From: Tubiluchus corallicola
Taxonomy: Eukaryota; Animalia; Priapulida
DNA length: 57,506 bases
Assembly (NCBI GenBank): GCA_030141605.1
Contig: JAQGDQ010002418.1
Coordinates: forward strand, 1 to 57,506
Direction: 5' to 3'
This document shows positions 1 through 57,506 of the stretch, piece by piece. Each line of letters opens with the position of its first letter. Within the stretch, counting starts at the first letter, position 1. The notes under the pieces are model-generated. The model made no database searches and was not told where the DNA came from. It was given only the letters and a program-made list of their open reading frames with translations. The position numbers were made by a program, and so were the translations under genes.

Positions 1-418
1 GAGCCACATAAGAGTAGTAGAAGCAAAAGATGGGGATAAGGTCACGTCAAACACCGTCTACATAGCAAAAGGCGGAGACACATGGTATTAAAGCGGATCG
101 GCACAGAAAACTATATATCGCTGCGATAAGAGCAGCGTGAATACCGCGCAACTTCATATACCGAGTGTCGACGTGCTTTTTGGCTCCGTTGCGGGTCTGT
201 TTGGACCAAAAATCCTCGGAGTAATAATGACCGGAATGGGTAATGATGGACAGAAGGGCTCTGAGTTGTTAAAACTTAAAGGGGGACAGATCATAGCACA
301 GGATGAGAGCTCGTCGGCTGTGTTCGGTATGCCAAAAGCGGTGATAGAGGCTGGTCTCACTGATGAAATTGTGGACGTTGAGTCTTTGGCGGCAAGGATA
401 GAGGCTCACTGCAAATAG
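1..418 (+). pseudogene. cheB: Duplicated 3' fragment of cheB
   Basis: ORF 137..418 repeats the C-terminus of CheB (7220..8311); small deletions lie upstream of 137. Confidence 0.85.
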
Positions 419-706
419 TTTGTTTGCAGAATAACGTGCTGTTTCGCGGTTTTTATTCAGATCTGTAGCCGTTCGAAATAAGTAAATATGGTGTGTATAA
501 GTGGCGGATATTTTAAGTCAGGAAGAAATTGATGCGTTGTTGTCTACGGTTTCGGAAGCCGATATCACGGAAGGTTCTATCGAAAATATGGATCTCGTTC
601 CGAAAAAGATATCTGTGTACGATTTCCGCAGACCCGATAGGGTAAGCAAAGACCAGCTACGTTCCATACGCAACTTGCATGATAAATTTGCCAGAAATTT
701 CTCTTC
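1..706. repeat. Inverted duplicate of 6932..7640 (cheB 3' end, intergenic region, fliM 5' end)
   Basis: 1..706 is the reverse complement of 6932..7640 apart from a 1-bp deletion, a 2-bp deletion and about 5 substitutions seen by eye. It runs off the window start. Confidence 0.95.
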
Positions 707-743
707 TTGGTGGAGAGGGTTGTTATTATTTCATCTGCCGTAA
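501..743 (+). pseudogene. fliM: Duplicated, truncated 5' fragment of fliM
   Basis: Identical to FliM (MADILSQEEIDALL...ARNFSS) up to the junction at 706, then an unrelated tail. Confidence 0.85.
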
Positions 744-1107
744 ATACGTAGTTTTGGTCAGAATCAAGCACCTGAATATCCTCATCCTTCAGAGCAGTAT
801 TGGTGAAAAAGAACAGGCTAGTCTGTTCCTCATCATTCATAGTCCTCAAAACGTCCGTTGCAAGATAAGGGTCGTAATCCTTTTCGGGATGGACAATCTC
901 TATCCAAACCAGAGCACTCATGCCCTTGCTCATCTGAGATTGCCAAATCTCTATCCTGCGCTGGGAGCCAACCTCCAGGACTGTCCTGTGCAGAGAGTAG
1001 CGAAAATCCGCCATTATGCCCACGGCGTGCCTGTAAAAGTTTGCCAGGGTTATCGTCGATAAAGCTTCATAGTTTAGGGACGAACTACCTTGTGATTCCA
1101 TACACAT
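577..1107 (-). CDS. Hypothetical protein, truncated at the 706/707 junction
   Basis: Co-directional with and overlapping the OmpA-domain gene. Codons below 707 are antisense fliM, so the native 3' end is missing. Confidence 0.6.
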   Translation of the reverse strand: MCMESQGSSSLNYEALSTITLANFYRHAVGIMADFRYSLHRTVLEVGSQRRIEIWQSQMSKGMSALVWIEIVHPEKDYDPYLATDVLRTMNDEEQTSLFFFTNTALKDEDIQVLDSDQNYVFTADEIITTLSTKKRNFWQIYHASCVWNVAGLCLPYRVCGNRTQISFSERDPYFR

Positions 1108-1867
1108 CTACTCTTCTATTTTTATAATTGCCTGTGCTGTCTGCTGCTTCTGCTATCAACGGGTACGCAGAGCCTAAGCCGAATGAGACTATATTGTAAT
1201 TGCTGATGCTGTTATTTAACAGTATATTTTTTACGAAACTTGCGCGTTTCTCCGAAAGCTCAATATTACCCTTGTAGAGCTGGCTTTCAGGTGTTACCGC
1301 TACGATATCTGTGTGCCCTATTATTATGTATTTGTTGTCTGTCTGCAGAGATTTGAGCGTCGCTTCTGCCTCTTGGGACAATACAGTGGTGAATTCGCCC
1401 AAACCAAAATGTATCGTGAGCAGATGCTCCATCTTGCCATCTAAAGGGAAAGGGTAGGGCTCGGTGACGGTAGTCTCCTGTTCCAGGCGCGACGGAGATA
1501 TAGAGACGCTGTCTATAGTCGTGTCAGCGATGAGTGGAGGGCGTACATAAGCATCTGTATCCTCGTAGTCTTCGGCATCTCCGGTGTCCTGCTCCACAAC
1601 CTTAACTACCGTCCACCCGTTAAAGGTAATAAAATCCATGGCTTCCTTCGGGCTATTTGCCATGACATTAAATGTAGTACTGATGCCCGATTCGCTGCTC
1701 TTGGTTGCAATAACCTCATACTCCGAGCGCTCGGCAAAACCGGAAGCGCTAACGCCACCAATAGTTAGGAGGGTAAACAGGAGGATCCGCAGGCGGTACG
1801 TTGTTGATATACCTTTTGTTGTCTTCATCAATATTGTAGTCCCTAAGTGCTCTCTCATAGTCCTCAT
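1085..1867 (-). CDS. OmpA/MotB C-terminal peptidoglycan-binding domain protein
   Basis: Hydrophobic N-terminal segment; IIGHTD, NIELSEKRA and NRRVDV motifs. The true start is probably downstream of 1867. Confidence 0.85.
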   Translation of the reverse strand: MRTMREHLGTTILMKTTKGISTTYRLRILLFTLLTIGGVSASGFAERSEYEVIATKSSESGISTTFNVMANSPKEAMDFITFNGWTVVKVVEQDTGDAEDYEDTDAYVRPPLIADTTIDSVSISPSRLEQETTVTEPYPFPLDGKMEHLLTIHFGLGEFTTVLSQEAEATLKSLQTDNKYIIIGHTDIVAVTPESQLYKGNIELSEKRASFVKNILLNNSISNYNIVSFGLGSAYPLIAEAADSTGNYKNRRVDVYGITR

Positions 1868-2072
1868 CAGGGTACACCGCCAACAACTTCAGACCCAGCA
1901 CAACATCCTTGCCACCGTTGTAACTCAAATAATCATGGGGTGCAAGCTTCGAAACGGTTATAAAGCCCCTGTTGTCAGAGGTGGCCACTTCATAGACATG
2001 CAACTTGCCAAAGCAGTCAAAAGACAGCAAAAAAAACAGACTAGCTGACAACAGCGTGATTGGTAAGTTCAC
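1749..2072 (-). CDS. Small putative exported hypothetical protein
   Basis: Signal-peptide-like N-terminus and Pro-rich C-terminus; fills the gap between cheA and the OmpA gene. Confidence 0.55.
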   Translation of the reverse strand: MNLPITLLSASLFFLLSFDCFGKLHVYEVATSDNRGFITVSKLAPHDYLSYNGGKDVVLGLKLLAVYPDEDYERALRDYNIDEDNKRYINNVPPADPPVYPPNYWWR

Positions 2073-4161
2073 TAATCTTATCTAGTAGCACATCAGCTCT
2101 GATGGGCTTTATGAGAAAAAGATTGATGCCTGAGGCGTTTGCTTTCTTCTGTTCCTCAAAATCGTTCCTGCTTGACACGGCGATTATGGGAACCTGAGAG
2201 CCGTTCAACCTCAAAGTCTTGGCAAGTTCGTGTCCATCCATCCCTGGCATCATTATGTCTGTAATTACAAGATCTACGTTCAGATCATTATAGTCCTTCA
2301 CCAGGTCTTTGCTGTTTGAATAAGATATTGCCTCTATGTGGTTTGCGGAGCTTAGCATCTTCAACAATATTCTTCTATCCGTCGATGAATCATCCACTAA
2401 GGCTATGCGGAGCTTAGCATCTTCCATGTTTCCGCGCATCGAGCTCGTCCTAGGGTCACTACCATGTTTGCGTCTGGGGGTAGAATTGCTCCTCTGGGCG
2501 AGATTTATGACGCCAGCCACATCCAATATAAGGCGAACCTTGCCGTCGCCCATTATGGTGGCGCCAGCAATGCCCTCGTTATTGCCAAGGTATTCCCCTA
2601 GGGATTTTATAACGATCTCCTCTTGCCCCAAAAGCTTGTTTACGATGAAGCCGATCTTCTTCTCCGCAAAACCCACGACGACGACGTATAGATTTTTATT
2701 GTTGGAAGCTTCAAGCTCAAACATGTCGTCAAGGCGGATGAGAGAAAGCACGTTGTTCCTCAGCTTGAGGACTTCTCTGCCTTCAAATGTGTGTATGCTC
2801 TCTTCCTCTATCCGAACGGTCTCGATTACGGAGACAAGAGGTATGGCAAAAGTCTCGCCGCCAACATCAACCAAAAGCGCCTGAATAATAGCAAGAGTGA
2901 GGGGCAGCTTCATCTTGAAGACTGTACCCGCATTTACTTCTGAATCAATAGTGACGATACCGTTGGACTTCTCTATATTCGTCTTTACCACATCCATCCC
3001 AACGCCGCGACCGGAAACACTCGTAATCTCCGTGGCCGTCGAAAAACCTGGCTTGAATATCAGTGCAAAGGTATCCTCTTTGCTCAAAGTTTTAGCCTCA
3101 GCAGCTGTAATGATGCCTTTCTCGATGGCTTTGTTGGTGAGCTTTTCAGGAGAAAGCCCCTTGCCATCGTCCGCTATCTCTATCACTATATGGTTGCCCT
3201 CGTGATATGCTGATAGATTTACGGTTCCCCGGGAGGACTTATCTTTTGAAGCGCGTTCCAGTGGACTCTCAATGCCGTGATCACAAGCATTTCGTATCAT
3301 ATGGATCAACGGATCGCCGATCTCTTCCACTATGGACTTATCAAGTTCCGTCTCCTCGCCGGTTATTATGAGATCGATCTCTTTACCATTTGAGCGGGTG
3401 ATGTCCCTGACTATCCTTGGAAATTTGTTGAACACCTTGCCTATCGGAATCATACGGGTCTTCATCACCGCAAGCTGCAGCTCCGTTGTGATCAGACCTA
3501 TCTGAGAAGTGGTCTCCTGAAGGGACTCCACCAAAAAATCGTTGTCATATTTACCTTCAAGTTCATGGGAAAGTTGAGTGAGACGATTGCGACTCAAGAC
3601 GAGCTCGCCGATCATGTTCATCAACGCGTCAAGACGGGAAACATCTACCCGTATGGTCTGCTCAACAGCGGTGACCTTCTTGACATTGGTGGGAGTGTTG
3701 GCATTCTCCAGCGGCTCATTGTCCTCCTCAGCTTGCTGATCTTCAACAGCGGGAGGTTCTTCTTGTCCGGTCAGGGTTTTGCCCTCGTTTAATATCTTTA
3801 GCTTCTTGACAACGGCATCAATGTCCGTGGTATCTTCCCCGGACTGGACGTCTGCCAAGAGATGTTTGGTAAGATCAACAAACTCCAGCAACACATCCAT
3901 CGTCTCCATCTGGAGCTTCATTTCACCCTTGCGAAGCTTATTCAGTATCTCTTCAGCTTCGTGGGTTAGACTCATCAGTTTGTTTAAGCCCAAGAAGGAT
4001 GAGGAACCTTTGATAGTATGAGCAGCTCTGAATATCTGATTCAACAGATCCAAGTCATCCTTGCGAGTCTCAAGCTCAACAAAATCGTGATCAAGGGACT
4101 CCACAAGCTCCAGCGCCTCTATGATAAAATCTTGCAAGATTTCTTCATTTTCAAAACCCAT
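2041..4161 (-). CDS. cheA: Chemotaxis histidine kinase CheA with C-terminal receiver domain
   Basis: Hpt FRAAHTIKG, dimerisation IRVDVSRLD, HATPase HMIRNACDHG and SGRGVGMDVV, CheW-like domain, REC (VDDS, TDIMMP). Confidence 0.97.
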   Translation of the reverse strand: MGFENEEILQDFIIEALELVESLDHDFVELETRKDDLDLLNQIFRAAHTIKGSSSFLGLNKLMSLTHEAEEILNKLRKGEMKLQMETMDVLLEFVDLTKHLLADVQSGEDTTDIDAVVKKLKILNEGKTLTGQEEPPAVEDQQAEEDNEPLENANTPTNVKKVTAVEQTIRVDVSRLDALMNMIGELVLSRNRLTQLSHELEGKYDNDFLVESLQETTSQIGLITTELQLAVMKTRMIPIGKVFNKFPRIVRDITRSNGKEIDLIITGEETELDKSIVEEIGDPLIHMIRNACDHGIESPLERASKDKSSRGTVNLSAYHEGNHIVIEIADDGKGLSPEKLTNKAIEKGIITAAEAKTLSKEDTFALIFKPGFSTATEITSVSGRGVGMDVVKTNIEKSNGIVTIDSEVNAGTVFKMKLPLTLAIIQALLVDVGGETFAIPLVSVIETVRIEEESIHTFEGREVLKLRNNVLSLIRLDDMFELEASNNKNLYVVVVGFAEKKIGFIVNKLLGQEEIVIKSLGEYLGNNEGIAGATIMGDGKVRLILDVAGVINLAQRSNSTPRRKHGSDPRTSSMRGNMEDAKLRIALVDDSSTDRRILLKMLSSANHIEAISYSNSKDLVKDYNDLNVDLVITDIMMPGMDGHELAKTLRLNGSQVPIIAVSSRNDFEEQKKANASGINLFLIKPIRADVLLDKISELTNHAVVS

Positions 4162-4185
4162 CTATCTCTCCCACGCTACCTAAAC

Positions 4186-4812
4186 TTAGTGACCCAACTC
4201 CCTCAGAAGTTTATCTATCGGACTTTGGCTCTGCATTATCTCCTTCTCGGGAGGGTCGTTATCGGCAATCTCTTTGCCATCTATGTCAAGCTTCACTATT
4301 ATGTGAGCAAGTCTCTCTTCCAACCCATGCACGACCTGGATCAGTTTATTTATCTTCTGTTTTACTATGTCCTGAAACTCCAGCGAGGCAATTATATCAA
4401 AGCACAACTCTTGGCCCTTGCTAGATTTATCCTTCAGCCTATCTACAGTACCGTGTACATTCAGCTTGTTGCCACCCTCTATGGATGTCTCCAACGAAGC
4501 CATATCTTCTATCATATCATTAATATTGAAATTTATCTTGTCCACCAGGGAAAGGACATCTTCTGATGCGTGTTTGGATTCCGATATTATGCCGTTGAGC
4601 ACCTGCTCAAACAAAGGCAAGTCCTCACAAGAGTCCTCAATCGCAACGGATACCTCCTGAAGCTTTTTCAAAGATTCATTAAAATACTCCGCTATCTCAA
4701 ACAGTCCACTCTCAGGTTCTATGGTGCTTGAGTCTACGTCGTATCTTCCTTCATTAATCTTTTTAGCAATGGCAAGCAACTCATTAATGTCGTTGCACTT
4801 ATCAGGCATCAA
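4186..4812 (-). CDS. cheZ: CheZ-like phosphatase
   Basis: Helical protein with LEFQDIVKQKI (CheZ DxxxQ motif) and a C-terminal IDKLLRELG helix; lies between cheY and cheA. Confidence 0.7.
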   Translation of the reverse strand: MMPDKCNDINELLAIAKKINEGRYDVDSSTIEPESGLFEIAEYFNESLKKLQEVSVAIEDSCEDLPLFEQVLNGIISESKHASEDVLSLVDKINFNINDMIEDMASLETSIEGGNKLNVHGTVDRLKDKSSKGQELCFDIIASLEFQDIVKQKINKLIQVVHGLEERLAHIIVKLDIDGKEIADNDPPEKEIMQSQSPIDKLLRELGH

Positions 4813-4813
4813 A

Positions 4814-5200
4814 CTACCCCGCCTCTATTCCCAAAAGCCTGACCACTTTTTCCTTCAACGTTTCAGGCGTAAAAGGCTTTACAACATAGGAGTTCACTCC
4901 GCTCTTCAACGCTATTATTATATCCTCTTTGGCTGCCTCTGTGGTGACCATAAGGATTGGAGTTTCTTTATGTTGATCTTGGCCACGGACATTCTTGACA
5001 AACACCAAGCCATCCATCTCTGGCATATTCCAGTCGGTGATAATCATATCAACATCGTTTTCCGCCATGATTTCAAGAGCTTCTACCCCGTTACTTGCTT
5101 CCAATACGTTGTCGAAGCCAAACTTAATCAGGGTGTTTTTAATTATTCTCCTCATGGTAGACGAATCGTCTACAGTGATAACGACCTGTGAAAAACTCAT
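4814..5200 (-). CDS. cheY: Chemotaxis response regulator CheY
   Basis: Single REC domain: VDDS, TDWNMP, KPF. Confidence 0.95.
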   Translation of the reverse strand: MSFSQVVITVDDSSTMRRIIKNTLIKFGFDNVLEASNGVEALEIMAENDVDMIITDWNMPEMDGLVFVKNVRGQDQHKETPILMVTTEAAKEDIIIALKSGVNSYVVKPFTPETLKEKVVRLLGIEAG

Positions 5201-5270
5201 GTAAATTCCTCCATATCACAATGGTTAATTGTGAAGTATATAAACAATTCTAGTATGAAATTGGTTAGTG

Positions 5271-6149
5271 TCAATCTTTTAATTTTTTTATTCTTTCTGC
5301 TTTGCTGACTATCTCTTTTATCCTGAAACCGAAGTATCCATCCACTATAACAACCTCTCCCCGGGCAATAACCTTATTGTTTACCGTGAGTTCTATGGGT
5401 TCATCGGCGTTCTGTTCCAGTTCGACTATATTACCAGGACCAAGTCCCAATATATCCTTCAGAAAAAGTTTTGCGCTTCCCATCCGCACGCCTATGGACA
5501 GGTCGACGTCGAGCAGCATGTCAAGATTGCTTCCGCTGGCGTGTCTTTGGGTGCCGGGTTGGGAAATTTCTTCCTCCGGAAGCTGTTGTTCAGCTTGATG
5601 GGCAGAAGACGAGAACAGATTGTGCAGGTTGCTGCACATGTAATAGCTAAAGTCTAGCGGAACACCGCCTCTGTTCCCACTGATCGTGAATACACAGTAT
5701 GAATTATTTGGCAAGATATCTGCTTCAGTCACCTCAGAGACGTCAAATGCGCTCATGTTGCTATCGATACCGATCCGATCAAACACAGACCTAGAAAGAG
5801 CTGCAAGCATCTGGGTGGAGAACTCTTTTATGGCATCGACGCTTTCTGCGTCTATGGTGTCAGAAGGTACGCCTTCCCCCATAAGCATTAAATCCACAAG
5901 GCTTGTGACGTCTGATGTGTTAAATAAAAAACCGGCCTCAAAAGAGTTGTTGCTCTCAACGCCTCGGACGATTGCTTTGCCAAATGGTTCGGCTAAAAAA
6001 GCATCGGGGGTTGATGAGTATACTTCTGTCACGTTGAGGTTTACCGGCACATTCAACACGGCTCCGAGGGTTGACGAAAATACTTCGGACGTGGCATTCG
6101 CAAATTCGATCATATTGCTGTCTGAACTTAGATCAATCGGTTGTTTCAT
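5271..6149 (-). CDS. fliY: Flagellar motor switch protein FliY/FliN
   Basis: CheC-like N-terminal region plus C-terminal SpoA domain (NLDMLLDV...GEVVIVDGYFG). Confidence 0.88.
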   Translation of the reverse strand: MKQPIDLSSDSNMIEFANATSEVFSSTLGAVLNVPVNLNVTEVYSSTPDAFLAEPFGKAIVRGVESNNSFEAGFLFNTSDVTSLVDLMLMGEGVPSDTIDAESVDAIKEFSTQMLAALSRSVFDRIGIDSNMSAFDVSEVTEADILPNNSYCVFTISGNRGGVPLDFSYYMCSNLHNLFSSSAHQAEQQLPEEEISQPGTQRHASGSNLDMLLDVDLSIGVRMGSAKLFLKDILGLGPGNIVELEQNADEPIELTVNNKVIARGEVVIVDGYFGFRIKEIVSKAERIKKLKD

Positions 6150-7137
6150 TATCTTTTCCTGTTAACATGTAGGTGAAGCGGATGGCCTTTTTGATGCCAT
6201 ACAGCCCCATCTCCCCATAGTACTTCAATTTGTTGTTTACGTAAATGTTAAAAGGGCGGTTGCTCTTCTTGGGCAGGAGCACCACATCATTCTCTTTGAG
6301 ATCCAAGATTTCGTTGACGCTCAAGTTTATCCTTCCAAGCTCCACGGAGAGAGGGATAGACATATCTTCTATCATCTCTATGATGCGGGATTCATACTCT
6401 CCAGAGCGTCCTTTCTTTGCTCCGATCAGCCAGTCTTGGGAGCTTATTTTGCCCAGTACAGGCTCCAAAACTATTGCAGGGATGCACAAGTTGATCATAC
6501 CGGTGGCATCCCCAAACTTCACCTCAAACACTATAAGTACAACCACTTCATTTTGAGCTACTACCTGTATGACATGAGGGCTATTCTCGGAGACCTCTTT
6601 CTTGAAGCGGACGTTGGGGATAATCTGCTTCCAAACATCCTCAAGATTTGTCATGATCAGGCCGATTATGCCGTTTATTATGTGTTGTTCGAGGGAAGTG
6701 AGCTCTCTAACGTGGAATAAGGGCATTCCGGGGCCGCCCAACAGTTTGTCTATTATCGGAAATATGAGGGAAGGGTTAACCTCAAGAACAGCATTCCCCT
6801 GGAGCGGAATCAAGCTGATTATATTGAAACTCGTCGGATCGGGCAGGGACATCAAGAATTCCCCGTAAGTCATCTGATCCACCGACACAAGCGATATATC
6901 CGTGATGGTTCTCAAGAACGAAGAGGAGGGCGAAGAGAAATTTCTGGCAAATTTATCATGCAAGTTGCGTATGGAACGTAGCTGGTCTTTGCTTACCCTA
7001 TCGGGTCTGCGGAAATCGTACACAGATATCTTTTTCGGAACGAGATCCATATTTTCGATAGAACCTTCCGTGATATCGGCTTCCGAAACCGTAGACAACA
7101 ACGCATCAATTTCTTCCTGACTTAAAATATCCGCCAC
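6133..7137 (-). CDS. fliM: Flagellar motor switch protein FliM
   Basis: LSQEEIDALL CheY-binding peptide, YDFRRPDR, C-terminal SpoA domain. Confidence 0.97.
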   Translation of the reverse strand: MADILSQEEIDALLSTVSEADITEGSIENMDLVPKKISVYDFRRPDRVSKDQLRSIRNLHDKFARNFSSPSSSFLRTITDISLVSVDQMTYGEFLMSLPDPTSFNIISLIPLQGNAVLEVNPSLIFPIIDKLLGGPGMPLFHVRELTSLEQHIINGIIGLIMTNLEDVWKQIIPNVRFKKEVSENSPHVIQVVAQNEVVVLIVFEVKFGDATGMINLCIPAIVLEPVLGKISSQDWLIGAKKGRSGEYESRIIEMIEDMSIPLSVELGRINLSVNEILDLKENDVVLLPKKSNRPFNIYVNNKLKYYGEMGLYGIKKAIRFTYMLTGKDNETTD

Positions 7138-7219
7138 TTATACACACCATATTTACTTATTTCGAACGGCTACAGATCTGAATAAAAACCGCGAAACAGC
7201 ACGTTATTCTGCAAACAAA

Positions 7220-8311
7220 CTATTTGCAGTGAGCCTCTATCCTTGCTGCCAAAGACTCAACGTCCACAATTTCGTCAGTGAGACCAGCCTCTATCACCGC
7301 TTTTGGCATACCGAACACAGTTGACGAGCTCTCATCCTGTGCTATGATCTGTCCCCCTTTAAGTTTTAACAACTCAGAGCCCTTCTGTCCATCATTACCC
7401 ATTCCGGTCATTATTACTCCGAGGATTTTTGGTCCAAACAGACCCGCAACGGAGCCAAAAAGCACGTCGACACTCGGTATATGAAGTTGCGTGGTATTCA
7501 CGCTGCTCTTATCGTGCAGCGATATATAGTTTTCTGTGCCGATCCGCTTTAATACCATGTGTCTGCCGCCTTTTGCTATGTAGACGGTGTTTGACGTGAC
7601 CTTATCCCCATCTTTTGCTTCTACTACTCTTATGTGGCTCAGTTTGTCAAGGCGTGCAGCCAAGCTAGCGGTAAAGTTTTCCGGCATGTGCTGCACTATA
7701 AACACGGGAGCTCCCAAGTCCTTTGGCAGCTTCGGTATAACTTTCTGAAGAGCCTGGGGGCCTCCGGTGGAAACACCTATGGCAACAGCATTTACCTTAC
7801 GCGTCGTTTTGGTCGGCGATATGCCTACCTTTGCAGAGAGATCGTGAACCATCTTAGAGACACTGCTTGCAGCTGTTGAAGGGGATTTCCTCAAAGCGAG
7901 ACTCTTGCCTGTTGCGGCGTGGGTTCTGATCTTTTGGGCGAGTTCGTCGTCCAAGCCGGCATAAGGAGTGTCTTTGGATGCCTCAAAATTTTTCGCGATG
8001 AAGTCTAACGCACCGTTGCTCAAAGCTTCCACTGTGGTGTCAGCGCCCTCTTTAGTCAGTGAACTCACCATTATCACCGCGGTGGGTTTTGATTCCATTA
8101 TCTTCTTTAATGCGGTGAGACCGTCCATTTCCGGCATATCGACATCCAGTGTCAATACATCAGGACTGTGAGATATTGCCAGCTTGACGGCGTCAATACC
8201 CGTCACTCCTGTGGCTACAACCTCCATATCGTCGTGATCTTCAATGATGCGACAGATAGCTTTCCTTATGAAAACAGAGTTGTCTACAACAACCACTCTA
8301 ATTTTATCCAT
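7220..8311 (-). CDS. cheB: Chemotaxis methylesterase CheB
   Basis: REC domain plus catalytic GVSTGG, QHMP and GMGNDG motifs. Start taken at MDKIRV. Confidence 0.97.
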   Translation of the reverse strand: MDKIRVVVVDNSVFIRKAICRIIEDHDDMEVVATGVTGIDAVKLAISHSPDVLTLDVDMPEMDGLTALKKIMESKPTAVIMVSSLTKEGADTTVEALSNGALDFIAKNFEASKDTPYAGLDDELAQKIRTHAATGKSLALRKSPSTAASSVSKMVHDLSAKVGISPTKTTRKVNAVAIGVSTGGPQALQKVIPKLPKDLGAPVFIVQHMPENFTASLAARLDKLSHIRVVEAKDGDKVTSNTVYIAKGGRHMVLKRIGTENYISLHDKSSVNTTQLHIPSVDVLFGSVAGLFGPKILGVIMTGMGNDGQKGSELLKLKGGQIIAQDESSSTVFGMPKAVIEAGLTDEIVDVESLAARIEAHCK

Positions 8312-9035
8312 ATAAACTAGCAAGCCTCCACTTTAGTTTTTTTGAAACATCCGTATGTATCTGGGACACTCTAGACTCAGTGAGATCGAGAATTTCCGCA
8401 ATCTCCTTCATCGTGAGCTCCTCATAGTAGTAGAGCGACAATATCAACCTTTCCCTATCGGGTAGATTGTCAAGCTCTGCTGTCAGTTTCTCGATGGCGC
8501 TGTTTCTCAACAACTCGTCTTCCGGCGATAAGTTTGCCGATCTGATGAAGTCTATAAGGCTGTTGTTCTCATCTCCCCGTTTCTCGTCGAGGCTGAGTAC
8601 ATTCTCCTGTTCCTGCACATCCAGCAGCTTATATACTTCTTCGATGCTAAAGTCGCTATTTTGTGCAATTTCTGTATACGTGGGCTGCCTGCCAAAACGG
8701 GAAGACAACTCTGCAATGGTGCTTTCTAAGCTCTTTACCTTTGTGCGGACATTGCGAGGAAGAAAATCCATCCCCCGAAGACTATCCATGATGGCGCCTT
8801 TTATTCTGCGCTCTGCATATGTCGCAAACGCCACATTTCTGCTCTTGTCAAACCGATCCAACGCCTCGATAAAACCGAGACTAGCAGATGAATACAACTC
8901 GTCAGTCTCCACAAACTCAGGCAACGTCCTCTTGATCCGCATAACCCAAAACTTTATCCGCGGGATAAAGCTCTCCGTTATCTGTTGGCGCTCCTGTTCA
9001 GAAAATTTTTCTGTTTTAGTAGTTTCATATATCAT
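8304..9035 (-). CDS. fliA: RNA polymerase sigma-28 factor FliA
   Basis: FATYAERRIKGAIMDSLR; C-terminal HTH LTMKEIAEILDLTESRVSQIH. Confidence 0.95.
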   Translation of the reverse strand: MIYETTKTEKFSEQERQQITESFIPRIKFWVMRIKRTLPEFVETDELYSSASLGFIEALDRFDKSRNVAFATYAERRIKGAIMDSLRGMDFLPRNVRTKVKSLESTIAELSSRFGRQPTYTEIAQNSDFSIEEVYKLLDVQEQENVLSLDEKRGDENNSLIDFIRSANLSPEDELLRNSAIEKLTAELDNLPDRERLILSLYYYEELTMKEIAEILDLTESRVSQIHTDVSKKLKWRLASLYG

Positions 9036-9238
9036 TAGAGTATCTTCCAATAGTTTCTAAAGATATTCTCCACACTTCCAAATAATACACGCAAAACGAA
9101 GAATAATATAAAGAAAACTGCAAAATCTTTGAACAACATCAACAAGTGCAATTCAGGAGCCATGATCTTGTAGATGGTCGATGTCAAATAAACTATTACC
9201 GAAATGAGAAGAGGGATGTATTTTAAGGATGATATCAT
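9035..9238 (-). CDS. Small membrane hypothetical protein
   Basis: Two hydrophobic stretches from MISSLKY; abuts the flhG stop and the fliA start. Confidence 0.6.
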   Translation of the reverse strand: MISSLKYIPLLISVIVYLTSTIYKIMAPELHLLMLFKDFAVFFILFFVLRVLFGSVENIFRNYWKIL

Positions 9239-10080
9239 CTCTTCAACCTCCTGAAAATAGATAAAACGTTCTGGGGCGCGTGCTCTGCGCACTCCCTACC
9301 ATCAATTTGTGAGGCTATCCGCTTTATATCCTTTGCATAAGATGATGATGGGAAGAGCTCACAGACCGGCTTCTGCTGTTGTGCAGCTTTTCGCACGCTC
9401 TTGTCATCCATCACACAGCCAAGGTTTGAAAGATCTACTCCGAGAAATTTGTTCGTCACTATCTTTAAACTGCTGTACATACCTCTGGCGTTTTCAACGC
9501 TATCTGTCCTGTTAAAGACGAGTGACACCTTCTTTATGTCGTAGCGTTGGCTTACAACCTTGATAAATGCGTATGCATCCGTTATGGCAGCAGGCTCCGG
9601 CTGACTGATTATTATCAGCTCATCGGCAATCCCTGAAAACCTCGTGACGCTATCAGATATGCCGGCGCCGGTGTCAAAAAGCACGTAGTCGTAGTTACTG
9701 TCCAGCTTGATAAATATCTCAGCTATCTTGTCAAACTCTTCCTCATCAATCGCAGTCATCTCAACCACGCCGCTAGATGCGGGCAATACGTCAAAGCCGT
9801 AGACATTCTTCTTAATTATCTGGTCAATCAAAATCTCATCATGCAAATATTTCTTTATGGACGATGTCACAGTTAAGGCGAGCAGCACGTCAACGTTTGC
9901 AAGGCCCAAGTCAGCATCAAAAACCAAAACTTTCTTGCCCAACTTAGAAAGCTGATAAGCAAGATTCACAACAAAGCTCGTCTTGCCCACACCACCCTTG
10001 CCGCTAGATACGGTAATGTAGGTGGCTTTTCTGTTGTTCTGCCAAGCGCTCTTTCTGAGACTGTAAGCCTGATCTGTCAT
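9235..10080 (-). CDS. flhG: MinD/ParA-family flagellar ATPase FlhG (FleN)
   Basis: DQAxxLR N-terminus, SGKGGVGKT, DADLGLAN; follows flhF. Confidence 0.93.
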   Translation of the reverse strand: MTDQAYSLRKSAWQNNRKATYITVSSGKGGVGKTSFVVNLAYQLSKLGKKVLVFDADLGLANVDVLLALTVTSSIKKYLHDEILIDQIIKKNVYGFDVLPASSGVVEMTAIDEEEFDKIAEIFIKLDSNYDYVLFDTGAGISDSVTRFSGIADELIIISQPEPAAITDAYAFIKVVSQRYDIKKVSLVFNRTDSVENARGMYSSLKIVTNKFLGVDLSNLGCVMDDKSVRKAAQQQKPVCELFPSSSYAKDIKRIASQIDGRECAEHAPQNVLSIFRRLKR

Positions 10081-11501
10081 CACTCTCTCCACATGATAGG
10101 TATCTCACTGAGGATTTTTTTAGCAATTTTCTTGCCATTCGGGACTTCAAGGTCATCAGGGACGTTTTGGCCATTGGTAAGGAGCAGTAGAGGAAGTTTT
10201 TTCTTTATCGGTATATTTATCAGTGGACCGAAATACCTGGTTTCATCCAGCTTTGTGAAGATTAAAGCCTGGGGGTTGAGTGGGCTATAGCTGTCAAAAC
10301 AGTCCCCAAGCTCCCTATGATTGCCCGCCATGGAGAGTACCAGAACGACGTTGATATCTGGGCTGACACTGAGAAAATTTTTCATATAGTCGAGCTGTTT
10401 TGAATCAAAATGGCTCCTACCCACAGAATCGATAAACACGTATTCATAATCTTCCGTCTTATTCAGCGTTTCCGACAACTCCTCGGGAGTTGAAGCCACA
10501 AATATCGGAATATCTACTATTTTGGCATAGGTGCGGAGCTGTTCCACGGCGCCTATTCGAAAGTTATCTATGGTTATGAGGCAAACGGTTTTGCCCTGTT
10601 TAATGGAGATCTCCGCCGCCATTTTGGCGATGGTGGTGGTCTTGCCAACCCCTGTTGGGCCGGCTAAAGCGATCACCTTCTTTCCTGACGTCTGTTCAAA
10701 ATAGTCTGCCTGTGTGGGTATGAGGTTCTCTATAGTTTCTGATATGAGATTTCTGGCGCTGCGTTTGGTTAAGTTGCCCTTCTCTTGCTTATCTATCTGC
10801 TTCAAAAACTGATACGCTATGATGTCCTCCACACCATTCTCTACCATAACGTGAAACTGCTCCTGTAGAGATGAAGACAGGCTCGATGCGTATATATCCG
10901 TCCGTTTTGACTGCAGTTCCGTCAGCTGTTCCTTTATGTTGCAGATATCTTCGAGCAGCTTCTCAAACCCTTCTACACCAAATTTATTTATGGTTTCTGC
11001 CGTATTGTCCACTCTTTTATCTTTCTTCTCGGTGTGTACTTCGTCAGGCTCAGGCGTCATATCCTCCGGGGTAAAATATTCCGGTTCTTCCATACTTTTT
11101 AGAGCATCATAGTTGTCCAGAGAATAGCTCGCATCGTTCTTTTCATAAGCTCTGTTGTAGAAGTTTTTGGTTTTTTGCTCCCGGTCTATCTTGAGCTTTG
11201 TGGGGGTTATATTGAGGCTTTTCTGAATTTGTCTGATGATCTCTTCATCCGATGGCGTATTTGTGCTGGCAATATTTGTTTCTGTGCTGCTCTTAACGTC
11301 CGCTTCAGTATTTGAAGGCGATTGTCCTTTTGTGGTATCTATCGCTGCTGTAACCTCGACAACTTGCTGGTTGAAGAGACCAAGCCCTTTGTTTTTGGTG
11401 GTTTTCTTTGTGGACAGGATTATTGCGTTGGGGCCGAGTTCATTCTTGACCATCTCAAGGGCGTCTCTGATGTTGTTGGCTTCATAATGTTTTATTATCA
11501 T
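10080..11501 (-). CDS. flhF: SRP-family flagellar GTPase FlhF
   Basis: GPTGVGKTTT, DSVG, TKLDE, GQNVPDD. Start taken at MIIKHYEA. Confidence 0.95.
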   Translation of the reverse strand: MIIKHYEANNIRDALEMVKNELGPNAIILSTKKTTKNKGLGLFNQQVVEVTAAIDTTKGQSPSNTEADVKSSTETNIASTNTPSDEEIIRQIQKSLNITPTKLKIDREQKTKNFYNRAYEKNDASYSLDNYDALKSMEEPEYFTPEDMTPEPDEVHTEKKDKRVDNTAETINKFGVEGFEKLLEDICNIKEQLTELQSKRTDIYASSLSSSLQEQFHVMVENGVEDIIAYQFLKQIDKQEKGNLTKRSARNLISETIENLIPTQADYFEQTSGKKVIALAGPTGVGKTTTIAKMAAEISIKQGKTVCLITIDNFRIGAVEQLRTYAKIVDIPIFVASTPEELSETLNKTEDYEYVFIDSVGRSHFDSKQLDYMKNFLSVSPDINVVLVLSMAGNHRELGDCFDSYSPLNPQALIFTKLDETRYFGPLINIPIKKKLPLLLLTNGQNVPDDLEVPNGKKIAKKILSEIPIMWRE

Positions 11502-11601
11502 CTTCTTAAGAACCGCTCCAAATATTCTATAAACTTCACCAGTAAAGCAGTATATCAACAGTACGTTCCATTGTATACTATTCAAAACATTTTTAACCGA
11601 T

Positions 11602-13704
11602 TTACGCCGTTACTTCAACCATCCCCATGGACTGTATCTTTACATTTTCACCTATCTCGTTGTGGGATATTATGTGTATGTTTGGTATAAACTTTGACAC
11701 AAATCGATGAGCAGCATACCTTATGGGCGGAGATATTACCAAGATAGGGGGCACTCCCCTTGTGGTGGCTTCTTCGGTTTTGTTTATTATGCCTGTTAGA
11801 ATCTTTTGGGCGACTGAAGGATCCATGATTACTTCTTTGCCGTCATCCGCTTGCTGCAAACTCTGGGCCATGAGTTGCTCGATATTGCCCGGAAGAGTGA
11901 ATACGTATACGGTGTCATCCGGCGGTGAGATAAGATTTTCCGTGATTTGCCTCCTCAGTGCATATCTGACCTTTTCCGTGAGATATTCTATGTCTTTATT
12001 GCTCATGCCGAAAGATGCCAGCGTTTCCAGAATTGTCTGAATATTTCTTATGGAGACCTGTTCCCTCAACAGGTTCTGCAATACCCTGTTTATTATACTG
12101 ACATCGAGAGTTCCAGGCACTAAGTCGCTGACAAGCTTCTCATGCTTTACCCTGACTCTGTCCAGGATGCCTTGGGTCTGTTCCCTGTCGAGAAGTTCCG
12201 CAGCATTTTTCCTTATAATCTCGGTCAGGTGCGTTGCGATGACGGTTGTGGGATCAACTATGGTAAGAGCCATGCTTTCCGCTTTGTCCCTCTCCCTGTC
12301 GTCAACCCACTTGGCATCCAATCCAAAAGCCGGTTCTTTTGTATCTATCCCCTGAACATCCTTGATATTTCCCCCCGGATCCATTACCAGATGTTTATCG
12401 ACATACACCGAGCCTGAAGCCACCTTTACCCCTTTGAGAAGCAGAGAGTAAGAGTTGGGATCAAGCTGGAGGTTATCCCTAATCCTGATGGGAGGAACGA
12501 TAATGCCCATCTCCACCGCCATCTGTTTTCTTATGGCTTTGATGCGGTTGAGAAGACTACCCCCTTTGCTGACGTCCACCAGAGGGATTACCCCAAATCC
12601 TATCTCAAGCTCCATGGTGTCCATCTCCATCAAATCGTTGAGCTCCTCATCCTCCGTGAGCTCCCTGGTCTCTTCTTTTTCCTCCTCACCTGCAGCATCT
12701 CCCTTCTTGTCATGCCTCATCATGACATACCCATACAACAGCAAGGGTGCAGCAGTTGCAAAAAATGGCAACTTAGGCATACCAGGTATAAGACCAAAAA
12801 AGAGCAAAATAGCCCCGCTCAACAGGGGCACCTTGAAGTTTGGGGTGAGTTGTCGCTGTACTTGGGAGTGTAGAGAGGAGTTGTCGCTTCCTCCAGCTCT
12901 TGTAACCACGATACCTGTGGCTGTGGAGATGATGAGAGCCGGTATCTGGGTGACTAAGCCATCGCCCACTGTGAGTATCGTATAGGTGCTCGCTGCGGTG
13001 CTCAGCTCCATGGAGTGTTGAGCCATCCCGAGGGCGAGACCGCCTAGGATGTTTATTGCAGTGATGATGAGACCTGCGATGGCGTCTCCCCGGACAAACT
13101 TGCTCGCTCCGTCCATGGCTCCATAAAAGTCGGCTTCTTTCCTTATCTTTTCCCGTCGTTCCTTTGCCTCAATCTCATTGATGATCCCTGCGTTGAGGTC
13201 GGCATCGATAGCCATCTGTTTGCCCGGCATGGCGTCAAGGGTGAAGCGCGCTGCAACTTCCGCCACTCGTCCTGCACCCTTGGTTATTACCATAAAGTTT
13301 ATGATGATAAGCACGCAAAATACGATTAAACCGACCGCATAGTTGCCGCTTACCACAAAGTTGCCAAATGAGGAGATTACATTCCCAGCAGCGCCAGGCC
13401 CTTCATAGCCGTGAAGAAGGATGCGCCTGGTCGTTGCAACATTCAAAGACAGCCGGAAGAGGGTGGCGATAAGGAGAATGAACGGAAGAATGGAAAACTC
13501 CAAAGGCTCTTCCGCGTAAAGGGAAACCATTATGATAACTATGGCAAAGGTGATGCTTGCAGTCAGAAGCATATCGAGGGCAGGTGCTGGAACGGGAAGA
13601 ATCATCACAACAAGGATCAGCATTATTCCCAAGGCTAAGAATACGTCTGTGTGCTTGAAAAAGTTTGTTAAACCGGAAATTATCCTTGTTTTTAAGTTTG
13701 CCAT
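11602..13704 (-). CDS. flhA: Flagellar export protein FlhA
   Basis: RVAEVAARFTLDAMPGKQMAIDADL signature, 700 aa. Confidence 0.98.
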   Translation of the reverse strand: MANLKTRIISGLTNFFKHTDVFLALGIMLILVVMILPVPAPALDMLLTASITFAIVIIMVSLYAEEPLEFSILPFILLIATLFRLSLNVATTRRILLHGYEGPGAAGNVISSFGNFVVSGNYAVGLIVFCVLIIINFMVITKGAGRVAEVAARFTLDAMPGKQMAIDADLNAGIINEIEAKERREKIRKEADFYGAMDGASKFVRGDAIAGLIITAINILGGLALGMAQHSMELSTAASTYTILTVGDGLVTQIPALIISTATGIVVTRAGGSDNSSLHSQVQRQLTPNFKVPLLSGAILLFFGLIPGMPKLPFFATAAPLLLYGYVMMRHDKKGDAAGEEEKEETRELTEDEELNDLMEMDTMELEIGFGVIPLVDVSKGGSLLNRIKAIRKQMAVEMGIIVPPIRIRDNLQLDPNSYSLLLKGVKVASGSVYVDKHLVMDPGGNIKDVQGIDTKEPAFGLDAKWVDDRERDKAESMALTIVDPTTVIATHLTEIIRKNAAELLDREQTQGILDRVRVKHEKLVSDLVPGTLDVSIINRVLQNLLREQVSIRNIQTILETLASFGMSNKDIEYLTEKVRYALRRQITENLISPPDDTVYVFTLPGNIEQLMAQSLQQADDGKEVIMDPSVAQKILTGIINKTEEATTRGVPPILVISPPIRYAAHRFVSKFIPNIHIISHNEIGENVKIQSMGMVEVTA

Positions 13705-13708
13705 TTAA

Positions 13709-14772
13709 TTATTGAACCGTTCTGTTCCTCTGTTTGTAGATATACGCAAGTATTGCCGCCACAGCTTTGTACAAATTTTCAGGTATTTTCCAATGTCAAC
13801 CGTTTTGAACAGCGCTTGAGCCGCGGCGGATCTTCAACTACCGGGATATTGTGCATTGTTGCGAGTTCATTTATCTTTAGAGCTAAGCTCTGCCCCTTTG
13901 CTGTGACCGCCGGAGCGCTGTTTATCTTTGGCGTCATACTTGATTGCAACGGCGTAATGTATGGGGTTTGTGACCACAACGTCACTATCTGGAATATCTT
14001 CCATCATCCTGTTTCTCGCCTGTTCCAGCTGGAGATTTCTGATCTTCTGCTTGATGAGAGGATCCCCCTCCATCTGCTTAAACTCCTCCTTGACCTCCTG
14101 CTTGGTCATCTTCAGATCTTCGTTGTGTTGCCACTTCTGATAGAGGAAGTCCAGAAGAGCTAAAACGAGTATGATTATCCCGACCTTTATGGATATTTCA
14201 AGGGCAAGGCTTGAGAAGAAGGTTATCGTATCAATGGGATCAGCATCCCCGAGCCTTAGGATTATCCCCACCTCTTTCTTTACTGTAAGAAATATTACGG
14301 TGCCCACGACGAATATCTTGAATAGCGATTTTGCAAGCTCCACGACGCTGCGTTTGGAGAATATCCTTTTAAATCCCTTGAGGGGGCTTATCTTTTCCAG
14401 TTTTGGCATGATCGCTTTTGGAGAATAAACGGGCCCTGTCTGAATGACATTCCCCATAATCGCCACAATAAAGAGTATGATGAAAACCGGGAATATCGTG
14501 ATGTAAAAAAACTTCAGCGTACCCTGCACCACGTGCAGAAGGCTATTCTGATTTAAGATGATATTCTGAAACTGATAAGTCTCTGTAAAATATTTGCCGA
14601 TGTTGCGCGCCATATAGGGCCCATAGCCGTATAGCGTCATTGCTCCGGCTAAAATGATGAAGGCAGAGCTCAGTTCTTTGCTCTTTGGGACGTTTCCTTC
14701 CTCTCTTGCTTTCTCTTTTCGTCGGTGGGTCGGTTGTTCCGACTTGTCCGCTCCGCTGTCATTTGCAGCCAT
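13709..14772 (-). pseudogene. flhB: Flagellar export protein FlhB, frameshifted in the C-terminal domain (possibly sequence error)
   Basis: N-part to NPIHYAVA in ORF 13867..14772; APAVTAKG...HNIPVVEDPP in ORF 13779..13985; IPENLYKAVAAILAYIY near the stop at 13709 after further shifts. Confidence 0.9.
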
Positions 14773-14847
14773 GCCATTTGCACCCTTTCAAAGATTTGTA
14801 AACACAAGACAGCCGCTTTGCTCGGCTGCAAGTATGTTAGCATAATT

Positions 14848-15639
14848 TTAGTTTGCCACGAGATACATGAAGTTTAACAGATGTATGAAGTATTGGGTTA
14901 CGAGCTTCTCAAATACCGTATAAAAATAGCTCAAAGATAACGCCAGCACGAGCATACCTATGCCTATCTGCAGTGGGAGGCCGACTATGAGCAGGTTGAT
15001 CTGAGGAACGAGCCTCCCCATCAGTCCCATGGTCAGATGTGTGCACAAAAGGCTTACGATCACAGGAGCAAGAATCTTAAGAGCTATTATGTACATCCCC
15101 GCAAACGTCTTCACAAGGAATAGAAATGAATTCGCCCCAAAGTCAAAAACCCCCAAAGGGAGTATGACAAACGATTCCGCAATTGCCCGTATTATGTACT
15201 GGGGCCCGCCGATCGAGATGAAGAGCAGTATCATCAGCACATTCATAAAGTGCCCTATGATTGTGACATGACCTTGAGTTGCAGGATCCACCATATTTGC
15301 CATCATCATGCCCATCTGAAGACCCACGAGTTGCGCCCCAAAAAGGATGCCCGTGAAGAGGATGTGAGTGAGAAGACCTGCAGATATCCCTATCAACACC
15401 TCTTTCAAGGTAATCAGTATGATGAGAAGGGCGTCCATCCCCTCGACATCAACGGGGGTTACTATCCAGTGAAGCAATGTCGCAATAAGCATGCTGAAAA
15501 AGATGCGATTGACCGGCTTGAAAGCCGGATTGCTGAAGAACGGCATGGTGGACAACATCGCCACTATCCTGATGAAACACAAAAAAAAGGTCGCCAGCCT
15601 GTTGGTGTCATACAAAAACTCAAACATTACAAGTTCCAT
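14848..15639 (-). CDS. fliR: Flagellar export protein FliR
   Basis: Polytopic membrane protein, GLQMG...VDP and RLVPQINLL motifs, upstream of flhB. Confidence 0.93.
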   Translation of the reverse strand: MELVMFEFLYDTNRLATFFLCFIRIVAMLSTMPFFSNPAFKPVNRIFFSMLIATLLHWIVTPVDVEGMDALLIILITLKEVLIGISAGLLTHILFTGILFGAQLVGLQMGMMMANMVDPATQGHVTIIGHFMNVLMILLFISIGGPQYIIRAIAESFVILPLGVFDFGANSFLFLVKTFAGMYIIALKILAPVIVSLLCTHLTMGLMGRLVPQINLLIVGLPLQIGIGMLVLALSLSYFYTVFEKLVTQYFIHLLNFMYLVAN

Positions 15640-15734
15640 GATAAATTCATTTATTGTATATTACAACGTAAAAAGGGGTGCATTCATGCTTGGCGCCTTC
15701 TGAATTATTTTTAAGTGTTTTTGGAAAAGCTGCG

Positions 15735-16661
15735 ATGTTTGACGTTACCGGCAAAATAGTTGAGACGAAAGTGATCACGATTGACAACGATGGGGAGAGG
15801 CTTGACGCATCTTTGCCGAAAGCTGTCGGTCTGAGCCGCAACGCCTTGTCTGTCCTCGTAGATGCGGGGCTTGTCAAGGTGAATGGTCGCGTTGTGAAAA
15901 AATCGAAAAAACTCAACAAAGATGACAAGGTGGAGATCATGATACCGGAGGAGAAGAGAGCAAGTCTGGCTCCTGTGGATATTCTGATCGAGAGCGTTTA
16001 TGAAATGGAGTACGTGGTGTTGAATAAGCCTCTGGTTCTGGTGGTTTAGTCTTCCGGTGAAACTGCGATAATACACTCGTCAACGCGATACTGCAAAGGT
16101 ATGATAGAGACCACAAAAGGGGATTTCCGCCCCGGAATAGTGCATAGGCTGGATAAGGATACGTCAGGTCTCATAATAGTCACGAAGGATATGGCAGCTA
16201 AGGAGAAGTTTTCCACCATCTTTTCAGAGAGAAAGATAGAAAAAAGATACATGTTTGTGGCAATGGGCAATCCGAATTACGATTTTAAACATATCGAGGG
16301 CTTAATATCAAGGAGCAGCAAAGATCGCAAAAAGATGGCTGTGAGCGCCATAGGCAGATACGCCTCCACAGAGATAACCGTCGTTGAGAGATTTCAGAAG
16401 TCCTTCCTGGGAGAAGCCAAGATAAATACCGGAAGAACGCACCAAATAAGAGCCCACATGAGCCATATAAACTGTCCAATAATAGGGGATAGTGTGTATG
16501 GAGGCAGGAATAGCCTGAAATATCGCATCGAGAGACAAGCGCTGCACGCATATTTTTTAGAGTTTGTGGATCCGTTCGAAGAGAAAAAGATCGTATTGGA
16601 TATCCCATTACCGGATGATATTCAAAATCTAGTCTCAAAATTGGAAAAGGATGGAGACTAA
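15735..16661 (+). pseudogene. rluD: RluA/RluD-family 23S rRNA pseudouridine synthase, disrupted near 16040-16100
   Basis: S4 domain (GERLD..LSR..VKVNG) in the first ORF; HRLDKDTSG, TGRTHQIRAH and RQALHA in 16101..16661; the linker is garbled. Confidence 0.85.
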
Positions 16662-16686
16662 ACATCATTGAGTGTCAAGTTGGAGC

Positions 16687-16715
16687 TTGACATCATTTTC
16701 CTTTATGTGTATTTT
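16687..16715 (+). promoter_or_regulatory. Putative sigma70 promoter of the nuo operon
   Basis: TTGACA-N17-TATTTT upstream of nuoA. Confidence 0.45.
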
Positions 16716-16766
16716 TGATGGTCAGTTTCAGTGACTGAAATATTGTAGTTTTGATGGAGTATCGCT

Positions 16767-17093
16767 TTGACAGGTTATTTGCCCATTATACTTATGTTGA
16801 TAATATCGACGCTTCTTGGAGTTGTCACAATTACATTTGGTTATATTTTGCGACCGAAGAAATATGACAAGGTAAAACACGGCTCCTATGAGTGTGGTAT
16901 CCCTGAGTTTTACGACGCTAGGCGGAAGTTTAATGTCAGATATTTTATAATAGCCCTTCTTTTTGTTATATTTGATGTGGAGACTATATTTTTGCTTCCT
17001 TGGGCTGTTCATTTTGACATGCTTGGTTTATTCGGATTGATAGAGGTTACTATATTTATTGTTATCCTCATAATCGGGTATATTTATGCCTAA
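16767..17093 (+). CDS. nuoA: NADH-quinone oxidoreductase subunit A (C-terminus looks prematurely stopped)
   Basis: SYECG and LLFVIFDVETIFLLPW. TAA falls where the usual WxKGxLxW tail begins. Confidence 0.92.
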   Translation: MTGYLPIILMLIISTLLGVVTITFGYILRPKKYDKVKHGSYECGIPEFYDARRKFNVRYFIIALLFVIFDVETIFLLPWAVHFDMLGLFGLIEVTIFIVILIIGYIYA

Positions 17094-17137
17094 ATAGGCG
17101 ATGTTAGATAAATAGATGGAAGCTCCCGAGATACGTA

Positions 17138-17578
17138 TTGACTACCACTGTTGATGGTGTATTTGGTTGGGCTCGCAGTTGGTCGTTGTGGCCGATTACG
17201 TTTGGGCTTGCGTGCTGTGCTATCGAGATGATGGCCTCAGGCGCATCCAGGTACGATCTGGACAGATTTGGGATTATCTTCAGAGCCACCCCAAGGCAGG
17301 CGGATCTGATGATAGTTGCAGGTACCGTCACCAGGAAGATGGCTCCCGTGGTGAAGCGGGTGTATGACCAGATGCCTGAGCCTAAGTGGGTCATTGCCAT
17401 GGGCAGTTGTGCTACAAGCGGCGGCATATATGACAACTACTCCACTGTGCAGGGTATTGATGAGATTATCCCTGTGGATTACTATATCCCCGGTTGCCCC
17501 CCAAAGCCTGAAGCCCTTATTGACGCTATTTATGCCCTGCGGGAGCAGGTTAAGAAAGAGAAACTGTTGCGCAGGTGA
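17138..17578 (+). CDS. nuoB: NADH-quinone oxidoreductase subunit B
   Basis: [22 protein letters not shown]. The likely ATG at 17116 is one base out of frame. Confidence 0.95.
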
Positions 17579-17587
17579 GTTTGAAAT

Positions 17588-18097
17588 ATGTTTGAAAAGA
17601 TAGTGACAACGCTAAAGGATGTGCACGGCGACAAGGTCGATAGCTATAGCAGCTTCGGCATAGATATCGTCGAGGTGCACCGATCGATATTAAAAGATTC
17701 CATCGCTCTTCTCAAGCGCGAGCTTGCGTTTGAATATTTGGTTGATATTGCAGCATCCCACTGGCCCAGTCGGGAGGAGAAGTTTGAGGTTATTTATAAT
17801 CTGTTTTCTGTTGAGAGCAAATCTCGAGTATTCGTCAAGGTGAAGCTTGAAACAGACAGTGTGGACAGTTTGACGGATCTTTACGGTATTGCAAACTTTC
17901 TCGAAAGGGAGCAGTACGATCTTGTCGGTGTTAACTTTACAGGTCATCCCGACCTTAGGCGGATACTTCTTCCTGACTTCTTTGAAGGGCACCCGTTGCA
18001 AAAAGAGTATGGCCTGAAGGATAGAAGCTGGTTTAACGACGTCGATGAGCAATCTTTGGGAATTACGTACAAAGATACCGGCAAGGAGAGTGGCTGA
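17588..18097 (+). CDS. nuoC: NADH-quinone oxidoreductase subunit C
   Basis: ERE.YDL.GV.F.GHPDLRRILL and GHPLQK motifs. Confidence 0.95.
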   Translation: MFEKIVTTLKDVHGDKVDSYSSFGIDIVEVHRSILKDSIALLKRELAFEYLVDIAASHWPSREEKFEVIYNLFSVESKSRVFVKVKLETDSVDSLTDLYGIANFLEREQYDLVGVNFTGHPDLRRILLPDFFEGHPLQKEYGLKDRSWFNDVDEQSLGITYKDTGKESG

Positions 18098-18099
18098 AG

Positions 18100-19284
18100 A
18101 TGGAAGAAAGAACTGATCATAAGAAGCTAGGAGAGGTCATCAGTATCAACATGGGACCTCAACACCCTTCGACTCACGGTGTTTTGCGTCTTGTCCTAGA
18201 CCTTGACGGCGAGACTATATCTAATATTCGCCCGGATGTGGGGTACCTCCATCGGGGTACTGAAAAGATGGCGGAAGATAGGACTTATCAACAGTTTTTG
18301 CCGTTGACCGACAGGCTCGATTACCTTGCCCCGTTGTCCAACAACTGGGGTTTTTGTCTGGCTGTGGAGAAGATGTTGCCGGATTTGACGATTCCCCTGA
18401 GAGCTGAATATCTTCGGGTTATCCTGGCAGAGTTGGCGCGGATTGCGTCACATCTCGTTTGGCTTGCAACCCACGCCCTCGATATTGGCGCCATGACCGT
18501 GTTTTTATACTGCTTTCGGGAAAGGGAGCTTGTGCTTGATATGTTTGAGGAGGTCAGCGGTCAGCGAATGACGTCTTCTTGGATATGCATAGGCGGAGTA
18601 AGGAAGGACATTACCCCAAAATTTACCACTATGCTCTACGAGTTTTTGGAGATATTTGAGAGCAGAGTTGACGAATATGAAAAACTACTTTCAAATAACA
18701 GAATATGGAAGGCTAGGACTATAAATGTCGGTAAGATGTCCAGAGAGGACGCCTTATCTTATGGGGGGAGTGGCCCTACCATGCGCGGCAGCGGTGTTGA
18801 CTTTGATCTTCGTCGTGACGAGCCTTACGGAATATATGAAAAATTTGAATTTGACATCCCCGTTTGTGACGATGGGGATATATATGCGCGATACATCGTT
18901 CGGATAGAGGAGATGAGACAGTCCGCCAGGATAGTTAAGCAAGCCATAGATGGCATTCCTGAAGGACGGGTCTTGGCTGGTGCTATCCCCGAGGGCGACA
19001 CCGATTACGTCGCACAAGATAGAAAAGCTCTTAGGACAATTATCGCAGGCAGGGGGATGAAACCTGCCGAGGGCGAGACATACGCATGTGTGGAGGCTCC
19101 CAAGGGAGAGCTCGGTTATTACATAATAAGCACGGGGGAGACGAAGCCTTACAGACTGAAGGTGAGAGGCCCGTCTTTTGTAAACCTTGCGTCGGTTCCG
19201 GTTATGTGCCAGGGGGAGATGCTCGCAGACCTTGTCGGGGTCATCGGGAGCGTTGACATTGTCCTTGGAGAGATCGACAAGTAG
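18100..19284 (+). CDS. nuoD: NADH-quinone oxidoreductase subunit D
   Basis: NMGPQHPSTHGVLRL, GYLHRG, DIVLGEID. Confidence 0.97.
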   Translation: MEERTDHKKLGEVISINMGPQHPSTHGVLRLVLDLDGETISNIRPDVGYLHRGTEKMAEDRTYQQFLPLTDRLDYLAPLSNNWGFCLAVEKMLPDLTIPLRAEYLRVILAELARIASHLVWLATHALDIGAMTVFLYCFRERELVLDMFEEVSGQRMTSSWICIGGVRKDITPKFTTMLYEFLEIFESRVDEYEKLLSNNRIWKARTINVGKMSREDALSYGGSGPTMRGSGVDFDLRRDEPYGIYEKFEFDIPVCDDGDIYARYIVRIEEMRQSARIVKQAIDGIPEGRVLAGAIPEGDTDYVAQDRKALRTIIAGRGMKPAEGETYACVEAPKGELGYYIISTGETKPYRLKVRGPSFVNLASVPVMCQGEMLADLVGVIGSVDIVLGEIDK

Positions 19285-19448
19285 ATTATTTTAAACCGTC
19301 TTTTTCCTAAATATTCATCGTTTTAGATGTTTTAGTGTTTTGGGGATGGTTTTGCGGTTGCTGTTGGCTTTTTTGGTATTATAGGCTTGATCTGTGCGGG
19401 CTTTTTGTGGCTTGTGCGCCTTATATTATTTTTTAGATTTTTGAGGAT

Positions 19449-20444
19449 ATGATGTTGTTAGACATTTTTATTACGCTCGTCAAGATAGGTGTCGTTGTGG
19501 GGGGGCTGCTCCTTGCCGTTGCCTACATGACGTACCTTGAGAGAAAGGTTATCGCCTTTATGCAAGTTAGGATAGGTGTCAATTACGCGGGCCCCTGGGG
19601 ACTGCTCCAGCCTATTGCCGACGGCTTGAAGCTGTTTACTAAAGAAGATATTATCCCCGACATGGTGGATAAACGGGTCTTCGTTTTAGCTCCTTTAATA
19701 TGCTTTATCCCCGCTGTTGCGGCTTTTGCCGTTATACCTTTTGGGGACAGCTTTACTATATTTGGCAAAGAGATCAGTCTCTACGTCACTGACATCAATA
19801 TCAGCCTTCTCTATGTGTTGGCTCTTGCTTCCGTGGGCGTTTATGGGCTTATCCTGTCCGGTTGGGCGTCTAACTCAAAATATTCGCAGCTTGGCAGCAT
19901 CAGAACTTCCGCCCAGATGGTCAGCTATGAAATAGCTATGGTGCTCTCCCTTCTCAGCCCCATACTGCTGGCTGGTTCCCTGAACTTGAGAGAGATAGTG
20001 CACGCCCAGCAAGATCTGGTCTGGTATGTCTTGGTTCAACCTGTGGCTTTCTTCATATTTTGCGTGTCGGCGGTAGCTGAGACGAACCGTTGCCCTTTTG
20101 ACCTGCCCGAAGCTGAGACAGAGCTCGTTGCGGGTTTTCATACCGAGTATTCGGGGATGAAATTTGCCCTGTTCTTCATGGCAGAATACGCCAATATGTT
20201 TTTGGTATCCTGCATATGTGTGCTCGTATTCTTAGGTGGGTGGTCTGGGCCGCTACTTCCTCCCGTACTCTGGTTCTTTATCAAGGTTTATGCGCTTATG
20301 TTTATGTTCCTTTGGATCAGGGCGACCTTTCCGCGCTTGAGATTTGACCAGTTGATGAGCTTTGGATGGAAGATATTAATCCCCTTAGGGTTTGCAAACA
20401 TACTAATAACTGCTTATGCGGCTTATTTCTTAAGGTTGGCTTAA
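19449..20444 (+). CDS. nuoH: NADH-quinone oxidoreductase subunit H
   Basis: GLLQPIADGLKL, AETNRCPFDLPEAETEL. Confidence 0.97.
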   Translation: MMLLDIFITLVKIGVVVGGLLLAVAYMTYLERKVIAFMQVRIGVNYAGPWGLLQPIADGLKLFTKEDIIPDMVDKRVFVLAPLICFIPAVAAFAVIPFGDSFTIFGKEISLYVTDINISLLYVLALASVGVYGLILSGWASNSKYSQLGSIRTSAQMVSYEIAMVLSLLSPILLAGSLNLREIVHAQQDLVWYVLVQPVAFFIFCVSAVAETNRCPFDLPEAETELVAGFHTEYSGMKFALFFMAEYANMFLVSCICVLVFLGGWSGPLLPPVLWFFIKVYALMFMFLWIRATFPRLRFDQLMSFGWKILIPLGFANILITAYAAYFLRLA

Positions 20445-20933
20445 ATGAAAAAACGAGTGACTAATAACAGAAACATCTTTGATACGATCTTCTTTACGGA
20501 ACTGCTCCAGGGTTTGGGCGTGACCTTAAGGCACTTTTTTAAGAAAAAGGTTACGGAGAAATACCCATACAAGCCCGCAGTTGTGCCCGAGAGGAGCAGG
20601 GGGATACATTACCTTGTCGAAAAAGAGGAAGGGGTTACCGCCTGTATCGGATGTATGATGTGCCAGAAACATTGCCCGTCTTCATGCTTCAACATCAAAG
20701 CGGAAAAGAATGAAGAGGGGAAAAGGGTCGTTACGACCTATGATGTCGATATAGAACGCTGCATATATTGCGGCTTTTGCGAGGATGTCTGCCCGGTTGA
20801 CGCTGTGATTCTGAGCACAGACTACAAAACCGTGAATTCTGATAGAAGTAAGTTTATCCTCAATATAGACGACTTGAGCCTGAGGTATAGACAGATTGTC
20901 AACCCCGCTAAAGAAGGAGATTCTAATGAATGA
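20445..20933 (+). CDS. nuoI: NADH-quinone oxidoreductase subunit I
   Basis: Two CxxCxxCxxxCP ferredoxin motifs. Confidence 0.96.
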   Translation: MKKRVTNNRNIFDTIFFTELLQGLGVTLRHFFKKKVTEKYPYKPAVVPERSRGIHYLVEKEEGVTACIGCMMCQKHCPSSCFNIKAEKNEEGKRVVTTYDVDIERCIYCGFCEDVCPVDAVILSTDYKTVNSDRSKFILNIDDLSLRYRQIVNPAKEGDSNE

Positions 20934-21435
20934 AATACTGATCCTTTTCGGTTTTTCCCTTTTTGCTTCCGTTTGCATAAGTTCCAGTCTTGGGGTGTTG
21001 TTTAGTACTAACCTTGTTCATAGCATCCTCTTTTTGCTTCTGTTCTTTCTTAGCGTTGCGGGGCTCTTTGTGCAGCTTAATGCGGAATATCTGGCGGCTG
21101 TGCTTCTGATCGTTTACGCTGGTGCTATTCTGGTGCTGTATCTATTTGCTGTTATGCTTCTTAACCCTAAAAGTGTTGGAGTGCAAAAGGTTACCAGACA
21201 TACGCTGTACGGCATTGGCAGTAGCTTCTTGCTGTTTTTTCTATTGTTGTTCATATTGCCGGAGCTGGGATTTATCGCGGCTGCTCCGGGGCTTGCTGAG
21301 ATGGGTATGGAGTTTGGCAGCGTTGCTGCATTTGCGGAAACGCTCTTCACTGTATATCTCGTTCCTTTTGAGATAGTCTCCATACTGTTGCTTGCCGCTA
21401 TGATTGGGGCCATTATATTGGCCCAAAAAGATTGA
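20926..21435 (+). CDS. nuoJ: NADH-quinone oxidoreductase subunit J
   Basis: VYAGAILVLYLF, PFEIVSILLL; ATG after an AGGAG RBS. Confidence 0.95.
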   Translation: MNEILILFGFSLFASVCISSSLGVLFSTNLVHSILFLLLFFLSVAGLFVQLNAEYLAAVLLIVYAGAILVLYLFAVMLLNPKSVGVQKVTRHTLYGIGSSFLLFFLLLFILPELGFIAAAPGLAEMGMEFGSVAAFAETLFTVYLVPFEIVSILLLAAMIGAIILAQKD

Positions 21436-21752
21436 GGTATTTGCTTGTGGAATTAGATTTAGTTTTTTATATCTTACTGAGCGGAGTTATTTTTTGCCTA
21501 GGTTTGACGGGAGTCATCATTAGGAAAAATCTCATTACGATGTTTCTGTCTGCTGAGCTGATGCTTGCTGCCGTCAACATCAACTTCGCCGCCTTTGCAA
21601 GGTACCACGGAGATGTTGCCGGACAGATATTTGTGATATTTGTCATGGCGGTGGCTGCCGCAGAAGCTGCTGTGGGTCTTGCTCTCTTTATCTGTCTGTA
21701 TAGGAATAAAGAGACCATTAATGTTGATGAAATAAATGCGTTGGAAGGATAA
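21432..21752 (+). CDS. nuoK: NADH-quinone oxidoreductase subunit K
   Basis: SAELML, AAAEAAVGLAL. Confidence 0.95.
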   Translation: MRYLLVELDLVFYILLSGVIFCLGLTGVIIRKNLITMFLSAELMLAAVNINFAAFARYHGDVAGQIFVIFVMAVAAAEAAVGLALFICLYRNKETINVDEINALEG

Positions 21753-21755
21753 ATT

Positions 21756-23663
21756 ATGATGGAACTTGTGGTTCTGCTATCTCCCTTGGTTGCGTTTTTG
21801 GCAAACGGAATATTTTCCCGGAGATACTTTCAAAATTATGCCCATTATGTGGCAATAGGTGGCGTACTGATATCCTTTGTGGGTTCCCTTTACCTCTCCT
21901 TTGCCGTTTTGACCGGTGGCACTATTGATAAAAATGTCTATCTCCTGGTTAATGCGGGTAGTATGAGCATTCCGTTCGGAATCCTGATCGACCCCTTGAC
22001 ATGCGTGATGCTCATGGTGGTTACCATAGTCAGTTCCATGGTTCATATCTACTCCATTGGATATATGCATCACGATGACGGTTTTAACAGATTTTTCGCA
22101 TATCTGTCCCTGTTTACATTCTCCATGCTAATGCTCGTTATGGGGAATAACTTCCTCCTGATGTTCGTAGGTTGGGAGCTTGTGGGATTGTCATCATACC
22201 TCTTGATCGGGTTTTGGTACCAGAAGAGGAGCGCTTCCTCAGCGGCTACAAAAGCTTTTATAATGAACAGGGTCGGCGACTTCGGCTTTTACATCGGTCT
22301 GCTGCTCATAGTCGTCATTTTTGGTAGTTTGACATATGCGGATGTGTTTGACGAATCGGCTGTCAGCTCCGTTGCAGGCATGAAGTACCATATCTTCGGA
22401 ATAACCTTGTCGATGACGGACATTATTGCCCTATTCCTGTTTTGCGGAGCCATAGGCAAATCGGCACAATTCCCCCTACACACATGGTTGCCGGATGCCA
22501 TGGAGGGTCCAACCCCCGTTTCGGCGTTAATTCACGCTGCCACCATGGTTACTGCGGGAGTTTATATGATCGCCCGTTGCAACATGATTTTCGGCTCTGC
22601 GCCGCTTGCAGGCACTATCGTCGTATATATCGGTCTCATCACCGCACTGATCGGTGCTACCATAGGCATGACGCAGTTTGACTTTAAGCGCATCCTCGCA
22701 TACTCCACCGTTTCACAGTTGGGATATATGATCATGGCTGTGGGAGCTGGTGCTTACATTGCGGGAATGTTTCATCTTTTTACTCACGCATTCTTTAAGG
22801 GATTGCTATTCTTGTGTTCCGGTTCTGTTATGCATGCTATGCAGAATGAACTGGACGTCAGAAAAATGGGAGGATTGCGAAAGAAGATGCCTGTAACCTC
22901 CATTACGTTTTTAATAGGTTGTATCGCAATAGCTGGTATTCCACCGCTTGCGGGCTTTTTCAGCAAGGACTCCATATTGGCCAGCCTGTTTGCTTCGGGG
23001 CATATATTTCCTTGGGTTATGGGTATGGTTATCGCTCTCATGACCTCCTTTTATATGTTTAGGTCGTGGTTTATGGTGTTTACCGGTGAGGCTAGAGATA
23101 AGCATCTCTTTGATCATGCTCACGAGTCGCCCCGTAGCATGACTGTCCCCCTTGTGATATTGGCGTTTTTCAGCGTTACTGTGGGCTTCTTGGGTTTCCC
23201 CCCGGAGAAGGGCTTATTCTTCAAATTTTTGACCCCTGTGCTCACTAATGAGTTTGTGCATATCCCGCACCTCTCTTATAGCCTGGAATATTCGCTGATG
23301 CTTCTGTCCGTTATCGTCGGTGGTATAGGTGTTTTTATATCTTGGCTGTTCTATGTGAAGGATACTTCCTTACCTGGAAAGGTGGTGTTGAAGATTCGTC
23401 CCGTACACGGCTTTGTGTACAAAAAATGGCTGTTTGACGAGCTTTACGATACCCTGTTTGTCAGATCCACCATAAGATTTTCTGTGTTTTTATGGAAAGC
23501 GATAGATGTGAATGTAATTGACTACGCTGTGAACCTTTATGCAAATATGATGAAGTCCGCAGGTTCTGTTTTGAGAAGATCTCAAACAGGCAACATTGAG
23601 ACCTACCTATACGCTTTGGCTATCGGTGGCGTGGTTGTAGTTACCTTCTTTTACAAATATTAA
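21756..23663 (+). CDS. nuoL: NADH-quinone oxidoreductase subunit L
   Basis: KSAQFPLHTWLPDAMEGPTPVSALIHAATMV. Confidence 0.97.
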   Translation: MMELVVLLSPLVAFLANGIFSRRYFQNYAHYVAIGGVLISFVGSLYLSFAVLTGGTIDKNVYLLVNAGSMSIPFGILIDPLTCVMLMVVTIVSSMVHIYSIGYMHHDDGFNRFFAYLSLFTFSMLMLVMGNNFLLMFVGWELVGLSSYLLIGFWYQKRSASSAATKAFIMNRVGDFGFYIGLLLIVVIFGSLTYADVFDESAVSSVAGMKYHIFGITLSMTDIIALFLFCGAIGKSAQFPLHTWLPDAMEGPTPVSALIHAATMVTAGVYMIARCNMIFGSAPLAGTIVVYIGLITALIGATIGMTQFDFKRILAYSTVSQLGYMIMAVGAGAYIAGMFHLFTHAFFKGLLFLCSGSVMHAMQNELDVRKMGGLRKKMPVTSITFLIGCIAIAGIPPLAGFFSKDSILASLFASGHIFPWVMGMVIALMTSFYMFRSWFMVFTGEARDKHLFDHAHESPRSMTVPLVILAFFSVTVGFLGFPPEKGLFFKFLTPVLTNEFVHIPHLSYSLEYSLMLLSVIVGGIGVFISWLFYVKDTSLPGKVVLKIRPVHGFVYKKWLFDELYDTLFVRSTIRFSVFLWKAIDVNVIDYAVNLYANMMKSAGSVLRRSQTGNIETYLYALAIGGVVVVTFFYKY

Positions 23664-23674
23664 GAGGCTGCTAA

Positions 23675-25258
23675 ATGATAAGTTTTCAACTTCCCTTACT
23701 TCCTACGTTTGCTAGTGGCGCAAGTTCCGCCGGGCTTAGTGCTCCCATATTCGTCAGCGGTATGAGTTCCGTCGGGCTTAGTTTCCCCATACTTTCATTT
23801 TTGATATTTTTCCCCCTTGTGGCGGCCATAATAATTGCTGTTTTTATCAAGGATCAAAAGTTTGTCAAACATGTAGCTTTTTGGGCGAGTGTTGTGGAAT
23901 TGGTCTTTGCCGTATACCTTATGAAAATATTCGATAAGAATGTGGCTGGTATGCAGTTTGTGGAGCAAATTGTCCTCTACTCACCCTTTAACTTCAGCTA
24001 TTTTGTGGGTGTCGATGGGATATCTATCCTGATGGTTTTTCTCACTGCACTGCTCTGCTCTGTGTCGGTTTTGGGCTCTTACAAATATATCAACACTCGG
24101 GAAAAAGAGTTTTACATAAGCTTGCTCATCCTTGAGACTACCATGATAGGTGTGTTTTTGTGCCTTGATTTGCTGTTCTTCTACATCTTTTGGGAAGCTA
24201 TGCTTATCCCTATGTTCCTCATGATAGGTATCTGGGGAGGTGGGCGAAGGATATACTCCGCTGTCAAGTTCTTTATATATACCTTTTTTGGTTCCGTATT
24301 GATGCTTGTGGCTTTTATCGCCATCCTTATTACCTATTACAAGGCTATGGGAGTTCCAAACTTCAGCATTATTGAGTTGAGCAGCGTTAAGTATGCGTTT
24401 GCTTTACAGATATTTCTGTTTATCGGGATGTTTATCGCTTTTGCCATTAAGGTTCCGATGTTTCCGTTTCACACGTGGCTGCCGGATGCCCACGTTGATG
24501 CACCCACAGCCGGTTCTGTGATACTTGCCGGTATCCTCCTGAAGATGGGTACTTATGGCATATTGAGATTCTGTATACCGATAACCCCTGACGCTTTTGT
24601 GGCGTTTGCGCCTTATGTGGCTTTTATCTCTGTTGTTGCTATCCTTTACGGGGCTTTTACGGCTGCTGTTCAGGAGGATGTGAAGAAGCTCATCGCGTAT
24701 TCTTCCGTTTCTCACATGGGTTTTGTCACTTTGGGCTTTGCTTCTATGAACGTGGTCGGCATTAAAGGCGGAATATACCAGATGCTCACCCACGGAATTA
24801 TCACTGGGGCGCTCTTTTTGCTCGTGGGCATTATCTACGAGAGGACGCACTCCAGACTTATCAGCGACTATGGTGGAATTACGAAGCATGTGCCCGTGTT
24901 TGCGGTGCTGTTGATGATATTCTCCATGGGCTCCCTGGGCTTGCCCGGAATGGGTGCTTTTGTGGGGGAATTGTTGGTGTTTATCGGCGCTTTTAGCGTT
25001 TACAAATATATGACGATCGTTGCCATCAGTGGAATTATATTGTCAGCATTTTATATGCTTTGGATGTATCAACGGGTTATGTTTCAGGAACCCAACCCGA
25101 AATGGAGCGGTATCTCGGACATCACTCCTAGGGAGCATGTTGTTATGCTTCCCCTTGTGATACTGGTTTTCTGGACAGGAATATATCCTGAATTCTTCCT
25201 GTCTTATATGGATGCTAGTGTGGAACATTTGGTGGGCTTTATTACTTTGGCCCGCTGA
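23675..25258 (+). CDS. nuoM: NADH-quinone oxidoreductase subunit M
   Basis: KVPMFPFHTWLPDAHVDAP. The N-terminus contains a 14-codon duplication; alternative start at ATG 23762. Confidence 0.96.
   Translation: MISFQLPLLPTFASGASSAGLSAPIFVSGMSSVGLSFPILSFLIFFPLVAAIIIAVFIKDQKFVKHVAFWASVVELVFAVYLMKIFDKNVAGMQFVEQIVLYSPFNFSYFVGVDGISILMVFLTALLCSVSVLGSYKYINTREKEFYISLLILETTMIGVFLCLDLLFFYIFWEAMLIPMFLMIGIWGGGRRIYSAVKFFIYTFFGSVLMLVAFIAILITYYKAMGVPNFSIIELSSVKYAFALQIFLFIGMFIAFAIKVPMFPFHTWLPDAHVDAPTAGSVILAGILLKMGTYGILRFCIPITPDAFVAFAPYVAFISVVAILYGAFTAAVQEDVKKLIAYSSVSHMGFVTLGFASMNVVGIKGGIYQMLTHGIITGALFLLVGIIYERTHSRLISDYGGITKHVPVFAVLLMIFSMGSLGLPGMGAFVGELLVFIGAFSVYKYMTIVAISGIILSAFYMLWMYQRVMFQEPNPKWSGISDITPREHVVMLPLVILVFWTGIYPEFFLSYMDASVEHLVGFITLAR
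23714..23794 (+). repeat. Degenerate 42-bp-period tandem duplication at the nuoM 5' end
   Basis: AGTGGCGCAAGTTCCGCCGGGCTTAGTGCTCCCATA at 23714 versus AGCGGTATGAGTTCCGTCGGGCTTAGTTTCCCCATA at 23756. Confidence 0.85.
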
Positions 25259-25348
25259 GTATACCTGTATTTTTTTTAAATTTAACGATAATTTGATCTG
25301 TAATTTTCTGTTTTTTAAACAGTTTTGGAGTATTTTAGGAGGATCTTG

Positions 25349-26758
25349 ATGCCTTACATGCCGAGTTTAGATTCGTTTGCAACGATTTATCCTGCTGCCC
25401 TTATGGTGATATTTGCAGCGCTGTTGATAGTTGTGGACCTGATTGCCGTGAAAGAGAGAAAGGCGGGGGTAGGTTATTTTGCAATACTGCTCATCGTTGT
25501 TGCGGTGGTTGTCGCTTACTTCCTCAGGCTTGATTATTTTGAAGATCGCTCGTTAGTTATATTTGACAATATTTCCTACATTTTCTTTGTCGCTTTTGCC
25601 ATAAGTTTTGTGCTGTGCGCCCTTGGATCCATTGAGTATCTGAAAGCAAAAGGGGTGGAGAAAGGGGAATATTACATACTGCTCTTCTTTAGCATTGTCG
25701 GGATGCTGTTTATGGTTGGGGCGGCTGATTTTACAGTCTTTTACACAGGTCTTGAAACCATGGCAATATCCCTCTACGTCATTGCAGGGTATGAAAAAAA
25801 GAACAGATTCTCCAATGAAGCCGGGATAAAGTATTTCATAATGGGAATCGTTGCAAGTGCCATTATGCTCTACGGATTTAGCTTTATTTATGGGTTTACT
25901 GCATCTACCTCTTATTCTGCCATATATGATGTCATGCAGACGAATTATGCCGATGGAATACCTTTTGGTCTCAAGTTTGGCTTTGCTCTGGTGTTTGTCG
26001 GGTTTGCATTCAAGATAGCTGCGGTGCCGTTTCATATGTGGGCTCCGGATGTTTATACCGGTTCTCCCACTCCTGCTGTGGGCTTCTTGTCTGTTGCTCC
26101 TAAGACTGCCGCTATTGTAGCTCTTTGGAGGATGTTTGAAATAACGGGATATGACATACTGTATGCGCTCGGCGTGGTTGCGGTGCTCTCCATGACTGTG
26201 GGGAACCTTATCGCCATCGTTCAGGACAACATAAAGAGGATGTTGGCTTATTCCGCAATTTCCCATGCGGGGTATGTATTGCTCGCTGTCTGTGCAAGCT
26301 CCCATTCTGCCATAGCTCTGTATATGATAGTTTATGCGTTTATGAATATGGGGGCGTTTACTATCCTCAGTATATTTAGGAAGAGTAATGGAGAGGATGC
26401 GTTATCCTTCAAGGATTTTGCAGGGCTGTCAAAGAGCTACCCCCTCGTTGCCCTGAGTATGCTCATATTTATGCTGTCACTTGCCGGTGTGCCGCCCTTT
26501 GGAGGCTTCATTGCAAAATTCTATCTGTTCGGCGCAGCTTTCAACGACGGTCTTTATCTGCTAGTCCTTATCGCTGCCATTAATAGCGTTATCGGTTGTT
26601 ACTACTACCTTCGGGTGTGCGTCTATATGTACTTCATGGACAATGACGAAAAACTGACCTCGATTGGTGGCATCAATGCTTACGTGGGTATATCCATATC
26701 CGCTTTTGCCATTGTGATTACCGGTATTTTGCCGAACGTGCTGCTCTCGCTGTTATAA
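25349..26758 (+). CDS. nuoN: NADH-quinone oxidoreductase subunit N
   Basis: EAGIKYF, FKIAAVPFHMWAPDVY; ATG after an AGGAGG RBS. Confidence 0.96.
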   Translation: MPYMPSLDSFATIYPAALMVIFAALLIVVDLIAVKERKAGVGYFAILLIVVAVVVAYFLRLDYFEDRSLVIFDNISYIFFVAFAISFVLCALGSIEYLKAKGVEKGEYYILLFFSIVGMLFMVGAADFTVFYTGLETMAISLYVIAGYEKKNRFSNEAGIKYFIMGIVASAIMLYGFSFIYGFTASTSYSAIYDVMQTNYADGIPFGLKFGFALVFVGFAFKIAAVPFHMWAPDVYTGSPTPAVGFLSVAPKTAAIVALWRMFEITGYDILYALGVVAVLSMTVGNLIAIVQDNIKRMLAYSAISHAGYVLLAVCASSHSAIALYMIVYAFMNMGAFTILSIFRKSNGEDALSFKDFAGLSKSYPLVALSMLIFMLSLAGVPPFGGFIAKFYLFGAAFNDGLYLLVLIAAINSVIGCYYYLRVCVYMYFMDNDEKLTSIGGINAYVGISISAFAIVITGILPNVLLSLL

Positions 26759-26835
26759 AACAACCTTGACCCCAAAAAGCTGATAGTGACTTGGGGTTGT
26801 TGGAGATTGGGCACAAGGGACTAGTGGTCGGGGCA

Positions 26836-26974
26836 CGTGGATGGAGTTGCGTTCACTTGGCAGTATATCCACCTGATGGATGGGCGATGAGCTACGCGTG
26901 GATGGAGTTACGAGAGGGAGCTCTTGGAAGAGACGGGGGTGCGTATCGGCGAGCTACGCGTGGATGGAGTTGCG
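26836..26974. repeat. Three-repeat mini-array with unique spacers
   Basis: Core CGTGGATGGAGTT at 26836, 26897 and 26959 (period 61-62 bp). Copies 2 and 3 share GAGCTACGCGTGGATGGAGTT. 26911..26947 matches 35191..35226. Confidence 0.85.
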
Positions 26975-27172
26975 GTGTTATAGGCGGCCTCTTACGGGCA
27001 GGGTCCCCTTATTAAGGTGGGTCTTAGGTGTATTTCATGACGCTTAAGAGGTTTGAAATATCGACCTCTCTAAGGTGGGGTCTCTATAAAACCCACGGAG
27101 CCCGGTGTAAAGCTTGACAAAACCACGAGAGTAGCAAGAGGGAACAGCCGCAAAAACTCCTAAAGGCACGAG

Positions 27173-27463
27173 CTAATGGTGGGGAGCGGCCTTGACCTTT
27201 TCTATAGCAACCTTTATCTGTCTCATTATTGCAAGATCTGTTACATTGTGAGAGATATTGTCCCTCTGTATCATATCCAACACTTGATAGTTTGAAGGTA
27301 TGTTGTTAAGTGTAATAGCTGCAATGTCAATCAGGCAGATGCTGCAGGTGCATATGTCTTTGTCATCTGAATTATTTTCAAGATACTGAGCGATCTGATC
27401 CCAAACCCTTCGCTCGTTAATATTCTTCAACTGCTCGATATCAAGGAAGCTAAATTTAGACAT
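27173..27463 (-). CDS. ComFB (late competence development) family protein
   Basis: N.NE..V, CTCSICLIDIAAITLNNIPSNY and C-terminal KVKAAPHH pattern. Confidence 0.85.
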   Translation of the reverse strand: MSKFSFLDIEQLKNINERRVWDQIAQYLENNSDDKDICTCSICLIDIAAITLNNIPSNYQVLDMIQRDNISHNVTDLAIMRQIKVAIEKVKAAPHH

Positions 27464-27667
27464 AACCGATCACCTCTAAAGAAACTTACGCTATCTATTA
27501 TACCACAAAGATACGAGGACCAATCTACAGGAGCCCCTCCTCGACAGAGTATACATTACAAGATATTATTGTGTAAAGAATTGTTTACAGCCACTCAAGA
27601 TTGAATTAGTATATGTTGGCTGTGTGTATGGCTCGGCACTTATACCTTATGAAGTAGGAGAGACGAC

Positions 27668-28588
27668 ATGTTTGATAGTGTTAAAAAGGTGTGGATGAAT
27701 GGAAAACTTATCGATTTTCAAGATGCGAATGTACATGTTTTAACGCACACTTTGCATTATGGAGTGGGAGTATTTGAGGGAATCAGATGCTACAATACGC
27801 AAAAAGGATCCTGTGTATTTAGGCTTGGCGAACATATGAGGAGGCTACTTGACTCCGGAAAGATATACATGATGAATATACCCTATTCAGAGGATGAACT
27901 CGTAAAGGCTACGATGGATGTGATTAAGGCGAACGACTACAAGGAATGTTATATTCGCCCCATCTCCTTTTTTGGTTTTAAGAGTATGGGGATATATGTC
28001 GGGGATGACATGCCTATTGAGACGGTTATTGCCGCATGGCCCTGGGGAGCTTACCTCGGTGAAGAGGGGGTTACGCGCGGAATAAGGATATGCACCTCTT
28101 CATTTGTCAGATATCATGTGAATACTGTTGCAACCAGAGCAAAGGCTTGCGGACATTATACCACATCCGTTCTTGCAAAGAGGGAGGCTATCTTGGATGG
28201 GTATGACGAAGCCCTCCTCCTTGACAGCGAGGGTTATGTCGGCGAAGGTAGTGGAGAGAATATATTCATGGTGCGGAACGGAGTTATCTATACACCGCCG
28301 CTGAGCTCCATTTTAGACGGAATAACCAGAAATTCCATAATGGAGATCGCCGTTGATTTGGGATACAAGGTTGTGGAACGCAGGATCAGCAGGGATGAAT
28401 TGTATATTGCGGACGAAGCTTTCTTCACAGGTACGGCGGCTGAAATTACCCCCATCAGAGAGCTGGATAGGAGACCTATCGGAAAAGGGAGCAGAGGCGA
28501 TATTACAGAACAGCTTCAGAACGCATTCTTTGATGCGATAAATGGCAAATATGAAAAGTTCTCCCATTGGTTGACATACGTCAAATGA
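27668..28588 (+). CDS. ilvE: Branched-chain amino acid aminotransferase
   Basis: LHYGVGVFEGIRCY, EGSGENIF, ILDGITR, FFTGTAAEITP. Confidence 0.97.
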   Translation: MFDSVKKVWMNGKLIDFQDANVHVLTHTLHYGVGVFEGIRCYNTQKGSCVFRLGEHMRRLLDSGKIYMMNIPYSEDELVKATMDVIKANDYKECYIRPISFFGFKSMGIYVGDDMPIETVIAAWPWGAYLGEEGVTRGIRICTSSFVRYHVNTVATRAKACGHYTTSVLAKREAILDGYDEALLLDSEGYVGEGSGENIFMVRNGVIYTPPLSSILDGITRNSIMEIAVDLGYKVVERRISRDELYIADEAFFTGTAAEITPIRELDRRPIGKGSRGDITEQLQNAFFDAINGKYEKFSHWLTYVK

Positions 28589-30993
28589 TAGTGATAGATG
28601 GCAACTCTGTCAGCTACAGCGCATATTACAAGGCTCCACCGCTTCACAGCCAATCCGGTGTTGCGACAGGTGTCATCCACGTATTTTTGTCTGTGATCAT
28701 CTCTCTTCTTGAAAAGTTTGAAGATGAGACGATCGCCGTCGTTTTTGATGCAAAGGGGAAGAATAGAAGGCACCAGCTGTTTGAGGAATACAAAGCTAAC
28801 AGAAGCAGTATGCCCGAAGATTTGCGCCCCCAGATTGATGCTCTTAAGGAGTGTTTGCCGCTATTCGGTCTTTCTGTCTACTGTGTCGAGGGTGTTGAGG
28901 CTGATGACGTTATAAATACCATTGTCAAGACAACAGCTGAAGAGGATGTCAAGCTCATCACGAAGGACAAAGACCTGTTGCAATTGGTTGGCAGTTCTGT
29001 AAAGGCTTACGACTATCAGAGAGATCTATATACGGGCGAAGATGATGTCTTGCAAAAATTTGGGGTATCTCCTTCCCAGATTGTGGATTATCTATCCCTT
29101 ACGGGGGACAAATCTGACAACATCCCCGGCGTCAATCGAATAGGGGATAAAACCGCTTCAAAACTTCTCCAAACGTACGGCACCTTGGAGAATATCTATC
29201 AGAATATAGACAATATCGGGGGCAAGCTACGGGAATATCTCGTTTTGGGTGAGCAGAGCGCTTTCTTGAGTAGAGAGCTTGTGAGCCTTATGCATGTGGA
29301 GGGTTTGCCTGCGCCTGCCCGTTCTGACATTGACCGGGAACTGCTAAATAGCTTCTTTGATGAGCATAACCTCACAGGGATTGCTTCAAGGTTTGCCAAA
29401 TTGCACGGCTCTGCCCCGAGAGAGGCAAAACTCCCGAGCTTTCCGAAGGGTTTTGTAAAAAAAGCCGAATATATTGTTGCAACTTCGGACGCTCTATATG
29501 TGGCTGACAATAGCTGTTACTCCGCATATGAAGAGTATGACGGTCATTTTGGGTTTGAGCTCAAGTGTTATGATTATAAAAAGATCGTCAAGTATGGGAT
29601 AAAACAGGACTTTGTGAAGGTCTATGACTATCTGTTGATTTCATGGTTGATAGACCCGGATAGTGGCGGCATAAAACAGGGGAAGGGTGAAGATGACGCC
29701 TCATTTATCCAGAGAGTGATATCGTTGTCATCTTATCTTGAGGAAGCTTTGGAGAAGAATGAGCTTGAGGATCTCTATTTTGACCTTGAAGTGCCCGTTG
29801 CCGCTGCGTTAGCTGCAATGGAGAGTGTCGGGATATTGATAGATGCTCCCCGGATAAAGGAGCTTGAACTATTTTTGGACACAGAATCCGCCAAGATTTA
29901 TCAGGATGTGATGGATGCTGCAGGTTATGAATTTAACTTAAATTCCCCTATCCAGCTGTCTGAATATCTGTATGATAAGCTCAAGATAAAGCCGATTAAG
30001 AAGACTAAGACCGGTTACTCTACAAACGAAGAGACTTTGCACGAAATCTGCAACAGAAATCCGCATATGGCGCCCGTCATTGAACCGATCTTGAAGTATC
30101 GTGAACTGAATAAAATATTGTCCACCTATGCTCGTCCTTTGCCCTCTTATGCAGATGAAGGTGGTCGGATACATACCGACTTTAATCAGACCGGCACCGC
30201 CACAGGCAGACTGTCCTCCAGCAATCCGAACTTGCAAAATATTCCATCGAGGGGAGAGATGTCAAAAGCTGTCAGGAAGGCTTTTGTGGGAGCGGATGGT
30301 TATAGGCTTGTGAGCTTTGACTATTCTCAAATAGAGCTGCGTATACTTGCCCATCTGTCCAAAGATCAAAACCTGATAGATAGTTTCATGCAAAATGTAG
30401 ATGTCCATGCAGCTACAGCCTTGAGGATATTGGATGTCAATGAGGATCAGATCTTTGAGGAGGAGAGACGCATAGCAAAGGCTGTCAACTTTGGAATCAT
30501 TTATGGGTTGAGCCCCTATGGGCTTTCCCGGAGCATCGGAGTTGGCGTTGCGGAGGCGTCCGACTTTATAGAGAAATATTTTGCCCACTATTCTGCAGTC
30601 AAGGGCTATCTGGATTACACCAGGGAGTTTGCCGCAGAGCACGGCTATGTCCGGACTATACTGGGAAGAAAAAGATTGATAAAATCTATCAACAGCAGGA
30701 ACAAAAATGAAGCGGAGAGAGCATCCAGGATAGCGCTGAATGCACCGATACAGGGGAGTGCTTCTGATATAATCAAACTCGCTATGATTAATTGTTCAAA
30801 AAAGCTCGAGGAATCTAAATTTGACGGGCAGCTACTGCTGCAGATACATGACGAGCTTATTTTTGAGGTTGCCGAAGATTGTACAGAAGACTTCATCACG
30901 GTGATGAAGAGCGTCATGGAGAATGTGCTTAGTCTCGATGTGCCGCTTTCTGTCAATGCCTTTGAGAGCAAAAGCTGGGGAGAGTTGAAGTAA
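28585..30993 (+). CDS. polA: DNA polymerase I
   Basis: 5'-3' exonuclease (IDGNS, YKANR, EADD, GDKSDNIPGV) and polymerase motifs (DYSQIELR, AKAVNFGIIYG, QIHDEL). The middle domain is short and degenerate. Confidence 0.97.
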   Translation: MIVIDGNSVSYSAYYKAPPLHSQSGVATGVIHVFLSVIISLLEKFEDETIAVVFDAKGKNRRHQLFEEYKANRSSMPEDLRPQIDALKECLPLFGLSVYCVEGVEADDVINTIVKTTAEEDVKLITKDKDLLQLVGSSVKAYDYQRDLYTGEDDVLQKFGVSPSQIVDYLSLTGDKSDNIPGVNRIGDKTASKLLQTYGTLENIYQNIDNIGGKLREYLVLGEQSAFLSRELVSLMHVEGLPAPARSDIDRELLNSFFDEHNLTGIASRFAKLHGSAPREAKLPSFPKGFVKKAEYIVATSDALYVADNSCYSAYEEYDGHFGFELKCYDYKKIVKYGIKQDFVKVYDYLLISWLIDPDSGGIKQGKGEDDASFIQRVISLSSYLEEALEKNELEDLYFDLEVPVAAALAAMESVGILIDAPRIKELELFLDTESAKIYQDVMDAAGYEFNLNSPIQLSEYLYDKLKIKPIKKTKTGYSTNEETLHEICNRNPHMAPVIEPILKYRELNKILSTYARPLPSYADEGGRIHTDFNQTGTATGRLSSSNPNLQNIPSRGEMSKAVRKAFVGADGYRLVSFDYSQIELRILAHLSKDQNLIDSFMQNVDVHAATALRILDVNEDQIFEEERRIAKAVNFGIIYGLSPYGLSRSIGVGVAEASDFIEKYFAHYSAVKGYLDYTREFAAEHGYVRTILGRKRLIKSINSRNKNEAERASRIALNAPIQGSASDIIKLAMINCSKKLEESKFDGQLLLQIHDELIFEVAEDCTEDFITVMKSVMENVLSLDVPLSVNAFESKSWGELK

Positions 30994-32034
30994 ATGAGCA
31001 AACTGACAAATATTTTAAAAGACTTTGATGAATTGAAAGACAATATGGATACCCTAATACATCTCGTCAATGAAAATGACGTCAAGTTTCAATGTTTTAG
31101 AACCATAGAGTATTCTCTTCTCCTTGCCCAGGATCTGGACTCCATATCCAATATGACTCTGAAGTATATAGAGGAGATATTTGAAGTGGATTTTGCCACC
31201 CTCTTTATAAATACGGATCATTACGGTTTTATGGAGAGCTTTATAGCAGATTATGACAATATCTTTGCGATATCAGAAGAGTCTATGAAGTATGCTTATA
31301 TCGAAAAACGCCCTTATCTAGGGGAAGGTCTGGGTTTATTTATTGAAGAGTTCAATCTGTACGATGGCGCGAACTCGTTTATGTTCATACCAATAGTAGA
31401 GAATGGCAAAGTCGTCGCCAGCCTAAACCTGTACAGCTCTACGAAAGATAGGCTCAGCATGAGTGGCGGGCTCGATTTCATCAAGGAGCTGGCAAAAACC
31501 GCAGCCATATCTTTGCGGAACATATACGTCAGATACAGCTTCGAAAATAAGAAAAAACTGGACAGTCTAGTCCCCGTATACGGCAAAAATATGCTCAGTG
31601 CATTTATGGATATCTATATGAAGAAGCTGGAAAATAGGGGTGTCGGTTTTGCCTTTATGCTTGTGGATATATGCAACTTTGATGAGGTGAATATCACTCA
31701 TGGGCACGATACCGGCGATTCTATTCTATCGGAATTTTGCAAAAAGGCTTCTGAATGTGTGTTTGAAGAAGATATTTTGGGTCGTTTTGGGGGTACCAGG
31801 TTTTACATCTTAAATGGACGAAATGATGTTGAAACCCTCAGGTATTTTGCCAAGTACCTCCAGGTCTGCATAGATGAAATTAGAGAAAAGTACGATTTGA
31901 GTAAAAATTTTGGATTGCGGGGCTCCGTTGTTACTGTTGAAAATGTGAGAAGTTGCAGCGACATCGTATCCCAAGCACATCTAAAGATGAGAGAGGCTGC
32001 AAACGTCCATGTCGGTCATTTTGCAGGTCTTTAA
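30994..32034 (+). CDS. GAF domain plus degenerate GGDEF domain protein
   Basis: GAF-like FIPIVENGKVVASLNL; VNITHGHDTGD and GRFGGTRF in place of GGDEF. Confidence 0.75.
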   Translation: MSKLTNILKDFDELKDNMDTLIHLVNENDVKFQCFRTIEYSLLLAQDLDSISNMTLKYIEEIFEVDFATLFINTDHYGFMESFIADYDNIFAISEESMKYAYIEKRPYLGEGLGLFIEEFNLYDGANSFMFIPIVENGKVVASLNLYSSTKDRLSMSGGLDFIKELAKTAAISLRNIYVRYSFENKKKLDSLVPVYGKNMLSAFMDIYMKKLENRGVGFAFMLVDICNFDEVNITHGHDTGDSILSEFCKKASECVFEEDILGRFGGTRFYILNGRNDVETLRYFAKYLQVCIDEIREKYDLSKNFGLRGSVVTVENVRSCSDIVSQAHLKMREAANVHVGHFAGL

Positions 32035-32070
32035 GATACAGTTGCTGATAAGAATTTAAGGGGGAGTTTT

Positions 32071-33354
32071 ATGATAATATCTAAGGACTCTGACAAGCTA
32101 AGACAGATAGCGTCACGGGATAGGGGTGTGAATAAGGAGCATCTTGATACCGTTTCAAAGATTGTGAATGATGTTCGCACATTGGGTGATGAAGCTCTAT
32201 TTAGGTATACCCGTCAATTTGACGGATTTGACATAAATCTCGACAATGCCGTGGTGGAAGCTTCTGAGATGAAGGACTGTTTTGATGAGCTTGACGCTCC
32301 CTTGCGGGAAGCGCTCCTTGGGGCAAAAGAGAACATTGTAGACTATCAAACAAAAGCTGTTGAGAAGAGCTGGCTGGACTTCTCGGACGATGGTACCGTC
32401 CTTGGCAGCAAGGTTACTCCTCTCTCAAGGGTTGGCGTTTACATCCCAGGTGGCAGCGCTACCTATTTCTCTTCCGTTCTGATGAATGTCGTTCCCGCAA
32501 AAGTTGCCGGTGTTGAAGAGATCATAGGTGTTACCCCTGCTGTGAATGGCGAGATAAACAGATCCGTCGTGGCAGCGGCTTATATTGCGGGAGTGACTAA
32601 GTTGATCAAGATCGGTGGTGCTCAAGCTATTGCGGCTCTAGCCTACTCCACAGAGACCGTGCCTGGAGTGGAGAAGATAGTTGGCCCCGGCAACATTTAC
32701 GTGGCTCTTGCAAAGAGGATGGTTTTTGGAGATGTGGGTATAGATATGATTGCAGGGCCCAGCGAAATTGCGGTTATTGCGGATGGCTCCTCTCCGGCTA
32801 GCTTTGTGGCGGCTGATATGTTGAGTCAAGCAGAACATGACGAGTTGTCGTCAGCCATAGGGATCACTTGGGATAAGTCGTACGCAAAGCGTATCGAAAA
32901 AGAGATATATAGACAACTACAGGCTCTGCCCCGCAAAGATATAGCGTCAAAGTCCATCGAAGATAACGGTGCCATAGTTTTGGTAAAAGATCTCGCCGAG
33001 GCTATCGATGTGGCAAACTCCCTTGCTCCTGAACATCTGGAGCTCATGATAAAGAAGCCCTTTGATGTGTTAGGACAGATTAGAAACGCTGGTGCAATAT
33101 TTGTGGGCGAGTGCTCCCCGGAAGCTTTGGGGGATTACTACGCTGGCCCTAGCCACGTACTGCCCACGAACGGCAGCGCAAAGTTTGCATCTCCCTTGAG
33201 CGTCAGGGATTTTGTCAAGCACTCAAGCGTTATAAGCTACTCCAAGGAGAGGTTTCTGCGTCATATGGGTGATGTAATGCTCATGGCGGAAAGGGAAGGG
33301 TTTGAAGCTCACAAAAATTCCGTTGCGATACGTTGCATGAAGAAGGGGGAGTAA
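32071..33354 (+). CDS. hisD: Histidinol dehydrogenase
   Basis: GPGNIYV, IDMIAGPSE, SQAEHD, APEHLEL, GPSHVLPT. Confidence 0.97.
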   Translation: MIISKDSDKLRQIASRDRGVNKEHLDTVSKIVNDVRTLGDEALFRYTRQFDGFDINLDNAVVEASEMKDCFDELDAPLREALLGAKENIVDYQTKAVEKSWLDFSDDGTVLGSKVTPLSRVGVYIPGGSATYFSSVLMNVVPAKVAGVEEIIGVTPAVNGEINRSVVAAAYIAGVTKLIKIGGAQAIAALAYSTETVPGVEKIVGPGNIYVALAKRMVFGDVGIDMIAGPSEIAVIADGSSPASFVAADMLSQAEHDELSSAIGITWDKSYAKRIEKEIYRQLQALPRKDIASKSIEDNGAIVLVKDLAEAIDVANSLAPEHLELMIKKPFDVLGQIRNAGAIFVGECSPEALGDYYAGPSHVLPTNGSAKFASPLSVRDFVKHSSVISYSKERFLRHMGDVMLMAEREGFEAHKNSVAIRCMKKGE

Positions 33355-33376
33355 CAACTCCCCCTCTTGGCTTTTT
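33344..33376. terminator. Hairpin, likely bidirectional terminator between hisD and the convergent operon
   Basis: AGGGGGAGT-AACA-ACTCCCCCT perfect 9-bp stem with a T-run shortly downstream. Confidence 0.7.
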
Positions 33377-33389
33377 GTAAAAGCTTGCT

Positions 33390-33581
33390 TTAGATGTTTT
33401 CCATCATATAGAATAGTAGTTGTTTGGGATCGAGATCGTTCTGTTCCGCAATCCTGTCGAGTTGCGTGAAAAATGATATGGCTTCCTCAGATACCTGATC
33501 TGCAGCTTCCCTTAACTCGTCATCTATGTCGGTTGCGTAATCTTCGTTGTATAGTTCTTCATCAAAATAGTTTGTGTTCAT
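33390..33581 (-). CDS. Small, highly acidic hypothetical protein
   Basis: 63 aa, 18 D/E versus 3 K/R; purine-rich RBS; last gene of a three-gene operon. Confidence 0.75.
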   Translation of the reverse strand: MNTNYFDEELYNEDYATDIDDELREAADQVSEEAISFFTQLDRIAEQNDLDPKQLLFYMMENI

Positions 33582-33599
33582 CTTTTCCCCCTTGATTGG

Positions 33600-33986
33600 T
33601 TAATGATTTAGATGGAGAGGTCTGTATTCGCGGATCTTGTTTATTTCCGTTTTCGTATCGTCCGTTATTCTGTCCACGGATATCCTGCACTCCAGGTCTA
33701 TTAGCTCTTCTGTAAGCTTCAGATAGTTTGGATTGGGATGCCTAAGGGCGATCAGGGCACCTTTCAGCCTCTCTTTATCGAGGGTGGACTCCAAAATGAA
33801 TTCATCACTGACAACAAACTCATCGTAGTTTTCACCATTGATGACAAAATTTAGCATAAGCGTCCAATTGCCACGGTGATTCTGGAGCATTTCTGCTTCC
33901 GACACCCTTGTACTGTAAATCCCCTTTTCTAAGATCTTAAGTCCGCTTTCTTGAATCCTTGACAGGTCTAGGTTTATAACAGCCAT
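33600..33986 (-). CDS. DUF669-like phage protein (putative ssDNA-binding OB fold)
   Basis: Pattern INLD...LxxGxYxxxVxEAE...LxLxFxI...L..LxCxIxV...NxIxxY resembles DUF669; AAGGAGG RBS. Confidence 0.7.
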   Translation of the reverse strand: MAVINLDLSRIQESGLKILEKGIYSTRVSEAEMLQNHRGNWTLMLNFVINGENYDEFVVSDEFILESTLDKERLKGALIALRHPNPNYLKLTEELIDLECRISVDRITDDTKTEINKIREYRPLHLNH

Positions 33987-34032
33987 CTATCTCCCTCCTT
34001 AAAAATTTTTAAAAAATAATACGCGATTGCCA

Positions 34033-34422
34033 CTAGCTTAAAGTCTCATAAGAGAACACAGGCTTTGCCTTTTTGTAATACGTGGCATCTGCAACCCTCC
34101 TTGACAATTCTTTGTCCTTGATGTTTGACAGAAGGGAACGATTGGCAACTCTGTAGTTTGCGCTGAACAGTGTGTCAAATACCTTGGGATAATCGTTTCG
34201 GAGCTCCTCCATCTTTGTTGCGTCCCACTTTCTTATCATCTTTGCTCTTGCCTTCACCTTTGTATTCTTGGTGAATATGTGGCAAGTCGTCGATCCGTTC
34301 GGAAATGTTAAAAACTTTGTCAACTCATCCTCCATCATCCTCAATTCTTCCTGCTTCTCCCTTATGGCGACCTTCAGAAGAGACGCCCTGTCAGCCAAAT
34401 ATTCAACATCTCTTGAAATCAT
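34033..34422 (-). CDS. Phage-like hypothetical protein (coiled coil plus basic beta domain)
   Basis: GGAGGT RBS; resembles small proteins found next to DUF669/AAA_24 genes in phage recombination modules (recognition only). Confidence 0.65.
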   Translation of the reverse strand: MISRDVEYLADRASLLKVAIREKQEELRMMEDELTKFLTFPNGSTTCHIFTKNTKVKARAKMIRKWDATKMEELRNDYPKVFDTLFSANYRVANRSLLSNIKDKELSRRVADATYYKKAKPVFSYETLS

Positions 34423-34460
34423 AAAACTACCTCCCAAAAGAATTTATCAATGTACCGGGA

Positions 34461-34489
34461 ATTATATCTTCATAATGAAGATATGTCAA
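34461..34489 (-). promoter_or_regulatory. Consensus sigma70 promoter with palindromic operator in the spacer
   Basis: Minus strand reads TTGACA-TA-TCTTCA-TTA-TGAAGA-TATAAT (17-bp spacer). A perfect 10-1-10 inverted repeat spans 34464..34484. Confidence 0.9.
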
Positions 34490-34499
34490 TGGTAAAAAG

Positions 34500-34514
34500 T
34501 CGTCATTATGAAGA
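34500..34514. promoter_or_regulatory. Second operator copy (one mismatch)
   Basis: TCGTCA-TTA-TGAAGA, 33 bp from the first copy. Confidence 0.75.
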
Positions 34515-34601
34515 TTGTGTTGATTTTAAAGTGGTTGCTTTTTTTGTCGTTTTCTATATGTATATTACTTGAGTAATTTAGTATTTTATGAGGTGTTTAC
34601 G

Positions 34602-34925
34602 ATGGCTTATGGTGATGTGAGGCTAGTGAAGCTTGTATCTGGAGAGACGGTTGTTGGTGAGTATGATGAGAAGGGGGACTGTTTGTTGAAGGTGGCATCT
34701 CTTCAGGTAAATCTTAGCACCAGTGGTGCACAAATATCGGTTTTGCCTTATGGTTTCCCTTTTGAAGACAAGCCTAGCGGGAAGATATCGATGAAGAACG
34801 TTATGTTTGAGTTTGAGAAGTGTTCTCAGGAGCTCATTGATAAGTATATTGAGATGAACAGCAGTATCCGGATAGAGAAAGATCTCGGTTCTCTGCAAGG
34901 TGGAGATAGTGGATTGCTGCTGTAA
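34602..34925 (+). CDS. Hypothetical protein, possible Sm/SH3-like barrel
   Basis: GAGGTG RBS; VRLVKLVSGETVVG beta-hairpin start; stop overlaps the Nudix start. Confidence 0.75.
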   Translation: MAYGDVRLVKLVSGETVVGEYDEKGDCLLKVASLQVNLSTSGAQISVLPYGFPFEDKPSGKISMKNVMFEFEKCSQELIDKYIEMNSSIRIEKDLGSLQGGDSGLLL

Positions 34926-35467
34926 TGTCTGAACGCTGGAAGCTTCTCGACATTGAGAGGGTGTATGAAGACAATATACTCAAGGTCGAGCACCACAACT
35001 ACTATTATGAGAGGGAGAAGGGGAGCGTCTGTTTCAGCGTTGTCAATATGTTCTCTCTGGTGATAGTGGTTCCGATGTTGTCAAACGGCAATCTGTTGCT
35101 GGTTCGTCAGTTTCGCGCTGGCAGGAGTGATTTTAGCTACGAGTTTCCCGGTGGTGCTGTTGCTCCTGGTGAAGGTTTTATTAATGCCGGCGAGAGGGAG
35201 CTCTTGGAAGAGACGGGGTGCGTATCTAAAGAAATCTCATTCATAAAGGAGATTAACCCAAACCCCGCCTTTGTGAAGAGCAGGTGTGGGATAATTTTAG
35301 CAGAGAATTGCGAAACGGTTTCTGAGCTCAACCTGGACAGGTTTGAAGATATCGAGGTTGTGGAAGTATCGCCGGAAGAGCTGGAAAGGATGATCATCGA
35401 AGGAAAAATTTATCACGGTATGATGATTGCCGCTTGGTTTCTGTGCAAACTTGAAGGAAAACGATAA
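34925..35467 (+). CDS. Nudix hydrolase (ADP-ribose pyrophosphatase-like)
   Basis: Nudix box GGAVAPGEGFINAGERELLEETG; LVRQFR and NPA motifs. Confidence 0.93.
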   Translation: MSERWKLLDIERVYEDNILKVEHHNYYYEREKGSVCFSVVNMFSLVIVVPMLSNGNLLLVRQFRAGRSDFSYEFPGGAVAPGEGFINAGERELLEETGCVSKEISFIKEINPNPAFVKSRCGIILAENCETVSELNLDRFEDIEVVEVSPEELERMIIEGKIYHGMMIAAWFLCKLEGKR

Positions 35468-35505
35468 ACCCAACACCATCTGACGTTGATGTAGTCTGCG
35501 TGTAC

Positions 35506-35544
35506 GTTGAGCAGGGTCTATGTGTTTGTATCCTGTTTCGCCAT
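35506..35544 (+). repeat. Degenerate upstream copy of the hemW 5' end
   Basis: 33/40 identity to 35595..35634 (6 transitions, 1 gap). Confidence 0.8.
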
Positions 35545-35592
35545 CTTTTCACGGCGATCTTGTTTATGGTAAGTTAGCGCATCTGGAGTGTT

Positions 35593-36699
35593 ATGTTGAG
35601 CAGGGGTCTATACGTTCATATCCCGTTTTGCCATTCGAAATGCCCTTATTGTGGGTTTTACTCCATTGTCGGGGATGAAGAGTTAAAATTGATGTACGTC
35701 GATCGTTTGCTTGAAGAGATAGCATCGATTGAGAATAAGGTATTTTCCACCATATACATAGGTGGCGGCTCCCCGTCCTCTTTGGGGTGTTCCCTCATTT
35801 CTAAGCTGATCGACGGCATTTATAGCCGGATTCAATATGAAAAGGTGGAGTTTACCGTTGAGGTGAATCCAGAGAGCGTAGATGAATCGCTCGTGAAGAT
35901 ACTGGATGATTGTGGGGTTAGCAGAGTTAGCGTCGGTTTCCAAAGCTTGGATGATGATGTGTTGAGGCTACTCGGAAGGAAGCATTCTGTCAAAACAGCC
36001 CTGAAAGCTTATGATGCACTGAGGTGCGGCAGATTTGCTGTGAATCTGGATGTAATGTTTGACATTCCCACAGTGCCCCAAAGCAAGATATATCGCACAT
36101 TAGAGGATATTATCTCCCTTGAGCCTGAGCATATTTCAGCTTATTCTTACACATTTGACACAGAGCACCTATCTTCTCACTCAGAATATTGTGATGATGC
36201 TCAGCAGTATATATCCGTTGGGGGCATTTTGCGGAGTAGTTGCTACAATAGATACGAGATATCAAACTATGCTTTGACGGGTCATGAAAGTGTGCACAAC
36301 AAACTGTACTGGGAGATGAAGGAGTATATCGGTATCGGGGCGTCTGCCCATTCATCCATTTACGACCAAGCCAACAGAAGATTGCGGATGAGCAATCCTG
36401 TGGATATAAACCGTTACATGGAGAACCCTGTTGCTTATGAGGAGGTAGAGCTGCTTGAACCCTATCCGCAACTGCTTGAGACGATTATTTTTGGGCTCAG
36501 GATGGATGAGGGTGTGGATTTTGGCACTATTCAGTCTTTCTTACCTCTTAAGAGTGTGTTAGATTATGATCTGCTGCACCGCAAAATATCGAAATTAGAA
36601 AAGGATGGTTTAGCCCAATGGACAGATACAAAACTTTCACTAACGGACGCAGGCAGGTTGTTGCTGGACTCTGTTTCGGACTATTTATGGGATTTTTGA
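35593..36699 (+). CDS. hemW: Radical SAM heme chaperone HemW (HemN-like)
   Basis: LYVHIPFCHSKCPYC, YEISNY, HNKLYW, IGIGASAHS. Confidence 0.9.
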   Translation: MLSRGLYVHIPFCHSKCPYCGFYSIVGDEELKLMYVDRLLEEIASIENKVFSTIYIGGGSPSSLGCSLISKLIDGIYSRIQYEKVEFTVEVNPESVDESLVKILDDCGVSRVSVGFQSLDDDVLRLLGRKHSVKTALKAYDALRCGRFAVNLDVMFDIPTVPQSKIYRTLEDIISLEPEHISAYSYTFDTEHLSSHSEYCDDAQQYISVGGILRSSCYNRYEISNYALTGHESVHNKLYWEMKEYIGIGASAHSSIYDQANRRLRMSNPVDINRYMENPVAYEEVELLEPYPQLLETIIFGLRMDEGVDFGTIQSFLPLKSVLDYDLLHRKISKLEKDGLAQWTDTKLSLTDAGRLLLDSVSDYLWDF

Positions 36700-36974
36700 T
36701 TATATGGTCCCTGGGGGGCAACGCTATTGCCATGGGAGATGGCGGTTGTGCTGGCGACTGCTCCACATGTCACGCCGACATTGTAAATATGGAGCAGCAT
36801 CTTTCGCTACAGACGTGCATAGATTGCCACAACTCTTCCATGGAGAAAAGGGTAAGTTTTTTGCCCACTAGCGGCGGAGGATGCGGTACAAACTGCTTCG
36901 ATTGTCACAGGAAGATCCCTAAAGACAGTTATCACAAACCACTCGAGACTTGCGTTGAGTGTCACGAAAAGTAG
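36687..36974 (+). CDS. Small tetraheme c-type cytochrome
   Basis: CSTCH, CIDCH, CFDCH and CVECH after a short hydrophobic leader. Start uncertain (ORF track gives 36618). Confidence 0.85.
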   Translation: MGFLIIWSLGGNAIAMGDGGCAGDCSTCHADIVNMEQHLSLQTCIDCHNSSMEKRVSFLPTSGGGCGTNCFDCHRKIPKDSYHKPLETCVECHEK

Positions 36975-37050
36975 GTCTCGTTAAGATCAACGGGCTTGAA
37001 ATTAGCGCAATAATGAGTTAACTTTTTCTGCACGGAGAATACATTATTAG

Positions 37051-38765
37051 ATGAAAACTTTTTCGAGACTGCTGTCTTACTTTAAGAAGTACAAGCTTCT
37101 TATTGCTGTTGCCCTGTTTGCGTCAGTCATCGTCGCAATATGCGAAAGCGTCAGCATTTATATGCTAAAGCCTACCTTGGACGGTATCTTCATAGATAAG
37201 AATAAGACCCTTTTGGTGTTGTTGCCTGTTCTGTTTGTCAGTGTCAATTTTGTCAAAGTTATTGCATCATTTTTCCAGAACTATATCTTGCGCAGCGTCG
37301 GTCAGAAGGTCTTGGGAGCTTTGCGCAACGACCTGTTTGGCAAGATTGTTCACCTTCCGATAGACTTCTTTAGCAACTCATCGACCGGAGAGTTGATCTC
37401 CAGGATATTGAATGATGTAAACTCCATGCAAAATGCGGTTCCGGTCTTTGCTCTCATCATCCGAAATGTGTTAACTATTCTGGGTCTTTCCTGTGTAATC
37501 CTCTACATGAGTTGGAAGCTTGCCATCATTGCGCTGATATTTTATCCATTTTTTGTATCTCCCGTAATTCGGGTGAGTAAATATATACGTAAGTATAGTG
37601 CAAAGAGACAGGCAAAGATGGGGGACTTAAGCTCATTTATCCAGGAGACATTCAGCGGTATCCGTGTGGTGAAGTCTTTTGTTATGGAAAAATATGAAAT
37701 CGGTCGGTTTGCAAAGGAGAACGCCAAGGATGTCAGATATCGTCTGCAGGTTGTAGCCGCAAGCGCTTCCACTTCTCCCATGCTGGAGTTTGTCGGTATC
37801 TTGGGCATCAGTCTTATCATATATTTTGGCGGCACGTCATTAACGGCGCGATGACGCCGGGTGAGTTTTTTGCATTTCTTGGAGCTTTGGGTGCTATTTT
37901 TGAGCCCGTCAAGAGGGTAGCAAACAGCAACAACGCCATACAGGAAGCGCTGGCAGCAGCAGATAGGGTGTTTGAAGTGCTGGATACAGAAAACGCCATA
38001 ATTGAGAACGACGGTGATCTGGACTGTGACGCCGTGGGCAAAGATATAGTCTTTAAAGATGTGCATTTTGACTATGGCAACGGCGATGTTTTGAAGGGTA
38101 TAAACTTCACCGCAAAGAGCGGCTCCACCATAGCCCTGGTGGGTTCATCCGGCGCCGGTAAGAGTACTGTCGTAAATCTTCTAAATAGATTTTACGATGT
38201 TACAAAAGGCTCAATAACCATAGGCGGCGTAGATTTGCGGGATTACAAACTTGCTTCACTGAGAAAGAATATAGGGGTAGTTGCCCAAGATCCGTTTTTG
38301 TTTGACAATACGGTGAAATACAATATCAGCTATGGGCTGGATGAAGCGTCCGACGAGGATATACGTGCGGCGGCTATTGCCGCATATGCGGATGAGTTTA
38401 TAAACCAGCTTGAGTACGGATACAGCACCCTGATAGGCGAAAGGGGCGTTAGGATGAGTGGCGGTCAGAGGCAGAGGTTGACCATAGCAAGAGCTGTATT
38501 GAGCAATCCTCCCATACTCGTCCTCGATGAGGCTACCAGCTCCCTTGACACGGAGTCTGAAAGAATTGTACAATTAGCTTTGGAAAACTTGATGAAGGGA
38601 AGGACCTGTTTTGTGATAGCCCACAGATTGAGCACTATACTGAAGAGTGATCTGATAATCGTCCTGGATGGCGGAGCTGTCGATTCCATCGGCAAACATA
38701 GTGACCTGCTAAAGACATCTGAATTGTATAAGAAGCTCTATCAGATGCAGTTTGATAAAACATGA
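37051..38765 (+). pseudogene. msbA: Lipid A flippase MsbA-like ABC transporter, split by a frameshift near 37835 (probably sequence error)
   Basis: TMD in 37051..37854; last TM helix plus NBD (GSSGAGKST, MSGGQRQR, LDEATS, IAHRLST) in 37851..38765; in an operon with lpxK. Confidence 0.85.
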
Positions 38766-39832
38766 AGGTGCTGCACTTTGATACAGGCAGAGAATGGCGC
38801 GGCGGACAGAGGCAGGCGCTGTTTTTGCATGAGGAGCTTTTAAAGCTTGGGGTTGAGAGTAATATAGTTTGCGAGAGAGGCGGCGAATTGCTGAAAAGAG
38901 GGAACTTCATCCCCTTTTCTTGGCGAAGTGAAGTTAGCATCTCTACAGTGTTTGAATTTCTCAAGATAATAAAAGAGTATGATCCGGATGTAATACATTC
39001 TCACGGTGCCCATACCGTTACGCCTTTGCTCTTCACAAAGATCTTTAATGGCAAACCAAAATTTGTAGCCACCAGAAGAACCGACTATAGCGTTAAGAAG
39101 CCGGTTTTGGGTGCACTGAAATACGATAATCGCCACTTAGATAGCTTGGTTGCCATATCCCAGGGGGTCAAGGATATACTCACAAATGACGGTATACACC
39201 CTGATAAGATTGAGGTCATACATTCTGGAGTCAGATTGTGTGATCAGTCTTTTGATGCGAAGGCTGTGCGTCTGGAGCTTGGCGTTTCTGAAGATGAAGT
39301 CTTGATAGGTACGACACAGAATCTATCCCCACACAAAGACCACTACACTATGCTTCGGGCTTTTAACGAAGCTTGTGACGCATCGTCAAATATTAGGTTG
39401 ATCGTCGTTGGAGATGGTCCTCTTCTCGATGACGTTCGTTCATTTGCCGCAGGGTTGAAGTGTTTTGATAAGGTGATACTTACCGGTTTTAGGGAGGATG
39501 TGCATCGCATACTTTCTGCCCTTGACATATATATGGTTTCCTCCAATAAGGAGGGTCTCAACACCTCCGTAATAGATGCCATGAGCATGTCGTTGCCGAT
39601 TATTGCCACGGATATAGGGGGGTTGCCTGAGCTTGTGGGTGATGGGGAGAATGGGCTTCTCGGCGATGTCGAAGATTTTTATACGCTCGGTGAGCATATT
39701 AAGACTATGAGCCGGAACATTGAGCTGCGCCAGGAAATGGGGAAAAAGGGGCGGGAAAAAGCTTCCTTCTTTTCTGCTGAGGCCATGGGGATGAAATACT
39801 TGGAACTCTACAGGAGGTTGGTGAAATTATGA
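38762..39832 (+). CDS. Family 4 glycosyltransferase (LPS core)
   Basis: WRGGQRQ, SSNKEGLNTSVIDAM, GGLPELV. Confidence 0.92.
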   Translation: MKVLHFDTGREWRGGQRQALFLHEELLKLGVESNIVCERGGELLKRGNFIPFSWRSEVSISTVFEFLKIIKEYDPDVIHSHGAHTVTPLLFTKIFNGKPKFVATRRTDYSVKKPVLGALKYDNRHLDSLVAISQGVKDILTNDGIHPDKIEVIHSGVRLCDQSFDAKAVRLELGVSEDEVLIGTTQNLSPHKDHYTMLRAFNEACDASSNIRLIVVGDGPLLDDVRSFAAGLKCFDKVILTGFREDVHRILSALDIYMVSSNKEGLNTSVIDAMSMSLPIIATDIGGLPELVGDGENGLLGDVEDFYTLGEHIKTMSRNIELRQEMGKKGREKASFFSAEAMGMKYLELYRRLVKL

Positions 39833-40021
39833 AGCTACCTCTAACGGCTGCCTACACATCGTACAATGAAGAGGACAATATCGCTGAGCATAGGATTTTG
39901 CGTCAAATATGGCATTCTTCATTGGGTACCTGGGCCTGTGGCGGCGTTCAGCGGATTTATACATCTGTTTATGAAGTACATCTATTTGTGGGAAATTGAA
40001 AGGAACGATCGTGACGAGTAA
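39829..40021 (+). pseudogene. GT2 glycosyltransferase (WaaE/KdtX-like) remnant with a large internal deletion
   Basis: ATG overlapping the GT4 stop gives MKLPLTAAYTSYNEEDNI (GT2 N-terminal motif). Another frame then reads KYGILHWVPG...FMKYIYLWEIE (KdtX-like C-terminus) to TAA 40021. Confidence 0.7.
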
Positions 40022-40937
40022 TAACAGTAAGGTTATCTCCATTGGCAACATAGTTTTGGGTGGTACGGGGAAAACCCCCATGACCGTCAAGATTGCCCAA
40101 AAATATCTTGATGACAATAGGAGGGTCTGTATCCTATCCAGAGGTTACAAAGGCCGCCTTGAGAAGGTTACCGGCAAGAAGAATATAGTCTTGAGCGATG
40201 GCTCAACCACACATTACAGTCCTCCTGAAGCTCCGGACGAAGCTTACCTTATCGCAGACAACTGTAAAGGGGCAGTTGTGATAACGGGTAAAGACCGTAG
40301 TGCGTCTTACAAAATAGGCAGAGAGGAGTACAATAGCGAGATATTCATACTTGACGACGGTTTTCAGCATAGAGCTATGGAGAGGGATGTTGATGTCGTT
40401 TTGTTGGATTATGCAAATCCGTTTAGTTGGGGTTTTCTCTTCCCTTTCGGCTATTTGCGGGAGCTCCCGAGTGCATTGAAGAGAAGGGGAGATGTCTTTG
40501 TATTTACAAACTCCGATAAGGATGTCATTCCGGAAAGAGCGAAACCTTATGTACAGGATAAACCGCACTTTTTTGCGTTTGTAAAACCTCTATGGGTATC
40601 AATAGGCGGTAATCGTGAGGGTGTTTCCATTCTTAACGGGTTGAGGTGTTATCTCTTTTCCGGTATCGCTTCTAACAAGAGGTTTTTTAATATGGTGGAA
40701 AGTCTTGGGGCGGATATTGTGCACGCCAAAGCTCATCTTGACCACTGTAGCTACAGTCTTGCGTATCTTCTGGAAGTCGTCGGGAAGGCTGATGCTTTGG
40801 GTGTAGATATTATTCTCACAACAGAGAAGGATTTTGTGAAGATACCTGATGAGATAAAGGAAAAGTTCTCCTATCTCAAGATAGAATTGTTTTTGGATAG
40901 GGAGGGTGAATTTTTTAATGTGCTTGACGATTTTTAA
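39996..40937 (+). CDS. lpxK: Tetraacyldisaccharide 4'-kinase
   Basis: ISIGNIVLGGTGKTP, SRGYKG, LDDGFQH, TTEKD. Probable start GTG 40011. Confidence 0.95.
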   Translation: MKGTIVTSNNSKVISIGNIVLGGTGKTPMTVKIAQKYLDDNRRVCILSRGYKGRLEKVTGKKNIVLSDGSTTHYSPPEAPDEAYLIADNCKGAVVITGKDRSASYKIGREEYNSEIFILDDGFQHRAMERDVDVVLLDYANPFSWGFLFPFGYLRELPSALKRRGDVFVFTNSDKDVIPERAKPYVQDKPHFFAFVKPLWVSIGGNREGVSILNGLRCYLFSGIASNKRFFNMVESLGADIVHAKAHLDHCSYSLAYLLEVVGKADALGVDIILTTEKDFVKIPDEIKEKFSYLKIELFLDREGEFFNVLDDF

Positions 40938-40952
40938 GTCTAATGTTATCTT
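40924..40952 (+). promoter_or_regulatory. Putative sigma70 promoter of the aminotransferase gene
   Basis: TTGACG-N17-TATCTT followed by a GGAGGT RBS. Confidence 0.4.
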
Positions 40953-40985
40953 AAACGTGATTTTATATACTTTTGGAGGTGGTTC

Positions 40986-42290
40986 ATGAATGCTCTCGCG
41001 CAAGAGCTTAACGCTATGATAAAAGGGGAGAATCCTGCTGTTTACGAAATGCTTTCATCTTTGGGTAAGAGTATGTTTTTCCCAAAAGGGATCCTCACAC
41101 AGACTGCGGAGGCAAACCAGAAGGCTCACAAATTTAATGCGACGATAGGTATTGCCACAGAGAATGGCGTGCCCATGCATCTTGGATGTCTTCACGAGCC
41201 TTTGAAAGCTTTTGAACCGAAAGACCTTTTTAATTACGCTCCGGCAAGTGGCAATCCAAAACTCAGGGATGCCTGGAAGGAGAAGATGTATAGAGAAAAC
41301 CCCAACTTAAAGGGTTCAGAGGTCAGCTCTCCTGTCGTGACGAATGCTTTGACGCATGGTTTGAGTATAGTTGCGGATCTGTTTGTGGATGAGGGGGACA
41401 TGATAGTTCTTCCGGATCAGTATTGGGGCAACTATCGCCTTACGTTTGCCGTACGTTGCGGCGGTGAAATATCGGCATACAACACCTTTACGGAGGCCGG
41501 CGGATTTGATGTTGATGCTCTGCTTGCAAAGGTCAAGGAGTGCGGCACCATCAAGGGCAAGGTTGTGGTTTTGTTAAACTTCCCCAACAACCCCTCAGGA
41601 TATAGCATAACTTCCGAAGAAGCCCACAAGATAGCGGATGGATTGGCTGTTCTAGCTGAAAGCGGCATAAAGATGGTAGTCGTGACGGATGATGCTTATT
41701 TTGGGTTGTTTTACGAAGACGATGTATGTAAAGAGTCCATATTTGGGCTTTTGGTGGGTCGTTCGTCAAATCTTCTCAGCATTAAGCTCGATGGCGTTAC
41801 CAAAGAGGAGTTTGCCTGGGGCTTTAGGGTCGGTTTTATCACTTTTGGCTCCACTGGCGGCGCTCAAAGCGAGACGTTTACAGCCTTAGAGAAGAAGGTT
41901 GCAGGTCTCATCAGGGGCACTATATCGAATTGTGCCACACCGTCTCAGACATTTGTGTTGAAGGCTCTTGGGGATGACAGGCTTGAAGCCCAGAAGGCGG
42001 AAAAGTTCCAGATACTGAAAGAGAGAGCCCTTGCCGTTAAGAGTGTGCTGGGGAGCGGAAAATATGACGATGAATTTGAGAGCTACCCATTTAACTCCGG
42101 ATACTTTATGTGTATTAAGCTGAAGGGCGTCAATTCTGAAGAGTTGCGGGTGCTTTTGTTGGATAAGTATGGCGTTGGCACCATCGCAAGCGATAGTACG
42201 GATTTGCGTATAGCTTTTTCGTGCATTGAGAAGGGCGATGTTGAGGAGTTATTTGACATTGTGCGTCAGGGGTGTCTTGAGCTCAAGTGA
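40986..42290 (+). CDS. Class I/II PLP-dependent aminotransferase
   Basis: NFPNNPSG, DDAY, DGVTKEEFAWGFRVG, LRIAFS. Confidence 0.93.
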   Translation: MNALAQELNAMIKGENPAVYEMLSSLGKSMFFPKGILTQTAEANQKAHKFNATIGIATENGVPMHLGCLHEPLKAFEPKDLFNYAPASGNPKLRDAWKEKMYRENPNLKGSEVSSPVVTNALTHGLSIVADLFVDEGDMIVLPDQYWGNYRLTFAVRCGGEISAYNTFTEAGGFDVDALLAKVKECGTIKGKVVVLLNFPNNPSGYSITSEEAHKIADGLAVLAESGIKMVVVTDDAYFGLFYEDDVCKESIFGLLVGRSSNLLSIKLDGVTKEEFAWGFRVGFITFGSTGGAQSETFTALEKKVAGLIRGTISNCATPSQTFVLKALGDDRLEAQKAEKFQILKERALAVKSVLGSGKYDDEFESYPFNSGYFMCIKLKGVNSEELRVLLLDKYGVGTIASDSTDLRIAFSCIEKGDVEELFDIVRQGCLELK

Positions 42291-42443
42291 CGGGGGCTCT
42301 TCTTGACTTAGATTTTGGGTGTCGAGCACTTCAGCTGAATGTCGCGGTATGGTCTAAACTGTGGTATAGTTTATTCATCTGTTGGTGCTTGACGCTTTTT
42401 GAATTGCATTGGTAGTATATATAGTTTTGCGGGCTAGATTTTT

Positions 42444-43939
42444 ATGCATAATATTTTCGAAAGCTTTGCTGTGGACCTGAGGGTTGACTTCCATCACAAC
42501 TTTTACCTGTACAACGTTCCCAGAGAGGAGCTTTCCATGGTGGGTGAGGATGGTCTGTTGCATACCAAATCTCCCGATTGGATCAAGGAGCTGATCGCAA
42601 AGAGCCACTCTGAGGGAGTTCTGCTGTTGAGATAAATGGGTTTAGATACCACGTATTTCAGTTGAGCAGCGAGCTGTACATACTTGTCCTTGATTCTGAA
42701 GGGGCTAACCCGTTAAGAGATCTGATTTTCTCCTTTTTTAGCATGCTGACGAGGGACGGCTCTGTGGCCAATTACGAAGGCGTGGACAGAGTCGATATGT
42801 GGAATTTTGCTTCAGTGCTCAATTTCCCCGTATATGCAGTCCAGGCGGACTATGGTATAGTTGGCTATAATCCCGCTTTTCACGAATTTTTTAGTGACGA
42901 TTGCGACCTTATTGGCGATAAATGTTATCGGGTTATCTTCGGCCATGATCACCCTTGTGAAAACTGTTCTGCTAACTTCAGCATCGAAAATGAGGATGAC
43001 TACGTCTATGACAAGATAGGCATAGTCGAGAAGGATCTCAACTATTTTGATTACCGTATAGCCTGCTTTATGGAGCAGGGAGAAACGGTGGTCTACGGCA
43101 TATTGAGAGACGTCACAGAGAAGAAGATGTTCAAGGAGGAGATTGTTCAGCTCAAGAATGATGTTAAAGAGTCTGAAGAGAAACACGACTCTGTCAACGA
43201 GCTGTATGAGAATCTTGTAAATTATCACGACACATCCATCAGCAACATGAAGCTTCAGATAGGGGAATCAGAAACGCATGTCGAGGAGCTTAAAGAGGAG
43301 CTTTCTGGTGTTCGGGAGTCTTTTGAAGCCCTTAAAGGTGAGCTTGAGACTCTTACAGATAAGCACGAACAGAAAGAGAAAACCCTTAAAGAGGAGCTTG
43401 AAGAGCGTATCAGGCTAAAAGAGGAAGAGATCGAGGCGCTAAATGCCAAGTCCGGTACTGGAGAGAAGGTTAGAGAGGTTCTATCTGAGCTTGAGATGAT
43501 CAAGGATGACGCCAAGAGACAGGAAAAAGCGTATAAAGACCTCAAGAGCAGCATAAAGGAGACCTTTATAAACATCCTGTACAAGGTTAAGGATGGCTCA
43601 TTGGACGGTTCCAGCGTTAAGGCGATTATCAAGGCATTCCCTCTTGAAGAGCACAGTATCAAGCTGGTGAAGAAGAAGGTTGTGGCTAAGCCGAAGGCGA
43701 TCGATGATTTTGCTCAGGTGTTGGATGCCATAAGGGGCATGGGTGAGAAGGGAGATTTTTCTAGTATGAACTTTCATATCTTGGGCAGAATAGTGATCTT
43801 ACCTGAAGCGGAATTGATAGAGGACGGGCCTGAAGAATATGCTGCTGAAGTGATAAAGAAGCTCGTTCACAAGCACAACAATGGATACATAACGGATAGG
43901 ATCAAGCTAAAACTGCTCGAGTCTGTGGGGCTTCTGTAG
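42444..43939 (+). pseudogene. PAS-like domain plus coiled-coil protein, frameshifted near 42630
   Basis: ORF 42444..42635 continues in the next frame as EINGFRYHVFQL into 42662..43939. PAS-like YNPAF..GDKCY..PCENC..RDVTEK, then a long E/K-rich coiled coil. Confidence 0.7.
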
Positions 43940-44045
43940 TGGTGTAAGCTGCTGTGTTGGGCGTCTTTTGCGTGTAGCTATGGGCAAACACTAAGGGAGA
44001 ACTCTTTAAGGCTCCTTGTGCTGGTCCGTGAGCCCAGTCCATGTG

Positions 44046-44467
44046 GTTGTCACGTCGTCTCCTGCTTGCTAAACACATCGAGAACATACGTCATCAGAGT
44101 AGACTATACAACACTCCCTCTCGTAGTTGCTTCACGTCGTCCTGTTTCCCTAGCACGTTGAGAAGTTCGAACGTACGTCATCAGATCGCAGTTGCTTCAC
44201 GTCGTCTCCTGCTTACCTAGCACGTTGAGAAGTTCGAACATACGTCATCAGATCGCAGTTGCTTCACGTCGTCTCCTGTTTGCTAAACACATCGAGAGCA
44301 CACGTCATCAGAGTAGACTATACAACATTCCCTCTCGCAGTTGCTTCACGTCGTCTCCTGCTTGCTAAACACATCGAGAACATACGTCATCAGAGTAGAT
44401 TATACAACATTCCCTCTCGTAGTTGCTTCACGTCGTCCTGTTTTCCCAGCACGTTGAGAAGTTCGAA
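44046..44467. repeat. Mosaic tandem array derived from the 3' end of the DJ-1 gene
   Basis: ACGTCATCAGA at 44088, 44175, 44242, 44302 and 44384; GTTGCTTCACGTCGT five times plus a degenerate copy; the last unit is the gene end. Confidence 0.92.
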
Positions 44468-44941
44468 TGCAAATGCCGGTGTGGTTGCGGGGCCTCTGGA
44501 CGTCGTTATGTTGCCGTCTGTTACCACAAGGTCCTCCACATAGTTTGCACGTTTGAATTCTTCCCTGTATGCGGGGTATGACGTCAGATTCTTCCCTTTT
44601 GTTATGCCGGCAAACTCTAATATTGTGGGTGATGCGCATATTGCAGCGATATGTTTTCCATCCTTATTAAATTTCTTCAGAATCTTGATAACTTTTTCAT
44701 TACTTTTTAGATTTTCCATGCCGTCATGTCCGCCTGGAAGTATTACCATATCGTAAGCATCCTCGTTTAGGTCATCAAGCAACAGATCAGGCACTATCAT
44801 AACATTGTTCGCTCCATTGAGCATATTGCCATTAATTCCTGCAACATCAACATCTACCCCGCCCCTTCTCAATATATCCACAGTAGCTGTCGCTTCTATC
44901 TCTTCAAAACCATCCGCAAGCAGTAACACAACCTTTACCAT
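44390..44941 (-). CDS. DJ-1/YajL/PfpI family protein
   Basis: GFEEIE, LPGG, AAICASP, TTSRGP. Confidence 0.95.
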   Translation of the reverse strand: MVKVVLLLADGFEEIEATATVDILRRGGVDVDVAGINGNMLNGANNVMIVPDLLLDDLNEDAYDMVILPGGHDGMENLKSNEKVIKILKKFNKDGKHIAAICASPTILEFAGITKGKNLTSYPAYREEFKRANYVEDLVVTDGNITTSRGPATTPAFAFELLNVLGKQDDVKQLREGMLYNLL

Positions 44942-45079
44942 AAGCGACCTCCTTCTTAACGATTTGCCTCGATCCTCCCCAATATTGCGTCATTAGGTTT
45001 AGTATGTCAACCCATATGTTTGTTGACTTTGTGTTAGGATATTATAAAATAGTGGTGCGGCTGTTTTTATGGTGATCAT

Positions 45080-45943
45080 GTGAGAGTTTTATACATTTTT
45101 CTATCAGTTTCTGCGTTGTTTGCTTTTTCCGTTTTTAATATATTTGCATACGGTTTTAAGCCTTTGCCCGCCAGTATTGATCAGTACTATTCTTCGACTG
45201 ATGAGCCCAACAAGTTTATCATGCTGATGGAAGGGATAGGAATTGCAAATGTCGGGTTTAAAAAAGCCCTTGCTGCCAAGGACTATCAGGAGGCTGAAAG
45301 GTGGCTGGCGAGCTTAATGATCAACTATTTGAGTATTGGTCACATGGTTCCTGAGTGGGATGTATCGGGTGATGAGGGTCTACTTATGTCCATGCTCAAC
45401 GCTGCCAGAAATGGTAACGGTGACACCTTAGCCATCTCTCACAACTACCTTGAGAGCAGGTGCTCGTCCTGTCACGACAGTTATGCTCACGTTGTCCTGA
45501 TGAAATATGACGTGCCCCGAAGCTATGACATAATGGTGAAAAACCATACTGAAGACAGATATGTTTCTTTCAGGGAGCATATGGGGGATCTGGACGATAT
45601 GTATCTCGACATATTTACAGGTATCGCCAGGGGCGGGTGGATTGCCACAAGGATATCATATGAAAACTTCGTCAAGGGACTTGACGCCCTGCAAGACACG
45701 TGCAAGGCTTGCCACTACGATGATGGGGATGCGGCACACGACTTCTTTGATACAGACTACAACGTTACCTTGAGCAAGATCAGGTACTTTATATCCCACA
45801 ACTCGGAAGGAAGCGCCAGTTCGGAACTCAGGGGCTTAAAGCAAGACTACTGTAGAGATTGTCACACCACCCACATGGTGCCCTTGCGCGTCAGGGACGA
45901 ATTTCTAAAACAACGCTCCCCCTCAAAGCAAGCAACGGACTAA
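45080..45943 (+). CDS. Exported triheme c-type cytochrome
   Basis: Signal peptide; CSSCH, CKACH and CRDCH separated by helical-looking segments. Confidence 0.85.
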   Translation: MRVLYIFLSVSALFAFSVFNIFAYGFKPLPASIDQYYSSTDEPNKFIMLMEGIGIANVGFKKALAAKDYQEAERWLASLMINYLSIGHMVPEWDVSGDEGLLMSMLNAARNGNGDTLAISHNYLESRCSSCHDSYAHVVLMKYDVPRSYDIMVKNHTEDRYVSFREHMGDLDDMYLDIFTGIARGGWIATRISYENFVKGLDALQDTCKACHYDDGDAAHDFFDTDYNVTLSKIRYFISHNSEGSASSELRGLKQDYCRDCHTTHMVPLRVRDEFLKQRSPSKQATD

Positions 45944-46284
45944 AACGGAAAGAGAGCCCCAACGCCTAACAATACAGCCCACATGGCACCCTTGCGCGTC
46001 AGGGACGAATTTCTAAAACAACGCTCCCCTTCAAAGCAAGCAACGGACTAAAACGGAAAGAGAGCCCCAACGCCTAACAATACAGCCCACATGGCACCCT
46101 TGCGCGTCAGGGACGAACTTCTAAAACAACGCTCCCCCTCAAAGCAAGCAACGGACTAAAACGGAAAGAGAGCCCCAACGCCTAACAATACAGCCCACAT
46201 GGCACCCCTTGCGCGTCAGGGACGAACCACCACCGGTGGAGATGCCAAGAAACAGCGCCATAGGCACCCTTGCGCGTCAGGGAC
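45871..46284 (+). repeat. 108-bp tandem repeat (3 full units plus 2 partial) including the cytochrome gene's 3' end
   Basis: CCACATGG..CCCTTGCGCGTCAGGGACGAA at 45871, 45979, 46087 and 46195; a further partial copy at 46263. Confidence 0.95.
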
Positions 46285-46429
46285 TTGCTCAATCTGGGAT
46301 CATGCCATCATAAGCGCAGAAAAGCACCACTTGTGTTAGGAACGAGCCCCCCAAAGGGGGGGACCGAAGTATTCCCCGGCTGATAAGTACCGACTTGATC
46401 AGCAGATTATAGCGGATATTCCAGACAAT

Positions 46430-47188
46430 TTATTCGTTTTTCAATATTGCGAGCAGGCGCAGCACTTCCAGATATAGCCACACTAACGTGACCATGAGGG
46501 CAAATGCTCCGAACCATTCCATCTTTTTATTCATCCCACTTGCGGCGTATTTTTCGATTAAGTCAAAATCGAGGGCGAGATTAAGCGTCGCAATCCCTAT
46601 GATCGCGAGGCTGACCAATATTCCCAGCGGGCTGCTTTCGTGAAGGAAAGGGACGCTCATGCCAAAAAAGCCTAGCAGCAAGTTTAACACGTATGTGATA
46701 AATATTCCGAATGTTGCAAATATCACCATTTTTCTAAATTTATCGGTGACCACAATGACCCGAGCTTTGTACAAAACGAGCATACCGCCCAGTATGCCGA
46801 ATGTTATCATCACAGCCTGCAAAGCTATACCGGGAAAACGAAGCTCCAACATGGAGCTGACTCCCCCTAAAAACAGACCCTGACAAGCTGCGTACGCAGG
46901 AGCCGTAATATTTGCAAAAGTGGGCTTAAATATGGTAATGAGTGCAAGCACAAGACCGCCAAACAGACCTATCATCGGCAAATAGACGCCAAGTCCCTGA
47001 CTGGCCATCTCAGCAGGCATGTATGCATTGCTCATCGTTATTTTCCAAGTGTATGATGCAGAAGCGAAGACGATCAGGAGCAGAAGAGCTATCTTGTTTA
47101 TAGTTCCCTGTACGCTCATAACCTCCCCGTCTTTAGTTTGTACTCCCCTAAAAACACTGTCTTTCATAACGGGATTGTTGGACTTCAT
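46430..47188 (-). CDS. Bax inhibitor-1/YccA family membrane protein
   Basis: Seven hydrophobic segments, NLALDFDLIE, LMVTLVWLYLEVLRLL; GGAGG RBS. Confidence 0.9.
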   Translation of the reverse strand: MKSNNPVMKDSVFRGVQTKDGEVMSVQGTINKIALLLLIVFASASYTWKITMSNAYMPAEMASQGLGVYLPMIGLFGGLVLALITIFKPTFANITAPAYAACQGLFLGGVSSMLELRFPGIALQAVMITFGILGGMLVLYKARVIVVTDKFRKMVIFATFGIFITYVLNLLLGFFGMSVPFLHESSPLGILVSLAIIGIATLNLALDFDLIEKYAASGMNKKMEWFGAFALMVTLVWLYLEVLRLLAILKNE

Positions 47189-47415
47189 GTAAACCCTCCT
47201 AAAAACGGCTCTAACAAGCCTCAACAATTATATTACGTATGCATAATTTTTTCAACATTTTTTAAAAAAACTCTTTATTATCATATCTTTTTGTTGAATG
47301 AGGTCAATATATCACATATATTGCATACGTGTTGTTCAAGTTGTTGGTTTTTTAAATTTCAGATGTAAACTTGGTATCATAACTATGTATGCACTTTTTT
47401 TAGGTGGGAATTTTT

Positions 47416-48171
47416 ATGTTTGGTAGGAGGCTTAAGGCGCTCCTTGACGACAGGGGGTTGAGCCAGTCTGCGTTTGCCAAGATTTCAAATATTGACAACA
47501 AGACTTTGAATAACTACGTCAGGGAACGTCGAGATCCTAGACTAGATACGATTATCCACGTTGCAACCTGTTTAGGAGTTCCTTCGGGCTACTTTCTCGG
47601 GGATATGGAGCTTGCCGCACTCGAGAGCAAAGAGAAGAGGGAAGAGCAAAACGTTGTCAAGCAGCCAAACTTTGAGAGTGTGCCGGAGGTAGTCCTTCAT
47701 TACGGGTTGAGACCGACCTCTGATGGCAACATCCAAGATTACGTCTTCATTCCCCTTATGGAATCAAAAGCTGCAGCTTCCCCTTCGGTGATGGAAGTGT
47801 CCAATGAGAATGTCGAAGGTTGGGCATGCATTCATGCGAGCAGATTTGATAAAAATATCATAGGCGACCTCTACGCTTTTCGTGTTCGGGGTGATAGTAT
47901 GTTCCCCCTGCTCATGGATGAAGATATCGTTGCGATAATGTCTGTGGAGCAGATGGATCTATCCGAAATAAGCAAGAAAGATACCTACCTCGTGCGGCTA
48001 AAAGATCCCGCCAGCGGAGAGTACGGCTTATCGTTGAAGAGGATACATGTCCAAGATGACAACCTCCTCGTATTGGTATCAAATAATCCTGAATTTCCTC
48101 CGCTCGCCATGAGTTCCGTTGACGATTTCGCCATTATCGGCAAATTGATTTGGATGTGGCGAGAGATGTGA
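47416..48171 (+). CDS. XRE-HTH plus S24 peptidase (CI/LexA-like) repressor
   Basis: GLSQSAFAK...TLNNY...P HTH; VRGDSMFP (Ser) and LKRI (Lys); IIGKLIW end. Confidence 0.92.
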   Translation: MFGRRLKALLDDRGLSQSAFAKISNIDNKTLNNYVRERRDPRLDTIIHVATCLGVPSGYFLGDMELAALESKEKREEQNVVKQPNFESVPEVVLHYGLRPTSDGNIQDYVFIPLMESKAAASPSVMEVSNENVEGWACIHASRFDKNIIGDLYAFRVRGDSMFPLLMDEDIVAIMSVEQMDLSEISKKDTYLVRLKDPASGEYGLSLKRIHVQDDNLLVLVSNNPEFPPLAMSSVDDFAIIGKLIWMWREM

Positions 48172-48281
48172 GGATTTGTCCTTTTTGCCGAACTCGTCAC
48201 GGCTTCTAAAGTTGCCGCGTGTTTGCACTACTGACATATACAACCCGTCCCTGAAATTTCTCAATGCCGCTTTATTTGCAG

Positions 48282-48310
48282 TTGACTTGTCTTCATTTTG
48301 AAGATATAAT
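48282..48310 (+). promoter_or_regulatory. Sigma70 promoter with palindromic operator, upstream of the head operon
   Basis: TTGACT-TG-TCTTCA-TTT-TGAAGA-TATAAT (17-bp spacer); same layout as 34461..34489. Confidence 0.9.
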
Positions 48311-48463
48311 ATCATCCTTCGGTTATGGTGTGTAAATAACACGTCGAGAGATCTCTACCTTCTTATCTTTTTTTTATTTTATCCGGTATTCTGTTCTTTT
48401 TCGAAGTTCTAATGTTTTCTTTATCTTTTGATATTCTTGTTTGTTTATGGAGGTCACAATTTT

Positions 48464-48685
48464 ATGAGTATAGTTGATGATTTTGACAGATATTTGCCTA
48501 CAAAGCGGATTCTTGCTGCATCGGATGTTGCAAGTTTCTTGAGTATTTCCGATAGAACGGTGCGGAACATGTGTTGGTCCGGCGAGTTTGAGTCGGCGAT
48601 CAAGGTGGGAAGAATGGGGCAATGGCGCATTCCCCGTCCCAGCGTGAAGTTTTATCTCGAGAAGAGACTTGAAGAATGGGATTGA
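48464..48685 (+). CDS. Excisionase/MerR-like (HTH_17) small DNA-binding protein
   Basis: LAASDVASFLSISDRTVRNM..GEF..AIKVG...WRIP; GGAGG RBS before ATG 48464. Confidence 0.85.
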   Translation: MSIVDDFDRYLPTKRILAASDVASFLSISDRTVRNMCWSGEFESAIKVGRMGQWRIPRPSVKFYLEKRLEEWD

Positions 48686-48710
48686 CGTAGTTTACGTTGG
48701 TGGTCTTTAG

Positions 48711-50066
48711 ATGGGGGATGGATTTTTCATAGTTGAGAGGTACTATAACGATCCTGTAGGCTATGTGAGGGATATTCTCAAGGCTGAGCCTGACGACTGG
48801 CAAAAGGATGTGTTAAACTCCCTAATTACCTCAAGCAGGATAGCCGTAGCTTCGGGACATGGTGTCGGTAAAACGGCACTTTCTTCCTTTATCATTCATT
48901 GGTTCATATCAACCCGCCCAAATCTTCAAGGTGTTGTAACTGCAAACACAAAAAATCAACTGGACACAAAAACTTGGCGTGAACTGGCAAAGTGGAACAA
49001 ACGAGCTCTAAACGGTCATTGGTTCGGTTACACAAGCACAAAGTTTTATCTGAAGGACAGTCCTGACACCTGGTTTGTGGCTTCTATCCCCTGGAGCGAA
49101 CGTAGTCCCGAAGCCTTTGCCGGCACTCACGATGAGCATGTTTTAATAATATTTGACGAAGCTTCCGCTATTTCTGACACCATATGGGATGTGACGGAAG
49201 GGGCGATGACGAGCGGTGGTGCCCGTTGGGTAGTTTTTGGCAATCCGACGAGAAATTCGGGCAGATTTTGGGAGTGTTTCGGCAAGTTTCGCCACAGATG
49301 GAAGACCTATCACATAGACTCAAGAAACACAAATCTTGCAAATTTTGAACAGATAAACAGCTGGGTGGAGGATTACGGTGAGGATTCTGATTTTGTCAGG
49401 GTTCGCGTAAAGGGGGAGTTCCCCAGAGCTGGGGTGAATCAGTTTATATCTGATGAAGTTGTGGAGCGTTGTATCTCTTGCAATCTAGATGAGAGGGATT
49501 ACAGGGGTTATACGGTTGTTTTGGGTGTGGACGTTGCCCGTTATGGGGACGATTGCAGTGTTATCGTGAAGCGCTGCGGGGCAAAGGTGTACACACCTAT
49601 CCGCTACAGGGGGATCGACACTATGAGTTTTGCCGCGCACATCTTCGATGAATGGAGGAGGAGCGGGGCTGAGGCGATATTTGTGGATGGCTGTGGCGTC
49701 GGTGGCGGGGTTGTTGATAGATTGAGCCAACTTGATTTGCCGGTTTATGACGTTCAGAGCGGCTCAACCCCAAGCGATAAACGTCAATATGCCAATATGA
49801 GGGCGGAACTTTGGTCCAGGATGAAAGAGTTTTTGGAATTGTCAGATGTCGATCTGCCATCAGACAGAGTATTGCGGGATGAATTGACCTGCTTGACGTA
49901 TGGCTACAATAGCATGTTGCAACTGCAACTTGAGCGGAAAGAGGATTTAAAGAAACGGGGCTTGTCCTCTGTAGATAGTGCAGATGCTTTGTCATTCACA
50001 TTTATGGATTTTGAGAGAAGGAACAAGTACGGCGCAAGACCCGTCTGTTCATCCGGAAAATGGTAG
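48711..50066 (+). CDS. Phage terminase large subunit
   Basis: Walker A SGHGVGKT, Walker B IIFDEAS, FGNP, RNase H-like LGVDVAR, VDGCGVG and DSADAL. Confidence 0.95.
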   Translation: MGDGFFIVERYYNDPVGYVRDILKAEPDDWQKDVLNSLITSSRIAVASGHGVGKTALSSFIIHWFISTRPNLQGVVTANTKNQLDTKTWRELAKWNKRALNGHWFGYTSTKFYLKDSPDTWFVASIPWSERSPEAFAGTHDEHVLIIFDEASAISDTIWDVTEGAMTSGGARWVVFGNPTRNSGRFWECFGKFRHRWKTYHIDSRNTNLANFEQINSWVEDYGEDSDFVRVRVKGEFPRAGVNQFISDEVVERCISCNLDERDYRGYTVVLGVDVARYGDDCSVIVKRCGAKVYTPIRYRGIDTMSFAAHIFDEWRRSGAEAIFVDGCGVGGGVVDRLSQLDLPVYDVQSGSTPSDKRQYANMRAELWSRMKEFLELSDVDLPSDRVLRDELTCLTYGYNSMLQLQLERKEDLKKRGLSSVDSADALSFTFMDFERRNKYGARPVCSSGKW

Positions 50067-50105
50067 GTCAGGTTACGTGATTTGGTGCTTGGAGGAATAG
50101 AAAAT

Positions 50106-52070
50106 ATGCTTGTGATCAAATCAAATGAGCAGTTAATACTTGAAGAGAAACAGATAAGCGATGCTGAAAGCAGGGAGCAGAAATCCAGATTGAGCTCTAT
50201 TTCTGAATATGTGCTTCAGTGTTGGGAGCTTGCAAAGGATGCAAAGAGGGATGTCGAGGAGCGTTTAAACCGCTCTCTGAATCAGAGGCTTGGGAAATAC
50301 GGGGATGAGACGTTGAGTGAGATACGTTCCCAGGGGGGTACCGAGCTGTACATGATGCTGACGGATGAAAAATGCACTGCGGCGGCGGCTTGGATAGAGG
50401 ATCTGTTGTTAAATCAAGCCGATGAACCTTGGGCTCTTGCAAATACTCCGGTTCCCAATCTGCCCGATGCCATAAAGGGTTATGTGGAAGATGGCGTACT
50501 GCGGGATATACGTGCAGGCATTGAGAGTGGTATCGTTTCGTCGTTGGAGCTGAATGCGAGAAGTGCTGAAGTTGTGAACAAGATTAAGGAATCCATGAGA
50601 GTTGTGGCTCAGGACAACAAGACCGTTTTTGAGAGCGAACTACAGGATATTCTTGTGGAGGCCGGGTGGAAAGAGGCTCTTCGGGATATAATTCCGGACA
50701 TTGTTTTGGGAACGGGGATAATCAAGGGCCCCATCTTTAGAAACAAGAAGGTATTAAAATGGCAGGATAGCCGTCCGGTGGTTGAGTATGACATAGTTAC
50801 GGAGTTTGAAAGGGTGTCGCCCTTTGACATATATCCATCTCCTGTCAGCTGTGATATCGAGGACGGTTATCTTTTTCAGAGGCACAGGCTTTCGAGAAGC
50901 TCCCTCTATGAGCTTATAGGTGTGCCAGGCTACAGCGAGACCGCAATCAGGAAGGTATTGTCCGAGTACAGCGACGGCACTCTCAATGACTGGCTCTCTG
51001 ATGGTATTACAGAACAGACTAAAGACCCCGGTGATGATCGTATAGATGCGTTGCAGTTTTGGGGAAATATTCACGGGAAGGTTCTCTTAGAGCAGGGGTT
51101 TAGCCGCGATATTGTGCATGATGAGCTAGCTGACTACTCTGTGGAGGTTTGGCTTATCGGGGAGCACGTCATAAAGGCTGAAATAAACGGGGATGCACTC
51201 GGTCGCAAACCCTATCACAAAGCATCTTTCAGGGAGGTTTCCGGTTCATTTTGGGGTGTAGGTCTGCCGGAGTTGATATCCGATATTCAGCTTGTGTGCA
51301 ATTCTGCTGCGAGAAACCTGGTAAACAATATGGCGCTGTCATCCGGCCCCCAGGTTGGGGTCGATGTGGGGGCTATCCCTAGGGATGAAAAGTTGACAAG
51401 TCTAAAGCCTTGGAAGATCTGGCAATTTGACATGAGCTATGCCGCCACTTCAAAACAGCCCATATGGTTTTTTCAACCCAATCCTTTGATCAACGAGTTG
51501 ATGAAGGTGTACGAGTTTTTCAGCAATGAGGCGGACAATAAATCCGGAGTACCGAAGTACTCTTATGGCAACGGAAGTGCCGGAGGGGCGGCTCTGAGCA
51601 CCGCAACCGGTATCTCCATAATGATGAACAATGCCACAAGAGGGATAAAGAAGGTGGTTTCAAACATCGACAAACTGATCAAAAGCTCAGTACAACGCAC
51701 GGTGGAGCATCAGCTGTTGTATGGGGATAAGAGTGAATTTGCAGGAGATGTAAAGGTCTATGCTCGAGGCACCAAGGGGATGTTGGCAAAAGAGCTTCTC
51801 CAGGTGAGAAGGAATGAATTTTTAAACATCATCCTAAATCCGGCGGTCGTCAGTCTGATAGGTGAACAGGGGTTAGCTTCGATATTGCGGAGTGTTGCTA
51901 CAGATCTCAATCTTGATGTTGAAAATATTATACCCGACAAGATAGACCTGGATAAACGGGAAGTGATCCGTAAGCAGTCTGAATTGATGCAGCAGCAACC
52001 TTCAAAAAATATCGAAGATGCCATTGATGGAGCCGGAGCCGCTGCAAATGGCGCGGACTATTCTGTCTAG
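50106..52070 (+). CDS. Phage portal protein (podovirus/P22-like)
   Basis: Large ORF after TerL; VSPFDIYP, FWGVGLPELISDIQ, NNMALSSGP and TATGISIMM patterns typical of portals. Confidence 0.85.
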   Translation: MLVIKSNEQLILEEKQISDAESREQKSRLSSISEYVLQCWELAKDAKRDVEERLNRSLNQRLGKYGDETLSEIRSQGGTELYMMLTDEKCTAAAAWIEDLLLNQADEPWALANTPVPNLPDAIKGYVEDGVLRDIRAGIESGIVSSLELNARSAEVVNKIKESMRVVAQDNKTVFESELQDILVEAGWKEALRDIIPDIVLGTGIIKGPIFRNKKVLKWQDSRPVVEYDIVTEFERVSPFDIYPSPVSCDIEDGYLFQRHRLSRSSLYELIGVPGYSETAIRKVLSEYSDGTLNDWLSDGITEQTKDPGDDRIDALQFWGNIHGKVLLEQGFSRDIVHDELADYSVEVWLIGEHVIKAEINGDALGRKPYHKASFREVSGSFWGVGLPELISDIQLVCNSAARNLVNNMALSSGPQVGVDVGAIPRDEKLTSLKPWKIWQFDMSYAATSKQPIWFFQPNPLINELMKVYEFFSNEADNKSGVPKYSYGNGSAGGAALSTATGISIMMNNATRGIKKVVSNIDKLIKSSVQRTVEHQLLYGDKSEFAGDVKVYARGTKGMLAKELLQVRRNEFLNIILNPAVVSLIGEQGLASILRSVATDLNLDVENIIPDKIDLDKREVIRKQSELMQQQPSKNIEDAIDGAGAAANGADYSV

Positions 52071-52080
52071 GGGTGGATTG

Positions 52081-52308
52081 ATGAAAAAAGCGGATGCAAA
52101 GACTCTGAAAGCGTTTTGCAATTTAAGAAACGATTCAGATTTTTGTGTGATCAGGAGCTATTTGATGGAGTGTTTGGATGAGTTTCGGATAAAGAACGAT
52201 ACTGTATTTGAACCCACCCAGATATATAAAAACCAGGGTGGTATAGCATTGCTCAAAAGGTTGCTGTATTTGGCAGAAAATGCCAACGATATGCTTCAGG
52301 ACGAGTAG
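52081..52308 (+). CDS. Small phage head-module protein
   Basis: 75-aa helical ORF between portal and scaffold with IYKNQG; a position conserved in podovirus head modules. Confidence 0.7.
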   Translation: MKKADAKTLKAFCNLRNDSDFCVIRSYLMECLDEFRIKNDTVFEPTQIYKNQGGIALLKRLLYLAENANDMLQDE

Positions 52309-52380
52309 AGGGCTGGCAACGGTTTCCGTTATCAGTCACAAAATGAAGCTTATTTCTGGTGCAAAAAGGGAGGTTTTATT

Positions 52381-53028
52381 GTGCAAAATTTTAGTGGTGA
52401 AGAGAGCTTGCTGCATACTGCGGACTTGTCATCCGGCAAGGATGTAAGCGCCGACGGGGTTGCAGGTGGGGTGAGTGATGCAAAGCTTAAGTATGAACAG
52501 CTTCAGGGCAAAGTGGAGATGTTGACGGGTGTTGTCGAGCAGTTGATCTCTAAAGTTGAGTCTTTTGAGCAGGGGCGTCAAGCCGGTGGAGATAAGCAAA
52601 ATCTGATGAATGATCTCGATGAAAAGATCCCTCTATGGAGGGAGTTCAACGAGGATGAGAGATTTATCGATTGGCTAGCGCAACTTGATCAGGAAAAAGG
52701 GCTCACCAATCGGGAGTTGCTCGATTTTGGAGTGTCGAACAATGACGTGGATCTGATACTGTCGCTGTTTGATCAGTTTATGAAAGAGATAGCGACTACC
52801 GACCCTGAGCCCGTAAAGGAAAAGGCGCTACAGCAGCCCGTGGAGCCCGTAAAGACGGGTAATGCTGCAAACAGCAACCTTCCCGACAAAAAGATGTGGA
52901 CGTCCGATGAAATAGGCAAATTTTACGGTGACCTTGTGCGCGGACATTACAAAGGCTCTGAAAAGAGAGCAAAAGAGATCGAGAAGGACATAGAGGATGC
53001 GATACTCAATCAAAGGGTAAAGGCTTAA
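52381..53028 (+). CDS. Putative capsid scaffolding protein
   Basis: GGAGG RBS; coiled coil, P.W..FN.D..FIDWL, C-terminal IE.DI..A...RV; immediately upstream of the capsid gene. Confidence 0.7.
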   Translation: MQNFSGEESLLHTADLSSGKDVSADGVAGGVSDAKLKYEQLQGKVEMLTGVVEQLISKVESFEQGRQAGGDKQNLMNDLDEKIPLWREFNEDERFIDWLAQLDQEKGLTNRELLDFGVSNNDVDLILSLFDQFMKEIATTDPEPVKEKALQQPVEPVKTGNAANSNLPDKKMWTSDEIGKFYGDLVRGHYKGSEKRAKEIEKDIEDAILNQRVKA

Positions 53029-53053
53029 TTTTTTTTAAGGAGGTTTATTTACG

Positions 53054-53962
53054 ATGTACCCAACAGCAGATGGCCACACGAGCCAATCAGGAAACTATAT
53101 TCCCACTTTATGGTCGGGAAAACTGTTAGATAATTTTTATAAAACGACGGTGTTTGGCGCGATAGCCAACACAGATTATGAAGGAATGATCTCAAGAATG
53201 GGGGACAAGGTTGTCATAACGATGGTGCCCGAATTGCAGATAAATGATTACGTCATAGGGGATGAGCTCGCAAGACAGAAGCCGAATCCGGGCAAGGTGG
53301 AGCTGCTGATCGATAAGGGAAAGTATTACTCTTTTGAGATCAACAGGGTGGAGGAGAAGCAAGCCACGACGGGTTTTGTGGATAAATGGGCAGAAAGTGC
53401 ATCTGAACAGCTGAAGATCGCCATAGACAAAGATATACTTTCAAATATACACCTTGAGGCGTCAAGCGACAATATTGGTGAAAATGCCGGCGCCATAAGC
53501 GGCAATATAAACATGGGCACCGTAGACAAGCCTGTGACGATAGATAAAGAGAACGTAATAGACAAGATAGTCGAGTGTTCCCAAGTGCTTGATGAGCAGA
53601 ATGTACCGGATCTGAAGAGATGGATTGTGATACCGGCTTGGCTTGCGGCGAGGATAAAATCTTCTGATCTTAAGGATGCTTCCATGACCGGCGATGGCAA
53701 ATCTGTCTTGAGAAACGGAAGAATAGGGATGATCGATAGATTTGAGGTCTATCTTTCAAACAACGTGGGCTTTGACGAAACTGCCGGCAAAGTTTTTCAC
53801 GTGATTTTTGGACACAAAAGCTCCATTACATTTGCATCCCAGCTTGTGGAGAATAGGAGAATACCAAACCCCCTGGATTTTGGCGATATACTGGAAGGGC
53901 TGCAGGTGTACGGCTACAAAGTCATAAAGTCGGAGAGCATGGGAGTGCTCACTTGTAAATAG
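53054..53962 (+). CDS. Major capsid protein (P22-coat-like/HK97 fold)
   Basis: NYIPTLWSGKL, NTDYEG.I...GDKV, NGRIGMIDRFEVY.SN, GLQVYG.KV; AAGGAGG RBS. Confidence 0.9.
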   Translation: MYPTADGHTSQSGNYIPTLWSGKLLDNFYKTTVFGAIANTDYEGMISRMGDKVVITMVPELQINDYVIGDELARQKPNPGKVELLIDKGKYYSFEINRVEEKQATTGFVDKWAESASEQLKIAIDKDILSNIHLEASSDNIGENAGAISGNINMGTVDKPVTIDKENVIDKIVECSQVLDEQNVPDLKRWIVIPAWLAARIKSSDLKDASMTGDGKSVLRNGRIGMIDRFEVYLSNNVGFDETAGKVFHVIFGHKSSITFASQLVENRRIPNPLDFGDILEGLQVYGYKVIKSESMGVLTCK

Positions 53963-54008
53963 GTGCTTATCTGACCTTTTGCGTGAAGTGATTATTGAAC
54001 TGAAACGG

Positions 54009-54044
54009 AAGAGCTTTGTCGTCATCGACGGAAGCTCTTTTTTT
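54009..54044 (+). terminator. Rho-independent terminator after the capsid gene
   Basis: AAGAGCTT.GTCG-TCAT-CGAC..AAGCTCTT stem followed by a T-run. Confidence 0.8.
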
Positions 54045-54124
54045 GCCCTTAAGGTGCACGACTTACGGGATGCTTAAGCTTAGAGGATAAAGAAACACCA
54101 CCTGTCACATTGAGTTGCAGATAT

Positions 54125-55201
54125 TTACTTCTGCATCTCTGGTATGAGCTCTTTTGCCTGTTCCTCCCGTACTTCCAGTCCCAACAGCTCTTCATAAGAT
54201 GTGCCCGCTTCGATAGTCCTCCCTATGATGCTGAATATGGCGTCCCAGAAGAACATCTCAGTCTGCTCCATCTTTGAGACGAAGGAGCTGCACGCTTTTC
54301 CGCTTCTGTTGCCGTAGTACGGTATGAGGACGTTTTGCAGCATGAATATGAAGTTTTTACACACCTTGTCATCATTCGGCAAGGATGAGGATATCTCGCT
54401 TATGAGAAGCCCCAGATCTTTTTTGGAGGCGTCGATCGTTTCTGAAACATTCCAATACACCTCTTTTGGCTGAGTTCCGTCCCGCTGCTGTTCTGCTTTG
54501 CTTTTGAGCACTTTGTAGGTGTTTACCGCAGACATCATAGGTGCCATGACGGCTTTGTATGCCCGCAATATCTCTGCAATCTGGACAACTTGTGGAGTAG
54601 TGCTGCTCTTGTGTTTGGTTATGACGAGTTGTGGAGCAGGGTAGTGCCTTGCGTAAGCGTGCACGCCAAACTCCTTGCCTAAGTTGAATATCCTCTTTGT
54701 ACTGATGCCAAAACTGCTCTCGTTCAGAGCCTCGAGAAACTTTCGCATACGGAGCAAAATCAGCTTTATCTCCGCAAGATAGCTCACTCTACTGCGAACC
54801 TTTTCCTCTTCTGTCCTCTTTACGAGCCTGTAATAGTTGTATTCAAATGAGGCAAAGTGATCCCTGCACACGACAAACTTGTCGTGGAGCTGTCTTGACG
54901 CGTCATTCTTTATCCCGAGTCTGTATGTGTATACGTACTGTTCCAGGTACTGCTTTAACCGCCTTATGGTGTGCTGTAATATTACGTTTTTCGCTTCTGC
55001 CTCTTCTGTAGTGCCGTACTCGTATTTCTCTTTGTAGAGCGGAAAGAAATTTGTCTTGTAATAGAGCAGATCCCCCGTCAGCTTCTCCAGCTCCACCATG
55101 GTGTATTTATTGACCCTTGTAACCACTCCTGCGTCATCCAGTTGGGAATATCCCGAAACTGACCTGTCCATACCCTTTACAACATTTTCTAAAATGTCCA
55201 C
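54125..55201 (-). CDS. Hypothetical alpha-helical protein (probable true start ATG 55404 with intervening frameshifts)
   Basis: 358-aa ORF without a recognised motif; upstream GAGGGA RBS plus ATG 55404 opens MSDSNKTLIELAK, which stops after 46 codons. Confidence 0.75.
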   Translation of the reverse strand: MDILENVVKGMDRSVSGYSQLDDAGVVTRVNKYTMVELEKLTGDLLYYKTNFFPLYKEKYEYGTTEEAEAKNVILQHTIRRLKQYLEQYVYTYRLGIKNDASRQLHDKFVVCRDHFASFEYNYYRLVKRTEEEKVRSRVSYLAEIKLILLRMRKFLEALNESSFGISTKRIFNLGKEFGVHAYARHYPAPQLVITKHKSSTTPQVVQIAEILRAYKAVMAPMMSAVNTYKVLKSKAEQQRDGTQPKEVYWNVSETIDASKKDLGLLISEISSSLPNDDKVCKNFIFMLQNVLIPYYGNRSGKACSSFVSKMEQTEMFFWDAIFSIIGRTIEAGTSYEELLGLEVREEQAKELIPEMQK

Positions 55202-55527
55202 GATGGAAGCAAATTCCAGCTGTCCCTCTCTGTATTAGTCTTGCAAATTGCAGTATATGTTTCTCAAATGCGCCATTTCCCTTTTACTATATACGTAGTC
55301 ATTATGTTGCGGACATCTTCCCACAAGGCTTTATAAGTCGTCTCGAGGTCGCTGTCCCGCTTAATTTTGGCAAGTTCGATAAGAGTCTTGTTACTATCGC
55401 TCATATGTCCCTCAAATAAAGCATTGTGTCAATACCTGCTTGCACGCGTCGGATTATACTATAATGAACAGATCCTAGTGTATATACAAAGATCGGTTAG
55501 TGCAACATTAAATGGAGCGTGACAGTT

Positions 55528-56184
55528 ATGGGTAAAAAAGACCAAAAGACGTTATGGATAGTCCCCAGTATGATCGAGTACAACGGTTTGTTTGCAAAGT
55601 GCGATCAGCTCAAAACATTTAAGAATATCCCCCACAGATTGTGGAATGATGATCATCTCATAGTATGCGGCATAGGTAAGGCGAATGCCGCATATGCTGC
55701 GACTGTCGCCCTTTACGAGTTTGAGCCGGATATTGTGGTGTTGGTCGGAATTGCCGGCGCTTATCCGTCGTCAAAGCTGAAGGTCGGGGATGTCGTAACG
55801 GTTGCAACGGAACGTTTTGCAGATGAAGGATTTATGCAAAATGATGAATTGGTGTTGCTTGATGACACATGCCACCCCTTAATAGATGGTGGAGAGGTGC
55901 ATTTTGACACGGTGACGGATCTGCCAAAAGTCAAGTCAAACACGGTCTCCCTAATAGCCAGTAACGAAAAATTCGTCGACTATTACACAAAAAAAGGAGC
56001 AGAAATAGAGAATATGGAGGGTGCATCAGTCGGACTCGTTGTCAGAAATTTCCCGGTGAGAGCATTGCAGTTGAGAGCCATATCAAACTACTGCGGGGAG
56101 AAGGAACAGCAAAAATGGGATTTTAAGCTGGCGATAAATAATCTGAAAGAATATATAATTGCGAAAAAAGATACTTTCCTGTAA
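55528..56184 (+). CDS. mqnB: Futalosine hydrolase (PNP/UDP phosphorylase fold)
   Basis: GIGKANAA, GIAGAY, ENMEGAS, LRAISNY, KWDF. Confidence 0.85.
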   Translation: MGKKDQKTLWIVPSMIEYNGLFAKCDQLKTFKNIPHRLWNDDHLIVCGIGKANAAYAATVALYEFEPDIVVLVGIAGAYPSSKLKVGDVVTVATERFADEGFMQNDELVLLDDTCHPLIDGGEVHFDTVTDLPKVKSNTVSLIASNEKFVDYYTKKGAEIENMEGASVGLVVRNFPVRALQLRAISNYCGEKEQQKWDFKLAINNLKEYIIAKKDTFL

Positions 56185-56185
56185 A

Positions 56186-56641
56186 ATGGGGGATGGTTCG
56201 GTTTATGGGGCTTTTGGAGATTTTGTTTTGAATGCCGTTGTTTGTGAAAGACTAAAGGATTGTGGTCTCAAGGTGACCCCCCAGCGCCTCTTGATTGTCG
56301 ATGAGGTCAAAAGGTCAGGGCACATCAATGTAGAAGAGCTGTGCTTGAAGGTGCAGGATCTTTATCTCTCCATGTCTGTGGCTACTGTCTATAAAAATTT
56401 GAATATCTTGGTGGAAGCCGGGATACTTAAAGAACTATCGTTCCCCGGTAGAAAAACTATCTACGAATTTGAAAAGAATGACGGACATCTGCACTATTCC
56501 TGTACGGTATGTAGAAAGATATTCGACGTGAGTTTTGGCAAACGTGATGAGCTGATCGGATATTTTTCCGGCATTTCAGATCAGGAGATTGCCGACATTC
56601 ACGTGTTGCTTACCGGCGTTTGCGACAGTTGCAAGGTCTGA
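56186..56641 (+). CDS. Fur/PerR family transcriptional repressor
   Basis: LKVTPQR, SVATVYKNL, HLHYSCTVC, CDSC. Start uncertain. Confidence 0.9.
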   Translation: MGDGSVYGAFGDFVLNAVVCERLKDCGLKVTPQRLLIVDEVKRSGHINVEELCLKVQDLYLSMSVATVYKNLNILVEAGILKELSFPGRKTIYEFEKNDGHLHYSCTVCRKIFDVSFGKRDELIGYFSGISDQEIADIHVLLTGVCDSCKV

Positions 56642-56698
56642 TGCGGTAGACCCCCAGGCGCCTCAAGGGTCTGTTTTTGCCCGGGGGCCGGATATGTC

Positions 56699-57506
56699 TT
56701 ACAAAAAGAACAGAGCCAAACTTATAATCACTCCAGAATACAACATCGATATTAGACAGAAACCCATGATGTTTCTCGCTCCCAGACCTGCGATACCTAG
56801 AGCGGGAAGTGCCCAGAACGGTTGCAACATATTTGTCCATGCATCTCCCCAGGCTATTCCCATGGCTGTCTTTGCGGTGCTCGCATCAAGAGCAACTGCA
56901 GCAGGCATGAATATAGGCCCCTGTATTACCCAGTGACCGCCCCCTGAGGGCACAAAAAAGTTAAGAGCCCCAGCAGCAAGGAAGGAGAAGAACGGCAACG
57001 TGTAGCTGTTTGACACATAGACAAATAGCTCCGTCAGAAGTGACGCCACAGATAATCCGTCGGCATTCAGCCCCTGCATCATGCCCATTATGCCCGCATA
57101 AAGGGGGAACTGTATTATTATCCCCGTGGAGCTCTTGACAGCTTGTCTTACGGCTGTGAGTAGGCGTTTGGGAGTTTTGTGCGTTATGATGCCCAGTATC
57201 AGAAATGTGAATATCACTATATTGAGGTTTAGGCTGAAGCCTTTTGTGTAGAAATAGTTTACGATGTACACGAGCCCCATAGCGCCTATTGTCATGGAGA
57301 CTATTACTGAGCTGTCCATCTTTTCTGCCGGGGTTCTCGGGGCGAGTTCTTCCTCTTTTTTGCTATCCTCTTCGAGCAATTTTGGGGATATTGTGACTAT
57401 CTTATCCCCCTTGGGGTGCATTAGTGCGTTTAGTATCGGGAGGGTGAGGATGAGCAGCAGAGCCGGCACTATGTTGAACGGAGCCAAAAGGGTTTCAGTG
57501 ATCGGA
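56699..57506 (-). CDS. atoE: Short-chain fatty acid transporter (5' part outside the window)
   Basis: QFPLYAGIMG, NFFVPSGGGHW, WGDAWTNMLQPFWALP; the frame stays open to the window edge. Confidence 0.92.
   Translation of the reverse strand, partial: PITETLLAPFNIVPALLLILTLPILNALMHPKGDKIVTISPKLLEEDSKKEEELAPRTPAEKMDSSVIVSMTIGAMGLVYIVNYFYTKGFSLNLNIVIFTFLILGIITHKTPKRLLTAVRQAVKSSTGIIIQFPLYAGIMGMMQGLNADGLSVASLLTELFVYVSNSYTLPFFSFLAAGALNFFVPSGGGHWVIQGPIFMPAAVALDASTAKTAMGIAWGDAWTNMLQPFWALPALGIAGLGARNIMGFCLISMLYSGVIISLALFFL

Follow-up and report, generated by a model that had tools for sequence, protein, structure and literature searches.

Near-identical promoter-operator units at two loci point to a possible dispersed GTA-like podophage head system in a Deferribacterota bacterium

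Known GTAs resemble remnant phages that are split over small loci; by gene content they are inseparable from dead prophages, and their scattered loci are hard to link (PMC11841831). RcGTA and Desulfovibrio Dd1 consist of packaging and structural genes only, in split loci of which some hold one to three genes, with a short helical terS that lacks a DNA-binding domain directly before terL (PMC6854486, PMC11841831). Bartonella BaGTA (bioRxiv 10.1101/2024.11.20.624540) has its DNA-metabolism genes and its capsid genes in two modules at different loci, co-expressed through coupling by the antiterminator BrrG. The domesticated head and packaging genes of CcGTA are silenced by the HTH repressor RogA on inverted repeats over the core promoter; RogA acts via the activators GafYZ at GGAA-N4-TTCC and is without catalytic residues (PMC9632790).

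Here we analysed a stretch of 57,506 nucleotides (57.5 kb; “the window”) from a Deferribacterota bacterium, in which a head and packaging operon (locus B) and a small second operon (locus A) carry the same promoter-operator unit. The window resembles RcGTA and Dd1 in its gene content and in what may be a split layout, the likeness to Dd1 being drawn from the published description, and differs from both in that an HTH_17 gene occupies the slot before terL. It recalls BaGTA in its separate modules, whereas the coupling proposed here would run via a shared operator and no replication module is seen. Relative to CcGTA, the box lies directly on the head operon, there is a second locus, and the head is podoviral. 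The reading we favour, which we hold at roughly even probability, is that the two operons are co-repressed pieces of a domesticated, GTA-like podophage head system, under a repressor whose gene likely lies at another site in the genome.

An earlier, sequence-only reading had described the shared unit, and its letters were confirmed. Promoter A (34461..34489, minus strand; 12/12 consensus) reads TTGACA, TA, TCTTCA-TTA-TGAAGA and TATAAT; promoter B (48282..48310, plus strand; 11/12 consensus) reads TTGACT, TG, TCTTCA-TTT-TGAAGA and TATAAT. Our recount agrees with 26/29 identical positions and with a palindrome in a common spacer position. The three differences (positions 6, 8 and 17) all fall outside the palindrome arms and the -10, and both operator copies (34467..34481 and 48290..48304) abut the -10; an operator-in-spacer design common to the two loci is supported by the sequence. 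The third copy that had been reported, at 34500..34514, is present with one mismatch; it lies 33 bp centre-to-centre from the first copy of locus A, or about three helical turns.

TCTTCA-N3-TGAAGA with at most one mismatch occurs four times in the window versus 0.33 expected, a count reached in 0/100 shuffles (post hoc). The fourth match, at 2907, falls within cheA, and all three intergenic copies in the 57.5 kb adjoin phage-derived genes. Perfect 6-bp inverted repeats that recur are not rare (five recurring pairs among 172 such repeats), and the signal stems from the shared register in the promoter spacer rather than from mere recurrence of such a repeat: two of the five promoter-like sites scoring at least 11/12 in the window share 15/17 spacer bases, at about 9e-7 per pair. 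The unit is the longest inverted repeat in 33000-57506 (36 nt, 83%), a region in which no Rfam family was found. Motif identity and register are far beyond chance, which counts for the GTA-like reading, and because the near-identical promoters hold a common palindrome, loci A and B are likely switched on together. A motif scan of viral contigs returned two matches, neither with a -35 and one within an ORF; the strict motif had no match in metagenome contigs, which counts against the GTA-like reading.

The operon under promoter B comprises HTH_17, terL, portal, a small gene, scaffold and capsid, followed by a terminator, all intact and on the plus strand, which confirms the terminase-portal-capsid content read from it earlier. 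Its first gene encodes a 73-aa HTH_17 excisionase-like protein (48464..48685; PF12728 E 3e-9, with TIGR01764 below cut-off) and occupies the terS slot of related phages, as terS precedes terL in L060 and L113. This protein counts against the GTA-like reading, since known GTAs have a helical, HTH-less terS there. The terminase large subunit follows (48711..50066; phrog_2 E 3e-48; 56% to the Denitrovibrio phage L063), and shows in the alignment both Walker motifs (A and B) as well as the acidic residues of the nuclease; next comes a podovirus-type portal (SU10_portal; 50106..52070; PF23899 E 8e-14; 43% to L063). A 75-aa head-module gene (52081..52308) has weak syntenic matches in L056, L085 and L092. 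The likely scaffold protein (52381..53028; phrog_13678 E 3e-18) has 215 aa versus 329-378 aa in L113 and L060, and the full-length major capsid protein (53054..53962; phrog_267 E 4e-52; best relatives 60-61%) matches capsid 8e16 at E 1e-29 by profile. All head genes are full length and have catalytic motifs and ribosome-binding sites, which counts for the GTA-like reading. An intrinsic terminator closes the operon (54007..54043, plus strand; fold z -2.9); the next gene lies on the opposite strand, and the junction is bridged by contig 53473-54285. The leader of operon B (147 nt) has no more stable a fold than shuffled sequence (z +1.2), which leaves a BaGTA-like attenuator unsupported.

The window as a whole holds neither genes nor remnants of terS, adaptor, tail, lysis or integrase functions, and no neck gene; the lack of tail, neck and lysis genes counts against the GTA-like reading. 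No primase, helicase or tRNA gene was seen in it, a scan of 60 ORFs turned up no integrase, and none of the 20 direct-repeat families listed contains an att-like pair; the lack of tRNA gene, integrase and att-like pair counts for that reading. Comparison of 1218 open frames from 14 related phage loci with the window gave a single hit beyond the head operon, to the CI-like gene (S24, 27%), and no terS or adaptor remnant; the slot directly before terL holds the HTH_17 gene, and no terS similarity was detected in the window. A same-strand frame of at least 135 aa follows the capsid in 45/45 related loci with 1.5 kb after it (these loci are non-independent), whereas here the operon ends at a terminator directly after the capsid gene. 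Judged by these comparisons, gene loss around the head operon is apparently gene-precise, and this counts for the GTA-like reading.

At locus B both borders between host and phage genes, and at locus A the border with hisD, are spanned by short-read contigs at a depth like that of host genes, which counts for the GTA-like reading; misassembly at the locus B borders was rejected on these contigs. All contigs listed are DNA contigs from one sample, with no RNA data set among them. Among the contigs listed, none spans 48332-48359, 34588-34600 or the whole 14 kb. Codon usage falls within the host range, a weak test that counts the same way. Two features of GTAs are seen in the window, namely intact phage-type packaging and capsid genes and a structural locus devoid of integration and replication genes. 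As to distribution over several loci, two share the box, the phage origin of locus A being weakly supported. A pared-down, intact head operon that lacks an integrase fits domestication, and the single-block set of a prophage (integrase, att sites, full genes) was not found in the window.

The closest relative of the head genes is a temperate podophage from a Denitrovibrio MAG (L063/G008, IMGVR_UViG_3300007102_000012). It shares the terL (56%), portal (43%), scaffold and capsid (56%) families in identical order, and the two terL sequences fall in one clade with support 100/100; the portal tree is a quick tree that omits L063 (stop codon in its portal gene) and near-duplicate rows. In contrast to the window, this phage also encodes terS, SU10 adaptors, RecT and an integrase, along with more structural genes, lysis-like genes and a cI/cro pair in divergent orientation. 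An HTH-like gene 3.5 kb before its terL does not align to HTH_17, and the phage has no promoter-type copy of the box, which counts against the GTA-like reading. So does the capsid end branch of 0.64, which is close to the 0.52 of its phage neighbours. The capsid search gave no group closer than 61%, a result that fits a recently grounded prophage equally well. A search of genome contigs with the capsid protein found seven loci, none from Deferribacterota, and a terL search of three Deferribacterota genomes gave no match (uninformative). None of 10 window proteins is present in a 15-billion collection, and the evidence for both loci comes from one genome, which counts against the GTA-like reading.

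These data bear on the main rival history, which we consider possible at somewhat under one chance in three: the loci would be a grounded prophage broken by deletion and rearrangement, with inherited early operators as promoters and head genes that survive only for lack of time, free of host selection. Divergent promoters that lead to recombination-type genes and to an excisionase-like gene are the layout of temperate phage control regions (P2 Cox, 186 Apl). Here too the promoters point apart, with recombination-type genes on one side and an excisionase-like first gene on the other; the phages nearest to it are temperate ones from the same phylum, and no orthologous cluster was seen in another genome. 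This history sits less well with TerL and capsid proteins that differ from those of the nearest phage by about 44% but are fully intact, with the absence of pseudogenes, gene fragments and att sites at and around both loci, and with the 13.8 kb of ordinary host genes between them, which match the housekeeping genes described earlier.

Locus A is less firmly phage-derived. The sequence-only reading had given both loci a phage origin and had placed promoter A before a DUF669-like operon: the origin is firm for locus B and weak for locus A, and the position is correct while the name is sub-threshold (E 0.0012, 19.4 bits vs a cut-off of 21). All three genes lie on the minus strand. The first under promoter A encodes a 129-aa DUF7173/phrog_2480-like phage protein (34033..34422; phrog_2480 E 0.004; PF23791 E 0.024). 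ESM Atlas places it at 0.96 to two mostly viral clusters, with a recognition value of 2228, below the tool's mark of 2300; its single-sequence model has a long N-terminal helix (4-38) and a mean pLDDT of 51, too poor for a fold search. The phrog_2480 profile matched 0/5 records and 0/14 controls, which is uninformative. The second product (33600..33986; 128 aa; PF05037 E 0.0012; phrog_378 SSB E 0.0044) is likely, from these profile matches, a phage single-strand DNA-binding protein; its single-sequence fold is uninformative (pLDDT 37) and likewise too poor for a fold search. The third gene, an ORF with a ribosome-binding site (33390..33581), encodes a 63-aa acidic peptide (18 D/E, 3 K/R) whose only profile match, to DUF6015, is weak (E 0.027). 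A terminator-like hairpin on both strands (33344..33365; fold z -3.6) separates locus A from hisD. The GTA-like reading is weakened by the sub-threshold matches on which the phage identity of locus A rests, and by the absence of relatives of its proteins in phage collections.

The SSB-like gene is one reason to consider that the box is the target of a host repressor of the DNA-damage response (LexA or a phage-like stand-in), with the loci as two members of a wider SOS-type regulon. Another is that a cognate repressor is evident beside neither box, and there is a precedent in Bacteroidetes, where SOS regulons with dyad-spacer palindromes are under phage-like S24 repressors (PMC8565304). All three intergenic copies, however, are at phage-derived genes and none precedes polA, the sole DNA-repair gene of the window, which has no recA, lexA, uvr or error-prone polymerase genes. 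Our literature search likewise found no GTA or SOS box for Deferribacterota. We regard the SOS-type reading as improbable, at about one chance in five. It would fit both histories of the head genes.

The repressor had earlier been sought in the adjacent CI-like protein (47416..48171, plus strand), an HTH_3 + S24 repressor from a family with named Deferribacterota members. This protein could bind TCTTCA-N3-TGAAGA and act as master repressor of both loci, like RogA on the Caulobacter GTA: its gene lies between the two promoters, 110 bp before promoter B, the operator of its family likewise abuts the -10, and it is RogA-like in combining HTH and S24 domains with an altered cleavage site (PMC9632790). 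The Ser-Lys dyad is kept (S161 and K208, invariant in 15/15 aligned sequences) and no scissile Ala-Gly or Cys-Gly dipeptide is present; Ala-Ser replaces Ala-Gly, the position being Ala-Ser/Thr in 14/15 aligned sequences and Ala-Gly in one. It keeps Ser-Lys, in contrast to RogA, and probably binds another motif. Its divergent control region (47227..47394) has no TCTTCA or TGAAGA half-site and instead carries three AYGTATGCA sites (47235, 47321, 47385; 0/150 shuffles), the first within the spacer of a leftward promoter (47255..47227, minus strand; 11/12) towards a YccA/BaxI-like gene. Of six homologues with readable upstream regions, four share one recognition helix and have a palindrome of their own, the same in all four, within the spacer of their promoter (close relatives, non-independent); the other two have different helices and a changed or absent palindrome, and the family appears to autoregulate. 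Homologues sit in defence islands, with 0/7 loci beside head genes, 0/22 viral loci found with the family profile carry the family signature, and no relatives were found on plasmids. Because of its motif-free upstream region, the other motif in triplicate, and its homologues' own-promoter palindromes and defence islands, the CI-like protein is probably not the binder, and we consider that role unlikely, at about three chances in ten. The AYGTATGCA sites are likely its own operators, through which it would probably control itself and the YccA-like gene, and its membership of the regulon is doubtful.

Under the favoured GTA-like reading, a dimeric HTH repressor on the promoter spacer would block RNA polymerase; locus A would hold two such dimers in phase. 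Release of the repressor, probably in a small part of the population, would let proheads form. A headful-type terminase would then fill them and, since no terS that recognises a pac site lies next to it, non-specific host DNA would be favoured. The SSB-like and DUF7173-like proteins would act on the cut DNA, in its protection or processing. An ancestral prophage probably supplied both promoters, as its early left and right ones, a deletion having brought the head genes under the right one, and further loci with this box are expected to hold the neck, tail and lysis genes. Alternatively, a tailless head system might borrow neck and tail from an infecting helper phage in a satellite-like way, or hinder related phages with heads that are either empty or filled with DNA. 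The operon does stop at a terminator directly after the capsid gene, and the same phylum harbours a related temperate phage. Capsid-forming phage satellites carry an integrase, a primase-helicase and their own terS on a mobile island, none of which was found in the window; satellite-type att sites and even head-completion adaptors are also absent from it, and we consider this alternative the least probable, below one chance in five.

More specifically, and tentatively at about one chance in three, the loci could represent an independently evolved, podovirus-derived Deferribacterota GTA that dropped terS, put its head genes on a simple repressed sigma-70 promoter and tied dispersed modules together by one palindromic operator. 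The shared operator would offer a sequence-level handle, predicting the sites of other modules and a repressor whose removal starts production. If merely a broken prophage, the loci would be a modest example of inherited operators outliving rearrangement; if the GTA-like reading is true, a podophage would have given rise independently to a GTA in this phylum of anaerobes, with control simpler than that of CcGTA or BaGTA.

Promoter A (34489..34461, minus strand), which heads a small operon at 33390..34422 (locus A), and promoter B (48282..48310, plus strand), which heads a phage head operon at 48464..53962 some 14 kb away (locus B), are identical at 26 of 29 positions by direct comparison, and all three differences lie outside the palindrome arms. 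In both, the box TCTTCA-N3-TGAAGA occupies the spacer as far as the -10 element, and a further copy lies 33 bp, or about three helical turns, upstream of the locus A copy. The sequence-only reading had reported the matching promoters, the common spacer position and the third copy, and all are borne out, the third copy with one mismatch. At up to one mismatch the window holds four boxes against 0.33 expected, and 15 of 17 spacer bases are common to two of its five best promoter-like sites (about 9e-7 per pair), with the caveat that recurrence of 6-bp inverted repeats is by itself not rare (five recurring pairs among 172). The shared promoter/palindrome feature is real; from its position in the promoter, the palindrome is a putative operator. 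The gene divergent from locus A (34602-34925; phrog_527 match, E 3e-6) stands first in a row of host genes, and the third copy may or may not act on it.

Promoter B precedes the terminase-portal-capsid operon, as had been proposed, with an HTH_17, excisionase-like gene first: an unstructured 147-nt leader is followed by HTH_17, terL, a podovirus-type portal, a 75-aa gene, what is likely the scaffold, a full-length major capsid gene and a terminator. In TerL the residues of Walker A, Walker B and the nuclease are all present, and P22-like Lederbergvirus terminases (38%) are among its best annotated relatives, making headful packaging likely. Codon use is host-like, in a test that separates phage controls poorly. 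At two points inside terL, 49041 and 49915, contigs of runs X1 and X2 have loose ends with a local rise in depth, which we read as another, deeper-covered sequence in the sample having short stretches in common with terL.

The nearest phage to locus B is a temperate podophage on a 52.6-kb contig, its capsid annotated in a Denitrovibrio MAG (identities: terL 56%, portal 43%, capsid 56%). The two form a clade with one other phage in the eight-row terL tree (100/100), and group in the capsid tree at 86 only, unstarred. Of that phage's terS, SU10 adaptors, integrase, RecT and cI/cro pair, the window has none; a search for phage remnants with 1218 frames from 14 phage loci gave, outside the head operon, a single match (S24, 27%). 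Its contig also carries a 4420-aa ORF after the structural genes (L114:6550-19812, G008) and an interrupted portal frame. A grounded prophage with its early operators retained is the main rival here, although a doubtful one, and it differs from a GTA-like reading in the conservation predicted. Past the capsid gene, where the window's operon stops, same-strand frames follow in 45 of 45 related loci, which are not independent of one another. A head without a tail, or one dependent on a helper, has a low probability.

Promoter A does lead the operon once described as DUF669-like, but that label is weakened: the 129-aa protein (DUF7173/phrog_2480) and the 128-aa protein (DUF669/SSB) have weak matches, all under curated cut-offs. 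No relatives of the locus A proteins were found in phage collections either, so that origin from a phage recombination module is likely at most. The operon ends with a 63-aa acidic peptide (33390-33581; 18 acidic, 3 basic residues), possibly a DNA mimic or anti-repressor, and a terminator common to hisD.

The adjacent CI-like protein (HTH_3 plus S24; 47416..48171, plus strand) had been put forward as the box repressor, which the data do not favour. Upstream of its gene no half-sites of the box were found, and AYGTATGCA occurs three times (47189-47415; 0/150 shuffles), with a YccA/BaxI-like gene on the other side; one copy lies within the spacer of a divergent 11/12 promoter, strong and leftward, that faces that gene. 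The region resembles a lambda-like divergent switch with a membrane stress gene on its other side, in which AYGTATGCA is predicted to be regulatory. The CI-like protein's family is small (eight proteins at E <= 1e-30, including two multi-HTH repeats), with Geovibrio and Seleniivibrio as named members (organism name on 2 of 10 clusters looked up); its Ser-Lys dyad is invariant, and the scissile Ala-Gly is replaced by Ala-Ser/Thr in 14 of 15 sequences. Its profile found 30 metagenome loci, seven of them close (33-41%), whose neighbours are restriction, nuclease and toxin-antitoxin-like genes, with a head gene beside 0 of 7; the family signature occurred in 0 of 22 viral loci. Among the six of these seven loci with a readable upstream region, which are closely related to one another, four combine TAACC-N4-GGTTA in their own promoter spacer with one common recognition helix, and in two, with other helices, the palindrome is changed or absent. 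At metagenome loci L118 (9974-10717), L119, L120, L121, L122, L123 and L141, defence-island-like gene sets are headed by an S24 repressor whose scissile position reads Ala-Thr; these repressor genes appear leaderless, and recognition helix and own-promoter palindrome vary jointly. A TGCATA-N7-TATGCA-type palindrome lies just downstream of the repressor gene in 5 of 7 (one with a single mismatch). The family thus seems autoregulatory, which points to AYGTATGCA as the CI-like protein's own site. As binder of TCTTCA-N3-TGAAGA, an unlinked repressor is marginally favoured, the CI-like protein is a tentative candidate, and the HTH_17 protein an improbable one. According to PMC8565304, SOS regulons can be run by phage-like S24 repressors; a host SOS box, rather unlikely here, touches the regulator alone and fits either history of the head genes.

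The host is a Deferribacterota bacterium, since the window's FliM (75-77% identity to its best relatives) is closest, among named ones, to Deferribacteraceae MAGs, Limisalsivibrio and Deferribacter; none of ten window proteins was found in the protein collection searched. One sample with this DNA was found, whose contigs cover both loci about as deeply as host genes, bridging 33301-34588, 46416-48332 and 53473-54285; among the contigs listed, none spans the whole distance between the loci. An msbA-like ABC transporter is split into two ORFs (37051-38765), probably by assembly error because one short-read contig has an indel relative to the window there, and several further small indels point to a long-read assembly. 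The short flhB (13867-14772; 301 aa, with the profile match reaching 272 of 335) perhaps reflects another assembly indel. The nuo operon (17138-26758) has only B, C, D, H, I, J, K, L, M and N-like genes, with no matches to A, E, F or G among scanned ORFs. Three near-identical 108-bp repeat units lie between cytochrome c and YccA-like genes (45866-46284), and short duplicated segments downstream of a DJ-1/PfpI gene (44050-44467).

In the most probable mechanism, two strong sigma-70 promoters would be silenced by a repressor dimer bound to the spacer; its release would yield heads, DNA-protecting proteins and a packaging motor that has no pac-recognising subunit linked to it. We give even chances to such a GTA-like particle system, with both promoters under the dimer and neck, tail and lysis genes predicted elsewhere. 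The proposed coupling of domesticated phage loci resembles CcGTA/RogA (PMC9632790) and BaGTA (10.1101/2024.11.20.624540), and both loci fit the split, remnant-like loci that PMC11841831 and PMC9953437 describe for GTAs in general. The terS feature ascribed to known GTAs in PMC6854486, a short terS lacking a DNA-binding domain and placed directly before terL, was not found at locus B; for that reason, and as inheritance and packaging are predictions here, the system is not classed as a GTA. Literature searches turned up neither a GTA nor an SOS box described in Deferribacterota. The shared promoter-operator is real. It stands before a cleanly stripped-down head operon and a second, small operon, and together these loci are a candidate new GTA-like variant, known from one genome.
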